NCBI GenBank assembly: GCA_017654855.1
Contig: CM030332.1
Location: forward strand, 1 to 64,000
Reading direction: 5' to 3'
Source: Podospora anserina
Lineage: Eukaryota
DNA: 64,000 nucleotides
A program made the position numbers and the translations under genes. The notes under the pieces are model-generated. The model saw nothing but the letters and a program-made list of their open reading frames with translations. It was not told the DNA's origin and ran no database searches. Below, piece after piece: positions 1 through 64,000 of the stretch (positions within the stretch are counted from its first letter, which is position 1; each line of letters starts with the position of its first letter).

Positions 1-29
1 CCCTAACCCTAACCCTAACCCTAACCCTA
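1..29 (+). repeat. Telomere repeat (CCCTAA)n, left chromosome end
   Basis: The window opens with four perfect CCCTAA plus CCCTA, the C-strand of the TTAGGG telomere of filamentous ascomycetes. Confidence 0.97.
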
Positions 30-1650
30 CCATATATTTATAGCGGTTAATCTTAACGGATCTTTTCTATATATTTATAATAATTAAAATTTCTTTTTAT
101 ATATTTATAGCCGTTAGCATTTTCTTTTATATATATATAAGTTAATATTCCTTTCTATATTTATATAGCGGTTAACACTTTTTCCTTTTTATATATACGG
201 ATTACTATTCCTTTCTATATTTCTATAGCGGTTAGTTTAACCTACCCTTATATATATATCGCGGTTAACACTTTTTCTATATATATATATACGGGTTACT
301 ATTCCTTTCTATATTTCTATAGCGGTTAGTTTTAACCTACCCTTATATATATATCGCGGTTAATACTTTTTTCTATATATATATACGGGTTACTATCCCT
401 TTTTATATTTCTATAGCGGTTAGTTTTAACGTATCCTTATATATATATAGCGGTTAGCCCCTTTTTCCATATATATATACTAGTTTATATTCCTTTCTAT
501 ATTTATATAGCGGTTAATTTTAATTAATATATATATATATATATTTTTAACCCTTAATAGTCTTTTTATTTATATATAACAATTAATACTTTTTTTATTT
601 ATATATATACCGGTTAGTATTCCTTACTATATATAAAGCGGTAAATCTTTATATATATTTATAGCGGTTAACACTATTTACTATATCTATATAGCGGTTA
701 GTATTTCTTTCTATATATTTATAGTAATAAGTTTTAATAGATCTTTATATATATATATAGCGGTTAGCGCTTCTTTCCATATATATATACGGGTTACTAT
801 TCCTTTTTATATTTATATAGCGGTTAGTTTTAACCTATTTTTATATATATATATAGCGGTTAGCACTTCTTTTCACATATATATACGGGTTACTCTTCCT
901 TTCTATATTTTTATAGCGGTTAGTTTTAACGTATTTTTATCTATATATATCGCGGTTAATACTTTTTTCTATATATATATACGGGTTACTATTCCTTTTT
1001 ATATTTCTATAGCGGTTAGTTTTAACGTATCCTTATATATATATAGCGGTTAGTATTTCTTTCTATATATATATACGGATTATTATTCCTTTCTATATTT
1101 ATATAGCGGTTAGCACTTCTTTCTATATATAGATACGGGTTACTATTCCCTTTTATATCTATATAGCGGTTAGTTTTAACGTATTTTTTTATATATATAT
1201 ATCGGTTAGTATTTCTTTCCACATATATATACGGGTTACTATTCCTTCTTATATTTATATTACAATTAATTTTAACGTATTCTTATATATATATAGCGGT
1301 TAATACTTTTTTTTATATATATATAGCGGTTAATACTCTTATTACTATATATATAGCGGTTAATACTTTTCCTTACGTATATATAGCGCTTAATACTTTT
1401 TTTTATTTATATATACCGGTTAATATTCCTTTCTATATTTATATAGCGGTTAGCACCTTATTTATTATATATATAGCGGTTAATATTTTTTTTTTACGTA
1501 TATATAGCGGGTTTAATATATTTATATTTATATATAGTTATTAGCTTTTATATAGTTTTATATATATATATAGTAATTCGTATTCCTTCTTACTAATATA
1601 TAGTAGTTAGTCTTTATATATCCTTATATATATATATAGCGGTTCGGGTA
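30..1650. repeat. Telomere-adjacent degenerate tandem array (~95-bp unit made of ~31-bp subunits), RIP-mutated
   Basis: TATATAGCGGTTA and TATACGGGTTACTATTCC recur. The ATACGG(G/A)TTA subunit recurs near 195, 290, 384, 788, 884 and 980. TpA is extremely enriched. Confidence 0.88.
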
Positions 1651-2023
1651 CTTTCCTACTTATATATAATAATTATATATTCTTTAAATTTTTATATTAT
1701 AATATATAGTTTTTTTTCGTTTATATATATTAAGTATTAATATTTATATATATATATATATATTAATTTAACTTTATTTATTTAATTTATAAAGAATAAT
1801 AAATTTTATATTTTAAATTTATTTAATTAATAATTTTTTTTACTATATATTATACCCTTATTTAATTACTTCTTTCTTTCTTTCTTTATTAATTATTTAA
1901 TTTCTTTATACTATTTAAAAATATTAATAAAAAGTCTCTTCATATTTATTAATTTCTTTTTTATTATAAAATATTATTATTTTTTTCGTAAAATAATATA
2001 TTTAAAGTTTTATAAATATATTT

Positions 2024-2385
2024 ATATAAATTTCGGTTATATTTTTAAAAGTATAAATAATAATATAAACTTTTTAAAGAATTCGGGGGTTTATAGGTTA
2101 TATATATAAATAATTTATTTTTAATATTTTATTTTAAATATAATATTAACTTTTCTTTTTTTATATTTTATATATTATACGTATATAGGCTATTCTAGCC
2201 CTCTAATTAAGCCGTTCCGGTACTTATTATATAGCTTGCGAGCCTATAATATCTTTTCTTTTTCCTACGTATAGTATAGCTTACTAACAAACTCTTATTA
2301 TATACATATCTTTATAATATTATAATTAATTTTATATATTCTTCTACTATTATAATATAATATTTTTCTTTATTTTTATTTTTAT
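2024..2385 (+). mobile_element. Heavily RIP'd solo LTR, family A
   Basis: GGCTATTCTAGCCCTCTAATTAAGCCGTTCCGGTACTTATTAT...GCGAGCCTATA aligns by eye with the family-A LTR at 21892-22252. Ends are approximate. Confidence 0.7.
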
Positions 2386-2435
2386 TTATAAAATATATAT
2401 ATATATATATTTTTTTAAAAAAAAAAACCGTAGTA

Positions 2436-5400
2436 TTACTCTATTAACTTTAGATATCTCGTACGAATTTCCTCCCACACTTTAACCCAAACTAATACCA
2501 TCACAGAACACTCAATATCCAATACTTTTACCCGTATAAATAACCGACGTACTACCCCCATCTCGTTATCCAATATAACCCCGTATTTCTAACAAAATAC
2601 TTTAATATCCTCTTTAAACTAACCTAAACCCCTTTTTTTAACTATAACTAACCCTATTATTAATTTTATCCTATACGAATAATCTTTCCTAGACTTATAA
2701 AACGAACCCTCGTCTTCCCTTAACGGTTCCTACCGCCTATAAAACCTTTTTAGAACCCCACACTTATTATACCCCTAGAAACCTCTGTTTAACTTTCGTA
2801 CGGTACTTAAACTTAAATCCCTAACCCTTAAAAGCTAATCGCCTAACTCCACGCTTTTTTTTTAAGCCCGTTTATCCTTAAGTAAATCTTCTAATATATA
2901 TAGCTTTTCTAATTTACTAAGAAGTTTAATTAATTACGAAATATTTTATACGATATTATAGAATCTATAGGCCGTCGATTATTAAAATTCGTACTATATA
3001 TATTCCTCTTTAAACTTAATATACTTTAAAAAATAAATTATATAATTTACCCGTAATTATAAAAATACTTTAATTATAACCTTTACGTTTCGTATAATAT
3101 CTTTCCTCCTTTCCTACTCTTTTATAATAACCTAACGTTACTTTTCTTTATTAATAATTATATCGAAAGCCTACTTATTTATAGCCTCCGGGATTACTAT
3201 ATAATAAGACCTATAAGCCTCCTCCTTTATTCAGAATAATTCTATACGAGCTATACTAAAAAACCGCTCTTTATATAACCTATATAACTCCTCGCCCTCC
3301 TTATACCCGGCCCTATCTATCTACCTATCCATTACCTAAAAAAGAATAATCCTATAATATAAATTACTATCCCGTACGAAATACTCTATCTCTAGTAACG
3401 TTAAATCTATAGTTCCGGTAATTAATTTTCCGGCCGTACAATTCTTTATAAAAAAAATTATCGATTCGGCCTTTACTCCGTCTCTCCCGGCTCATCCGCT
3501 TTCTTAAATAAAGTCCTTTAATATCTTTAAAAGCCCGGTATAGAAAATATATTATACGTCTAGAATATCGATATTAATATTTAGGGCAGACGTTATTATA
3601 ATAGCACTACTACTTTTAATCTACCCTCGTACGATCTTACTCTTCTAAATACTCTCTTTTACACTACTATAGTATACCGGACACTTAAGTAAATATAAAA
3701 TAACTTTAATAAAATCGATCGAAAGGAAATAAATAATAACCTTTATACGAGGATCACGGTTACCGATAAAATTAACTTACTAATAAAGGGCTTAAAGGAC
3801 AGCCTTTTAATCTCTACACTTAACTATAGAGTATTTAATATTCGATCGGAATATAATAAACCGTACGATAATTACTTTTTACGAATTAAAATATAAACTT
3901 TTATAAAACCTTAATAAATCCCGAGGTAAAAAGGTAGCTATTAAAAAAAGTAATTATATCCCGATTAAAACTATATATTAACCGATTTACTAAAGGAGTA
4001 ATCGAAATTCGTACGACGAGTCTAAAATAATATAATACTCGTTAAAAATAATCCGGTTAAACTATTATCGTATATTAAACCTATTAACGAAAGTTTTAAA
4101 CGTTTTAATATTAAAGGCCTCCGGGGTTATAAAAATAACTTAATTAATCGAAACTTTTTTAAAACTTTAAATCGTATAACTAATCCTTAATTTTTTATAA
4201 CGCTAAACTATATTCTTTTATAGTACTATAAAAAAAAAAATAATAATAATAACCCCGTCCTTCGTATAATAAACTAAGAGTAAAAAAATAATACTCTTTC
4301 TACTACCTATCCCGGTAATATAAAGGATTAGGTTAAACCTTTATACAATAAAAATTAATATTTCGCGCTAATTACCCTTAAAACTAATATTAAGGTTATT
4401 AAATATTTAACGGAAATAACCCTTAATATTAAAGCTAATTAAGTACCGGAATCGTCCTTACTATACGGTATAACGCTAATTTTAGAAAAGGTTAGTTTTA
4501 GTTTACTAAAGAGTTAAAATATCGTCCGAGCTAAAGGTAAATAACTAGTACTATAATTAATTAAGCTTTATAAACCGCTATTATCGTACGGTATACCTTA
4601 ACCTTCCTTAATTAATATACTTAATATATACTATTCTAATAATCCTTTCCGAGTAGCCGGTTTAGGCCGTAATAATAGGATTAAAGCCCTTATTTTCGTT
4701 ATCCTCGTCGTAACTAAAATTAAATCCGTTATAATTATCGGACGACGGTACTATTTTATTTTTTAATAAACTCTTTAAAATAAAATAAATAAAAAATTAA
4801 TAGATAATACCTATAGCAATATAACGTTAAGGCCGAATATTAATTTTAAATCCGAGGTAACGCTCTATATACAATACGAGGGCCCAACTAACTTTATTGG
4901 ACGACTATTAATTTTCTGGATTACCGGAGGATATACTTTAGCCGGCACCCCTAAACTTAATATCTTTAAATAGCCGTATAAATTTAAAATCCCAAAAGAA
5001 TAAAGTAAGGGTAAAGGCTTCGTTAAACTAATATTATAAATTAAGGTAAAAAGGGTAGATAAGCTAAAAGTATCGTACAACGCTTATACTTAATTCCCTT
5101 AAAAAATAACGATAAATAACTTTTAACTATCCGGTATAGCTTAACCCTTTATTATACTATAGTACGATTACGACTATACCGTACTAAATAAATATATTTT
5201 TAAGCCCTTTAACCGGTATATTATGGAACCTTATACTTAAAAGCTTTATCGTACGAGGCGGTAACCCTACTAATAAATAGACGGCGATAAAAAGGAGGGA
5301 TCGGAACTTATTTACCCGGTCTAGATACGATTAGGCTTCGGTCGTATAATAAATATAATTATTACTTTATTTTCTTAATTAAAGTTAAATAAGGGAAGGA

Positions 5401-7142
5401 TTTTCGGTAATTCGTTATATAATTTAATTCTAAGGCCGCCGGAAGTATATATTACTAGGATCGGAAAAAAAGAAATACCCAATTTTATTCTAATTTATAT
5501 TATCCTTTAAATTATTTTAAGGAATTTCCGGAATAAAAATACCCGATATTAACGAGAAAGTTAAGTTTTAAACCGTATAATTAATTTTATTAATTAAAAT
5601 ATATATTATTTCGGCTAGGGCGTTAATAGTAATAAAGATATTTTAATATATAATAGTAGTACCGTTAAACGTAAACCTACCTTCGAATACTATAGAGCTA
5701 TTAATAGTTATACTATACGTACGAGCCTCTAAAACCTAGTCTATTGGTGTAAGGTAGTTACTTTAATAAACCTTAGTTATAAACCTCGAGACTTTAGAGC
5801 GAACGATATTAAAAAGATTAAGCTTTTTACTTACTTTTTTTAGCCGAGTAAACTTATAAAGTAAGTATCGTATAATAAAAGCCTTACCGAGAGTAACGAT
5901 AATAGAAAAGAGTAATATAAAGTCGGACGGGGTATATTACTTTCCATTATTTTTTAGGGCTATAATAGTTAGGGTAGAGAGGAGGGTACTTTCGTATAAC
6001 GACTATAGGAGAGAATAATCTAAAAGTCTAATAAAAAAATCGATAAGTATTTAATTTAATAACTCTTTTCCGGCCTTATCGCTACCGTAATAAAACTCCT
6101 ATATTACTTATATAATAATCTTTAAACTTCTTATTTAACTAACGTTTAAATCGTACGGTAGCCGATCCTATTAATCCTAGCTTTATATACAGTAAATATA
6201 CTTAAAAATCCTTTTCTAAATAAAAAAGTATTTTTATATTATACGAAAGATTAAACTATTATTATTAAAAGGTTTAAAGGGTTTTTAATCGATTATTTTT
6301 TTATTAATCTCGAATAAAACCGGGTAACCGATTTTATTAAACGACGACCTTACTATTATATTAATAGTAACTTAATTAATCCTCTCTTAAATTTTATAAA
6401 GAACCGTAAAGGTAATTAGATTTTTACCGTCCAACTATCCCTCGTTTAGGTTAAAAAAGGTCGAACGATATACGGTTTACTAATTTAAAGATCTAAAGTA
6501 ATATACTTAATTTATCCTATTTAATTAAGGATTTAAAATTAATTATTCTTTACTTACTATAATAATTATTAATATTTATTAAAGGGTTAAATTAATTGTA
6601 TAATAAAATACTATAAACTATTCTTTTCGTCTTTAAGTTTATTATACGAGGTTAAAACTCCCGGTTACCGGCTTCGTTAATCGTACTTTAAAATATTTAA
6701 TAATTAATTGGTTTTTAAAAAACCGTTAGTAATATATTTTAGTTATTTAAGGTCCCTAATATTATTAAGCTACTTTAATATTTCCCCTTTTTATATTAGG
6801 GTTAACTTAATCGTATTTCGTACAGTAATATTTTTATATCGCCCTCTTAGTCCGTATAATATAAATATAAGTATCGTACTTTAATTTATTAAAAGAAAAC
6901 TTCCTTAATTCTGGAATTAGGTTAATTACCGTAGAAGGAAGTATAAAGTTTATTAAATTTTATTATTTTCGAAAAACCGTTAATAAATTATTATACTCTT
7001 ACACGATATTTAATTTATTTATAACTATAATATCTTTATAAGACGTACGAAAATAAGTAAATACTTTATTTATAAAAATAGTTACTTTATATTTTTTATA
7101 AATAAAAATTTAAAAACGGGAAATATAAATAAAAGGGTTTAT
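2436..7142 (-). pseudogene. TLH: Telomere-linked RecQ-type helicase (TLH), full length (~1568 codons), inactivated by RIP
   Basis: One minus-strand frame is kept throughout, with RIP-type stops. De-RIP'd motifs: N-terminal PF.H.P.F..LICKKCK...HLRTSH (DUF3505-like, from 7142); TPMDWVLEARTYG (~5710-5750); Walker A-like ITG(T)GS(G)KS (~4293-4319); L(D)RI.F(D)E(CH) (4032-4058); (A)TSAL(G)..ID.(P)DV(R) and (Q)ESG(R)AGRDG (~3477-3600). All are in frame with the start at 7142 and the stop at 2436. Confidence 0.92.
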
Positions 7143-7269
7143 TTTAGTATAGTATTAATAGTAATATAATAGTTATATACGATGCGAGATGTTATTAAAT
7201 TAAAATTTATTAGTAAATTTTTTTGGAAAAGGATACCCTATTAAAGGTAAAGTGGGTTACGTATAAGTG

Positions 7270-8170
7270 GATAAGGGCAGTAGCGTGCGGTTACCGGGGT
7301 TTAGGTCCCGTATAATAATTAGGGCGTACCTAGGTAGGAAGGTAGTAGGGTACGGTTGCTAGTCCTATACGATAGTCAGGGCGTGCCTGGGCAGGAAGGT
7401 AGTGGCGTGCGGTTACCGGGGTCTAGGTCTATAAAAATAAACCTTTTCCTCTAAAGCAAGCCTTTTCTTTTAAATCCCTCGATAGGCTAGCTATGCAATA
7501 GAGCCTTATTATTCCGATCCAAGCGTCTAGGTCCCGTACGGTAAATAAAGCTCGCCTAGGCACGAAGGCAGTGGCGTGCGGCTGCGAGGATCTAGGACCA
7601 TTTCTTCTAACTACCTCGACTGCCTAACTATACAACAGAGCTTTATTATTCCGATCTAGGCGTCTGGGTCCCGTACGGTAGGCAAGGCTCGCTTAGGCGC
7701 GAAGGTAGTAGCGTGCGGCTACGAGGATCTAGGACCATTTCTTCTAACTACCTCGACTACCTAGCTATATAATAAAGCCTTATTATTCCGATTAAGGCGT
7801 TTGGGTACCGTACGATAGTTAGGGTATACCTGGGCAGGAAGGTAGTGGGGTATGGTTACCGGATCTAGGTCTTTAAAAGCGGACCTTTTTTTCTAAATCC
7901 CTCGATAGGCTAGCTTTACAATAAAGCGTTATTATTCCGATTAAAGCGTTTAGGTACCGTACGATGGTTAGGGCATGCCTCGGCAGGAAGGCAGTGGCGT
8001 ATGGTTGCCAGTCCCGTACGATAGTTAGGGTATGCCTCGGCAGGAAGGCAGTGGCGTGCGGTTGCCGGGGTCTGGGTCTACAAAGCAGGCCTTTTCTTCT
8101 AAATCCCTCGATAGGCCAGCTATATAATATAGCCTTATTATTCCGATTAAACTGTTTAAGTACCGTATAA
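7270..8170. repeat. GC-rich helicase-associated tandem array, copy 1 (units ~137-170 bp and ~56 bp)
   Basis: The unit GTCCCGTACGRTA...GGCACGAAGGYAGTGGCGTGCGGYTGC...GCCTTATTATTCCGATC has anchors at 7309, 7365, 7535, 7672, 7809, 7958, 8015 and 8164. It lies just upstream of the TLH start. Confidence 0.93.
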
Positions 8171-8355
8171 TAAAGTTTAATTAAAAGATATAGATATTTA
8201 GTTCCCGGACGGTTATATAGTAAGTCTATTGTATAATAGAATAATATAAATATCGTATAATAGAATAATATAAATATTGTATAATAAAATATTATATAAT
8301 AATAAAAAAGTATTATATAATTTTTATACGGGGTTTATAGATTTATCGTTTATTA

Positions 8356-9036
8356 ATATTATTACTTAAAAGGTAATATAAAAATCTTAAAGTATAATAA
8401 TTAAGCGGTATATACGGTTTTAAAGTTTTTAAAGGTATAAGTTTAATTCTAATTAAGGCCCTTTTCTAATAAACTTTTAATCGTATAAATTAATTAATTT
8501 TTAAATAAATATTTAAGATAGCTCTTATCCTTACTACCCGTAGCTCGTACGAGGTTATCGACATTAGTTAGCCTTATATTAAAAGCCTAATAAATAACTT
8601 CTATATTAATATTAATATATATTTTTCCCGTACGATAATGCTTAAATTAATAAATATATAGGAGATATAATAAGTAATTTCGGCTCTACTATCGGCCGAT
8701 ATCGAATACGTCCCTGGTAAAATAAAGGGGGCTAAAATACTAGCTCGTCCGAGCTACTTAAATATAATTTTAATCTAGAGCCGTAGTTTAATAGCTATCT
8801 CTCCCTATACTACCTATACTAATAAGCCTAATAGAAGGCCGTTTAAAGATTATCGTACGATAAATAAATATTAAGGTAGTGTTTATAGTAACTATAAGTA
8901 GAGGGATTACGGTAGTAAATATAGTTTTTATACCGCTAAATAAAGCGGTATTAAAGCCGAGGAAGAGAGCGAGGGAAATAAGGGAGCGGCGGAAGAAAGC
9001 TAGGAGCCTATAGTTATTAGTAATTCCGATAATTAA
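8356..9036 (+). pseudogene. DUF3716-like Cys-rich protein gene, RIP-inactivated, divergent from TLH (copy 1)
   Basis: The frame starting at 8701 reads ...KILARPSYLN.ILI*SR(G)...P(C)TT(C)...PFKD(C)...(G)V(C)(G)N(C)K*RD(H)GSK(C)SF...EEESEG...EPIVIS(D)SD(D)*. RPSYxNxxLIQSRG, CxxC, GPF and GxCxNCxW..C match DUF3716 as I know it. Copy 2 keeps GPF and has TGA where this copy has TAG, implying an ancestral TGG (Trp). Start is approximate. Confidence 0.8.
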
Positions 9037-9069
9037 ATAAATCGTATAATAATAAAAATCGATTAATTT

Positions 9070-11022
9070 TATATTTTTTATTTATAATTCTATACCGCTC
9101 GTACGATAATATACTTTATACTATTCTATGTAACTCGTTTAAGTAATTCTAATACTATCTTTACTTTTTATTTTAACGGGAAAAATCTTATCGGATTATA
9201 TAACTTACCTTTTTATTACTTAACTTTACTTTACTATTTACGTATATTATTAATATACTTATACCTAACTTTATATTTTTTACTTATAATTCTATACCGT
9301 TTATATAATAATATATTTTATATTATTCTGTGTAGCTCGTTTAATTATTTTTAATAGTATTTTTACTTTTTATTTTAATAGGAAAAATCCTATCGGATCG
9401 TATAACTTACTTTTCTATTACCCAACCTCACTTTACTATTTACGTACATTACTAATATACTTATACCTAACTTTATATTTACTATTTATAATTCTATACC
9501 GCTCGTATAATAATATACCCTATACTATTCTATATAGCTCGTTTAAATAATTCTAATAGTATCTTTATTTTTTATATTAATAGAAAAAATCCTATCGGAT
9601 CGTATAACTTACCCTTCCATTACCCAACCTTACTTTACTATCCACGTATATTACTAACATATTTATACCTAACTTTATATTTTTTACTTATAATTCTATA
9701 CCGCTCGTATAATAATATACCTTATACTATTCTATATAGCTCGTTTAGGCAATTTTAATACTATTTTTACTTTTTATTTTAATGGGAGAAATCTTATCGG
9801 ATCGTATAACTTATTTTTCTATTACTTAACCTTACTTTACTATCTATATATATTACTAATATACTTATACCTAACTTTATATTTATTATTTATAATTTTA
9901 TACCGCTCGTATAATAATATACCTTATACTATTTTATATAACTCGTTTAGGTAATTCTAATAGTATCTTTGCTTTTTATATTAATAGGAGAAATCTTATC
10001 GGATCGTATAACTTACCCTTTTATTACTTAACCTCACTTTACTATTTACGTATATTACTAATATACTTATACTTAACTTTATATTTTTTATTTATAATTC
10101 TATACCGCTCGTATAATAATATACTTTATACTATTCTATATAGCTCATTCAGGTAATTTTAATACTATCTTTACTTTTTATTTTAACAAAAAAAATCCTA
10201 TCGGATTATATAACTTACCTTTCTATTACCCAACCTTACTTTACTATCTACGTATATTACTAATATACTTATACCTAACTTTATATCTTTTATTTATAAT
10301 TCTACACCGCTCGTACGATAATACACCTTATACTATTCTATATAACTCGTTTAATTATTTTTAATAATATCTTTACTTTTTATTTTAATAGGAGAAATCT
10401 TATTAAATCATATAATTTACTTTTCTATTACCTAACCTTACTTTACTATTTACATATATTACTAGCACACTTATACCTAACTTTATATCTACCATTTATA
10501 ATTCTATACCGCTCGTACGATAATACACCCTATACTATTCTATGTAACTCGTTTAGGTAATTCTAATAATGTCTTTACTTTTTATATTGATAGGAGAAAT
10601 CCTATCGGATCGTACAACTTACCCTTCTATTACCCAACCTCACTTTACTATCTACGTATATTACTAGCATACTTATACCTAACTTTATATCTTTTATTTA
10701 TAATTCCATACCGCTCGTACGGTAATACACTTTATACTATTCTATACAGCTCGTTCAGGCAATTTTAATACTATCTTTACTTTTTATTTTAACGGAAGAA
10801 ATCCCATCGGATCGTATAACTTACCCTTCCATCACCCAACCTCACTTTACTATCTACGTATATTACTAGCATACTTATACCCAACTTCATATCTTTTGCT
10901 TATAATTCCACACCGCTCGTACGATAATATACCTTATACCATTCTATGCAGCTCGTCCAGGCGATTCTAATACTATCTTTGCTTTTTATTTTAACGGGAG
11001 AAATCCCATCGGATCGTACAAC
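9070..11022. repeat. 202-bp tandem array, copy 1 (~10 units)
   Basis: The CCGCTCGTAC/TATA anchor falls at 9100, 9504, 9706, 9908, 10110, 10312, 10514, 10716 and 10918, an exact 202-bp period. The last units are the least mutated. Confidence 0.95.
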
Positions 11023-11124
11023 TAAATTCTTCAACGGATCCTACCCCCTGTTTCTAAAGTGGGGCCTTTTTTTTAGTGCGCTTTTCAACGGATTGTACTA
11101 CAATCCATCGGAGAATAACTGATA
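11023..11124. other. Inner terminus of subtelomeric unit, copy 1, with palindrome GGATTGTA-C-TACAATCC (11090-11106)
   Basis: About 100 bp are repeated at 16423-16524. Identity between the two copies stops after ...GGAGAATAACTRATA. Confidence 0.7.
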
Positions 11125-11683
11125 GGGTTAAACTAATCGTACGATAGGATATTATAAACTACTTTTTTTATTTTTAGGTTTATTATACGAGGTCGGGATT
11201 TCCGGCTACCGGCTCCGTTAATCGTACTTTAAAGTATCCGGTAACGAACCGGCTTTTAAAAAACTATTAGTAATATATTTTAATTATTTAAAATCCTTAA
11301 TATTATTAAACTACTTTAATATTTCCCCCTTTTATATTAAAATTAACTTAATCGTACCTCGTATAACAATACTTCTATATTACTTTTTTAATCCGTACGA
11401 TATAAGCGTAAGTATTGTACTTTAATTTATTAAAAAAAGGTTTCCCTAATTTTAAAATTAGGTTAATTACTATAGAAGGAAGTATAAAGTTTATTAAATT
11501 TTATTATTTTCGAAAAACCGTTAATAAATTATTATACTATTATATAATATCCGGTCTATCTATAATTATAATATTTTTATAAGATATACGAAAATAGGTA
11601 ACTATTTTATTTATAAAAATAATTACTTTATATTTCTTATAAATAAAAATTTAAAAGTAAGAGATATAAATAAAAGGTTTTAT
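11125..11683 (-). pseudogene. TLH: 5' fragment (~560 bp) of a second TLH copy, RIP'd
   Basis: Collinear with 6584-7142 (e.g. TTATTATACGAGGT...CCGGCT(T/C)CGTTAATCGTACTTTAAA). It is truncated at the junction with the terminus of unit 1. Confidence 0.88.
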
Positions 11684-11819
11684 TTTAGAATAGTATTAAT
11701 AGTAATATAATAGTTATATACGATATAAAATATTATTAAATTAAAGTTTATTATTAAGTTTTTTTAATAAAGGATACCCTATAGAAGGTAGAGTGGGTTA
11801 CGTGTAAATAGATAAAGAT

Positions 11820-13400
11820 AGTAACGTGCGGTTACCGGGGTTTAAGTCCCGTACGATAGTTAGGGTATACCTAGGTACGAAGGTAATAACGTGCGGTTAG
11901 GTTTTCTAAAATAAACTTTTTTTTTTAAATTTTTTAATAGGCTAGCTATATAATAGAGCTTTATTATTCCTATTTAGGCGTTTAAGTCCCGTACGGTAAT
12001 TAAGGCTCGCCTAGGCACGAAGGTAGTGGCGTGCGGTTACCGGAGTCTAGGTCTTCCAAAACAAGCCTTTTCTTTTAAATCCTTCGATAGGCCAGCTGTG
12101 TAATAGAGCCTTATTATTCCGATCCAGGCGTCTAGGTCCCGTACGGTAGTTAAGGCTCGCCTGGGTACGAAGGTAGTAGCGTGCGGCTGCGAGGATTTAA
12201 AATTATTTCTTTTAACTACCTTGACTAGCTAGCTATGTAATAGAGCTTTATTATTCCGATCTAGGCGTCTGGGTCCCGTACGGTAATTAAGGCTCGCCTA
12301 GGTACGAAGGTAGTGGCGTGCGGCTACGAGGATTTAGGATTATTTTTTTTAAATACCTCGATTAGCTAGCTGTATAATAGAGCTTTATTATTCCGATCTA
12401 AGCGTCTGGGTCCCGTACGGTAATTAAGGCTCGCCTAGGCGCGAAGGCAGTGGCGTGCGGCTGCGAGGATCTGCGTCCCGTACGGTAGTTAGGGCGCGCC
12501 TAGGCACGAAGGCAGTAGCGTGCGGCTGCGAGGATCTAGGACTATTTCTTCTAACTACTTCGACTAGCTAGCTATACAATAGAGCTTTATTATTCCGATC
12601 CAAGCGTCTAGGTCCCGTACGGTAATTAAGGCTCGCCTAGGCACGAAGGCAGTGGCGTGCGGTTGCCGGAGTCTGGGTCTTCCAAAGCAGGCCTTTTCTT
12701 CTAAATCCTTCGACAGGCCAGCTATGCAATAGAGCCTTATTATTCCGATCCAAGCGTCTAGGTCCCGTACGGTAGTTAAGGCTCGCTTAGGCACGAAGGT
12801 AGTGGCGTGCGGCTGCGAGGATCTAGGATTATTTCTTCCAACTACCTCGACTAGCCAGCTGTGCAACAGAGCCTTATTATTCCGATCCAGGCGTCTGGGT
12901 CCCGTACGGTAATCAAGGCTCGCCTGGGCACGAAGGCAGTGGCGTGCGGCTGCAAGGATCTAGGACCATTTTTTCTAACTACCTCGATTAGCTAGCTGTG
13001 TAATAGAGCCTTATTATTCCGATCCAGGCGTCTGGGTCCCGTACAGTAGTTAAGGCTTGCCTAGGCACGAAGGTAGTGGCGTGCGGCTGCGAGGATCTGC
13101 GTCCCGTATAGTAGTTAGGGCGCGCCTAGGCACGAAGGCAGTGGTGTGCGGCTGCGAGGATCTAAGACTATTTCTTTTAACTACCTCGACTAGCTAGCTG
13201 TGTAACAGAGCCTTATTATTCCGATCAAAGCGTCTAGGTGCCGTACGATAGTTAGGGCATGCCTCGGCAGGAAGGCAGTAGCGTGCGGTTGCCGGGGTCT
13301 GGGTCTTTTTAAGTAGGCTTTTTTTTCTAAATCCTTTGATAGGCTAGTTATATAATAGAGCTTTGTTATTCCGATTAAAGCGTTTGGGTGCCGTACGGTA
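11820..13400. repeat. GC-rich helicase-associated tandem array, copy 2, with a 626-bp higher-order repeat
   Basis: CGTAC anchors at 11850, 11990, 12140, 12277, 12414, 12479, 12616, 12766, 12903, 13040, 13105, 13242 and 13392 give spacings of 140, then (150,137,137,65,137) twice, then 150. Confidence 0.95.
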
Positions 13401-13593
13401 AGGTTTAATTAAAAGATATAGATATTTAATCTTTAAATAATTATATAGTAGGCTTATCGTATAATAAAATAATATAAATATTATATAATAGAATAATATA
13501 AATATTATATAATAAATTAATATAAATATTATATAATAATAATTAAGAATTATATAATAATTATATAAGGTTTATAGAATTATCGTTTATAGG

Positions 13594-14270
13594 TATTATC
13601 GCCTAAAAGGTAATAAAATCTCGAAGTATAATAATTGAGCGGTATATACGGCTTTAAAGTTTCTAAAAGTATAAGTTTAATTCTAATTAAAGTCCTTTTT
13701 TCATAAACTTTTAATTATATAAACTAATCGACTTTTAAATAAATATTTAAAATAACTTTCGTCCTTACTATCCGTAGTTCGTACGAAATTATCGATATTA
13801 ACTAGCCCTATATTAGGAGGCTAATAAATAGTTTCTATATTAATATTAATATATATTTTACCCGTATAATAATACTTCTCTTAATAAATATATAAGAAAT
13901 ATAATAAGTAATTTCAGCTTTATTATTGGCCGATATCGAATACGTCTCCGGTAAAATAAAGGGGACTAAGGTACTAACTTATTCGAACTATTTAAATATA
14001 ATTTTAATTTAGAATTATAGTTTATAAGTTACTTTTCTTTATACTATTTATACTAATAAGCTTAATAGGGGGCCCTTTAAGGATTATCGTACGACGGATA
14101 GGTATTAAAGTAATATTTATAATAATTATAAGTGAAGGGATTATAAAAGTAAATATAGTTTCTATACCGCTAAATAAAGCAGTATTAAAGTTAAAGAGGA
14201 AAGTAAAGAAAATAAGGAAGTTAAGGAAGTAATCGAGGAGCTTATAGTTATTAATAATTCTAATAATTAA
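13594..14270 (+). pseudogene. DUF3716-like gene, RIP-inactivated (copy 2)
   Basis: Collinear with 8356-9036. It reads ...RGPFKD(C)RTTD.Y*...(C).N(C)K*RD(H).SK(C)SF. Confidence 0.78.
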
Positions 14271-14929
14271 ATAGGTTATATAATAATAAAAGTTTAATAT
14301 ATATTTTTTATTTTTATTTTTATATTTATTTTTTAAAATTAATTATATAAATAACTTTTATTATCGGCTTTAATACTTTCTATATATTAATAATTTTAAT
14401 AAAATAAATTTATAATATAATATTATAATTTATATTATATTATATAGCGTAATAAAGTAATTTTAATAATATTTTTTATTTAAAAAATACTTTATTAAAT
14501 TATATTAAAATAATAATAAAATATATAAAATAATAATAATATTATAAAAATATTTTTAATAAGGTTTTTAAATAAAGATATTTATATAATAATAGCTTAC
14601 TTTTAAGTTAGGTTTTATATAAAATAAATACCGGATTAAATTAATTAAAAATTAAAAATTATATATATATCTTTTAAACTATTTAATTCTCCGAAAGCTT
14701 TATTTATTTATTAATATCTATAGGCCTATAACCGTACCTTAAATTAATATAATATATTATTTTATAAATAAATTATCCTTAATTATTTATATATATTATT
14801 AATATATTTTTATTTAATTTTATATTTATTATATATTATTATATATTATAATATATTATTAAATATTATTTATATATTATTTATATATTATTTATATTAT
14901 AATATATTTTATATTCTTTTATATACCTC

Positions 14930-16422
14930 GTATAAATAATTTTAATAATATTTTTATTTTTTATTTTAATAAAAAAATTTTTATCGGATAATATAATATA
15001 TTATTTTATTATTTAATTTTACGTTATTATTTATATATATTACTAATATACTTATATTTAACTTTATATTTACTATTTATAATTCTATACCGCTCATACG
15101 ATAATACACCCTATATATTCTATACAGCTTATATAAGTAATTCTAATAATATCTTTATTTTTTATTTTAATAAAAAAAATCCTATCGGATTGTATAACTA
15201 ACTTACTATTCTACTATCTAACTTAATTACACTTTCTACGTATATTACTAACCTATATATACCTAACTTTACACTTAACTTTATATTTATTATTTATAAT
15301 TCTACGCTACTCGTACGATAGTATACTCTATACTATTCTATACAGCTCGTTCAAACGATTCTAATAATATTTTCCTTTTTTATTTTAATAAAAAAAACTT
15401 TATCGGATCGTATAACTAAATTCTTAACGGATCGTACTTACTATACTATTTATATATATTATTAATATATTTATATTTAACTTTATATTTACTATTTACT
15501 ATTCTATACTATTCGTATAATAATATATCTTATATTATTCTATACAGCTCGTTTAAGCAATTCTAATAATATTTTTCTTTTTTATTTTAATAAAAAAAAC
15601 TTTATCGGATCGTATAATTAAATTCTTAACGGATCGTACTTACTTTACTATTTACGTATATTATTAATATATTTATATTTAATTTTATATTTACTATTTA
15701 TTATTTTATACCGCTCGTACGATAATATATCCTATACTATTTTATATAGCTCGTTTAAACGATTTTAATAATATTTTTCTTTTTATTTTAATTAGGAAAG
15801 TTTTATCGGATCGTATAAATAAATTTTTAACGGATCTTACTTACTTTACTATTTACGTATATTACTAATATACTTATACTTAACTTTATATTTACTATTT
15901 ATTATTTTACACCGCTCGTATAATAATATATCTTGCATTATTCTATATAGTTCGTTCAGGCAATTCTAATAATATCTTTCTTTTTTATTTTAGTAAAGAA
16001 AACTTTATCGGATCGTACGACTAAATTCTTAACGGATCGTACTTACCTTACTATTTACGTATACTACTAACATACTTACACTTAACTTTATATTTATTAT
16101 TTACTATTCTATACCGCTTATACGATAATATATTTTATACTATTTTATGCAACTCGTTTAAACGATTCTGATAATATTTTTTTTTTATTTTAGTAAAAAA
16201 GATTTTATCGGATCGTACAACTAAATTCTTAACGGATCTTACTTACCCTACTATTCACGTACATTACTAGTATATTTATACCCAACTTTATATTTACTAT
16301 TTACTATTTTACACCGCTCGTACGATAATATATCCTATATTATTCTATACAACTCGTTTAGGCGATTCCAATAATATCTTTTTTTTTTATTTTGGTAAGA
16401 AAGATTTTATCGGATCGTACAA
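14930..16422. repeat. ~201-202-bp tandem array, copy 2 (variant unit)
   Basis: It has the same CCGCTCGTACGATAATA and ATCGGATCGTAC motifs at ~201-bp spacing. Later units include TAAATTCTTAACGGATC from the post-array flank. It is preceded by an almost pure-AT tract (~14300-14930). Confidence 0.9.
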
Positions 16423-17419
16423 CTGAATTCTCAATGGATCCTACCCCCTATTTCCAAAGTGGGGCGTTTTTTTTAGTGCGTTTCTCAACGGATTATACTA
16501 CAATCTATCGGAGAATAACTAATAAAAAGTTTTTTAGCGAAAGAGATTGTAAATACTTAGGTAGTAAGGTCGTCGACCGCTTAATCGGACGAAGTAGTAA
16601 GTTTTTTTAAAGAAAAGGCTATTAAGAGGAAGCGGTTAATAAGTATTAAAAAAAATAAGGAGTAAACGGGAATAAGGAGAATTAGTATAGGTATTTATAA
16701 TTAAAGGATAGGACGGTGCGATTAGTCCTACAAACCTCTATAGGAGGGAAATTTATTAAAGCGTTTTTTCCTCCTTAAACAGCTTACGTAACTATTTAAT
16801 AATTTTACTTTATAAGTTAAGTAAATAATAAAAAATAAAGACTTACCGAAGACCTTTTTTTTTCTTTAATTCTCTATTCTAAAAAAAAATTCTTTACTTC
16901 CCTCTCAATAACCCTTTAATTATAAATTATACTACACACTACTCCCTTTTAATTTTTATAAAACAATATTATTAACGCTTTTTCTAAAGTTCATTTATAA
17001 TATATTATAAGAAAAATTTACCGCTACTAAAAAATTCGGCCCTCCCAATAATCTCGTTAAAGAAATTATTTAAAAAGCGTGCCTTTAAAGTATCGATAGG
17101 GTTTATAGCTTTAGTCCCCCGCGCGGTATTTTCCTTCCCTAAAGCAATAATACTTTTTAATTTATTCGTTTTGGCTTTAACCTAGTTACCGACCTAGGAA
17201 ATTATATTATAGGAAGGCGGCCCAACTAAATTAATATTACTTTCGTAAAGCAGTTTTCGATTAATATTATTAAATATCTTTTTTTTAGTTTAAAAATAAC
17301 GACCCTCCTTAATCGGACTTATATTTACGGTATTTATATAACTTCCTTTACTTACGTTATATATAACCTTTAAAGTTAATTAAAGGCTAAATAGTAGTTT
17401 ATTAGCTCGGTCCTTACTT

Positions 17420-18662
17420 ACGTTTTTCGGTACTTTCTTTAAAGAATCCTCGAACGTTATATATAGATCTCTAAAGAGCCTCTAAACCCTATTATAATAA
17501 AGTTATCGATACGCTTTTTTTTACCTAACGATAATTATAATACCTTTAACCGATAATATTAAATCCTCCCTATTTATATTAATAACGGAAGTTACTAAGT
17601 AATAAGTATTTACGACGTTACTATTAGTATTTTAATTTATATAAACTCGTTAAAGGATTAGAAGAGGTATTAAACTAATATTATTTTTTACTTAATATTT
17701 TATATCTATTACGCTTTCCACTATAGCTTTAACGTAAAAGTAAGGAGGCTAGCTTATAGTAAATAGGGCGGGGCGTAGAAATATAGTTTTTAAGTTTTAA
17801 AGTATTACTATACTTACTTTTAAAGAGGTATTTCGTATAGTAAAGAGGAGGATTTAACGGTAGTAAAGGCTTAAAGAGGAGATTATTACTATAGAAACTA
17901 TAAAACCGTAAGCGTTACGGGGAAAAAAATAATAAAGTTATAAATAGCTTATATAAAAAAGTTTTTAAGTTATAAGCCTAATTAAAGGGTACGTAATAAA
18001 AAATAAAGGAGGAGGGGCTTAAAGGATTTAATAAACATAAAAAGATTTAATTTACTAAATACCCTTTCGTTTCCTTTTAAGTCTCTACCAATTTCCCGAT
18101 TTACTTCCCTCCTTAGTTCTCCGTTAACTTTAGTTACTACTATTAAAGGAAATAAATATATCGTAAGTCTTCCCTCTAATTATAAAGGGTTTAAATTAAA
18201 TAACGTATCAAATAACTTTTAACGACTAAGCAAGGTAATAACCCCCTTTAAGTTCCGCATTCCTATAATAATAAACTTACCGCTCCTCTCTAGGCCTATA
18301 ATTATCTATCCCCTTACTTATAATTACTTAGGATCGTTAATAATATACCTTTCGCCTAATTATATACTTAGTTTTATAGGATAAAAGTAGGCTCCTAAAG
18401 TTCTTTAAAGACGAAGGGAGGAGGTCGTTAGGTTACTAGTTATAATAGCTCGATAGGGACGGAAGTATACTTTAAGATCCGAGAAGTAAGGGTACTTTTC
18501 TCTCTGATTAAAGGAGAATGGATAAAGGGATAGCAGGATTATATTATTTTCCCTTCTTTTTACTAAATAATATTTTTTTTTTTTTTTTTTAGTTTATAAG
18601 GGATTTTTTTTTATATATGTATTTACCTACTAGTTTATAATAGTTAAATATAAAGGGAGGTT
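17420..18662. repeat. RIP'd ~1.25-kb segment of unknown origin, duplicated at 19651-19790 plus 20791-21891
   Basis: Direct collinear match, e.g. ATATAGATCT(C/T)TAAAGAGCC, AATAACGGAAGTTA(C/T)TAAGTAATAAG and GCTCGATAGGGACGGA. Confidence 0.85.
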
Positions 18663-19650
18663 TAGTTTAGGGTGCGGCTATAGGCTTAAAAGTATAAGTA
18701 AGGAAGCGGGGCTCTTAAAGGATTTAGAGGTTTAAGGGTTATATATTATTAACTAGTAAGCCCTAATAGGCCTATAATATAGAACCTATACAGGGTTACT
18801 GTAAAATACAGCAGTGCGCAAGCGGAAGCGGGAGAATACGACGGCAATGCCGAAGGAAGGTAAAGCACTATAATATAGTAAGGTATAAGGAATAAGAATT
18901 ACTTTTATTACCCTTAGCTTTAGCTTTAAGCTTTTGCCCTTAAGGAAAGAAAGAAAACTATTCTACAGGAAAGAGGAGAGGTCTATATATAGGCCTTCGT
19001 AAGCCTACTGTAGGTCCTGTAGGCCCTGGAAGCCCCTATACCACTTTAGGGTATTTAGTGGGCTTAGGTGGGTCTAATATAGACTCACGGAAATCTATAG
19101 AACCTTCAGCAGCAAAGGTGCCCTATAAATTATGCTATTGTAGCGACTTATTACGTAAGCCTATAGCCACTTTAAAAAGTTCCAGTATCCTATTAATTAA
19201 GCCTTAGGCCACAGTAGCCCTATAAGCCTTCAAGGGTCCCTTATAAAAAACATTCTAAAGGGATCCAAGCCGGGAAGTTCCATTACTGCTTATAGCAGTA
19301 CTGCCCACTGTAATATCAATCTGTAGGGCAGTAAGTAGGGCACTTAGTAGTACCCACACATTAACATATATATAAGCGGTTTGCTTCGGACATTCTATTT
19401 TAGACAGGACATCGACTTTTATTCTTTTCTTCGTATTTTGTGCCTTACACGCGTGCAGGCAATTCTGGCCCTCTAATTAGGCCAATCCGGTGCTTATTAT
19501 GTGGCCTACGAGCCTATAGTATCTTTTTTTTGTCCTACGTGAGGTGCGGCCTGCGAGCGAGTTACTATCACGCAGGTGTGTTTATTCTGAGACCTATTAA
19601 GGGTATATTTATAGTGTTATAGTTATTTTATGTATTTTCTCACCATTTCA
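18663..19650 (+). mobile_element. Solo LTR family A (~360 bp) interrupted by a family-B LTR
   Basis: Starts T(G>A)GTTTAGGGTGCGG and ends CCATTTCA. It matches the uninterrupted copy at 21892-22252 once 18747-19366 is removed. Confidence 0.8.
18747..19366 (+). mobile_element. Solo LTR family B (~620 bp), copy 1
   Basis: Ends are T(G>A)TTAA...TTAACA with a 5-bp TSD TATAT. Nearly identical to 20075-20706. Confidence 0.85.
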
Positions 19651-19790
19651 ATGTTTTTCGGTATTTTCTTTAAAAGATCTTCGAGTATTATATATAGATC
19701 TTTAAAGAGCCTTTAAACCCTATTATAATAAAGTCGTTAATAAATTATTTCCTATTTAATAATAACTATAGTACTTTTAATCGGCGATAC

Positions 19791-20790
19791 TGAAATAGTA
19801 AGAAAACATATAAAACAACCACAATACTATAAATATACCCTCAATAAGTCTCAGAATAAACATACCTGCGTGACAGTAACTCGCTCGCAGGCCGCACTTC
19901 ACGTAGGACAAAGAAAAGATACTATAGGCTCGCAGGCTACATAATAAGCACCAGATTAGCCTAATTAGAGGGCTAGAATTGCCTGCACGCGTACAAGGCA
20001 CAAAATACGAAAAAAAAAAAAAAAGTCGATGTCTTATCTAAAATAGAATATCCGAAGCAGACCGCTTATATATATATTAGCTGGTAAGCCCTGATAGGCC
20101 TATAATATAGAACCTATACAGGGTTGCTGTAAAATACAGTAGTGCGTAAGCGGAAGCGGGAGGATACGACGGCAGTGCCGAAGGAAGGTAAAGCACTATA
20201 ATATAGTGAGGTATAAAGAATAAGAATTGCCTTTATTACCCTTGGCTTTAGCCTTTAGCCTTAGCCTTAAGCTTTTGCCCTTAAGGAAAGAAAGAGAATT
20301 ATTCTATAGGAGAGAGGAGAGATCTATATATAAGCCTTCGTAGGCCTACTGTGGGTCCTGTAGGCCCTGGAAGCCCCTATACCACTTTGGGGTATTTGGT
20401 GGGCTCAGGTGGGTCTAGTATAGACTCACGGAAATCCATAGAACCTTCGGCAGTAGAGGTGCCCTGTAAATCACACTATTATAGCAACTTACTACGTAAG
20501 CCTATAGCCACTTTAGAAGGTTCTAGTATCCATTAACTAAGCCTTAGGCTACAGTAGCCCTATAAGCCTTTAAGGGTCCCTTATAAAGAATATTCTAAAG
20601 GGATCTAAGCCGGGAAGTTCCATTACTGTTTATAGCAGTATTGCCCACTGTAATATTAATTTATAGGGCAGTAAGTAGGGCACTTAGTAGTACCTACACA
20701 TTAACAATATATAACCCCTAAACCCCTAAGTCCTCTAAGAGCCCTACTTCCTTACTTATACTCTTAGGCCTATAGCCGCACCCTAAACTA
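19791..20790 (-). mobile_element. Solo LTR family A, inverted, interrupted by a family-B LTR
   Basis: Reverse complement of family A (TGAAATAG...CCCTAAACTA), flanked by an ATAC direct repeat. Removing it restores the 17420-18662 duplicate. Confidence 0.85.
20075..20706 (+). mobile_element. Solo LTR family B, copy 2
   Basis: T(G>A)TTAGCTGG...CACATTAACA with a 5-bp TSD ATATA. Confidence 0.85.
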
Positions 20791-21891
20791 ATACTAAGTC
20801 CTCCTTATTTATATTAATAACGGAAGTTATTAAGTAATAAGTATTTACGATATTACTATTAATATTTTAATTTATATAGACTCGTTAGAAAATTAGGAGG
20901 GGTATTAAACGAATATTATTTTTTACTTAATATCTTATATCCATTACGCTTTTTATTATAGCTTTAACGTAAAAGTAAAGAAACTAATCTACGGTAAATA
21001 AGGCGGGGCGTAAAAATATAGTTTTAAGATTTTAAAATATTACCGCACTTATTTTTAGGGAGGTACTTTATATAGTAAAAAGAATAATTTAATAATAATA
21101 AAAGTTTAAAGAGGAAATTATTACTATAGAAACTATAAAACTATAAGCGTTATAGGGAAAAAAATAATAAAGTTATAAATAATTTATATAAAAAAGTTTT
21201 TAAATTATAAATATAATTAAAAAGTATATAATAAGAAATAAAGGAAAAGGGATTTAAAAAATTTAATAAACGCAGAAGGATTTAACCTACTAAATACCTT
21301 TTCGTTTTCTTTTAAATTTTTATTAATTTCCCGATTTACTTCCCTCTTTAGTTCTCTATTAGTTTTAATTATTATTATTAAGGGAAATAAATATATTATA
21401 AGTTTTCCTTTTAATTATAAAGGGTTTAAACTAAATAATATATTAAATAACTTTTAACGATTAAATAAAGTAATAAGCTCCTTTAAGTTCCGCACTCCTA
21501 TAATAATAAACTCGCCGCTCCTCTCTAAACCTATAATTATTTATCCCCTTATTTATAATTATTTAAAATCGTTAATAATATACTTTTCGCCTAATTATAT
21601 GTCTAGTTTTATAGGATAAAAGTGGGCTCCTAGAGTTCCTTAGAAACGAAAGAAAGAAGTTATTAGGTTACCGGTTATAATAGCTCGATAGGGACGGAGG
21701 TATACTTTAAGATCCGAGAAGTAAGGGTGCTCTTCTTTTTAATTAAGGGAGAATAGATAAAGGGATAGTAAAATTATATTATTTTCTTTTCTTTTTATTA
21801 AACGATATTTTCTTTTTTTTAGTTTATAAAAGATTTTTTTTATATATACATTTACCCACTAGTTTATAGTAGTTAAATGCGAAGGGAGGTT

Positions 21892-22252
21892 TAGTTTAGG
21901 GTACGGCTATAGGCCTAAAAGTATAAGTCAGGAAGCGGGGCTCTTTAAAGACTTAAGGGTTTAGGGGTTATATATATAAGCGGTTTGCTTCGGACATTTT
22001 ATTTTAAACAAGATATCGACTTTTATTTTTCTTCGTATTTTATGCTTTGCACGTATATAGGTAATTTTAGCCCTCTAATCAGGCCAATCCGGTGCTTATT
22101 ATATGGCCTGCGAGCCTATAGTGTCTTTTCTTTATTTTAAGTAAAGTGCGGCCTGCGAGCGAGTTACTGTTATGTAGGCGTGTCTATTTAGGGACCTATT
22201 AAGGATATATTTACGGTATTGTGGTTAGTTTATGTGTTTTCTTACTATTTTA
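21892..22252 (+). mobile_element. Solo LTR family A, uninterrupted
   Basis: Same ends as the other A copies. The central GGGGTTATATATATAAGCGG site is empty. Confidence 0.82.
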
Positions 22253-23976
22253 ATATATAATATTAAAGTTAAATATAGTATCCTCGACGACAATTCGTAT
22301 AACTTCGACGAGACTAGCTTTATAATAAACATTATTATTATTATTATAGTAATTACTACCTCGGGTAGCTATAGTAAGGTTAAATAGGCTTAGTGTAACG
22401 AACCCCTATCTAGAACCTCTAAAAGGGATACTGGTTAAAGGTAACTTCTAAATAATCCTAGTTCGGTGCGGCTAAACAGTGCATAACAAGATGTCTTAAT
22501 ATAAATACTAAATACTATAAATATAAGCTAAATTATATACTGCGGAACTATTTATTTACACTAGCTAGTTCCTCCGTATATATAAACCGGTTTATTACTA
22601 TTATCATTAGTAATAATGTCGATTATCACTCGTCATTCATCGAAGGCTAATAATAATCGTGATTATTACCCTTAGCACTAATGATAATCCGACTTCCCCA
22701 CTTTTCCGTTCTAATAGTTAAACGGTCGCGCCCCGCGCTCCCCACTTATGTTAGGTCCGTAATACCTAGCTTAGTAATCGAGAGTAAACTATAGTTATTT
22801 AAAGAGTAAACGCTTTAGGTTAAGCTATCCCGCCATTTATTATCTTAGCCGGGCAATATTACTTTGCTAATTAATATAAAAAGTATAACCTTCCGGCTAC
22901 CTAACGCATTATAATAATCGATAATAGCTAAACTACTAATGAAAAAGATATAAATTAGATTCGGCACTTCGATTTCTACACAGCATCTCGTACGAAAAGT
23001 AAATACCGGCTACTAATTCTTAACGGCCACGATAATCACCACTCGGAAAAATTCGAGACCTATTACCAGAAGCACAACATTATTATACTTTATATACCTC
23101 CCTACTCCTCGTATTTACTTCAACTATTAAATATTAATTGTTTTTCGCCGTTAAAGAAGGCGTATAGCCGCCAAATTGAGCAGCTAATGCGGATGAATAT
23201 CATATATATTAGTAAGTTGGAGTTTCTTTATGGGTTTAGAGAAGCGTTTTTTACTTCGATAATAGAAAAAAATATCTAAGGAGGTTTTACTAGAGCCGGC
23301 CTTATACTATATAACCCAGAGAGGGTGATATCTAAGCTAGATATATATATTCGGACTCCAATACCCCCAGTCTTAAGACCAGGCACGGCACTACCTTAGG
23401 TTTCCCAAATACTACACAACCCTCGAGAAACAACCTCACAGTTAAAGCTTATTAAATCTCGAATTTCTAAACATCAAAATAGCTCTCCAACTTCGATGTT
23501 GACTACTGTGGACCAATTAACTAAAGGTACGATGGTTATAATGCACGAGGTGGCTCTTCTCCGTACAGAGGTCTCTTCGCTACGCAAGGCCAATGAGGGG
23601 CTTAGTAAGAGACGGAGAGCTAAAAAAACACGTGTGAGGCTTGGAGGGTTACTTACTGTACAAGAGGCACAGGATCTACTGGATCAGAAGGCTGTGGGTG
23701 AGTAGGTAATCCAGGAAAATCGATAAAGTGGTGGTGGTGCAGGGGGGTCTCGTACGAAGGTTCGGTGCTGTGGTGTGTGCGGCAAGCCTGGCCATAATGC
23801 GCGCACTTGCCAGGAGGCTGCAGAAGCATCTGATTCAGCTGTTTCTGATGTAATTATAGCTGGTTCTTAGTATTGGTGGATTGTAATTAAGGATAGTGGT
23901 AATAGGTGGGGAGAAAATTGCACACTCGCTTATATTGCACACTCGCTTATATTGCACACTCGCTTATAAAGTACGT
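22253..23976 (+). mobile_element. 5'-truncated Fot1/Pot2 (pogo-like, Tc1/mariner) DDE transposon, RIP'd
   Basis: De-RIP'd YNFDET(G)F, (PG)NRE(W), AIPPFIILAG and LLIL(D)GH(D/E)(S)H. C-terminal CGVCGKPGHNARTC knuckle (~23768-23810). The right end has three TTGCACACTCGCTTATA repeats and ends ACGT followed by TA. Confidence 0.9.
22394..22764 (-). mobile_element. Solo LTR family C inserted in the Fot1-like transposase
   Basis: Ends TGTAACG...CGTAA(C>T)A with TSD CTTAG/CCTAG. Its reverse complement shares TATATACGGAGGAACTAG...GTATCCCTTT.AGAGGTTCT...AGGGGTTCGT with the LTRs at 36207-37254. Confidence 0.85.
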
Positions 23977-24591
23977 TATGTATAAGATGCTTGGATTAGT
24001 TCCAGCGGCTCCTTAATGGAGATGGTTACTTCTGATTCGTCATTCGACCAATTCCCGCTCGCCTTGCTTTTGCCGCGTCTGCCCAGTAAGACCTACTTAT
24101 CCCCATCATCCACTGGTGGTCCTCACAGCAACCATGCCGGAAATAGTTAAGCAGGATTCCTTTCATCGCGACGAGCCAGTGACTCCGGAAGGTCCTCACA
24201 GTAACCGCTCACTCTTGGGACTCATCAGGCGGGAACCTCAGCCATTAGTATTCGGCAAAGCCAGACTCTAGAGAAGATTGGCTCTTCTAAGAGACCATTC
24301 AACCGTCGCGCTCTGTCGGGATATCCTCCATTGGTTAATCTAGATACAATAATGTGGTCGATCTAGTCCCGATCCCTTTAGTGGGTTCTACCTTGGGCTG
24401 CGGTGCATCAGAAGGCCGAGGGGTAGAACTGAAATGGTTCAATCTGTGTAGTTAACCCTTTGGTCAGAGCCGTGGTTGGATGTTTGTGATGTGACCTGAG
24501 GCCGACTACCGGTAATACACCGATGCCCACCGTGGCCAATGTTGTGAGATGAGTTCTTCACTCATCATATGGCTCAACAGTGTGACACTTA

Positions 24592-24760
24592 GACGTCCAC
24601 AGTTGGCAGAGGACCTTGCACCACAATCAATCATCTTTCACCACACATTCAGAAGCTACCATTGATACGTGCGATGGCCACTGGTGCAAATAGGCACGTC
24701 TGAATGTGTGGTGAAAGATGATTGATTGTGGTGCAAGGTCCTCTGCCAACTGTGGACGTC
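24592..24760. mobile_element. MITE-like foldback element (169 bp) flanked by TA
   Basis: Perfect 66-bp inverted arms (24588-24653 and 24699-24764) around a 45-bp spacer, reading TA|GACGTCCAC...GTGGACGTC|TA. Confidence 0.75.
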
Positions 24761-26616
24761 TAAGAACATGTGCAGCCCAGTGTGTGCTGGGCACGCAATG
24801 GTCCCGCACTATGCGGAGCGCTCTCCATAACAGATCAGGAGAGATGGGAAGATTATATACATGGAGGAATTAGCTAGCTTGCCGGATTGTTAATAGCGAT
24901 CTAAAGTCGGAGTTCCAGGAAATACAAATCAAGATGATAAACGAGTGACAGTCCAGATGGCCAAAATGGATAACAGCGCATAGGACAACAGCGATGCCCC
25001 GACCCTTCCTCCAACAGTCAAGATTCAACCCCACCAGAGGGACCCACCGGGGGCGGCCCCATGTTTGAAGCAGACAGAATTCGCCCACGAGGTCTGTTCA
25101 ACTTACAGTTAGTAAAAGCACAGCTTGTCCGCGGATCCGGGGTGTGACGTACCGCTTACATAGTATGTAGCCCTAGACGACCACAGGTAAGTCCTTTCCG
25201 CAGCTAGCGCATATCTCGGCCTTCGTGATGTTATTGTAGCCGCAGGAGCAGTTGACGTTGTTAACCAGCTCGGTAGGGGTAACTGCGGCCATTTTGTGTC
25301 TGCGAAGGGACGAGATAAGTCAGCATGAAGGGAGAAAGTACGATCGGCGTTCTTCACGTATCTCACCGAAAGATTCAAGAACCTAAAGTTTGGCAGAGTA
25401 CACTGGCTGGTAGAGGCGGATGAACTGATGTTTTGAGCTTGTGGATGACTGTAGGCTGGAAAGAAGCTCCTCGATGGAGGTGCGAAGTCCCCTATTTGTA
25501 TTTGGAGGTGAGGCTGCTTTGGGGCCATCGAAGTCTCTCAAGCGCATCATCCATGAAGCATAACCTCTTCCCAGCGCTTAGAGTGTGCTTGACCGCGACA
25601 AAGGCCATGATTAAACCTTAGTGCATCGAGGTTGCGTATGCGTCAGACCGGGCTGTGAAATGGGTTGCTGCCTTGCTAGAGTCACTTTGAAAGCAGGCTC
25701 CATAGGACTGATTCGCTCTCAGGCGTTACCGACTGTCTGGATACAGCGCCCGGTATCCTACGGGCCGAATACTCCACGGCACGGACCGCATCCAACACAG
25801 TGTACCAGCTCACCAGACAGGACAACCCCGAAGATCCACAGAACCTCCCATCTCGCCGTAGAAGCGGTCGTGCGTCTCGGTCCGTCAGATCTTGATCGCT
25901 GCGCTGGGGTCCAGAGGTGGGCAACATTGTGGGAATCCAGTTTCTGGGTGCCTTTGCGACGCAAACAGTTATTTGCAGCGGTCTATTTTTAGTGCTGGTC
26001 CGCCACGTGACGTCATGCACTCTAGACTTGCTGCAACGCTTCGCTCCGCTGCAGCATTCCCCCATTGAGGCTCCCCTACAAGAATGTTTCTAGGGCATGG
26101 AAAATAGAGCGACGGAGCAACGGTAGCGAACGATGAGAAGTTGACAGCTGTGGCACTTAGAACTAGGGCCCTGTGGCGCAGTAAGCCGTGGAGCGCGGGC
26201 ATGCAACCAATGGTTATGCGTCAGGTAGCTACCCTACTTCGTATTAGATGTGGGAGCGAATCGGCGCACTGTGCTTCAGGCAACTGGATTCCATGTGCAC
26301 ACCGCTCATCTCATCGCTTTCTGTCCTCACATTTCTTCCTCCCTTCCTTAATCAAACCCTTGGTGTCTCCAGACTGAAAATCTCAACCTCCAACACTTTT
26401 AACACCCCGTTGGGAACTTTCCGCAATCTCGCTGCCGCAATATCTTCAGCGTGCGGTAATAGTCCGCGCCCGGCCGCCCACATCTGCTTCTTGGCCGACC
26501 GCCCTGTTCCACTCAGCTGCTGTCAATTGACGTGTCCACGAACTCTGGGAGACTGGGATAAAGCTGCAAATATCCCATCCTTTTTTGGCGGGCCCCCGAG
26601 ATAACCACACTTCAAA

Positions 26617-27537
26617 ATGTCGTCCCCAATCCATGTCAACGATTCAATCCAGGCTATTGACGGCACTTCTTGGTTGATTGGCGAGAAGCTCCTCCTCTCT
26701 CGTCAAGCTTCTCCGCCCCCCAACCCCAATCAGTCATCATGGAGCGATGGTAGAGGAGCGTTTTTTGTCCTCTCCGATGCCCCTTCACCCTTGCCCCAAT
26801 ACCAACCACACCCAGCCGACTCGGCCGAGCTGCCCCGAGTCTACGCCGCCGGAGACCAGTCAGCTGTTTGGCGCGCCGGAGAAGCCTTTATCAAAGCGCA
26901 AAACCTCTCGGACCCAAAGAGCACCCGGGAGCACGTCACACTTGAATTCTTACACAGCAAAAAGCCTCTCGACTACAAGATTCCTAACGTGCTCTACCAT
27001 GGCGAGTGGGATGGCCGGTATTATATAATCGTTTCTCGCATACCAGGGCAGACGCTGACAGAGGCTTGGCCTACTATGGACGAGGAGTTGCGGCAGTATT
27101 ATGTTCATCGCGTTGCAGAGCTATGCGCGAAGATGGCCGAGTGGAAAGGCGAAGCGATCTGTGGAGTCGACGGAGGTCAGCTGACGGAACTATACTTGAG
27201 GAAGGGCAAGACTCTAGATCCCGAGATCCTCGAAGAGAATTGCATTGGGATTGGCATGGATGTTTCTTCTTTGGTGTTCTATCACTGCGATCTAGGGCCA
27301 GGAAATATTCTTGTTGAGCCTGATAATAACCGAGGGATAGGAATTATCGACTGGGAGACTGCCGGGTACGTCCCGAGAGAGTGGGTTAGGACAAAGTTTC
27401 ACCTCTCTTCGGGGATGGATTTCCCTGATGTGGAGGATATGCACAAGTCGGACTGGCGACGTCTTGTTTCTAGGAAACTGGCTGCGATGGGGTTTAAAGA
27501 GGTGATTGATGGGTGGCTAGCCTTTCCAAGCGCATAG
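26617..27537 (+). CDS. Aminoglycoside phosphotransferase (APH)/choline-kinase-like protein, 306 aa
   Basis: Intronless ORF with the Brenner motif FYHCDLGPGNIL, GIIDWETAGY and the N-lobe AVWRAGEAFIK. Confidence 0.9.
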   Translation: MSSPIHVNDSIQAIDGTSWLIGEKLLLSRQASPPPNPNQSSWSDGRGAFFVLSDAPSPLPQYQPHPADSAELPRVYAAGDQSAVWRAGEAFIKAQNLSDPKSTREHVTLEFLHSKKPLDYKIPNVLYHGEWDGRYYIIVSRIPGQTLTEAWPTMDEELRQYYVHRVAELCAKMAEWKGEAICGVDGGQLTELYLRKGKTLDPEILEENCIGIGMDVSSLVFYHCDLGPGNILVEPDNNRGIGIIDWETAGYVPREWVRTKFHLSSGMDFPDVEDMHKSDWRRLVSRKLAAMGFKEVIDGWLAFPSA

Positions 27538-28139
27538 AGAACTGACATCTTGTCGAGTCTGCTCTGGGGAAGAAGAAGAGTGCCAGAGGGTGGGAGGACA
27601 ATTCTTTTTAGACACACACACAACCTGTCACAACACACACTAAACACTGGGATCCCTGGACATAGAGGTGGCGAAGAGTCACCACATCACTGTACATTAG
27701 GCGGGATGGAACCCCTCTTGATCCGAAGGGAGCTTGCTCCCTTCGGATCAGTCTTTGTAATGAGAGGAGATGCAGGAGTTCCCAATGCAAGATTAATTCA
27801 GTGCTGGAAACACACCTAATTGCTAGTATATCGTCCTTCCGAGCACTGTTGAGCCATCTTCCTTAACAACGCAGCTGTTGGGAGTCGTTTCTGACAAGAC
27901 CCTCCATCAATACATCCCTCATCAAGATTGTGTACCATAACGAACGACTCTTTATGCGAAAAAGAACGGAAGATCGACGTGATCGGAGGAAAAACAAGGA
28001 TATCATACGGAAGATAGTCCATTTCGGAGGCTACCTTTTATTAGCAACAATTAATGCTCCACACTTCGCGTTGATACGCAGACCAAGTGACAGTAAAAGA
28101 GGCACGGGTGCTGGACGAGCTCTGCCTCTTCATCAATGA

Positions 28140-28842
28140 TCTCCTCAGCGCCGTTCGAGTCTAGCGTCAATCCATTGTTCTTGACCACGCTGGTCAATCG
28201 AGATATACTTTCTTCCAGCTCGGAGCACGCGTCCAGGACTTTCGGTTACAAGGCAGTAGATGCGCGTTCCTCATTATTGACAACAACCCCCTCCTTCATA
28301 GGAGAGCGGTTAATAGTGTCCAGTCGATCATGAATCTTGCCAATTTCGCCTAAGATCTGGCCTGGTGCCAGCGATGTGGCATTGGCATTGGTGGCATCGG
28401 CCGAAGAGGCACTAGCAGTGCCTTCTGCTTGGAGGAGCGCGAGATGCAAGTTGAGTTCTGTGACAAACCCGCGGACCCGGCCAGAAGCATGCTCCAAGCC
28501 CTTCTCCTTCCACACAGATCGGAATCCGGTTTAAAGCCTATCCGAGCAAGAAGACGAGGCCGGCTGTAAGCGCCTGGCAAGAGTTTCGAACGACGTCAGC
28601 TCCGTGGCGTAAGGGTCAAAATGCTGCTTTAAGATCGCAACGGCTGTGGGCGAAAAGGCGTTGAGAGAGCACTGTGACAGCCGGTTCAGAACTGTTGTCA
28701 GTGACTCCATATCTTGCGCCAGCTGAATAACCGCTCGTGGCCCATTGTTGGCTGCCGACAGAAGCTTTCGGATGCCTTGGGCCAATTTCAGACTCAACTC
28801 AATAATAGTAAGTATGCTTGCCGCTGTGCTCATGCCGTCCAT
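28140..28842 (-). pseudogene. Fungal STAND N-terminal (HeLo-like) domain gene with premature stops
   Basis: MDGMSTAASILTIIELSLKL... continues in the same frame through TAA (28531) into TGFRSVWKEKGLE...LNLHLALLQ, with another in-frame TAA at 28246. The 3' end is uncertain. Confidence 0.65.
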
Positions 28843-29205
28843 AGTGGTTAGGTGTTGTGTTGTAACTTGATCCTCGCGTTGGGTTATAAAGAAGGTTCGA
28901 GGTTTACATTGAGATCCCCCGTAAGGGGTCGGGAGCTGTTGGGGATTGAACTCCTAAGAAGTGGCAGTACAGCCACCTGCTATGTAACGCCGGTTACGGT
29001 GTGCCTTGTGATATGCCCTGCAACTTGTTCTACTAGCAGTGTTTTACGAACTCTGTAAGTAAAACGGAGCTACGGAGCCCATGGAGTTTCTTCAGTACCT
29101 GTGATCAGAACTAGGGTGTAGCGTTTCTAACAGTTCTATGGCATCTCCGGCGGCGTTGCGTCAACTTGCAGTATTAGCTACGCTAAATGGTTTTGCTTTG
29201 TTATA

Positions 29206-30763
29206 AGTGAAGGTAGGGGTTAACCGGGCCCCCCTGGTAACCGGCCCCCCCCCCACACCGCGTCATCCCTGCACACGCGTCACCGCGTTCAAGGGCTTTA
29301 CCTCACCACCACACACCACACCTTTGGCCGATTGGCTTCGTTCTTTTTGCCTTACGTAGCCAGATAGCTATCATGGCTAAATATAGCGAAACGGACCTAC
29401 AAAACGCCATCAACGATGTTCTGGATAGCAAATCAGTCAAATCGTCGGCCCGGCGCCATGGCATTCCTCCCCAGACCCTTCGCGATCGAATTACCCACTT
29501 CAAACCACGTAATCTCGCCCATGAAAAGCAGCAGAGACTTTCCCTTGTTCAAGAAGAACGCTTGTACAATGGGTTTTACGTCAAGAAGGTCTTGGTTTCT
29601 CTCCAACGCACGCTCAACTCCGGTCGATCGCTCAGAACATTTTAAGATTGCAAGGCGACGACGAACCACTAGAAAAAAGATAGTCTATAACCTTCATCAA
29701 ACGCCATGATATTATTAAGACAAAGATAGGCCGTCGGACCAACTGACAACGAGTCAACGCAGCAAATCCAGACAATATCAACAAGCTTTTCGACCTCTAT
29801 GATACTATTACTTGGATACCTCCTCGAAGATGATTCAACGCTAATGAGGGAAGAATTATGGAAGGTCAAGGTGTGAATGGCCTTGTTATCGGAAGTTCTC
29901 AAGTTCGTCCAAATCAATACCTGTCAAAACGGATCATTCACGCTCCTGGACCTCTTTTATCGAGTGTATCTCAGCGACTGGTGATGTCTTGAATCCGCCC
30001 ATCATCTTCAAGGCGAAATCTATCCAAGATCAGTGGTTCCGACAGCAATTTCTCGAGAAACATCCCACCTGGCAGGTCACATGCTCAGAAAATGGTTGGA
30101 CTAGCAATGAAATTGCTCTGGAGTGGCTGGAAAAGGTATTTCTGCCAGAAACAGCACCCAACAATCCATCAGAATCGAGATTAGTCATTCTCGACGGCCA
30201 CGGTTCACATACATCGGATGAGTTCATGACGACTTGTTTTCTGAATAACGTCTATCTGCTCTTCTTACCAGCTCACACCTCTCACGTCACGCAACCCTTA
30301 GATCTGGGCTGTTTTTCAAGCTTGAAGACAGAATATAGACGATTGCTTAGTAATTTTATTGCTTTAGTCGACTCGACACGCCAATTTACGCGAGCAGGTG
30401 GAGCAATTACAACCACGAAAATGCCGCAAAGTACGACAGGATCCAAACGAACGATTCATTATGCTTGCAGAGATTGCATCGCAGGGTAATATAGAGCCGG
30501 AACAACGCAGTGTTCGTGAGCGTAGTGTTATCGTAGTGGCTGGTGAAGAGGATGGGGATACATTAGAGGATGAGGTTGCTTTGAGGAGGCCTAACAGGTC
30601 AAGAAAGCAGATACAACGGCGTGCGTTGCAGTCCAGTGATTTGGAAGATAATAGCGAGTAGAATAGTATTTTTTCTGTATTTTTAGTCCTGAAATCGATG
30701 GAGTTATGGTTAGATATACAGTTGTGTATGTATGTGGGCGGCCGGTTAACCCCTACCTTGACT
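29206..30763 (+). mobile_element. Fot1/pogo-like DNA transposon, both TIRs present, transposase frameshifted and internally deleted
   Basis: TIRs AGT(G/C)AAGGTAGGGGTTAACCGG, flanked by TA. HTH start MAKYSETDLQNAI (29373). DDE region GWTSNEIALEWL...LDGHGSH...LPAHTSHVTQPLD. Little RIP. Confidence 0.93.
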
Positions 30764-32756
30764 TATATATATAGAAGCTGTTTCTGGCTTTGGCAAAGGC
30801 AGGGATAATTCTTATGATGCCTGCCCAGACTGCATTGCCTAGTTTTTAATCATGGTGGGGTCCATCCTAGTTCCCGAATCCGTCCAAATCAGGCAGGTTA
30901 TTTCTATATCCAGAAACGACTCCTACTGCCCACATTACTGACGAGTTCGGCTAGCTAGTGCCATATACCCAAGGGATAGAGAAGTCATTTTATGACTTGG
31001 GTGGCCTCGCGATCAAAGTCATAATTGTACCGTGCTATGTTGAGCCATATCTAGCTCCGGTGAAGGCGGGGTATTTTGTCGTGACCTTGCATCTTTGAAC
31101 GATCTGCGCCTCCAGAAACGGTTCCTAGAACTTTAGTGCCAGCGAAACTGGCTTCGAGATATCAGAAAGGCTATCGAGAATGTAACGGTCTTAAGGTAGT
31201 GTATTGCAACTAGCTAGGCCACTCTACGAGTACACTGAACTTGGAGAAGAAAAGGAAAGAGAAGAAGGAGAAGGCTTACTGGCGTGAGCATCTGATATAG
31301 TTGTGTGTGTTGGTCTGAGCGTGGGGAGAGAAGGTTCTGGATGTTTCTGGTTTAGTGGTCTGTGTGTGGAGGTGAGTGCATTCTGGGAATAGCTTCATTC
31401 AGGGGGTGGCTTGTGGGGTTCACCCGTGGCTGAGGGTTGCCAAGGCCATCACAGGGCTCAGCCCGTCACAGAGAAAGCATTTTGTTGAAATGAGGTCGAT
31501 GAGACCACCGCAAATGCAGGGGTCTCAAGAGGGTGAAGCAATTACCCAAAGACTGGCGAGTCTCGGACTGTGTTACTGAATACGACGACGTAGTTGTCGA
31601 AGGAAGAAAGTGCCACAGGGAGCAATTCCCTGCAAATACAGAAAGTAATGTAATGAGATATTGTGGTCTTACACGTAAAATACTGTAAAATAATCAATTA
31701 TATTGACTGACTTGGCGTAACTTGTCTGAAGGAGAGAAAGAAGCAAGAAAACCATCACAACAGGAAGAGGGCTCTTTATAAGCACCTGAACTTCCTTATC
31801 ATCCTTATCGCTCCCTATCGCTCAGTGGGCCCAGTTGACTTGGATCCATGGTTCAGTAAGGTCACAAGGGATCAAATTGCCGATAAGGTTCTCGTATCGA
31901 TCATGAGGCTTCTGAAGTCTCACTCGTGATCTATATCATGATGCCATTGCTCGGGGGTCCGGTCAGTGGTCTGCTCGGAGCCGTTGAGAATACTGTGGGC
32001 GAGCCGTTGGGGGCACTGTGGGCGCAGAATCAATAATGTTGAGACTGCTGGAAAATTTCACGAATAAGTGCTGCATTTTAACACATTTATGTCGGCGACT
32101 GTATATGAATCCGAAGCCGGAAAAGGCTGTGCAACCTGCCACAGTCAATTTTGGCTTACGTCTGGAGGTTCTCCACTCTCTAGCTCCATGCTTGCAAGGC
32201 TCTGGTAGTTTTAGCCGGATGACGAATATGCTTCTCCGTGATCGGCCAGCCGCTCAGCCCGCTCAGGCTGACTCAGTCACAGCTCAGATAAAGCGGCAGG
32301 TTGCTCAGGTCTAAAGACGGAAACGGAATTTGGTGCGATTCATTTTCGTCGCCGACTTATGGGGAAGTCGGCGATAAAAATTAGTCTCACACAAGTCCCA
32401 ACTTGGTTAACTAGTCTCGCCGCCCTGCTCAGGCCTTGCTCAGGCCGGCTCAGGCTTGGCTCCTTTGTGCTCAGCTGATGCTCAGGTCTTGAGCACATAG
32501 TCCTCCGATGCCGCAGGGTTCGTCAGGGGCAGCAAGTTTAGTCGAAATCCCTCAGTAAAAGCCATATATGACCCCGTGAGGAAAGAATCTGTTAGGCTCC
32601 ACACGGCTTACGCAGGACCCAGAAAAGGACATCTTTGCGACGGGGTTCTCTTCTATATAAGGAACAGCCATTTCCGGCTTCTGTCGATTTTTCCTGGCTC
32701 GTTCTCTTCCCACAAGATCCACGGGGCCACTTCTTTCAAACCTACGCATTACTTTT

Positions 32757-35700
32757 GGGACTTGCTCCACGGGCACCTTGATATTCTAAAGGGGCACCCC
32801 CCCATTCTAAAGGGGCACCCTCATATATAACCCTCGCCTAAGCGGCCAGGGTTATCGAGCAAAATCCGCACCTGAGTTCGCAGTGCACTCCCAACACCAC
32901 CACCTGTCACACCACCACTTGTAACGACGGCCACACTTACTTAGCCATCTCAAACTATATACAAATCACAGTAAAATGAAGATCTCGTAATTATTAAACA
33001 ATCAATTAAAGCTATTTCTAGACGCCGCTTTTCCACCACTGTGCTTCAAAGACATGACCTCCCACACTGCACTTGCAAGCTGAAAAGCTCAAATCTGAGC
33101 TCAATTCCAAACCAAGCCAGGAATCGCTTTCTCAGGGCCAAAGGCCTTGGAATCGCATTTTCTGAGCTCTTGGCTTGCCCCGCGAATTTAATCCTCGCCT
33201 CTGGCTCTGGCAGTAGGCCTGGTGACCCTCCCTGACCGAGTCCTTTTAGGATTGACCTGAACGGTGACCGAACTGGCTGCCATAGTAATTTGGCTGGCGG
33301 CTTGTTCCTGAACGGTCTCCTGAACACCCTCCTCCGAGCTCGAGGCGACCTGACGGCTCGGCTTCTTGGTCTTCCACTGTGAGGCCATCACGAGAGTCCG
33401 CTTCTTCTTCGGAGTGACTCTAAGCTTGACTCTTTTCGGCTGAGCTTGAGGGGGCTCTTTATCGGAGACCTCGATTACTTCGGCGGTTACTTCGGCAGCG
33501 GGCTCGTCATTAGGGTCTTGTTCGAATTTGGAAAGCCTGCGCCGTATATTCCCGGTGAGCCGGCGAGGCGCGTTCCCATGAACTGGAGGGGGGTTGACCT
33601 TTTGCTTACGGGGGGTCTTCTTGCGGGGGGTCTTCTTCGGAGTGCTCTTCTTCCGAGTGTTCTTCGGAGTGCTTTGGCTGCCGGTGACGCTATTCTGACT
33701 GGACCGAATGGGAACTCCGTCAAGTCCATTCTTCGGCCTTCCTTTGGGAATCGCCATTCGAGGGTTCTTCAGTTGTAAGTACGGATCGGTAATCTGTGAA
33801 AAAGAAGGTTAGCTGTATTATCACCACCATAAGCAGAGAGAGCTGTGAACTTGCTGGTTGACGAAGATGCCACATATGGTGGATATCCCATAGTTCAAGA
33901 GGTTTACCGTCATCTTCAATCTTCTTAAGAAGTTCATGGCGGCAAGGGAGCCCATACTGCTCGGGCATACAACAGTCCTGATCACACGGCTAAAGTGGTG
34001 TTTTAGGAGGTTAATTATTGACTAAGCGACCACCAAGGACATACTGATGCTCCTTCACGAGCAGCTCCAAGGCCTTCAGAGAAATAAATCGAGGGAGAGA
34101 TCCTAACCAAGCGCGGTTAACCATATCGTAGCGGACCTTAACTTCTTGATTGGCGACCTCAACTGTATACAAACGAAGTTGTTCAGAAGCCATTTGTTAT
34201 ACACAGGTAAACAAGCACAAAAGGTCGCTTCTTCCGTTAACCAAAAAGCTCTTGATATTCATATTCGTTACCTCTGTTGGTAAGGTCGTACGAGCGCCGC
34301 AGTTGAAGTAGTGCTTGATGGTATATTGAGCCCACTGGTCTTGGAATGGCATCCACGTCTTCCAAACGTAATCGATGACAGCTTTTTGATTATGGAAGAA
34401 CTTGTTAAGAGCTCTCCAATTCTCCTAGAACCTCTTGGCTCTGTGTGAGAACATCACGGACTTGAAGCCTTTGACGAAGCCATGGGGATCATTCGTGATT
34501 TTCGATGGGAAGATGATATCGTCGTCGACAGTAAATTCTTTGCGGATGGAGCGGAGGAGTATTTGATCTTCTTCGCTGAGCGGGGAGTTGGAATCCTAAT
34601 CCTCGTTCTCCTCGTTAGCAGTGGCATTACCGGCTTTCTTCTTCTTCCACTTTTTCTTGGCGTTGATAAGAACGTTTTTGAGGATATGAAAGGTACAAAT
34701 CTGCTGCTGTATATCCGGAAACACAGCGCTCAGAGCATTCTTTGCCTCATCGTATTTATCGGCGATGATAACGCGAGGCTTGGGAACTTTAAGCTGTTGG
34801 AGTAGCTGCTTTATGGAGTCGAAAACAAATAAGAAAGTGTCCTCTCTCTCGTTGGTCATCACGCCGAAGAATAGCGATAAGTTTGTAGTAATCGAGGTTA
34901 TTGTATTTGACTGGAAGAATGGGAGCTTGAGGTGGTTGGTTTTGTAGGTGAAATCGAGAAACCAGACATACGGGAATGCCTTCATATGGTCTACCATCTC
35001 TGGTAAATAGAAAACCAAAGCTTGAAGCTGATCTTTATCGTTGGGTTTCCACAGAGCTTTGTAGGAAATGCCTTCTTCGTCGAACTTCTTGATTAATGCC
35101 CCAACAGCAGTATAGCCAGCAGCTTTCTTGCGCTTGAGCTTTGCCCGGTAGTTGTAGACGTCCTTGCGAATGACGAGGGCATTCTTAACCTGAAGTATTG
35201 CGAGACTTGGCCTTGGAAGGTAGCGGGTCGCTATATCGATCACAGGCAAAGGTGTAGCGCCTGTAACCACCTCCCTTCTTCTTCATTCGGGCTTGGGTTT
35301 TGTTGACGGCGTAGCCGTGAGGTCTGGCCCAGAGATTCATGTAGGCAAGGAGCTGGTCAACGGTAGGAATGGGAGTGGTTTCATCATCTTCGACATCGGA
35401 GAAATCGGGTGGTAAAGTCAGGGCCCAGACTTGCTGTTCGGGAGCACTGGAAGTGTCTTCGGCTGTCGCGTTTTCTTCATTTTCGCTGCCAGAAAAGCCG
35501 TCGAAATCCGTATCATGGACGTCATCGGTGTTCTGGAAGGGATCTCCATCGGGTTCGGGCGAGAGATCTCTCTCCAAGTGTCGCTGCAAATAAACCTCCG
35601 GAAGCGCCATCGCGATACTAAAAAGTCGATCAGATTAATGAACAGAAGCAGAGGAATCGAATGAGCTTACTTCTGTGATGATAGCTTACGTGGTTCAATT

Positions 35701-35969
35701 GCGCTGATGGTTGGAAGTGGCGATGATTTTCGTGGTGGTTGGCCAAGTGGATGGGCAAGGCGCACTGGCAACGAAGATCACCAAGTTCAACGACGAGCTC
35801 GGGCACTGCAGGTGGGCCAGTGTGGCTCGTGGGCACTTCAGGAGCAATCTTTTGATGCCATTTTCAATTGAGATTTACTGCAATAAACCCTAACCCATAT
35901 GATAGGATGCCCCTTTAGAATGGGGGGGGTGCCCCTTTAGAATATCAAGGTGCCCGTGGAGCAAGTCCC
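32757..35969 (-). mobile_element. Mutator-like (MULE) DNA transposon with disrupted transposase
   Basis: ~65-bp TIRs GGGACTTGCTCCACGGGCACCTTGATATTCTAAAGGGGCAC... and TSD TTACTTTT(G). Minus-strand fragments include a FAR1-like WARPHGYAV...FACDR, the MULE core LDFTYKTN...IIADK...CTFHILKN, SWIM-like YGLPCRH and AT-hook PKGRPK. In-frame TAG/TAA stops and a frameshift near 35190. Confidence 0.93.
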
Positions 35970-36001
35970 TTACTTTTGGCCCTCCGGCCTTTCCGCATAT
36001 C

Positions 36002-36138
36002 TGTGACGGAGGGTGCAAAAGCACTGCAATGGCCAAGTGCATCAATCTTCCAAAAGGAATGCCAGAATTGCAAGTTCGACAACTTGCAATTCGGTTGCAG
36101 TATATATACTGTTGACGGTGGACCCCCACACCGTCACA
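36002..36138. mobile_element. Small solo-LTR-like element (137 bp)
   Basis: Inverted ends TGTGACGG...CCGTCACA, near-TSD ATATC/ATAGC and an internal TATATA. Confidence 0.55.
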
Positions 36139-36529
36139 ATAGCTGATACGGGACAGCCCCTGATGCGGGATGTAGATCAGATAAGATCAGAATTTGGGTA
36201 GATAAGTGTTACAACCTCGGCACAAGGACGAAATAACGATTGGTCCGGGAATAGATATGGACCCAGGATGAATAGGGACCAATCAGGGATAAGACACTGA
36301 GCTAACCAATCAGGTGAAAGGAAGCGTGCTCAGTGTGCTCAGTCACTGAGCAGAGTGAGCACGACGGATGAAGGTCTATATATACGGAGGAACTAGCTAG
36401 CTGTAGATAGTTCCGCAGTTTGCAATACAAGTTCGAGTACAAGCTTACAAGTTCGAGTACAAGCTTACAAGTTCGAGTACAAGCTTACAAGTTCGAGTAC
36501 AAGCTTACAAGTACGAGATTGAGACAAGT

Positions 36530-36859
36530 TGTCACAAGCGTGAAGCGCGAGGGTGGCACGGGCCAAGCGAGAGATAAGCAACACGATAAGGATCTAGGAT
36601 TTAGAACGTAGATCCAGGGATCTACGTGTTGAAGGATAGATCCAGTGAGAAGGGAAGTCTTGGCAGGAGATATATATATACGGAGGAACTAGATAGCTCG
36701 TAGATAGTTCCGCAGTATGCAATCACAGCTTGTATTCACGGTATCTTGTGTTTACATTGAGACATCTTGTTGTGCACTGTTTAGCTGCACCGAACCAATT
36801 GCCAGAAGTAGCCTTAACCGAGTATCCCTTTCAGAGGTTCTGTACAGGGGTTCGTCACA
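36530..36859 (+). mobile_element. Solo LTR family C (inner) with a different 5' half
   Basis: TGTCACA...GGGGTTCGTCACA. CAAGT is repeated at both junctions, overlapping the terminal CA on the right. Confidence 0.8.
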
Positions 36860-36993
36860 AGTATGCAATTCACATCGTGAGTTCTTGGGACCAAGCACTT
36901 ACGAGAGACAATTGGTGATCTTTGTTGTGTACCTTTTGGCTATACCGAACCGTTATTCAGAAGCAGCCTTCAACCCAGTATCCCTTTCAGAGG

Positions 36994-37227
36994 TGTTACG
37001 GGCAGGACAGGCGGGCAGGTCAATGACAGTGGTATTCAGCTAAACTATAGTCTAGGCTCTATTCCGTCAGGTACAGGCAGGCTCTATTGTCAAGACGTAG
37101 CTCGAAGAGCTACAAACAGATCTCGCGGCAGCGAGATGCAGAGTCTTTTGGTCGCATTGGCCCGTGCTCAGCACGTGCCAAGCTCTATCAGTGGATCGAC
37201 GACGGTCACGGTGCAACCGCCGTGACA
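36994..37227. mobile_element. Solo LTR (234 bp) nested in the family-C LTR
   Basis: TGTTACGG...CCGTGACA with a perfect 5-bp TSD AGAGG. Confidence 0.85.
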
Positions 37228-37968
37228 AGAGGTTCTGATCAGGGGTTCGTCACACATCTGGAGATAGTTGAATGAGAGCGGACAGGAGTTAATCTGGTAA
37301 GGAAAATTCAGGTTATAGAATGTTTCTGGGCTTTATATACCTACCCACCATCTGCTTGTTGGTATCCTAAAAGCTATGAACCGATTTTAAACTACTCGTA
37401 CTGGCAGAAAATTATTTTCAGACAAGGCCGAACATTGTGAGGAGTGAGGTTGAGGAGTGGGGTGCCACTTGTTATTGCTACACCCGTTAAGCGAGTCCGA
37501 AAACGGCAAAAAATTTCCCTCGACCCAACAATACAAAGGCACTGGTGCGTGGTGCAAGTGCATCAAGGAAGGCACGACCAAGGAAGGTACGAGTGACATT
37601 AATCGCTAGAAGCTTCATGCCCTGCAAAGCCTGAATTCTTCAATAATGCAAAACAATTCTATATACATCTTTTTACCGATTCAATCTCCCGTCATGATTC
37701 TTTGAGGATCCAAACGTCCTGACTTTCGAACAGCAACCTAGTGTTCCATGATAGCAGGAGACGCGTCTTGTCTCTCTTCGCCCAGCCGAGGGAATTGATT
37801 CTATCAAAATCTGAATGGCGGAATCTAGACAAGGCCGAGGGAAGTTGATTCTATCAAGACATGTCTCGGACGTATTTCCTTTTGCTCTAGTCTTTCGTTG
37901 CGCTCCAATTAACATGCCGCCTCTTCATAAGCGCGAGCCGCGGCCAAGAGGCTCTGCTGCGACCCAAG

Positions 37969-39376
<1,408 letters not shown>

Positions 39377-39389
39377 TGGCGGTGGTCAA

Positions 39390-39446
39390 TGATGGGGGAG
39401 GGTGATGGGGGAGGTGATGGGGGAGGTGATGGGGGAGGTGATGGTG
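39390..39446. repeat. 12-bp minisatellite (GGTGATGGGGGA)n in the xylanase 3' region
   Basis: About four direct copies are visible. Confidence 0.8.
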
Positions 39447-39657
39447 ACACTGGCTTCAAATGTATATACAGACTTGCTTTCTTGTACATAGTGTCTGCAA
39501 TGACTTTGTCACTTTTGGAGATTGACATGCTTTCTGACGGTTCTCTGGTCCATCGAGAGCTTGACTAATGATCAAGACTCCTGTATGTTTGACAACTCAT
39601 CTCTGGTCTACGCGGGTACGGAAGTGTGTGGTCAGTGAGCGAGGAAGTGAGGCATAA

Positions 39658-39940
39658 TCTGACTGACTTACAATGGCTGAATGAGACTGAGTGAATAATA
39701 CTGATTGAATGAGACTGACTGACACTGACTGAATGATATTAAATACCACTGACCGAATACCGCTGACTAAATGATATTGGTTGAATGATACTGGCTCAGC
39801 AATACTGAAAGACACTGAATAATATTAAATGACACTGACTGAATGACACTGACTGAATGACATTGACTGAATGACACTGACTAAATAACACTGACTGAAT
39901 GACACTGCCTGAATGACACTGACTGAATGATACTGACTGC
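39658..39940. repeat. Degenerate 14-bp minisatellite (CTGACTGAATGACA)n
   Basis: Many copies, best conserved at 39827-39938, next to the TIR at 39967. Confidence 0.85.
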
Positions 39941-39966
39941 CGGTGGTGATGGAAACCAAAAGAGTA

Positions 39967-41922
39967 GGTTGGATGACCAGGAAATGGACCACATGTGGAT
40001 CTGGTCCACCACCACCACACCAGCCACACAACCTTGTTGAGATTACCCCTGAATGATCACACTGGCCACAACAAGACTAATATTGGGTCAATTTCTATGG
40101 GAGTTATACCAAAATGTAGCTCAATCACTGTCAGAGTCAGACATTGCATCTGCTTCTCGCTTGCGCCTGGTTTGAACCCGATAACGTGCGCTGCGCCGCA
40201 CAGGCTGGGCTGGCTCTGGCTGCTCCACATCCTCCTTGGCTACCACTTCTTCCTCCACCACCCTCCCTTCAATGCGGGCCTCTTCCAGTTCACAGAGCCT
40301 TACAAACTTGGAATTCGAGTCTTCTCTATTCAACTTACGCCCTTTTCTTGCCTCCTGGGCCTTCTGGGCGTTCTGTTGGTGCCTTGCCGCATCAGCTTTG
40401 TGGATAGATGCCTCAGATCTCAGTGTAAGTATAGTACTGGTGAGAGTCCTTGCCGCAAGCCGTTTTCCGGCCGGCGTATGGTTCTTGAGTAGGTCCCTGA
40501 CCTTCTTGGCCACCTAGGAATCCCCCACGGTATAGAAAGTAGGTGTTTTTGAAGAGAGATCTAACGGCACCACAGGGACTACCACCTGGCTTGAAAAGAG
40601 CGGTTTACGCCTACGTATGGGCCATAATCCTATTCCACGCTAGCCGCCGGCAATATTTTCTTTCCTAAAGCCCTACTTACAGGCAAGGTTATATAGCCGG
40701 ACCAAGTCGACTTTACCGTTAAGCGTATAGCTAATAAGGGCGTCGTTTATAGCTATAAACCTCTTATACGCCTTCTTTACGCTAGAAAAGTAATTAATAT
40801 TAAGGGGTTAAAGGACGTGAGAGTAGTGGGGGGGTAAGAAAAGAAGGTAAATATTACTTCTGTAATACCGGATTATAAAATCGTTAGTAATATATAAACT
40901 ATAACTATTATAAATAAAAAGACGGGGTTTTAATAAATTTTTAGGTTTAATCTTTAATATAAAAACCTCTTTAAATTAATTAACGGTAAGGTTATTACTA
41001 ATCTAACTATTCTCTAATATAGCTATATACTAATCTTTATTTAATTGGTCTTTAAACTATTACTTTTAAAGGTTTTTACCTTTAAAGTTAACTCCGGAGG
41101 GGAGGACTCTCCCGTCTTATAAAATACACTTAAATATAGTAGTCTAGGTCCTTCTTCCGTTCTATTTAACGTATATAGACTTCTTATCCCGCTTCGAAGA
41201 CCCAATAATTAAACCGTTTTCTCCCTAGCCTTCTATTATACTTACCTTATCGTAGTTATATTTATACCTAGGTTTAATTTAGTTAACGATAGAATATAGG
41301 TTAAAGAACTTATTAATATTCTCCGGGGTAACTTCGTTAATTTTAATGTAATTAATTTTCTTTTTAATTTTTATTTTAATATCGGGATAACGGTTAATAA
41401 AGTGTAATACTTAATATTTATTAAGGGGGTTGGGATCGCTTTATTTAGTTAGTAAACTAGCCGCTAAAGCCTTTATATTAATATAGGTAGGAGCGTAGTT
41501 AAGGCTTTCCTAACGAAGGATCTATTAAATAATAAAGTTTTTTTAACCGTGAGAAAGTCGCTGTTGGTTTTCATGGGCAAGGTTCCTTAGTAGGGTACCA
41601 TCAATGCGGTGCTTCAGGGTGGAACGTGGAATCCCGTGCTTATTGGACGCTTTTCGCTGGCTTATACCAGCGGCAATGTCTTTCTGGGCATTTTTAAATA
41701 TCCTCCTCGGTATATTTGGCTATTGTTGGGTACCTGGAGCAAAAAAAAGTAAAAGAAAAGCTTCATTTTTGGTCTCTGTGGGTGGAATATAAAGTGTGTG
41801 TTGATATCGGGGGGCTTTCGGAGGTCCAGGGTTGTGGAGGGTTTAATGTGGGTAGATGGCTTGGGTAGTTCAAACTTACCTGGGCCACATCCATATGTGG
41901 TCCACTTCCTTGTCATCCAACC
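39967..41922 (-). mobile_element. Full-length Fot1/pogo-like DNA transposon with RIP-destroyed core
   Basis: ~41-bp TIRs GGTTGGATGAC(C/A)AGGAA(A/G)TGGACCACAT, flanked by TA. The transposase runs from 41723 ((M)AKYTEEDI...KHGIPRSTL) through FLPP(H)(C)SHVL(Q)PL(D) to the C-terminal ORF ending at 40121. Confidence 0.92.
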
Positions 41923-43395
41923 TATAACCCACGCCCTGGACAAATGAGTATTGCAAGCTTGAAAACGAGATAGGCATGCAAACAATATTCCAAGGCCTCT
42001 CAGGTATGCTCAGACGCCTATGAACGATGTTGAAAGGGCTGTAACGCATGTTCAAAGGCCTATCAACCATCTTTAAACGCATGTGCTCCATCTCTTTTCT
42101 ACCATTGAAAGGGCTTTTTGATGCGGGTTCTGGATGCTCGTGATTTGAGTGTTAAAGGCAAACTGGCAATAACCCATGACCTGCTCTACCAGGCCTGACT
42201 AGTTTGTCGTCGCGGATATCCTTGGCAATGTCCATGTACTACCTAAAGTCTCGGCAGTGCCCGGAAAGGGTTTGCCGTTGCATCTCAGTCTGCATAGAAG
42301 GCGTTAGGGATCCCCGTCTCCAGGGCTGCATAGATCCGCATCGGTATCGGTATATCTTTGGGGGCCCTATCTGCAACCTGTTGACGGGAGGATGACCATG
42401 ACGTACAATTCCTGCGATGCAGATTTAATGAAGTGAGATATCGTAACTCTGTGGTCGATAGCCACGAGCAGATAGTTGAAGAGAGAACGGGGACCATGTC
42501 GGGATGATTGCGCCCATTATATGCTCTGTGTAGAGTCCATATCCCGATTACAGCCTCTGGCCTTGGATACACTATCTCATCGATCGTCGAAGCTGATAAC
42601 TTGCAAATACCCAGTCTCTCCGCCGCGGTCATTCGTCGACAGGCAATAGCATCATTTTCTAGGGCGGTCAGTTTGACGTTTGTCATTTCCACAATCACTG
42701 CATAATCAGCAATTTCTTGATAATACTCATGTAATTGCTTTCGTGAGACAGATCAAGAGCGTCGTGGTCGATTTGAAAGAAGATGTCTTGTCGTTCAATC
42801 CCGACGGAATTCAACGGCTGGGCCCACAATGTTCTGGATTCGGTAACCCACTCGTCGCAATTTGGCAGCATATGCACGCTAGCCTGTTTTCAGCTAGCCT
42901 ATTTCATGGCAGGGGTTCAATGTGGATGCCCATAGGCTAAAAAAAGCAGAAATATGGAGCTGCTCTGATCTGACCACGATGGCTACGTTTTGGTGATGGA
43001 GCCAGATCAAAGACCGTCAATCTATGACGGCAGCATCAACATCTTTGGAAAATGCCGGATTAATCGAAAAAGGCCACTTCAGTAGAATCCTCAGTGCTCT
43101 CATGCAGCGCGACAATGCCAAGCCGTTCACGGATAAAGCGACAAATTGGAAAGGGTCCAATCATAAGGAAACCCTGACGCCAGGCCAAGTCACGATCAAA
43201 GGAATTCAACGACGATCTCGCCTGCGGGCCCAGCGGTTGGGAGATCGCGACAGCAAGACTTGGCGTCCTTGGCTGACGCGACCCACAGCTTTTGATTAAA
43301 GTCGCTCCTCTGCACTTTTTCTGGCACTCATCAATCGACAACGGTTTTGCTAGAAATCGCAATCAACGGGCGATCGTTACAATTGAACAACTACA

Positions 43396-44402
43396 ATGAG
43401 CGGTACGTTTGATGACCGAACCGGGCTGGTGGCCGCCTCGCACCACAGAATACGTCAACTGACTTTTTAACAGGACCACCACCAGGCATCGACATCTCTT
43501 CAGGCGGCGGACCCCCACCCGGTGTCAACACCGGCCGCGGCGGCTATGTCGACCCTAACTGGCCATTCCCTGGCGGTCCCAACGATGCGCCCGTCATCAT
43601 CTACGGCTACACTCCTTCGTTCGCCCTCGCTCTCTTGGCCACGATTCTCTTTTGTCTCTACTTTGTCGCCCACTTGTTCCAGGTCGTCCGATACCGCACC
43701 GTGTACTTTTGCACCTTTCCCATAGGTCTCGCCTTCGAGATCGTCGGCTACATCGCTCGCTGCCTTTCCGCCAAGGTCAACCCGTACAACCTCATCTTCT
43801 TTATCCTCCAGTACTTCTTCATCGTCACCGCCCCAGTGTTTTTGGCCGCCGGTATCTACGCCATCCTGTCCGCTCTCATCCACCGACTGGGACGTGAATA
43901 CTCGCTCCTTCCCCCCAAGTGGATTCTGTGGTTCTTCATCACCTCGGACGTTGTCGCCACCATCACTCAGATCACAGGCGCAGCTTTGATCGGTGTGAAG
44001 CAAAAGAAGAGGGAGGACCCCACTGCTGCCAACAACATCCTGTTGGGTGGTCTGGCCTACCAGGTCTTCGCCATTGGTCTGTTCATCATCTTGAGCGGTG
44101 TGTTCATCTTTCGCGCGAGGAGGCAGATCAAGCAGGCTGGCCTCACGCTCTTCATTGCCGCCTTCTCGACCGCCACTCTCCTGATCTATCTGAGAACCGT
44201 TTTCCGTCTTGCCGAAACCGCAGAGGGGCTGGGCGGCGATCTGAGCACAAAGGAGGTTTATTTTGGCACGCTCGAGTTCTTGCCCGTGGTCCTGGCCGTG
44301 CCTCTGCTGAACGTCTGGCACCCCGGACGCTGCGTTGGACGGAGCATTGCGTCAGACTCCAAGGAAGAGGCCGGCATTGTTGAGTTGGAGTCCAGGGGCT
44401 GA
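43396..44402 (+). CDS. RTA1/Rsb1-family 7-TM lipid-translocating exporter (exons 43396-43402 and 43474-44402)
   Basis: IYGYTPSFALA, FEIVGYIAR, APVFLAAGIY, SDVVATITQITG, LRTVFRLAE and WHPG. A short first exon with a GTACGT...CTGAC...CAG intron restores the frame. Confidence 0.93.
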
Positions 44403-44677
44403 TATTGTTTGTTTCTACAAGTTTAGAGGAGAAGCGTCTTGTCTTGTGATACCTCGGGGTGTGGGAATCTCAATTTTGGATATCAATTTGGTAGTAATGA
44501 TGATTCTCATAGAAATACTGAATAATCCCCTTTTATGACATGCTAGAATCGTCACTGCTACCGTCCCCTCGAAATGCGACGCAGGGTCTGTCACCCTTTT
44601 TGCCCTTGCCCTGGCTTTTGGTCGCTTGCGTCTAAGAGCAGCGGGTTGGCTTCACACGTGGATGATATTGTCCTTAT

Positions 44678-45691
44678 TCAATAACCAACCCTCAGTCCTG
44701 TCCAACCGTCCCGATACCAGTTCGCCCGATCCCAATCTCCAAGACACAGGCCAACAGTGACAAACTTCAAATTCTTTGCTTTGGCCTGGCTGATATGTGC
44801 CTGGCCAGGTCGAGTGTGGCAGGCAAGGTGTCATGAGCAAGGGTGATGACTCGACCGTAATCGCTGTGCTCTGGGTTCCAAAGTTCGGCGCTGAACTTCT
44901 CAAATGACTTCCAGATGTTCGAAGCTGGTTGATTCTTCCAGTCCTCGGTGTCGAGGTTCCACATCACTACGGTGTAGCCCAGGCCTCCCATCTGTGCGAG
45001 ACAGGCGCCGTCACATTTGCCGTGCGATGAACGCATATAGGTGGGAAAGAAGCCCAGAATGTCTCTATACATGATCTCGTTCCACATCATCTTTTGATTC
45101 ATGGACTCTGACGACTCGAGATCCAGGTTCTCGAGGTGGCCCCAGATGTGAGACGCAAGCTGGTGTCCTTGATCAATAATGCGTCGCAGAATGCTCGGCG
45201 AGGTTCAATGTTCTCCATTGACAAAAAAGATGGCTTTGACCCCCTCCTGATGCAACAGGTCGAGAAGGGGCCCGGTCTGCGCTGATGGCCCGTCGTCAAA
45301 GGTCAAAGCGATAGTGTTGCGCTGCGTGCAGTCATAGACCCGTCTGCCACGATTTTCGGGGCGGAAGTGGTCACGTCGAACACGCCGAACATTGTCACTG
45401 ATTGCGAGGTTAGCAAGGTATGCAGCACGAAAAGATCAAGACTCAGATCTCGCAAAATCCACGGCCAACCTGGCAATATGCGCCGCAGTGAGCGGCGGAA
45501 TATCCACAATAGCCAGCCCAAGAACAGCAGGACGAGGAGAGACAGCTGGCAAGCCCGTGCCCGCAGCGGATATCTGCCAGGGTGTTGTTGGGTTTGTTTT
45601 GGACTTCGACTGTATGAGCAGTGGCGCCATGAATGAATATAGCCGTTGCCGAGAGAGCCAAATAGGCCAGTAAGTCCGGGATGTTCATCAT
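44678..45691 (-). pseudogene. CBM18 (hevein-like) plus CE4 chitin/polysaccharide deacetylase, disrupted
   Basis: Signal peptide, then CG.GLASCLSSSCCSWAGYCGYSAAHCGAYCQ. CE4 motifs IALTFDDGP, HQLASHIWGH, TYMR, WNLDTEDW and LAHD. In-frame TGA after FFVNGEH (~45205) and a frameshift near 44790. Confidence 0.85.
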
Positions 45692-45846
45692 GGTGGTGTC
45701 AAATAACATGGCAAAATTAAAGAGGTCAGTGGTTTTGTTAAAGAGTGCCGCCATGGAAGTCCGGACCTCTTGACGTCACTGTCCTTCTCCATTCCAACTG
45801 CAGCAACGCCACCAAAGCGCCCTGGCATGGATATGACGTGCTCAGG

Positions 45847-48183
45847 CTAGTTCCCCTTTAAGTAGCCCGCAATGATTTGCTCCCTCCACCACCAAACTCC
45901 CGCCATAGAAGCCCCAGGGCCCAGCACCACCTGGCTGAGGATAGAAGCCAGCGAGACCTTGGCAACCTGCCAACCCGTCACATACCCCAAGAACCTAAGA
46001 TCAAGGATTGAATACAAAGTCTCTCCCAAGAATCCCACTGCCCCACTCAGTGAAAAGGGCAGACTGATCAGTTGAGGTGGTGTGGTCTTCAAGCAGAAGT
46101 AGGCATGAGCCACAAACATGATGTGGGCAGCAGCCTGGGATACGACAGCCAGTTTATAGACCGTTTTCAATGCCGAAACATCGTCTTTCTTGTACCTCTC
46201 AAAGTCTTCTGCATACGCTGTGCTCCTGCTTTCCCACCATCTGGAAAGCGCTGTGGTCAAAACTGGAACAAGCAAAGGCGCCCCTATTGCGAAGCCACTG
46301 GAAACAACACCTTGGGATGCTCCCCAGGTTGGGCTCAGTGCAAAGAGTGTTGGAATAACATATCCCAGAGAGAGTGCAGGCATCAGTGCTCTCGCAACAT
46401 ACACGCCGACCCACCGACCTGGGGGAGCCTTGAACGACTGAAGTGCGGCTATGATCCCATGTAGAGGAGCAATCGTTGCCATTCCCACCCGCCTAGTCTG
46501 TATGCCAGCCACAAATAGGCTGGGCAATGAGAGGAGCGTGCCCTTGTTGCCAGCTCGATGGCCCTCAAGAGTGTACATCAGGAGCGGCGAGATTGTTTGT
46601 GACAGCGAATAAGCCCGTTGCAACTGAGAATTCAGCACTGACAAAGGTTGAAAGGGGTACCCCAATCCCAACCCCATTCCAACACAGAACACCGCCTTGG
46701 TCATTGCGAGCGGCCATCCTCGGATTGGTTTTGCTGGTAACTCGTGGTCATATGGCACGGCCCTGGGTCTGGTGGGCACTGGCAGAAAATCCAGCTTTGC
46801 GCTGGCAAGCAGCCTGGATCCCATCTGGCCAAGGTGGTGTTCAAGCCCGCTCAGGGGAACAACAAGATTAAGAACGAGTTTTGTGAGAAGTGGCTTTTCC
46901 GACGCGAATAGAGCTTGGGTATCATGGCTGAGCTTGGCAATGTATTTCGCTCTTTCGTACCGCGCGTCCTGTGTGTGCTTGGAGATGGCCTCGATCTCTG
47001 CTGTTGTCAAGCCGCACAGTCCATTCAGACGGCTGTCTCTTGCTCTGAGCAGAGAGTTGACAAACTCGGCTGCCGTTTCGATGGCGCCGTTTCCACCCAT
47101 GCCACCAATGGGGTTTGGCTACGTGAGACACTGTCAGTCCGGATCGTCCTGTCTTTACTGTGAAACCCACCTTGTGTACGCTGTCTCCCATCAAAATCAT
47201 TCTTTCCCAAAACCACTTCTTAAATACTATCTCGTGAAGTGGTGTCAAAGTCGACGAGATCCTGTTTTCAAAAATCCGTCCAAACGTCAAATCCTCTGTG
47301 ATCCGGACGTGGGCGTGCTGCTGGACGAAATCCTCCTCGTCCTGTTTCGTGTATCTTGGAATATCCTTGCCGTATTTCACTTCAGGTAGACGCTTGAACA
47401 TGAACCAATACACTCTGTTGTCGGGCCCCGATGCCACCAGAAACGAGTATCCCTCCCCAGACGTGAATGACTGGTTTTTTTCTGGCCAGTTTTCGACATG
47501 TTTGGCGATTCCAAAGCTGCACTGGTAGTGACATGGGACAGTTTGCTCTTCATCCTCAGACGGGAAGGACGTTGGGTTGTTTGATAGACTGGCGAGCCGT
47601 CTCATCTCGTGACGCACCGTGCTGTGAACTCCGTCGGCGCCTACCACAATGCTACCGGTGTGTTTCTTTCCTGCCTTGGTTGTCACGCTGATCTCACGGC
47701 CAGATTGTTCGATAGCCTCTACACGGCTGCTGAGCACAATCCGCTCCTTATGCCGCAGCTGATCAAAAAGGACTTGAAGAAGCCACTGTCTGTCAAAAAA
47801 CAGCATCTCGTAACCGTGTCTAATCTCCAGATATCAAAATTCGGCTCTATAATCTTGCTGCAGGATACATACCTCTTCTTCAGGTGCGCAAAGAGATCCT
47901 CAGTGCAGGACACGGAACTGCCGTCTGGACGGCGCATGTGCGCGTACTTGACACTGTCGCCCTGAGCGACTGCTCGGACTGGCTCGTAGCATCCTATCTG
48001 GTCGAGAATCAGCAGCCCGTTAGGAAACAGGCCGATGCTCGCGCCCACTGCCGGTGCGATGTTGTCGCGAGCTTCCAGCAAGATGTAGTCAATCTCAAAC
48101 TTTTCCAGCATATTGGCGAGTGTCAAACCTGCTATCCCCCCTCCCACAATAATGATTTTGAATGGGTCATCTGGGCTAGACAT
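45847..48183 (-). CDS. FAD-dependent monooxygenase (PaxM/CtvC-like) with a fused multi-TM C-terminal domain (exons 48183-47873, 47819-47171, 47118-45847)
   Basis: IIIVGGGIAGL, VVGADGVHSTVR and LMGDSVHK|PNPIGGMGGNGAIE. Two GT-AG introns join the three ORFs in frame. The hydrophobic C-terminus ends LGPGASMAGVWWWRE. Confidence 0.92.
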
Positions 48184-49176
48184 GGTAATGAATTGTTGAG
48201 ACTGACAAAGTGGCTGTAGGCTTCTGTTTTTAATATATCAGTGTATGCCTACTGGTAGCGTAGCATTGCGGCATCTCCCCGGCATTCGGGCCACTCCCAC
48301 CTCCGATGTTTGGTTCCGAAAGCGCTTCGCCAATTGGCCTCCGTTCTGCCTACCCTAGCTCATTCGGTACGTTAAATACCGATGGCCGATAGAAGTCTTT
48401 TGGATAATTGGGTTTGCTGGTCAAGAGACCACCCAAGGCGAATCGTGGTAGCATCTCCTGACCTCGAAAGCTCTACCTTGGACTTTAGTACATTGATGCC
48501 AAGACATATATATAGCTGCCATTGCAGTCTGCTATCAGGGGCTTTCACAATCCATTCTGTCAGGATTAGCGTGGCATCTCTCTCATTATGTCTTGTATTC
48601 AAGAGTACGCGCCAGCCTGCTTTGCTCACGAGCCCGCCCTGCCTGCTCTCGTGCGTACACCTCTCCTTACTCCCGCCTCTCATTCGGGGTGATCATTCGT
48701 CCGGTCAGCTTTACAATGCCAAAATAATTTACTCTCACTGGATATTTGTAAATGTTTCGTACTGCTCGGTTAACCCAACGCCCCGCACTGTCATCAAGAC
48801 TCAGCCTCAAAAGGACCAATGATTGGTAAGATGCTATGTGGTGGAACCAACGTAGAAGGCCTGAGTGATGTCGGTAAGGTAGGTAATATGTTCAAACCCC
48901 TGCACAGGTCTAGACACCCACTCGCAAACTCTCGACACTAGTTACTCACGATATGCCAAACTTGCGTCGAGCGGGCATCAGATGTGTAGCACAACACAGG
49001 TTAGGAAGGTGAGTATGCTCTGTGTATAACCTCGGACGTATTGATGACCCGCTGGCTTTCATCTCGAGCCTCTCATCAAGTCGGAGCATTGTCTATAAAT
49101 TACCTTGTCTCTTCCCAAGAGCATCACCCTCATCACAGCATCAAGCCACGAAATAGCAACCCATCAAACCTTCATC

Positions 49177-49560
49177 ATGAAACTCACCTTTGCCTTGATT
49201 GCTGCCATTGCAGCCTCAGCTTTCGCCGCAGTTGGGGGCCGCTGCTCCAACAACTGGGGTGGTGATTGCATCTGCCTCGACTCGAGCGTCTGCCGGAACC
49301 GCTGGGGGGGTACCCCGTATACTGGCTCTCCGGGCAACTGGCCCTGCCCCAACGATCCTGACAACATCATGGCATGCGTTGTCAAGCCTTGCCCCGGTCA
49401 GGGCAGCGGCACCCAGTGCTTGTGGAGAAATGCTTGCCGCAGCCCCAACGGAAGTAAGAAACGTCCAACCTGCATGTTCTCTGTCACTCGGCTGACCATT
49501 CCAACAGACCCTGTTTGCCCGGGAGGTAACGACTTCATCTGCTGCAACCATCAGTGGTAG
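49177..49560 (+). CDS. Small secreted cysteine-rich protein, 109 aa, 12 Cys (exons 49177-49453 and 49508-49560)
   Basis: Signal peptide MKLTFALIAAIAASAFA and motifs CPNDPDNIMAC and CPGGNDFICC. 54-bp GTAAG...CTGAC...CAG intron and upstream TATAAA. Confidence 0.9.
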   Translation: MKLTFALIAAIAASAFAAVGGRCSNNWGGDCICLDSSVCRNRWGGTPYTGSPGNWPCPNDPDNIMACVVKPCPGQGSGTQCLWRNACRSPNGSKKRPTCMFSVTRLTIPTDPVCPGGNDFICCNHQW

Positions 49561-49739
49561 AGAAGGTACTAGGTAGTTAACAAGAATATTGAGTGTCATC
49601 ATTTCAGTAAAAATCGCTGCAAGATACACCAACGCCTGTAAATGCAACATCGTATCGTGGTACCCAGAAAGCCACCTTTGTGACGACAGAAACCCCAAAA
49701 CAAATTAATACACTGTAGCTTTTGCCCCAAGTCTTATCG

Positions 49740-51680
49740 TTACACCTTTTCGCCAGCCGAGATGGCCTTGGTCTTCTCGAGCAACCCAAATTTGCTGTCC
49801 AACTCCTTTCTAAGGGCTACATGTCTCTCCAGAAAGGTCACTGCTGCGCCGAGAAGCGCCATGGCCAGAAAGATGACCCAGACCAGCTTGAGGCTGGAGG
49901 CAAAGACGGCCCTGATTTGGTCTTGCACACCTGGGTCGCCGAACGCGCTGATCCAGCTGGCCGATGCATGCTCGTACGCCTGTCCGTTGCTGAGTTGGTC
50001 CTGCGCATTCGCGTCGTCTATAGTCTTTATGCTGGCCGCGAACTGAGCGTTGAACGCTGCGTTGGGAATGGCAACACCCAGGAGCGAGCCAAGGCCCCTG
50101 AGAAATGCCCAGGATCCCGTGGCTGCGGCATTCTCCTTGTCGGTAAGCTGGACGAGAACGGTGGGCAGGGTGGTGGAAACGATGATGCCGGATCCGATGC
50201 CGACCAGGAATGAAAACAGTATCCACAGAGCAGTTGAGGTGGACTGTTGGTAGACCACGCAGAGGAACAGACCGGCGGCCATGAGAACAAAGCCCACACG
50301 GTGCATGAGCCTGTATCTGCCAAACTTTGCCAGCAGTGGCCCGCCCAGGGCCGCCAGGATGACAATCGTCAGTGTGCAAGGAAGGATGAGGATTCCTGAT
50401 TGGGTTGGCGAGGAGCCGAGAATGACTTGAAAAAAGGGCGGCAGGTAAAACTGAAAGCCATAGGTGATGAACCCGTGGATCACGGTGATAGCGAAAGCGG
50501 CTATGGTCGTCCTGTTGCTGAAGACGTGGGGCGCCATGATGGGGTGCGAACACCTATCGCTTCGCTCCCAAAACGCAAACGCAACAATTCCCAGCAAGCC
50601 TGTCCCCACGAAGGCCAAGATGGGAGGCGAGGTCCAAGAGCTGACAGCCGCCGAGGTGAAACCAAAGAGCATCATGATGACGCTGGCGGTCAAGACGGTG
50701 ATGCCCAAAAAGTCGACCTGCGAGACCTTGAACCTCAGCTCTCGCCATGTTCTGGAGGGGTTCCCGTTGTTGAGGCTCAGCCAAAACCACATCAGGATCA
50801 GGGCGATTAGACAGATGGGAATGTTGATGCCGAAGCACCACCGCCAGTTCATGGTGGCAAACACTCCCCCCAGCAAAGGACCGACGGTTGTTCCGAGGGC
50901 GTAGACGGCCGCCTTGATGGCGACGTAGTGTCCCCTTTTCTGCAGCGGGATTATGTCGCAGAGGATCAGTTCTGCAAAGAGATCAATGCCCCCTGAGCCC
51001 ATTCCTTGAACCACTCTGCCAAAGATCAGAACGGCGCTCGAGTCGGCCCAGCCCGAGATGGCGCTTCCGATGCCAAAGATGACGACGGCGGCCATCATCA
51101 AAGGCCGGCGGCCGCAGATGTCAGCGAGCTGGCCGTACAGCGGCTGAAAGACAATGGACGCTAGGAGAAAAGACGTGGCAACCCAGGATGAGTTTGATCC
51201 CAGGTTGAGAGAGCTGGAGATGGTAGGCAGAGCGGTGCTGACCACGCTCCCCTCAAAGGCGGACAAGAGGATCGGTATACAGACGGCTGTGAAGCACCTC
51301 CAAAACCCAGCTCCGCGGCGCCATCCTCCAGACGGGCCTGCCGGGGATGGCTTCTCCTTCTCCGTGTCCCACGAGTCTAGGGAGGAGGAAGAGGAACACT
51401 CGGAAGAGGTGAGGGGAATGGTCGAAATGACAACCCCCTTCTCTTTGGACGATATGAAAGAGGCATATGATGGTGGTGGTGGTTTGATCTTGTCGTCGTC
51501 ATGAATGGGGGTTGGACAGCAGTCGGACCTGGCGTCGATGCCAGAGTCTGAGCTGGTGCGGGCAAGGGTCTCGGTCTCGGACTCAATCTCAGTTACCGAG
51601 TCTGTATCGTGGTGGACCGTAGTCTCCTGATCAGTCTCGGCTCGGCAGGTCGGCCGAACACGAGGCTGGAAGAGACCCAT
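49740..51680 (-). CDS. MFS drug:H+ antiporter (DHA2, 14-TM), 646 aa
   Basis: EGSVVSTALPTI, YGQLADICGRR, GRVVQGMGSGG, GPLLGG and WRWCFGINIPI. Confidence 0.96.
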   Translation of the reverse strand: MGLFQPRVRPTCRAETDQETTVHHDTDSVTEIESETETLARTSSDSGIDARSDCCPTPIHDDDKIKPPPPSYASFISSKEKGVVISTIPLTSSECSSSSSLDSWDTEKEKPSPAGPSGGWRRGAGFWRCFTAVCIPILLSAFEGSVVSTALPTISSSLNLGSNSSWVATSFLLASIVFQPLYGQLADICGRRPLMMAAVVIFGIGSAISGWADSSAVLIFGRVVQGMGSGGIDLFAELILCDIIPLQKRGHYVAIKAAVYALGTTVGPLLGGVFATMNWRWCFGINIPICLIALILMWFWLSLNNGNPSRTWRELRFKVSQVDFLGITVLTASVIMMLFGFTSAAVSSWTSPPILAFVGTGLLGIVAFAFWERSDRCSHPIMAPHVFSNRTTIAAFAITVIHGFITYGFQFYLPPFFQVILGSSPTQSGILILPCTLTIVILAALGGPLLAKFGRYRLMHRVGFVLMAAGLFLCVVYQQSTSTALWILFSFLVGIGSGIIVSTTLPTVLVQLTDKENAAATGSWAFLRGLGSLLGVAIPNAAFNAQFAASIKTIDDANAQDQLSNGQAYEHASASWISAFGDPGVQDQIRAVFASSLKLVWVIFLAMALLGAAVTFLERHVALRKELDSKFGLLEKTKAISAGEKV

Positions 51681-53246
51681 GGCGAGTCGATACTCTCCCC
51701 AGGTGGGGAAAAGAATGATTTTCTGGTGCTAGCAGTGATCAAGACAATCGCGGACGGCACCAGCCGTTGGACAAGACCGAGTGAGGTAGGCAGATTTGTG
51801 CAGAGGCAAAGTTCAGATGGGACGATGGAGGTCAGGGCATGAATGGAACGTCTGGATGAAAGACTGGTCTCGCTTTTAAACTTGTGTCGAGCTCTACGTT
51901 GCTCCCCTTCTCTTGTCGATTTCCAAAGAGACTGACGGGCCTGACATTTCTGTCAATTGTCTTGGGGTTACAAGTTTGCGTGCTGCCAAGTCTGGGCCCA
52001 ATGCCCGCCGTCTGGTCTGGGTATCCGTCCTGAGCACGAAAAAGTTTAATTCCTATGCTCACCTCTCACATTGTCATCGTCTGTCCTTTGGAGGAGCCAC
52101 GTACCCACCCCTTGCCATACCGACAACCCGATGAGAACTGACCAACAGAGCTCACGGTGAACCGACGAGAGCGACACTAGATTGGTGACCCATCCATCAC
52201 AGACTGCCAGGGCGCTTGGTCATAGCTGAGTTTTCGCCGCGTGGAACGTTCATCGTACACTTCATATCCCGCTATCGGACAGGGAAGGGCGGATGCTTTG
52301 TTGTCGTGGGAGGTTCCCGAAGCTCCTTCTGCCATGCTCCATTCAGTCTATGAGGTGTCTGAGTAATGTCCGGATCTTTGGCCTGCCGTTGGGAGTCGAT
52401 CATGATCCAATTCCGCACTGGTTGTGCCACCGATGACCTAGGTAGAGAAAGGTCGGGGGACACAGTATCCGACGAGCTCTCATTGGCTCTCGTTGTGATC
52501 GAGGCGGGCACGGACAGTGTTTGGCTCAAGACTCTTCTTTTGTCAGTGTTGATTGGTTACCCAAGGGTTGGCAGCCCTTGGTGCTGCAGCGAAGGAATGA
52601 CTGATGAAGAATGAGTTCAGCCAAGAGCTACTATATATCTTGACAGGCTCTTCAGCCGCACTTGGCTTACGAACGCGAACTGGGCCGTCTGTTCCGCGAA
52701 CCATTGTCAATGGCATCTCCACAGGATGCCTTGATTCGCTGCCTTGGCTCTTGATCATGTCAATGTCAGACTACAAGAAAAATTTTTACAGGTTGGTGGT
52801 TGTATTCGTATCCGAATCCATCCCAAAGCAGGCTTGGCCCATTTCGCCTGCTTAGGCTAAAGAGGTTTGGTAGAAGCAAAAGAAAATCTGGAAAAGTTTG
52901 ACAGGTATGTAGGGTTGTGTTTGACATTCTAAATCCAGAAACATCGAGTCAAAAGAGGGCTAGGTTCCGAAACTACTCCCAAGTCAGTGTTGTGGCATGC
53001 TCGCTTCCACCTTTTCCCGACACACGAGGCGCCCATTCATTCCAGATGGACAAACTTTCTGATCCGGCCCGAGGGAGTCTTACTCGGAGAATTGGCCAGT
53101 AATCCGGAGGGAAATGCCGAACTGAATCAGGGCGGAGAGGTTAGCCAAAAGTCTATATCTGCCTGCTTTTCCACGCTCCTGTCACAAACCAAGATTCGTG
53201 ATTTGGCAACCAAAGCACACCACCCTTCATTCTACATCTTGTCACA

Positions 53247-53822
53247 ATGGTTTCTCTTCGCCTCATGTTTCTCGCCCTGGCCCTTGGTGCCTCGGCCAAG
53301 CCTGTCGACTCGGACGCCCTTGAAGCTCGCCAGGACGGAGCGGACAAGATCGATGGCTGTGCCACGGTTCGTTGCGCCAAAGGCACAACCTGCAAAGTTC
53401 TCCTCGGCAGTCCTCTATGCGTTCCCCTCGACGCTCGCGAGACCAAATGCGGCACCGCTGTTTGTGCCGCAGGGATGGTCTGCTGCAACGCATCTTGTAA
53501 CCTCTGCACCAGACCCGACATGATGTGCACGCAGCAAGTGTGCCAGTCGCCCGACACCAAGCCTCCTCCTGTCGTGGAGGAGCCGCCGGTCAAAGATCGA
53601 ATCTGCGGAACCAAGATCTGTCCCGTCGGACAGGAGTGCTGCAACTCGAGCTGTGGTTACTGCCGCGCACCCGGGCAGGGATGTACCAAAGAGTTCTGTG
53701 CTCCCACACGAGTACAGTGTGGCAAGGTCGTGTGCACAAACGGCAATGTGTGCTGTAATTCTTCGTGTGGCATCTGTACACCACCTGGAGGCTTCTGTAC
53801 TCAGCAGTTCTGCGCCAGTTAA
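53247..53822 (+). CDS. Secreted cysteine-rich repeat protein, 191 aa
   Basis: Signal peptide, a CATVRC...C module and three CGxxxCxxGxxCCNxSCxxCxxPxxxCTxxxC repeats. Confidence 0.9.
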   Translation: MVSLRLMFLALALGASAKPVDSDALEARQDGADKIDGCATVRCAKGTTCKVLLGSPLCVPLDARETKCGTAVCAAGMVCCNASCNLCTRPDMMCTQQVCQSPDTKPPPVVEEPPVKDRICGTKICPVGQECCNSSCGYCRAPGQGCTKEFCAPTRVQCGKVVCTNGNVCCNSSCGICTPPGGFCTQQFCAS

Positions 53823-55291
53823 ACTATGCCAAGTTTTGGTCGCAGGTGCTGGGAACAAGTTTGACTGGGTCGTGGTTTGGGGCTCTCTACTCGGGTTGGC
53901 ACAAAAAAGGGGTAAAGGGGGGTGGTGACATGTATCAAAAACGCAAAAAAGGGGTTTTTTTTACCTTTTGCTTGGTTGAAATCTAGGTGTAAAATGACAT
54001 ATCATGCCCATATTAATCCACGTGGTACCTGCTTCAAGACATTTCAACATGTGATCCCGTCATTCCGGCCAAAGCGAACCAGGTAGCTCGTTCCGCTCGT
54101 AAGCTCGGTGAGATGTCCAAGCTGCACCAGCACACCAACCCCAGCATCCCCGCTCGTCAGCAATGGGGAAACTGTCCCGACCAAGAGGATCTCATTGTTT
54201 GAAATCCCATGTCAGCCGATCGGCTTTCCGACACAAATGCTTACCAACTGGAAGATGTCATAGGAGATGGAAGTTCAAAAATTCTCCGAAAGCTTTACCA
54301 AAACACCGGTACCGGAAGTCCTCGGAAAAGTATCAGAATCTGGGGCAAAGTGGGAAATCAAAAAGTAGCCTGTCAGCGCGCTCTCACAACGTGACCATCG
54401 GTTTCTCTATGAGAAGGCACAATGTTGGGCAATATCAATATAGGAGCATTTCGACCCGACGTTCCCTATCAGTGTCCCAGGTGGGTTTGACTACCGCTTG
54501 ACTGGTGTGTAGAGGTAATATACTCCGTGATCGGTGAGGTTACGGATCGCCCGTGTAGTTCCAGAAGTTCATTGATGGAAAAGATCTCTTGAGCACCAGG
54601 ACTCCGTGTGTTTCCCTGATTGTCTTGAAATGTCCCCGGCGCTTTCCCCCTCAGCAGTCTTTCCCTCTGGTGCTATCGTTATGAAACAGACGAGTGGCTG
54701 TCAAGTTGCTTTCTCGATGGCAGCGAAAGCTCCAGATAAATTGCCCTCGACTCAGCCTGCGCTTGTGCTCCCAGTCTCACTGTGATGTCCTACTTGGGCT
54801 CACTTTGCTTTTAATCCGACCTGCAACCCTCGTATCTCGAATTCTGGCATCACATTCCCCCTCCCGATTAGGAAGCCGTGCCGAACCTCACCTGTTACAG
54901 GCCTGTCCATTGGTCTCCCACATCTTATGCGGGATAAGCTCGGAGGTCGCTTTTCCCTGCGCGATATCGGGTATTTGCCAGCGGATGGGAGAATCGGCGG
55001 CGCAATCTTGGAACAGTAGTCCTCGTCTATGGTATGGCGGTCAGAGACAGTGGTGACAACGGCGAGGAAGAGGGCTGTGCATAGGACAGTGTACGTCTGA
55101 TACAACCTGCTGGGGGGCGGTCGATCCATGACAGGCCCAGAGTTGTTGTTTCCTGCTGATCACTTTGTCTCAGGGGCAAGCTCAGTCCTGGCGTTGTTGG
55201 GGTAAAAGGGGAAAGCTTCTAACCCTGGCTCTTGAAAAGTTTCAATCACTAAAAGTCGAAGAAACCACACGACTCTACCACTCCGTGAACA

Positions 55292-55809
55292 TCATGCGCA
55301 CCACGCTATCCCTACCAGTTCCCTCTCAAAAGCAGCTCCGCACTGATCACGGTGTTGTAGTTCGGTGTAGTTCTCTCCTCTGATCCCATATGTCATGACC
55401 ACATCCACATACAACCCCATCTTGCCATGATCCCTCTCATCGCCATTGCTGAAGCTCAAAATATCCCTTCGCAGCTCTTCAAAGCACACGAAACCTCATC
55501 CGGCAAGTCCTTCTCCAAGTCAACTTCGAGATGTGCCTGGACGGGGGCCCACGCGTGGGTTACGTACGCAACCGGCGACCTTGGATAGCCTCTCAATCCG
55601 GGTATCAACACGCGAAATCTGTTCTTGTCTGCTGGGGGATTGATGGCCGAGATCTTTGAGAATAAAAGGCGGGAAATGGTGTCTTTGTCCGGATGATGTG
55701 CGTGGAAACGCGGGGTGCCGTAGATGAGATCCTGTCCATTCGCATCAAGGCAGGCATTTAAAGTCGAGACTGACCCTTTGAACCCACAAAGAATCCAGGT
55801 TGACCCCAT
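55292..55809 (-). pseudogene. Hypothetical fungal protein gene, frameshifted
   Basis: MGSTWILCGFKGSVSTLNACLDANG...DLPDEVS switches frame near 55490 into FEELRRDILSF...GKMGLYV. It reads like one globular protein. Family recognition is from memory only. Confidence 0.5.
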
Positions 55810-55996
55810 TGTCGAGGGCAAAATGGTGAACCTAAAGTTGATTTGGACAAGTTAAGGAGAGAGAAGGACAACACTTCTGCCTGTTTGTTCTTGTCAGGGG
55901 GGCACAGGCAATTGCAGATCATGCAAACGACCAGCATCGTGTATTTGGCCACTATCCAAAAAGAAAAAAAGTGGGTATCAAGTAATAAAACCTCCT

Positions 55997-58499
55997 CTAA
56001 AACCCAGGCGGAAGTCCTTTTGGCTTCGCAGGCTTCCCCCCATTCTTCTTCAGCTCGGCATTGTACTCGCTCCTCTTTCTGATCATGAATGCAATGCCTA
56101 GCAACAAATCTGTCTCATACTGCGCCTGCTTTGCCGCCGCCTTCCCCATGGCGCTCACTGGCACAAAGTGCAGCAGGGGCCTCATGACCCTCCCAGCTAG
56201 CCTCTCAGCTGTCATTTCGTTCCTCTCGGCCTGGTCGGCTATGTCGCCCCAGAGCGTCAACAGCAACTTGAAGAGGCTCCTCTCCGGGCCCTTGATGCCC
56301 ATGAGTGCCTCCTCCCAAAAGTCAATGCCCTGGTCTATTCGCAGCGCCATGCTTCCCGCCACATTCGACTGCTTGCTCAGCTTGATCCACCTCTTGGCCA
56401 ACGAATCCGGAACAAGCGGCTTAGGCAGTTCGTTTAGATACACAAGAATCAGGTCGGCAGCATCGTAGACAGTAAAGTCCCTCCAGTCCAGCACCTTGCC
56501 GTAGCCAGTCTGTGGGTTGTTGAAGATCTCCCGAAGGTCAGACACTCGATAGCTGTCGCCGTCTTGACCAAAAACATGCGGGCACTCCGCCAAGCCCATG
56601 TCCCGGATGTAGTACACGCAACGCAGGATGCAAAGAGGGTAGTCCCGCGCACTCTTGCCGCCTGCCGAGCCTCCTTCGTGGGACGTCGAGGCTACTCCCT
56701 TGGCAACCTTCATGGACTGGGCAACCGGTACTCCAAACACATTTGTCGAGGTCAGCGACTCTGCAAGAGAAGGAGTCGAGGTGGAGGGGTTGTGTGAGTG
56801 TGTTGGTGTGGCAGGCTGGCTATGCTTGGTGGACCGAAGGCCGAGGCGAGAAAACGCGCTGCCTAACCTGGACGAGCTCCTCTTCCCGCTCAAGCCGCTG
56901 GTGCTCGTGGAGTCCCTGTCTCGATTCCCGGTGGGCATGTATGGACTCTGCGGAGGGGAAAACATAAAGTTGGAGCTTGAGGGGGTTGGCGGGCGTGTCA
57001 TGCCAGACGATGACATTGGCGGCAGCGCAGGGACAGGTGGCGGCATGGGGATTTCCGCTCGGGGATTCTCAAACACAGAGTACCGAGAGAGGGAGTGAAC
57101 AGACTGGTTCATGCCGCTCGAGCGCCTCGATTCCGACCCGTGAAACGAGTTGGAGTCGCCGCTTTGGGAGGAGTGGTCGTGCGAAGAGGTGTAATATCCC
57201 TGCTGGCTTCCCTGTGGTGGTGGGTGGCCGTGCTGGGCGAGGATGTGCTCCGACACTGGGTGCAGGGCTGGAGGGGAGAAGCTCCGGATTCGAGACATTG
57301 AGTCCTTGTGGTTCAAGCTCATGTTGCTGCTCTGCCCGCTTGCCCTCGAGGCAACGCTGCTGCCGGCGTTGGACAGGGAGCCGTAATAGTTGCTGTCGGT
57401 ATCGGAGATGCTAGGGGCCTGTCGCGTGTGCTGTGGGTGCTGATTGTGGCTAAAGTTGGGGATGGCAGACGACGAGCTTCCCAGTCGAGACGTTGATCGT
57501 GGTGGTGGTGGCGGTACGCGGTTGCGCACATCGCGAACGGGCATCATGTTTGGCGGCATCTCGTGAAGCTCCCCGGAAAACTCGTCCATTTCGTCAAAAA
57601 ACGTACCGTCCACTGCGTCTGGCCTGCTGGGTCGTGGTGGTGCTTTCAAGGGTTGCTTCTTGGTCAAGAAGGAGGACGACTCGTCGCAGCTCATCTCGAT
57701 GGCGCTGTCAGGGGCCTCGGCTGCTTGCGGTGGTGGCTTCGGCTGGCTTTCAGGCTTCTTTCTCGCCGATGGGGGCGCCGAGAGGTTGGCATACTCGCGC
57801 AGTGTGTCGAAATACTGCTGCAGTGTGGTGAGGGCTCTGTTTGGGCGCATTTCCGGCGGTGGTTCGCACGAGGTTGAGATGATTCGTGCTGCCACCTCGG
57901 CCAACTCGTCCACGTCCTCGGAGCTTGCGTCGTTGTCATTTTGGGCTTTGCTTCTATTTGGCAACAAAACATCAGCGCCTGGCTCACACCCAGCCTCTCG
58001 AGGCAGCAACCTACGCGTCAACAAAGTCAACAGCCAGCCCGAGCGCGTCCTTGTACCGTCCCAGCGTCCAGTGCAGCCTGTTGATGTGATCACGGCTCGC
58101 CATCCACCGGGCCTTCTTGTCCGCCCTCGAGACGCCGGGTCGGTTGAGCACAGATATGCACCCTTCGAGCTCGTTGATCAGGGTCAGGCAGCAGTCGAGC
58201 GCACTCGGGGTCTGTTCGGCCAAGAACGGTGGAAAGGAGGCGGCATCGTCGCGGAGGAGCTGGAGGACGCCATCGAGCGAATGGAGCTCGCTGGAGATGC
58301 TGTCCAGCTCCGACCGAGACTCGCGCACTTCGCGGACAAACTTGCTGAGGGCAAGCGAGGTCCTCGCAACGGCGTTGCTGGCGGCGAAGCAACCAGTATT
58401 CATGGACCTGTCCACGTGTTTGTCAGCACCGTTTTGCGTGATGGGAATCTCCAGTTTGTCTTACACCCAGTCCAATCGTTGTCCAGCACTTGGATCCAT
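55997..58499 (-). CDS. HeLo-like (fungal STAND N-terminal) domain, low-complexity linker and RhoGAP-like domain (exons 58499-58465, 58407-58015, 57953-55997)
   Basis: Two GT-AG introns with CTGA(C/T) branch sites join the frames. N-terminus FVREVRESRSELDSISSELHSLDGVLQLL. C-terminus VYDAADLILVYLNELPKPLVP...NEMTAERLA. Confidence 0.9.
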
Positions 58500-59784
58500 G
58501 GCTGCAGCTCGGTCGTGGCCACCGGTCGTGGGGATCAGGGCAGCACAACAGGCGGAGGTGCAGAGGATATAGAAATAAACAATCAACAAGTCAGGACGGG
58601 AGCTTGGAGGGAGCACGCACGCACACAGCGTCCCATGGTACGGACATGCATGTCAGCCTGCGAGAGAATTGGCCCCGATCTCCCATCACCCAATGCTGTT
58701 GCACCCCTCCATCTCGTCCCCAAGAAGCCCAGGGTCAGCCAGCTCGCCACGCGCTTGGCCGGCGCCAGTGGTTCGCATCCATCTCGGCCCATTCAGACCA
58801 GGCCCTACAGCCCCAGGGGACCCTCAATCCGGGCCCCACCATCCGGTCCCCGTTGCTCTTTTTGCAGCATCCAACTGCGGATTCCAAGTCCGAGGGTTTT
58901 TTTTTTTTTTTTTTTTTCCCCGTGCGATGTCCTGTCGGGTGTCCTGCCTCAAGCACCAACGTACAGCGGCTGGGTGGATGATAAGGAATGGTGCTGCAGA
59001 AATAATCAAACGTGCACCTGCCGTTGCAGGACAAGTGTCCCAAGCCAATCGTTTGACGTGACCGGGAAAAGCGTCGACAGCGGAAGGCCATTCGACACAG
59101 AAAGGAGTGACGGCCCGTGGGATCCCCTACTGAACTCTGACCCGATCGCGACCCCTGGGAAAATGCTTGGGCTGCCGGTTCAGGCGACCGGGCCCACTGG
59201 CGAGCAGAATGCGGGGAGGGCGGGGCAACCTGGAACCTGGAAGGCAGGTAGAGCTCAAAACTCGGGCCCTCGGGCCTCACTCACACATGGAAATCGAAAC
59301 AATATTCTCGCATGTGTTTTTCATGTGTTTTCCCTCTGCCACAACATGTAAAGTTTCCCCTCTCTCCCTCTATGCTCCCATCACCATGAAAACTCTTCCC
59401 TCCGTAGGGCCGACCACCACCAGCTCTGTGAGCGAGGTTACACTGTCACGTCGGTAAAACTCCGAGGTGGAATTGCGCATCGACGCAGCGCAACGTCTTC
59501 AGGGGGCATCCAGTGGTCGACCGAAATGAAACAAACCACCAAGAGGAACCTCGCCGTCCGTGCTCAAGAGCCGTTGAAACATTTGACGGAACTTTGGATT
59601 GGCAGGAACCGGCATCATGACATGACTTGTTGTGTTGCTCACAGCTCATCTCTTCATTCTTCATCACACCTCTTGTGGAGAATTTCCATCCAAGGTAGCA
59701 TCTGCATGTCAATAGGCCCGTCATCCCAGTTTTAACTCCGGTGATATATCAATCAGGAAAAGGATGAATTTTATTCCGTGCAGT

Positions 59785-60420
59785 CTAGGTCGTCGTCGCC
59801 CTTGGCCTCAGCAGCCAACACCAATGCCATATATCAGGATCGCTCTCGAGCCTTTTTGGGCCAGTAGCCACCTTGGTCAGCACCGACACCTCAAACAGCT
59901 CCTGCACCCTCTTGCTGTCCATCTCAAACCTCGAGTCCGAAAAGCTGAGCGATATCCACACGCCCTCCTCCTTGTCCAGCACATCGTGTATGGCCTCTGC
60001 CATCTTGATGACATTCTCATCCCCGCCGCAAGAAACAGCATCGACGGTGCTTTTGTCGATGACCATCCTCACTTTTCCTCTTTGCCCCAGGTCCAGTTCC
60101 AGCGGCAACGTGATATCCTGCACCTGATACCCCATTTCAACATTGCCAAACTCGTTGCTCTCCATCGCCTTCCCCCGTTCAAGAGCTAGAGGCTCGTAGT
60201 CCATGTTTATGACTTGTAGCTGTGGAAAGTGACGTCGAAAGTACACATGCAGGTCGCTTGTTCCCGAGCCGAGGTGGAGCACTGTTGAGCCTGTTGACAG
60301 CGGCGTAAGAAGAGGCTCGAGGATGGAGAAAAAGGTGCCAGACGACGTGAGCCATTCAAAGGACTCTTCCTTGGCGAAGCGTTTGCGCCAATATTCAACT
60401 TTTTCAAAGTCGGCCGGCAT
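59785..60420 (-). CDS. Class I SAM-dependent methyltransferase (EEF1AKMT4/METTL13-like), 211 aa
   Basis: YWRKRF...FEW, VLHLGSGTS, NMDY, VIDKSTVDAVSCG and WISLSFS. Confidence 0.9.
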   Translation of the reverse strand: MPADFEKVEYWRKRFAKEESFEWLTSSGTFFSILEPLLTPLSTGSTVLHLGSGTSDLHVYFRRHFPQLQVINMDYEPLALERGKAMESNEFGNVEMGYQVQDITLPLELDLGQRGKVRMVIDKSTVDAVSCGGDENVIKMAEAIHDVLDKEEGVWISLSFSDSRFEMDSKRVQELFEVSVLTKVATGPKRLESDPDIWHWCWLLRPRATTT

Positions 60421-61081
60421 TTTCGTACTTTGTTGCGGTAATAGGTTGTTTGATTACCCTGTTGTGTTGATGATGTTGATCAGAGAAAATAGGTAGGCTG
60501 GTTGCCAGTTGAGGTGAGGAATCATGAGGAATCATGGTTTCGATATCAGTGAGTCTTTGTAGACGGCCTTCTTACTTTATCTTTTTGTGTTTGCAAAGTT
60601 TAACACTATCCGAGGTTATGCCGAATTGGTAAATGCTCCTAGCTATGAGGTTACTGTCCAGAGACAAGACTTTGACGATCCACCTGTTACCTAAGATGCC
60701 GCCACGAATCAAGAGGTTTTAGTCAAGCGAAGAAAGAATTACACTCTCTAACAAGACAATGACAAATCACGCAGGGCATGCCAAACTAAAGCTCGCAGAG
60801 AACCAAAGCCTAGACCGGCTTCCAAGATTTTGATACTCGTGCTGCTGAACAAGATTCCAATACAGCCAACGCTCAGCAATGCGATGCAGGCAATCCCCTC
60901 TGATGAAAATAAACCCCCAAACTCCAGAGCAGACCGCCGCCCATGTGTTTTCGACTAGTCCTCAACGCCATGTTCCCATCTGTTCCTACAAAGTCCCGAC
61001 CCGCCGTTCCCAATGATACCGCTGATTTGGATGTCCGCCGTCCGTATAACCCTAACGCCAAAAAAACCCTCCGACCCAAAT

Positions 61082-62218
61082 TCACTGCCCTAGCCCTTCC
61101 CGGTACGTCTCCCAATCCACGATGCTGATGACATCTGAAATCTTCCCATGTTCTAGCCAGTAGAATACATGTTCTGCCCATTCGACCTCGTCACCGGTGG
61201 GCGATGCGCCCATCCAGCTCTTGACCGGGGTCCCGACAAACTCTAGCCTCGCTGCAATCATCTGCCTCCCTTCGTCCACGGCGCAAGTGTGCACCTGGAA
61301 CTTGAGATCGGGGACGTGGTCCATGGCGTCTCGCATGAGATTGATGTACTTGTCTACCGACAGGTGCACTCCATTGTGCGTCACTCCCCCAGTCTTGCAA
61401 AACGGCCTGACCTCCTGATGCATGTGCTCGACCCCGGAGTTGATGGCGTCGATGTAATCCTCATAGAACGTCTTGAGGTCAATCGAGACAGGTGGAGGTG
61501 GTGGTCGCAGCCCGGGTACTGGTAACACTCTTCTGGGCTTGGCAGCAGCCAGCTTGCGTCTTGATATCCTTGGTGGCTCTTCCCTCATATCGTAGATACT
61601 GCTGATCTTTCCCTTGTCGAAGCTAACCACCATGTGTCTGGCATACTCGGTCCTTTCGGGGGAGCGCATGCTACCAGCTCTGCCCCTCTCGGGAGTCAGA
61701 TTCCGGACACATATCCTAGCCGCGACAGGATCAGGTCTGAACAGCTTGAGCTTGCCAGCTGGCGGGTTTGGGTGAAAATCCCCGCCGACCATGGCGGCGA
61801 TGTGCAGCTTGCTGGTCGAGCCTTGGCCAAACTCCTCTTTGAAAATGTGGACAAGGTCGTGCAGAGAAACTGACTCTCCATTGTAGGAGAGTTTCTGGTT
61901 GGCGATGTTGGGCAAAAACTCCCACTGGCGCCTGTTGATACGGTCGACAAACAGGCGGAATCGATATTGATTTGTTAATGGTGGAGGTGGCCTCACGCCG
62001 AAGCGCTCGTATCGGGCGTTGACGTCTTCCATGGATTCCCGCTTGCGCCTTTTGGAGCTGTGTGAGCTGTCTGAATCTGGCGTCCCTGGCGATGGCCTTT
62101 TTCTTGATGACGACTGTGATGGCGGTGATGGAGTAGGTGATGATGATGACGCTGTGGCAGCCAAGGGCGGCGACATGGTGGGCCGCGATATCCGCAACTC
62201 TCGCCGGCTGTGCGACAT
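61082..62218 (-). CDS. SnoaL-like (NTF2 fold) tandem-domain protein with a disordered, NLS-like N-terminus
   Basis: C-terminal FYEDYIDAIN...VTHNG...IAARLEFVGTP...WAEHVFYWLEHGKISDVISIVD, plus a degenerate first copy (EYARHMVVSFDKGKISSI). Start is 62218 or 62176. Confidence 0.85.
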   Translation of the reverse strand: MSHSRRELRISRPTMSPPLAATASSSSPTPSPPSQSSSRKRPSPGTPDSDSSHSSKRRKRESMEDVNARYERFGVRPPPPLTNQYRFRLFVDRINRRQWEFLPNIANQKLSYNGESVSLHDLVHIFKEEFGQGSTSKLHIAAMVGGDFHPNPPAGKLKLFRPDPVAARICVRNLTPERGRAGSMRSPERTEYARHMVVSFDKGKISSIYDMREEPPRISRRKLAAAKPRRVLPVPGLRPPPPPVSIDLKTFYEDYIDAINSGVEHMHQEVRPFCKTGGVTHNGVHLSVDKYINLMRDAMDHVPDLKFQVHTCAVDEGRQMIAARLEFVGTPVKSWMGASPTGDEVEWAEHVFYWLEHGKISDVISIVDWETYREGLGQ

Positions 62219-62936
62219 GTTGAATTTTGAGGCCGACCACTGAACAGAGGATGGTTGGTTTGGTCCAAGAGCGCCAGCACTTTGATGACAGGGATGGTGC
62301 GCGGTGTGGTGATTGATGGATTTGGCTTGTGGTTGCTGCTGTTTGATGCTGTGGTGAGTGAGTGGAATCAAGGTCGCGCGATTGCGCGCCCTCACGTGCA
62401 AAATTAATCGAGGCGCAGGCTCAGAGCCGCAGGCGCGTCACAGGCCACCAACAGAACCTGGCCCGTGCACCGTGCCTGGAAAAGTGGGACGGCTTCCGCT
62501 CGACATCAGGACGCGTCGCGGTCTTTGAGCTCAGCTCCCCTACTAGCAAAACACGCAAAGCTGGCCAGTAGTGGTATATAAAATGACACCAGCCTGGAAG
62601 CCTTTTTGGAACCATTTGTTCAGCGCCACGGAGTCAAATCTCAGACAACCACATCGCCAGCAAGTTCGGCATGAAGGATTGTTATGCGAGGTGTTGAAGG
62701 AGCTCACAGAGCAGGTGTAAATTTTAAAAATGGTGATCTGTAGTCCAGCTCTCCGAATCATCCACAAGACCCATGGCAGAGAAGCGAGAATCTCATCTGT
62801 GCTGCGGGTCTGTTCAGTTTTCGAGTCATCGTGGAGCCTGATGCAGCTGCAGCAACACGACCCGAAGGCATTTCCAAAGAGCTTGGAATTGACAAACCAA
62901 TCATCGTCTATGAGCGTAGATACTACGGCTGTTAGA

Positions 62937-64000
62937 TCACAATCTAGCCCTAAGTGGCTCTTGTTTCACCTCCTCCTCTGCCCTTTCCCTCTCCTTCTCA
63001 AACCCCCTGAGTTTGTGAGCCACCATGCCCTTCCAAACTGTCAGCCACTCATCGCAAAATGCGGGCAGCATTCGGCCTGTTGTTCCCTCCTTGGGATCGC
63101 CCGCAATTTTTCTCAAAAACTCGAAAAAGTCTCTGTAATCCGGAGCAATGCTGTAATAGTCTTTGCCCCCTTTCTTGGCAGCCGCTCTCTTTGCTTCCCA
63201 GCGTTGTTGGTCAGCAACTGGTGGTAACGGCTGAGCACGACCAGCCAAGTGACGAGCCACGGCAACGGCTTGCCACTCATATACCTTGAATGTAAACCCT
63301 CCTCCAAGCTGGCTTTCAGTTAGTTACCACAGCGTAGGTAGAACAAAAGATTGACAACATACCATACCAACAAATGTGAGTGTTGGGTCGAGAATATCAA
63401 ACGTATGCTGATAAACGCCCGGAAGTCTCCTGTATGCTTTCTCCACTCTCTCCTGAACGACTGGTAGAAACGGAAAGCTGAACGTGTAGCCGGTAGCAAA
63501 GATGATATGGTCCACATCCTTGACTTTGGATCCGTCCGTGAAAAAGACTGTCCCTGTCGTCGGACACAGACTTGATATCTGCTTCTTGATCACAATGTGA
63601 GGGTGTATGAACGGCGTCCAGCCAAACGATGGGATCGGATCTCCTCTGATGGAAGAAATGAGGGGCTTTTGGGCAAAAGGAAGGATTTCATGCACGATTT
63701 CATGAGCGGAAACTGACCCACCCACAACAATCACTTTCTATGTCTTGTTAGCATCAAGCAATCAATAAAAAAAAAGAACTTACTTTTCCCTTGTACTTTT
63801 CCCCGTTCCTAAAATGTTTGCTATGCTGGATTCTCCCCGGCCAGCGTTTGTCAAATTCAATCAATCCTTCCGTCTCTGGAATCCAAGGGACATTATAATG
63901 TCCACTTGCCACGACCAACCCGTCAAACCTCTCCTGCCACCAATAGTCCTTGTCTTCTTGCCCGTCTTTCCGAAGAGTCAGCACCCACTCCCCGTCGACC
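62937..64000 (-). CDS. Flavin-containing monooxygenase (FMO-like), 3' part; the gene continues beyond the window
   Basis: FDGLVVASGHYNVP, the FMO fingerprint IQHSKHFR, VVGGSVSA and IIFATGY. Introns at ~63738-63783 and ~63309-63362. Confidence 0.93.

What the first reader, a model, noticed from the sequence alone, without database searches (positions are those of the whole stretch)
2460..16422. Palindromic CGTACG studs the whole TLH unit, including coding sequence, and stops at its boundary
Seen: CGTACG at 2460, 2797, 3373, 3628, 3862, 4010, 4585, 5250, 5718, 6152 and 7044 inside TLH; at 8546, 8629 and 8854 inside the DUF3716-like gene; and in the units of both unrelated arrays. Many decayed CGTATA/TATACG versions also occur. 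In equally RIP'd DNA at 16.5-23.9 kb I noticed only isolated copies. RIP can create CGTACG from CGCACG or CGTGCG, but that alone does not explain the confinement to this unit. Inference: a dispersed protein-binding or self-recognition signal overlaid on the coding sequence.
Basis: partly seen in the sequence, partly recalled or inferred. Interest (0 to 1): 0.7.

Follow-up and report, generated by a model that had tools for sequence, protein, structure and literature searches.

The report
Palindrome tags on fungal telomere helicase
A dead chromosome-end helicase element of a fungus was studded about every 150 bases, straight through its genes, with one short DNA palindrome that intact distant relatives also carry, most likely as docking sites for a small zinc protein that the element encodes to switch itself on.

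Summary
Observation confirmed, and stronger than reported. 43 of the window's 49 CGTACG lie in 2460-16319. Sister copies at other chromosome ends show 32 site positions in the 4.7-kb TLH gene (11 intact here), median spacing 130 bp, in all codon phases, mostly YCGTACGR. RIP did not create them: the central TA is kept in 410 of 411 cells, and other RIP'd repeats have 14-fold fewer. Of 79 TLH loci from other fungi, 2 carry the same array: an intact, un-RIP'd ORF about 30% identical (25 sites vs 4.7 expected, non-homologous positions) and a lightly mutated one. All three tagged elements have a transposon-type DUF3716 gene or remnant upstream (one hit is weak); 0 of 28 untagged loci with enough flank do. 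The tag is not unique to this unit: a pogo-like family in the genome, without DUF3716, has 9 conserved sites. Best reading (0.55): docking sites for a DUF3716-family zinc protein that activates or de-silences the element in trans, VANC-like; binding is not shown. The scan noted CGTACG plus DUF3716 before in Crypton, IS3EU and Gypsy elements of other genomes; my look-ups found no such note for TLH or pogo.

The parts
1..29 (+). telomere repeat (CCCTAA)n, left end of contig C1
30..2430 (.). distal repeats and spacer shared by most chromosome ends; no intact CGTACG (context, outside the array)
2460..16324 (.). dispersed array of the palindrome (Y)CGTACG(R): 43 intact sites in this copy; 32 site positions across sister copies in the TLH gene alone
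2436..7142 (-). RIP-destroyed TLH gene, one frame, about 1568 codons, pointing to the telomere (N-terminal zinc fingers, TLH domain, RecQ helicase)
4530..5290 (-). TLH domain; in an intact relative it folds like a tyrosine recombinase catalytic domain (coordinates approximate, from the protein alignment)
7464..8066 (.). tandem array A (137/149/57-bp units), one site per unit
8671..8982 (+). RIP-destroyed DUF3716 gene of the transposon-borne type (matched core; the gene probably starts near 8540), divergent from TLH
   Evidence: i-E 6.8e-10 for the window copy, 3.1e-28 for the pooled copies
9064..11023 (.). tandem array B (202-bp unit), one full site per unit plus a CGTACA-type near-site
11067..11120 (.). 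inner end of the first unit; the same sequence ends the second unit at 16520
11124..16520 (.). second, truncated unit: TLH 5' fragment 11124-11641, array A about 11790-13400, DUF3716 remnant 13908-14213 (weak, i-E 0.16), array B 14899-16444
22765..23957 (.). RIP'd partial pogo/Fot1-like transposon; its sites 22989 and 23751 are 2 of the 9 conserved CGTACG positions of that family

Best explanation
The word is a selected cis-acting tag of a mobile chromosome-end element. SHOWN: the pre-RIP element carried YCGTACGR about every 130-150 bp through genes, spacers and both tandem arrays; the same word covers two distant TLH elements at non-homologous positions, more evenly than random, using synonymous freedom and also amino-acid choice; tagged TLH elements have a transposon-type DUF3716 gene or remnant upstream. 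INFERRED: the six-cysteine DUF3716 protein (the element's own, or a host copy of the same subfamily) binds the palindrome, coats the element and keeps it transcribed or unsilenced in subtelomeric heterochromatin, acting in trans so that elements without the gene, such as the pogo-like family, can ride along. In this genome RIP has destroyed both the gene and about two thirds of the sites.
For: Enrichment and controls. Central TA ancestral: 410 of 411 cells TA; 1 of 32 centres shows CA/TG in any copy against 288 of 868 other TA columns; in array A a true CGTGCG site survives in 40 unit copies and is RIP-converted in 6, whereas the tag site is CGTACG in 74 of 90 with no CGCACG/CGTGCG among the 8 commonest forms. 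Intact relative L103: 1681-aa ORF, 53% GC, telomere at the contig end, 25 sites vs 4.7 (max 11 of 1000), 25 of 43 possible places used vs 0-4 of 12-24 in 26 other TLH ORFs, RT dipeptide 29 vs 3-13. L089: 43 sites in 6.2 kb, 24 vs 5.9 in the TLH frame. Site positions shared between window and L103: 1 of 31. Even spacing: P 0.0026, 0.002 and 0 of 5000. DUF3716: L089 intact (Pfam E 1.2e-12), window remnant, L103 weak remnant in the same divergent position about 2 kb upstream (i-E 0.022); none in 28 untagged loci with at least 2.3 kb of upstream flank (Fisher P 0.0002, or 0.006-0.016 if L103 is not counted and near-duplicates are merged). Published: a DUF3716 gene of the Zymoseptoria REP9 transposon, knocked in at another locus, induced the other three REP9 genes (PMC8232023, passages); extra TCGTACGA copies in the Pseudocercospora cyp51 promoter go with higher expression (PMC8252799, PMC6637983, passages).
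Against: No binding or chromatin data. Only three tagged TLH lineages, and the L103 DUF3716 hit is weak. The pogo-like family is tagged without DUF3716 and with weak Y..R preference (10 of 16 half-flanks, P 0.23). The 8 intact DUF3716 matches over cut-off in this genome have 0-1 sites in 3.1 kb around them, so the domain alone does not predict the array. Whether REP9 carries the word I could not see (0 hits in 6 supplementary text files). No fold or DNA-binding relative was found for DUF3716. 49 of 79 loci had too little upstream flank to test, and no DNA was obtained for the four proteins closest to the window's TLH.
Confidence: 0.55

Rival explanations
1. The word is a binding site of a conserved host transcription factor unrelated to DUF3716 (for example a Upc2/Ecm22-type zinc-cluster sterol regulator); unrelated elements pile up sites to borrow host activation, and DUF3716 only travels with them.
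For: The same palindrome in cyp51 promoters of Pseudocercospora and Cercospora, tied to expression or resistance; the pogo-like family is tagged without DUF3716; one identical word in elements only 30-47% alike.
Against: 3 of 3 tagged TLH loci have a DUF3716 gene or remnant against 0 of 28 untagged. Even spacing through coding DNA does not look like a promoter enhancer. The factor predictions in the paper come from yeast matrices only.
Confidence: 0.22
2. The word is a target or product of a DNA-modifying or nucleosome-positioning process (HIP1-like: a methyltransferase site, or linker-phased CpG words).
For: Palindrome with two CpG; spacing more regular than random, medians 130, 131 and 202 bp.
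Against: Medians differ between elements and single gaps run from 34 to 489 bp; other CG-NN-CG words are not raised (31 of 49 have a TA centre); the genome at large is not enriched; CpG inside sites decay no more slowly than other CpG (0.60 vs 0.72 surviving).
Confidence: 0.1
3. The TLH protein itself (its zinc fingers or recombinase-like domain) recognises the word, as loading or recombination sites, in the manner of Chi or KOPS.
For: TLH has zinc fingers and a tyrosine-recombinase-like domain; the array begins at the TLH 3' end.
Against: 77 of 79 TLH loci lack the array and no other dispersed word replaces it in 47 ORFs tested; tagged TLHs are interleaved with untagged ones in the tree; a pogo-like element carries it too.
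Confidence: 0.08
4. Mutational artefact: RIP turns CGCACG, CGTGCG and CGCGCG into CGTACG, and repeat homogenisation spreads it.
For: All copies here and in four other runs are heavily RIP'd; RIP does make some CGTACG from CGTGCG in array A (6 copies).
Against: Un-RIP'd L103 has it; centre TA in 410 of 411 cells; other RIP'd repeats 0.17/kb; RIP removes the sites here (148 of 411 cells intact).
Confidence: 0.03

Closest known systems
VANC anti-silencing proteins and their motifs in Arabidopsis VANDAL transposons (PMC5735166, passages; lead from the scan's earlier notes)
   Same: Element-encoded accessory protein, short motif repeated many times in the element, motif also in tandem-repeat units, and an unrelated element (AT9TSD1) that shares the motif is affected in trans.
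   Different: VANC motifs are non-palindromic 8-9-mers, mainly in non-coding regions, and differ between families; here one palindrome runs evenly through coding DNA and is the same in distant elements. DUF3716 is another protein family; binding and demethylation are not shown.
Fungal telomere-linked helicase (TLH) subtelomeric regions of Magnaporthe and Fusarium oxysporum (PMC1635262, passages; bioRxiv 10.1101/2024.02.27.582403, parts 1-2 of 4)
   Same: About 4.7-kb single-frame TLH gene pointing to the telomere, flanking tandem repeats, copies at most chromosome ends, single or in arrays.
   Different: The text I read describes no dispersed word in the coding sequence and no DUF3716 passenger; Magnaporthe repeats carry telomere-like motifs instead.
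REP9 (IS3EU) transposon of Zymoseptoria tritici with DUF3716 genes REP9-1 and REP9-2 (PMC8232023, passages)
   Same: DUF3716 passenger gene in a mobile element; REP9-1 expression induced the other element genes from another locus.
   Different: Different element class; no palindrome reported in the passages searched; mechanism not studied.
TCGTACGA palindrome in Pseudocercospora fijiensis cyp51 promoter repeats (PMC6637983, PMC8252799, passages)
   Same: Identical 8-bp word; more copies go with more expression; binding factor unknown.
   Different: A few clustered copies in a host promoter, not an even array through a mobile element.
Coding-overlaid repeated words of bacteria: HIP1, DNA uptake sequences, Chi (recalled, no call)
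   Same: Short word written through genes in all frames, biasing codon and amino-acid use.
   Different: Genome-wide in bacteria; here limited to particular fungal elements.

Membership tests
Fungal TLH subtelomeric element | RecQ-type helicase gene next to telomere repeats, 3' end outward | tested here: met
Fungal TLH subtelomeric element | TLH domain upstream of the helicase and N-terminal zinc-finger region | tested here: met
   alignment with intact relatives that carry PF12013
Fungal TLH subtelomeric element | shared by many chromosome ends, with tandem repeats | tested here: met
   18 matches, 10 full-length besides the window's
VANC/VANDAL-type anti-silencing system | element-encoded accessory protein | tested here: met
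   DUF3716 gene inside the unit
VANC/VANDAL-type anti-silencing system | short motif enriched in the element, partly as tandem repeats | tested here: met
VANC/VANDAL-type anti-silencing system | motifs mainly in non-coding regions and specific to one family | tested here: not met
   32 positions inside the TLH gene; same word in distant TLHs and a pogo-like family
VANC/VANDAL-type anti-silencing system | homology to VANC proteins | tested here: inconclusive
   57 of 57 relatives match only DUF3716 in Pfam at meaningful E; no direct comparison with VANC was run
VANC/VANDAL-type anti-silencing system | protein binds the motif and removes silent marks | not testable with these tools
   needs EMSA, ChIP and methylome data
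DUF3716 (PF12511), transposon-borne type | six-cysteine core with the RPSY.N..LIQSRG and C.NCKWRD blocks | tested here: met
   profile of 70 relatives: window i-E 6.8e-10, pooled copies 3.1e-28; Pfam itself did not detect the RIP'd copies
RIP by-product | word derived from CpA/TpG source words and equally dense in other RIP'd repeats | tested here: not met
HIP1-type highly iterated palindrome | genome-wide over-representation | tested here: not met
   3680 sites in 36 Mb, half the count of the reversed control word
Tyrosine recombinase (TLH domain) | catalytic-domain fold and conserved R, K, R, H, Y | tested here: met
   VIA Z 12.0, rmsd 3.2, 173 residues to archaeal Xer 4a8e, top 13 rows recombinases or topoisomerase IB; invariant R374, K408, R503, H551, Y560 in 48 of 48; Foldseek best E 0.01; activity not tested

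The most novel reading that the evidence does not exclude
Filamentous fungi have a portable, cross-family switch-on system for selfish DNA: one palindromic tag written evenly through any element, read by a small DUF3716 zinc protein that unrelated elements capture. TLH subtelomeres are among the elements that pick it up, which fits their being self-moving recombinase-helicase elements; elements without the gene (the pogo-like family here) freeload on it in trans, and host copies of the gene and host promoters with the same word may be tamed versions.
Probability: 0.4. Interest if true: 0.86.

Novelty: new variant of a known kind. Interest (0 to 1): 0.72.

Why it matters
It would give the first sequence-specific counter-silencing or self-activation system for fungal selfish DNA that I could find, a function for DUF3716, and a candidate reader for the unexplained TCGTACGA enhancer in fungal cyp51 promoters. 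It makes a simple test possible (one small protein, one 8-bp word). It also shows that some TLH chromosome-end units carry a transposon-type passenger gene and tag, which bears on the open question whether TLH regions are host structures or mobile elements.

Tried and rejected
RIP origin: rejected. A different private word in each TLH lineage: first suggested by a Markov scan, rejected by synonymous shuffles of 47 ORFs; the L056/L115 word is a local repeat. L101 (5 vs 0.7; 6 sites in 20.7 kb) was not counted as tagged. Shared zinc-finger or C-terminal residues in tagged TLHs: none seen by eye, output partly cut. An un-RIP'd copy in other strains: four runs laid on 2.2 kb showed mostly further C>T and G>A changes, only the top 40 differences listed; no RNA holder listed. 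Viral contigs held no TLH or DUF3716 relative, so the DUF3716-tag link could not be tested on further loci. Single-sequence fold of the TLH domain failed (pLDDT 38). DUF3716 fold: no PDB sequence match under E 0.37, Atlas best 0.77, a lead at most. DUF3716 two-copy prediction: no verdict. Genome counts of YCGTACGR (1291) and RCGTACGY (686) were about half of their reversed controls alike, so no host avoidance specific to the tag was shown. One Gypsy-like stretch had 4 sites in 10 kb and no DUF3716. The only pogo-like fragment in the 79 foreign loci (750 bp, two near-identical contigs) had 0 sites. PMC8608569 was irrelevant (primer match). Not in print as far as these searches reach: (Creative Commons PMC and bioRxiv only; bioRxiv supplements closed; the brtn paper itself was not available, seen only as cited in PMC8365987).
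Full report
SETTING. The window is the left end of contig C1 of a 36-Mb, 9-contig fungal assembly. It starts with telomere repeats; 1-23.9 kb is RIP-mutated. The unit is: distal repeats (30-2430), a TLH gene on the minus strand in one frame (7142 to 2436), array A (7464-8066), a DUF3716 remnant on the plus strand (core 8671-8982), array B (9064-11023) and a fixed inner end at 11120; a truncated second unit runs 11124-16520. Ten further full-length or nearly full-length TLH copies lie at other ends, 83-88% identical.

1. OBSERVATION. Every listed coordinate is right, and 43 of 49 sites in the window fall in 2460-16319. In 2400-7100 there are 11 against a dinucleotide-shuffle mean of 1.4, maximum 4 of 300. 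Over 38 fetched stretches, 500-bp bins sorted by class gave 285 sites in 117.5 kb of unit DNA, 12 in 71 kb of other RIP'd repeats of similar GC and CpG content, 7 in 140.5 kb of non-RIP DNA and 0 in 23.5 kb of distal repeats; mixed bins were dropped. Genome-wide, 14 of 15 close YCGTACGR pairs (20-50 bp apart) are in these units.

2. WHAT IT WAS BEFORE RIP. Aligning 18 copies and fragments shows 32 site positions in the TLH gene, 31 of them in the pooled highest-GC sequence. Median gap 130 bp, more even than random (CV 0.62, P 0.0026), codon phases 11/4/17, flanks Y..R in 57 of 62 half-sites, 31 against 2.5 under synonymous shuffling. RIP erodes the sites (148 of 411 cells intact) but did not make them: the centre is TA in 410 of 411 cells, and 1 of 32 centres shows CA/TG in any copy against 288 of 868 other TA columns. 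Array A gives an internal control: a CGTGCG position survives in 40 units and is converted in 6, while the tag position is CGTACG in 74 of 90 units. Caveat: the pooled sequence still has many stops, so it is not the true ancestor, and gaps of 250-490 bp may hide lost sites.

3. RELATIVES. A profile of the TLH domain retrieved 79 loci from metagenomes (the best 80 of 260). Two carry the array. L103 has an intact 1681-aa ORF, 53% GC, no CpA loss and a telomere at its end; 28 sites in 7753-13289, none in the 7.7 kb upstream; 25 in the ORF against 4.7; 25 of 43 possible places used; RT dipeptides 29 against 3-13 in 26 other ORFs. L089 has 43 sites in 6.2 kb. Both are evenly spaced. The window's protein is 30-32% identical to them, they are 47% identical to each other, and in a FastTree tree (73 of 85 rows after dropping duplicates and short rows, 571 columns) tagged and untagged proteins are interleaved; no formal one-clade test was run. 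One of 31 positions is shared between window and L103. So density, not position, is kept. No other dispersed word was found in 47 ORFs.

4. WHAT GOES WITH IT. The scan's earlier notes pointed to a link between CGTACG and DUF3716 in other fungal transposons; this changed my reading and I tested it on my loci. L089 has an intact DUF3716 gene just upstream of TLH. A profile of 70 of its relatives finds the window's gene and its sister copies, and a weak remnant in L103 (i-E 0.022) about 2 kb upstream in the divergent orientation, as in the window. None of 28 untagged loci with an estimated 2.3 kb or more of upstream flank has a hit; 49 of 79 loci were too short to test, and many of the 28 are near-duplicates (about 17 lineages by my rough count). 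Against a simple rule: eight intact DUF3716 matches in this genome have 0-1 sites nearby, and a 1.87-kb pogo/Fot1-like family (over 40 long matches) has 9 conserved positions, 7 in the transposase frame against 0.96, with no DUF3716. On C1, triple clusters are the TLH unit, 8 pogo-like copies and 5 other places. One host gene (C4:1963315) is of the transposon-type subfamily (i-E 2e-33) and could be a reader in trans.

5. MECHANISM. Shown: selection-like enrichment, even spacing, coding overlay, independence of RIP, co-occurrence with DUF3716 in 3 of 3 tagged TLH loci (one weak). From papers: REP9-1, a DUF3716 gene, induced the other genes of its transposon when expressed from another locus (PMC8232023, passages); TCGTACGA copies in a cyp51 promoter go with higher expression, factor unknown (PMC6637983, PMC8252799, passages); yeast matrices predict UPC2/ECM22 sites at such a word (bioRxiv 10.1101/2020.11.12.379818, passages). 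Inferred: a DUF3716 protein binds the palindrome along the element and keeps it active. YCG-TA-CGR resembles the everted CGG-type triplets read by fungal zinc-cluster dimers (recalled; no call shows that DUF3716 has that fold). I give this 0.55, an unrelated host factor 0.22, a modification or nucleosome signal 0.10, TLH self-binding 0.08, RIP artefact 0.03.

6. COMPARISON. The element is a member of the TLH subtelomeric class (bioRxiv 10.1101/2024.02.27.582403, parts 1-2 of 4; PMC1635262, passages). The tag works most like VANC motifs (PMC5735166, passages) but fails membership: it is palindromic, in coding DNA and shared between families. As a side result the TLH domain of L103 folds like a tyrosine recombinase (Z 12.0, rmsd 3.2, 173 residues), which the scan had already noted in this genome.

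7. NOVELTY AND VERDICT. My paper searches found no report of this word in TLH or other fungal mobile elements. The scan saw the tag with DUF3716 before in Crypton, IS3EU, Gypsy and other transposons of other genomes (unchecked notes); look-ups for TLH and pogo returned no note holding all words, and one report overlapping this stretch is withheld. New here: the tag in TLH chromosome-end units, a direct exclusion of RIP, and a tagged family without the gene. Real feature, new variant of a known kind, interest 0.72.

Noticed in passing
G000:C1:5884319-5886185 (L138) and relatives; window 22765-23957: A 1.87-kb pogo/Fot1-like family with 55-bp inverted ends has 9 conserved CGTACG positions and no DUF3716; some copies are 95-99% identical.
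   Followed up: yes
G000:C4:1963315-1963485 (L129/L149): Intact single host gene of the transposon-type DUF3716 subfamily (329-aa open frame) with an AT-hook-like RGRP stretch (motif name recalled); no tag array around it.
   Followed up: partly
window about 4530-5290 (-); L103:8951-10759: The TLH domain has the fold and invariant residues of a tyrosine recombinase; noted before by the scan.
   Followed up: yes
L103:1-7700: AT-rich (24-31% GC) flank without CpA loss but poor in CC/GG and GC; looks like C-to-T hypermutation with another context than classical RIP; holds the weak DUF3716 remnant.
   Followed up: partly
L103:7961-13006: Near-miss words are also raised: CGGACG 14 vs 5.6, CGTACA 9 vs 3.1; the real site may be wider than the 6-mer.
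   Followed up: no
L102:1-60 and L107:1-60: A 12-base telomere-like repeat at the contig end upstream of the TLH gene, so this TLH points away from it, unlike the seven other loci with a telomere at the 3' side besides L103.
   Followed up: no
window 24588-24764: By eye, a near-perfect inverted repeat of about 66-bp arms with a 45-bp spacer in non-RIP DNA just inside the subtelomere.
   Followed up: no
window 16520-22300: RIP'd repeats, including a 640-bp piece (20067-20714) found at several other places at 91-94% identity, once inserted in a TLH unit; not tagged.
   Followed up: no
G000:C1:4654914-4655428 and C1:5034859-5035373 (L144, L145): Another RIP'd repeat with three CGTACG within 0.5 kb; family not identified, no DUF3716 hit.
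   Followed up: partly
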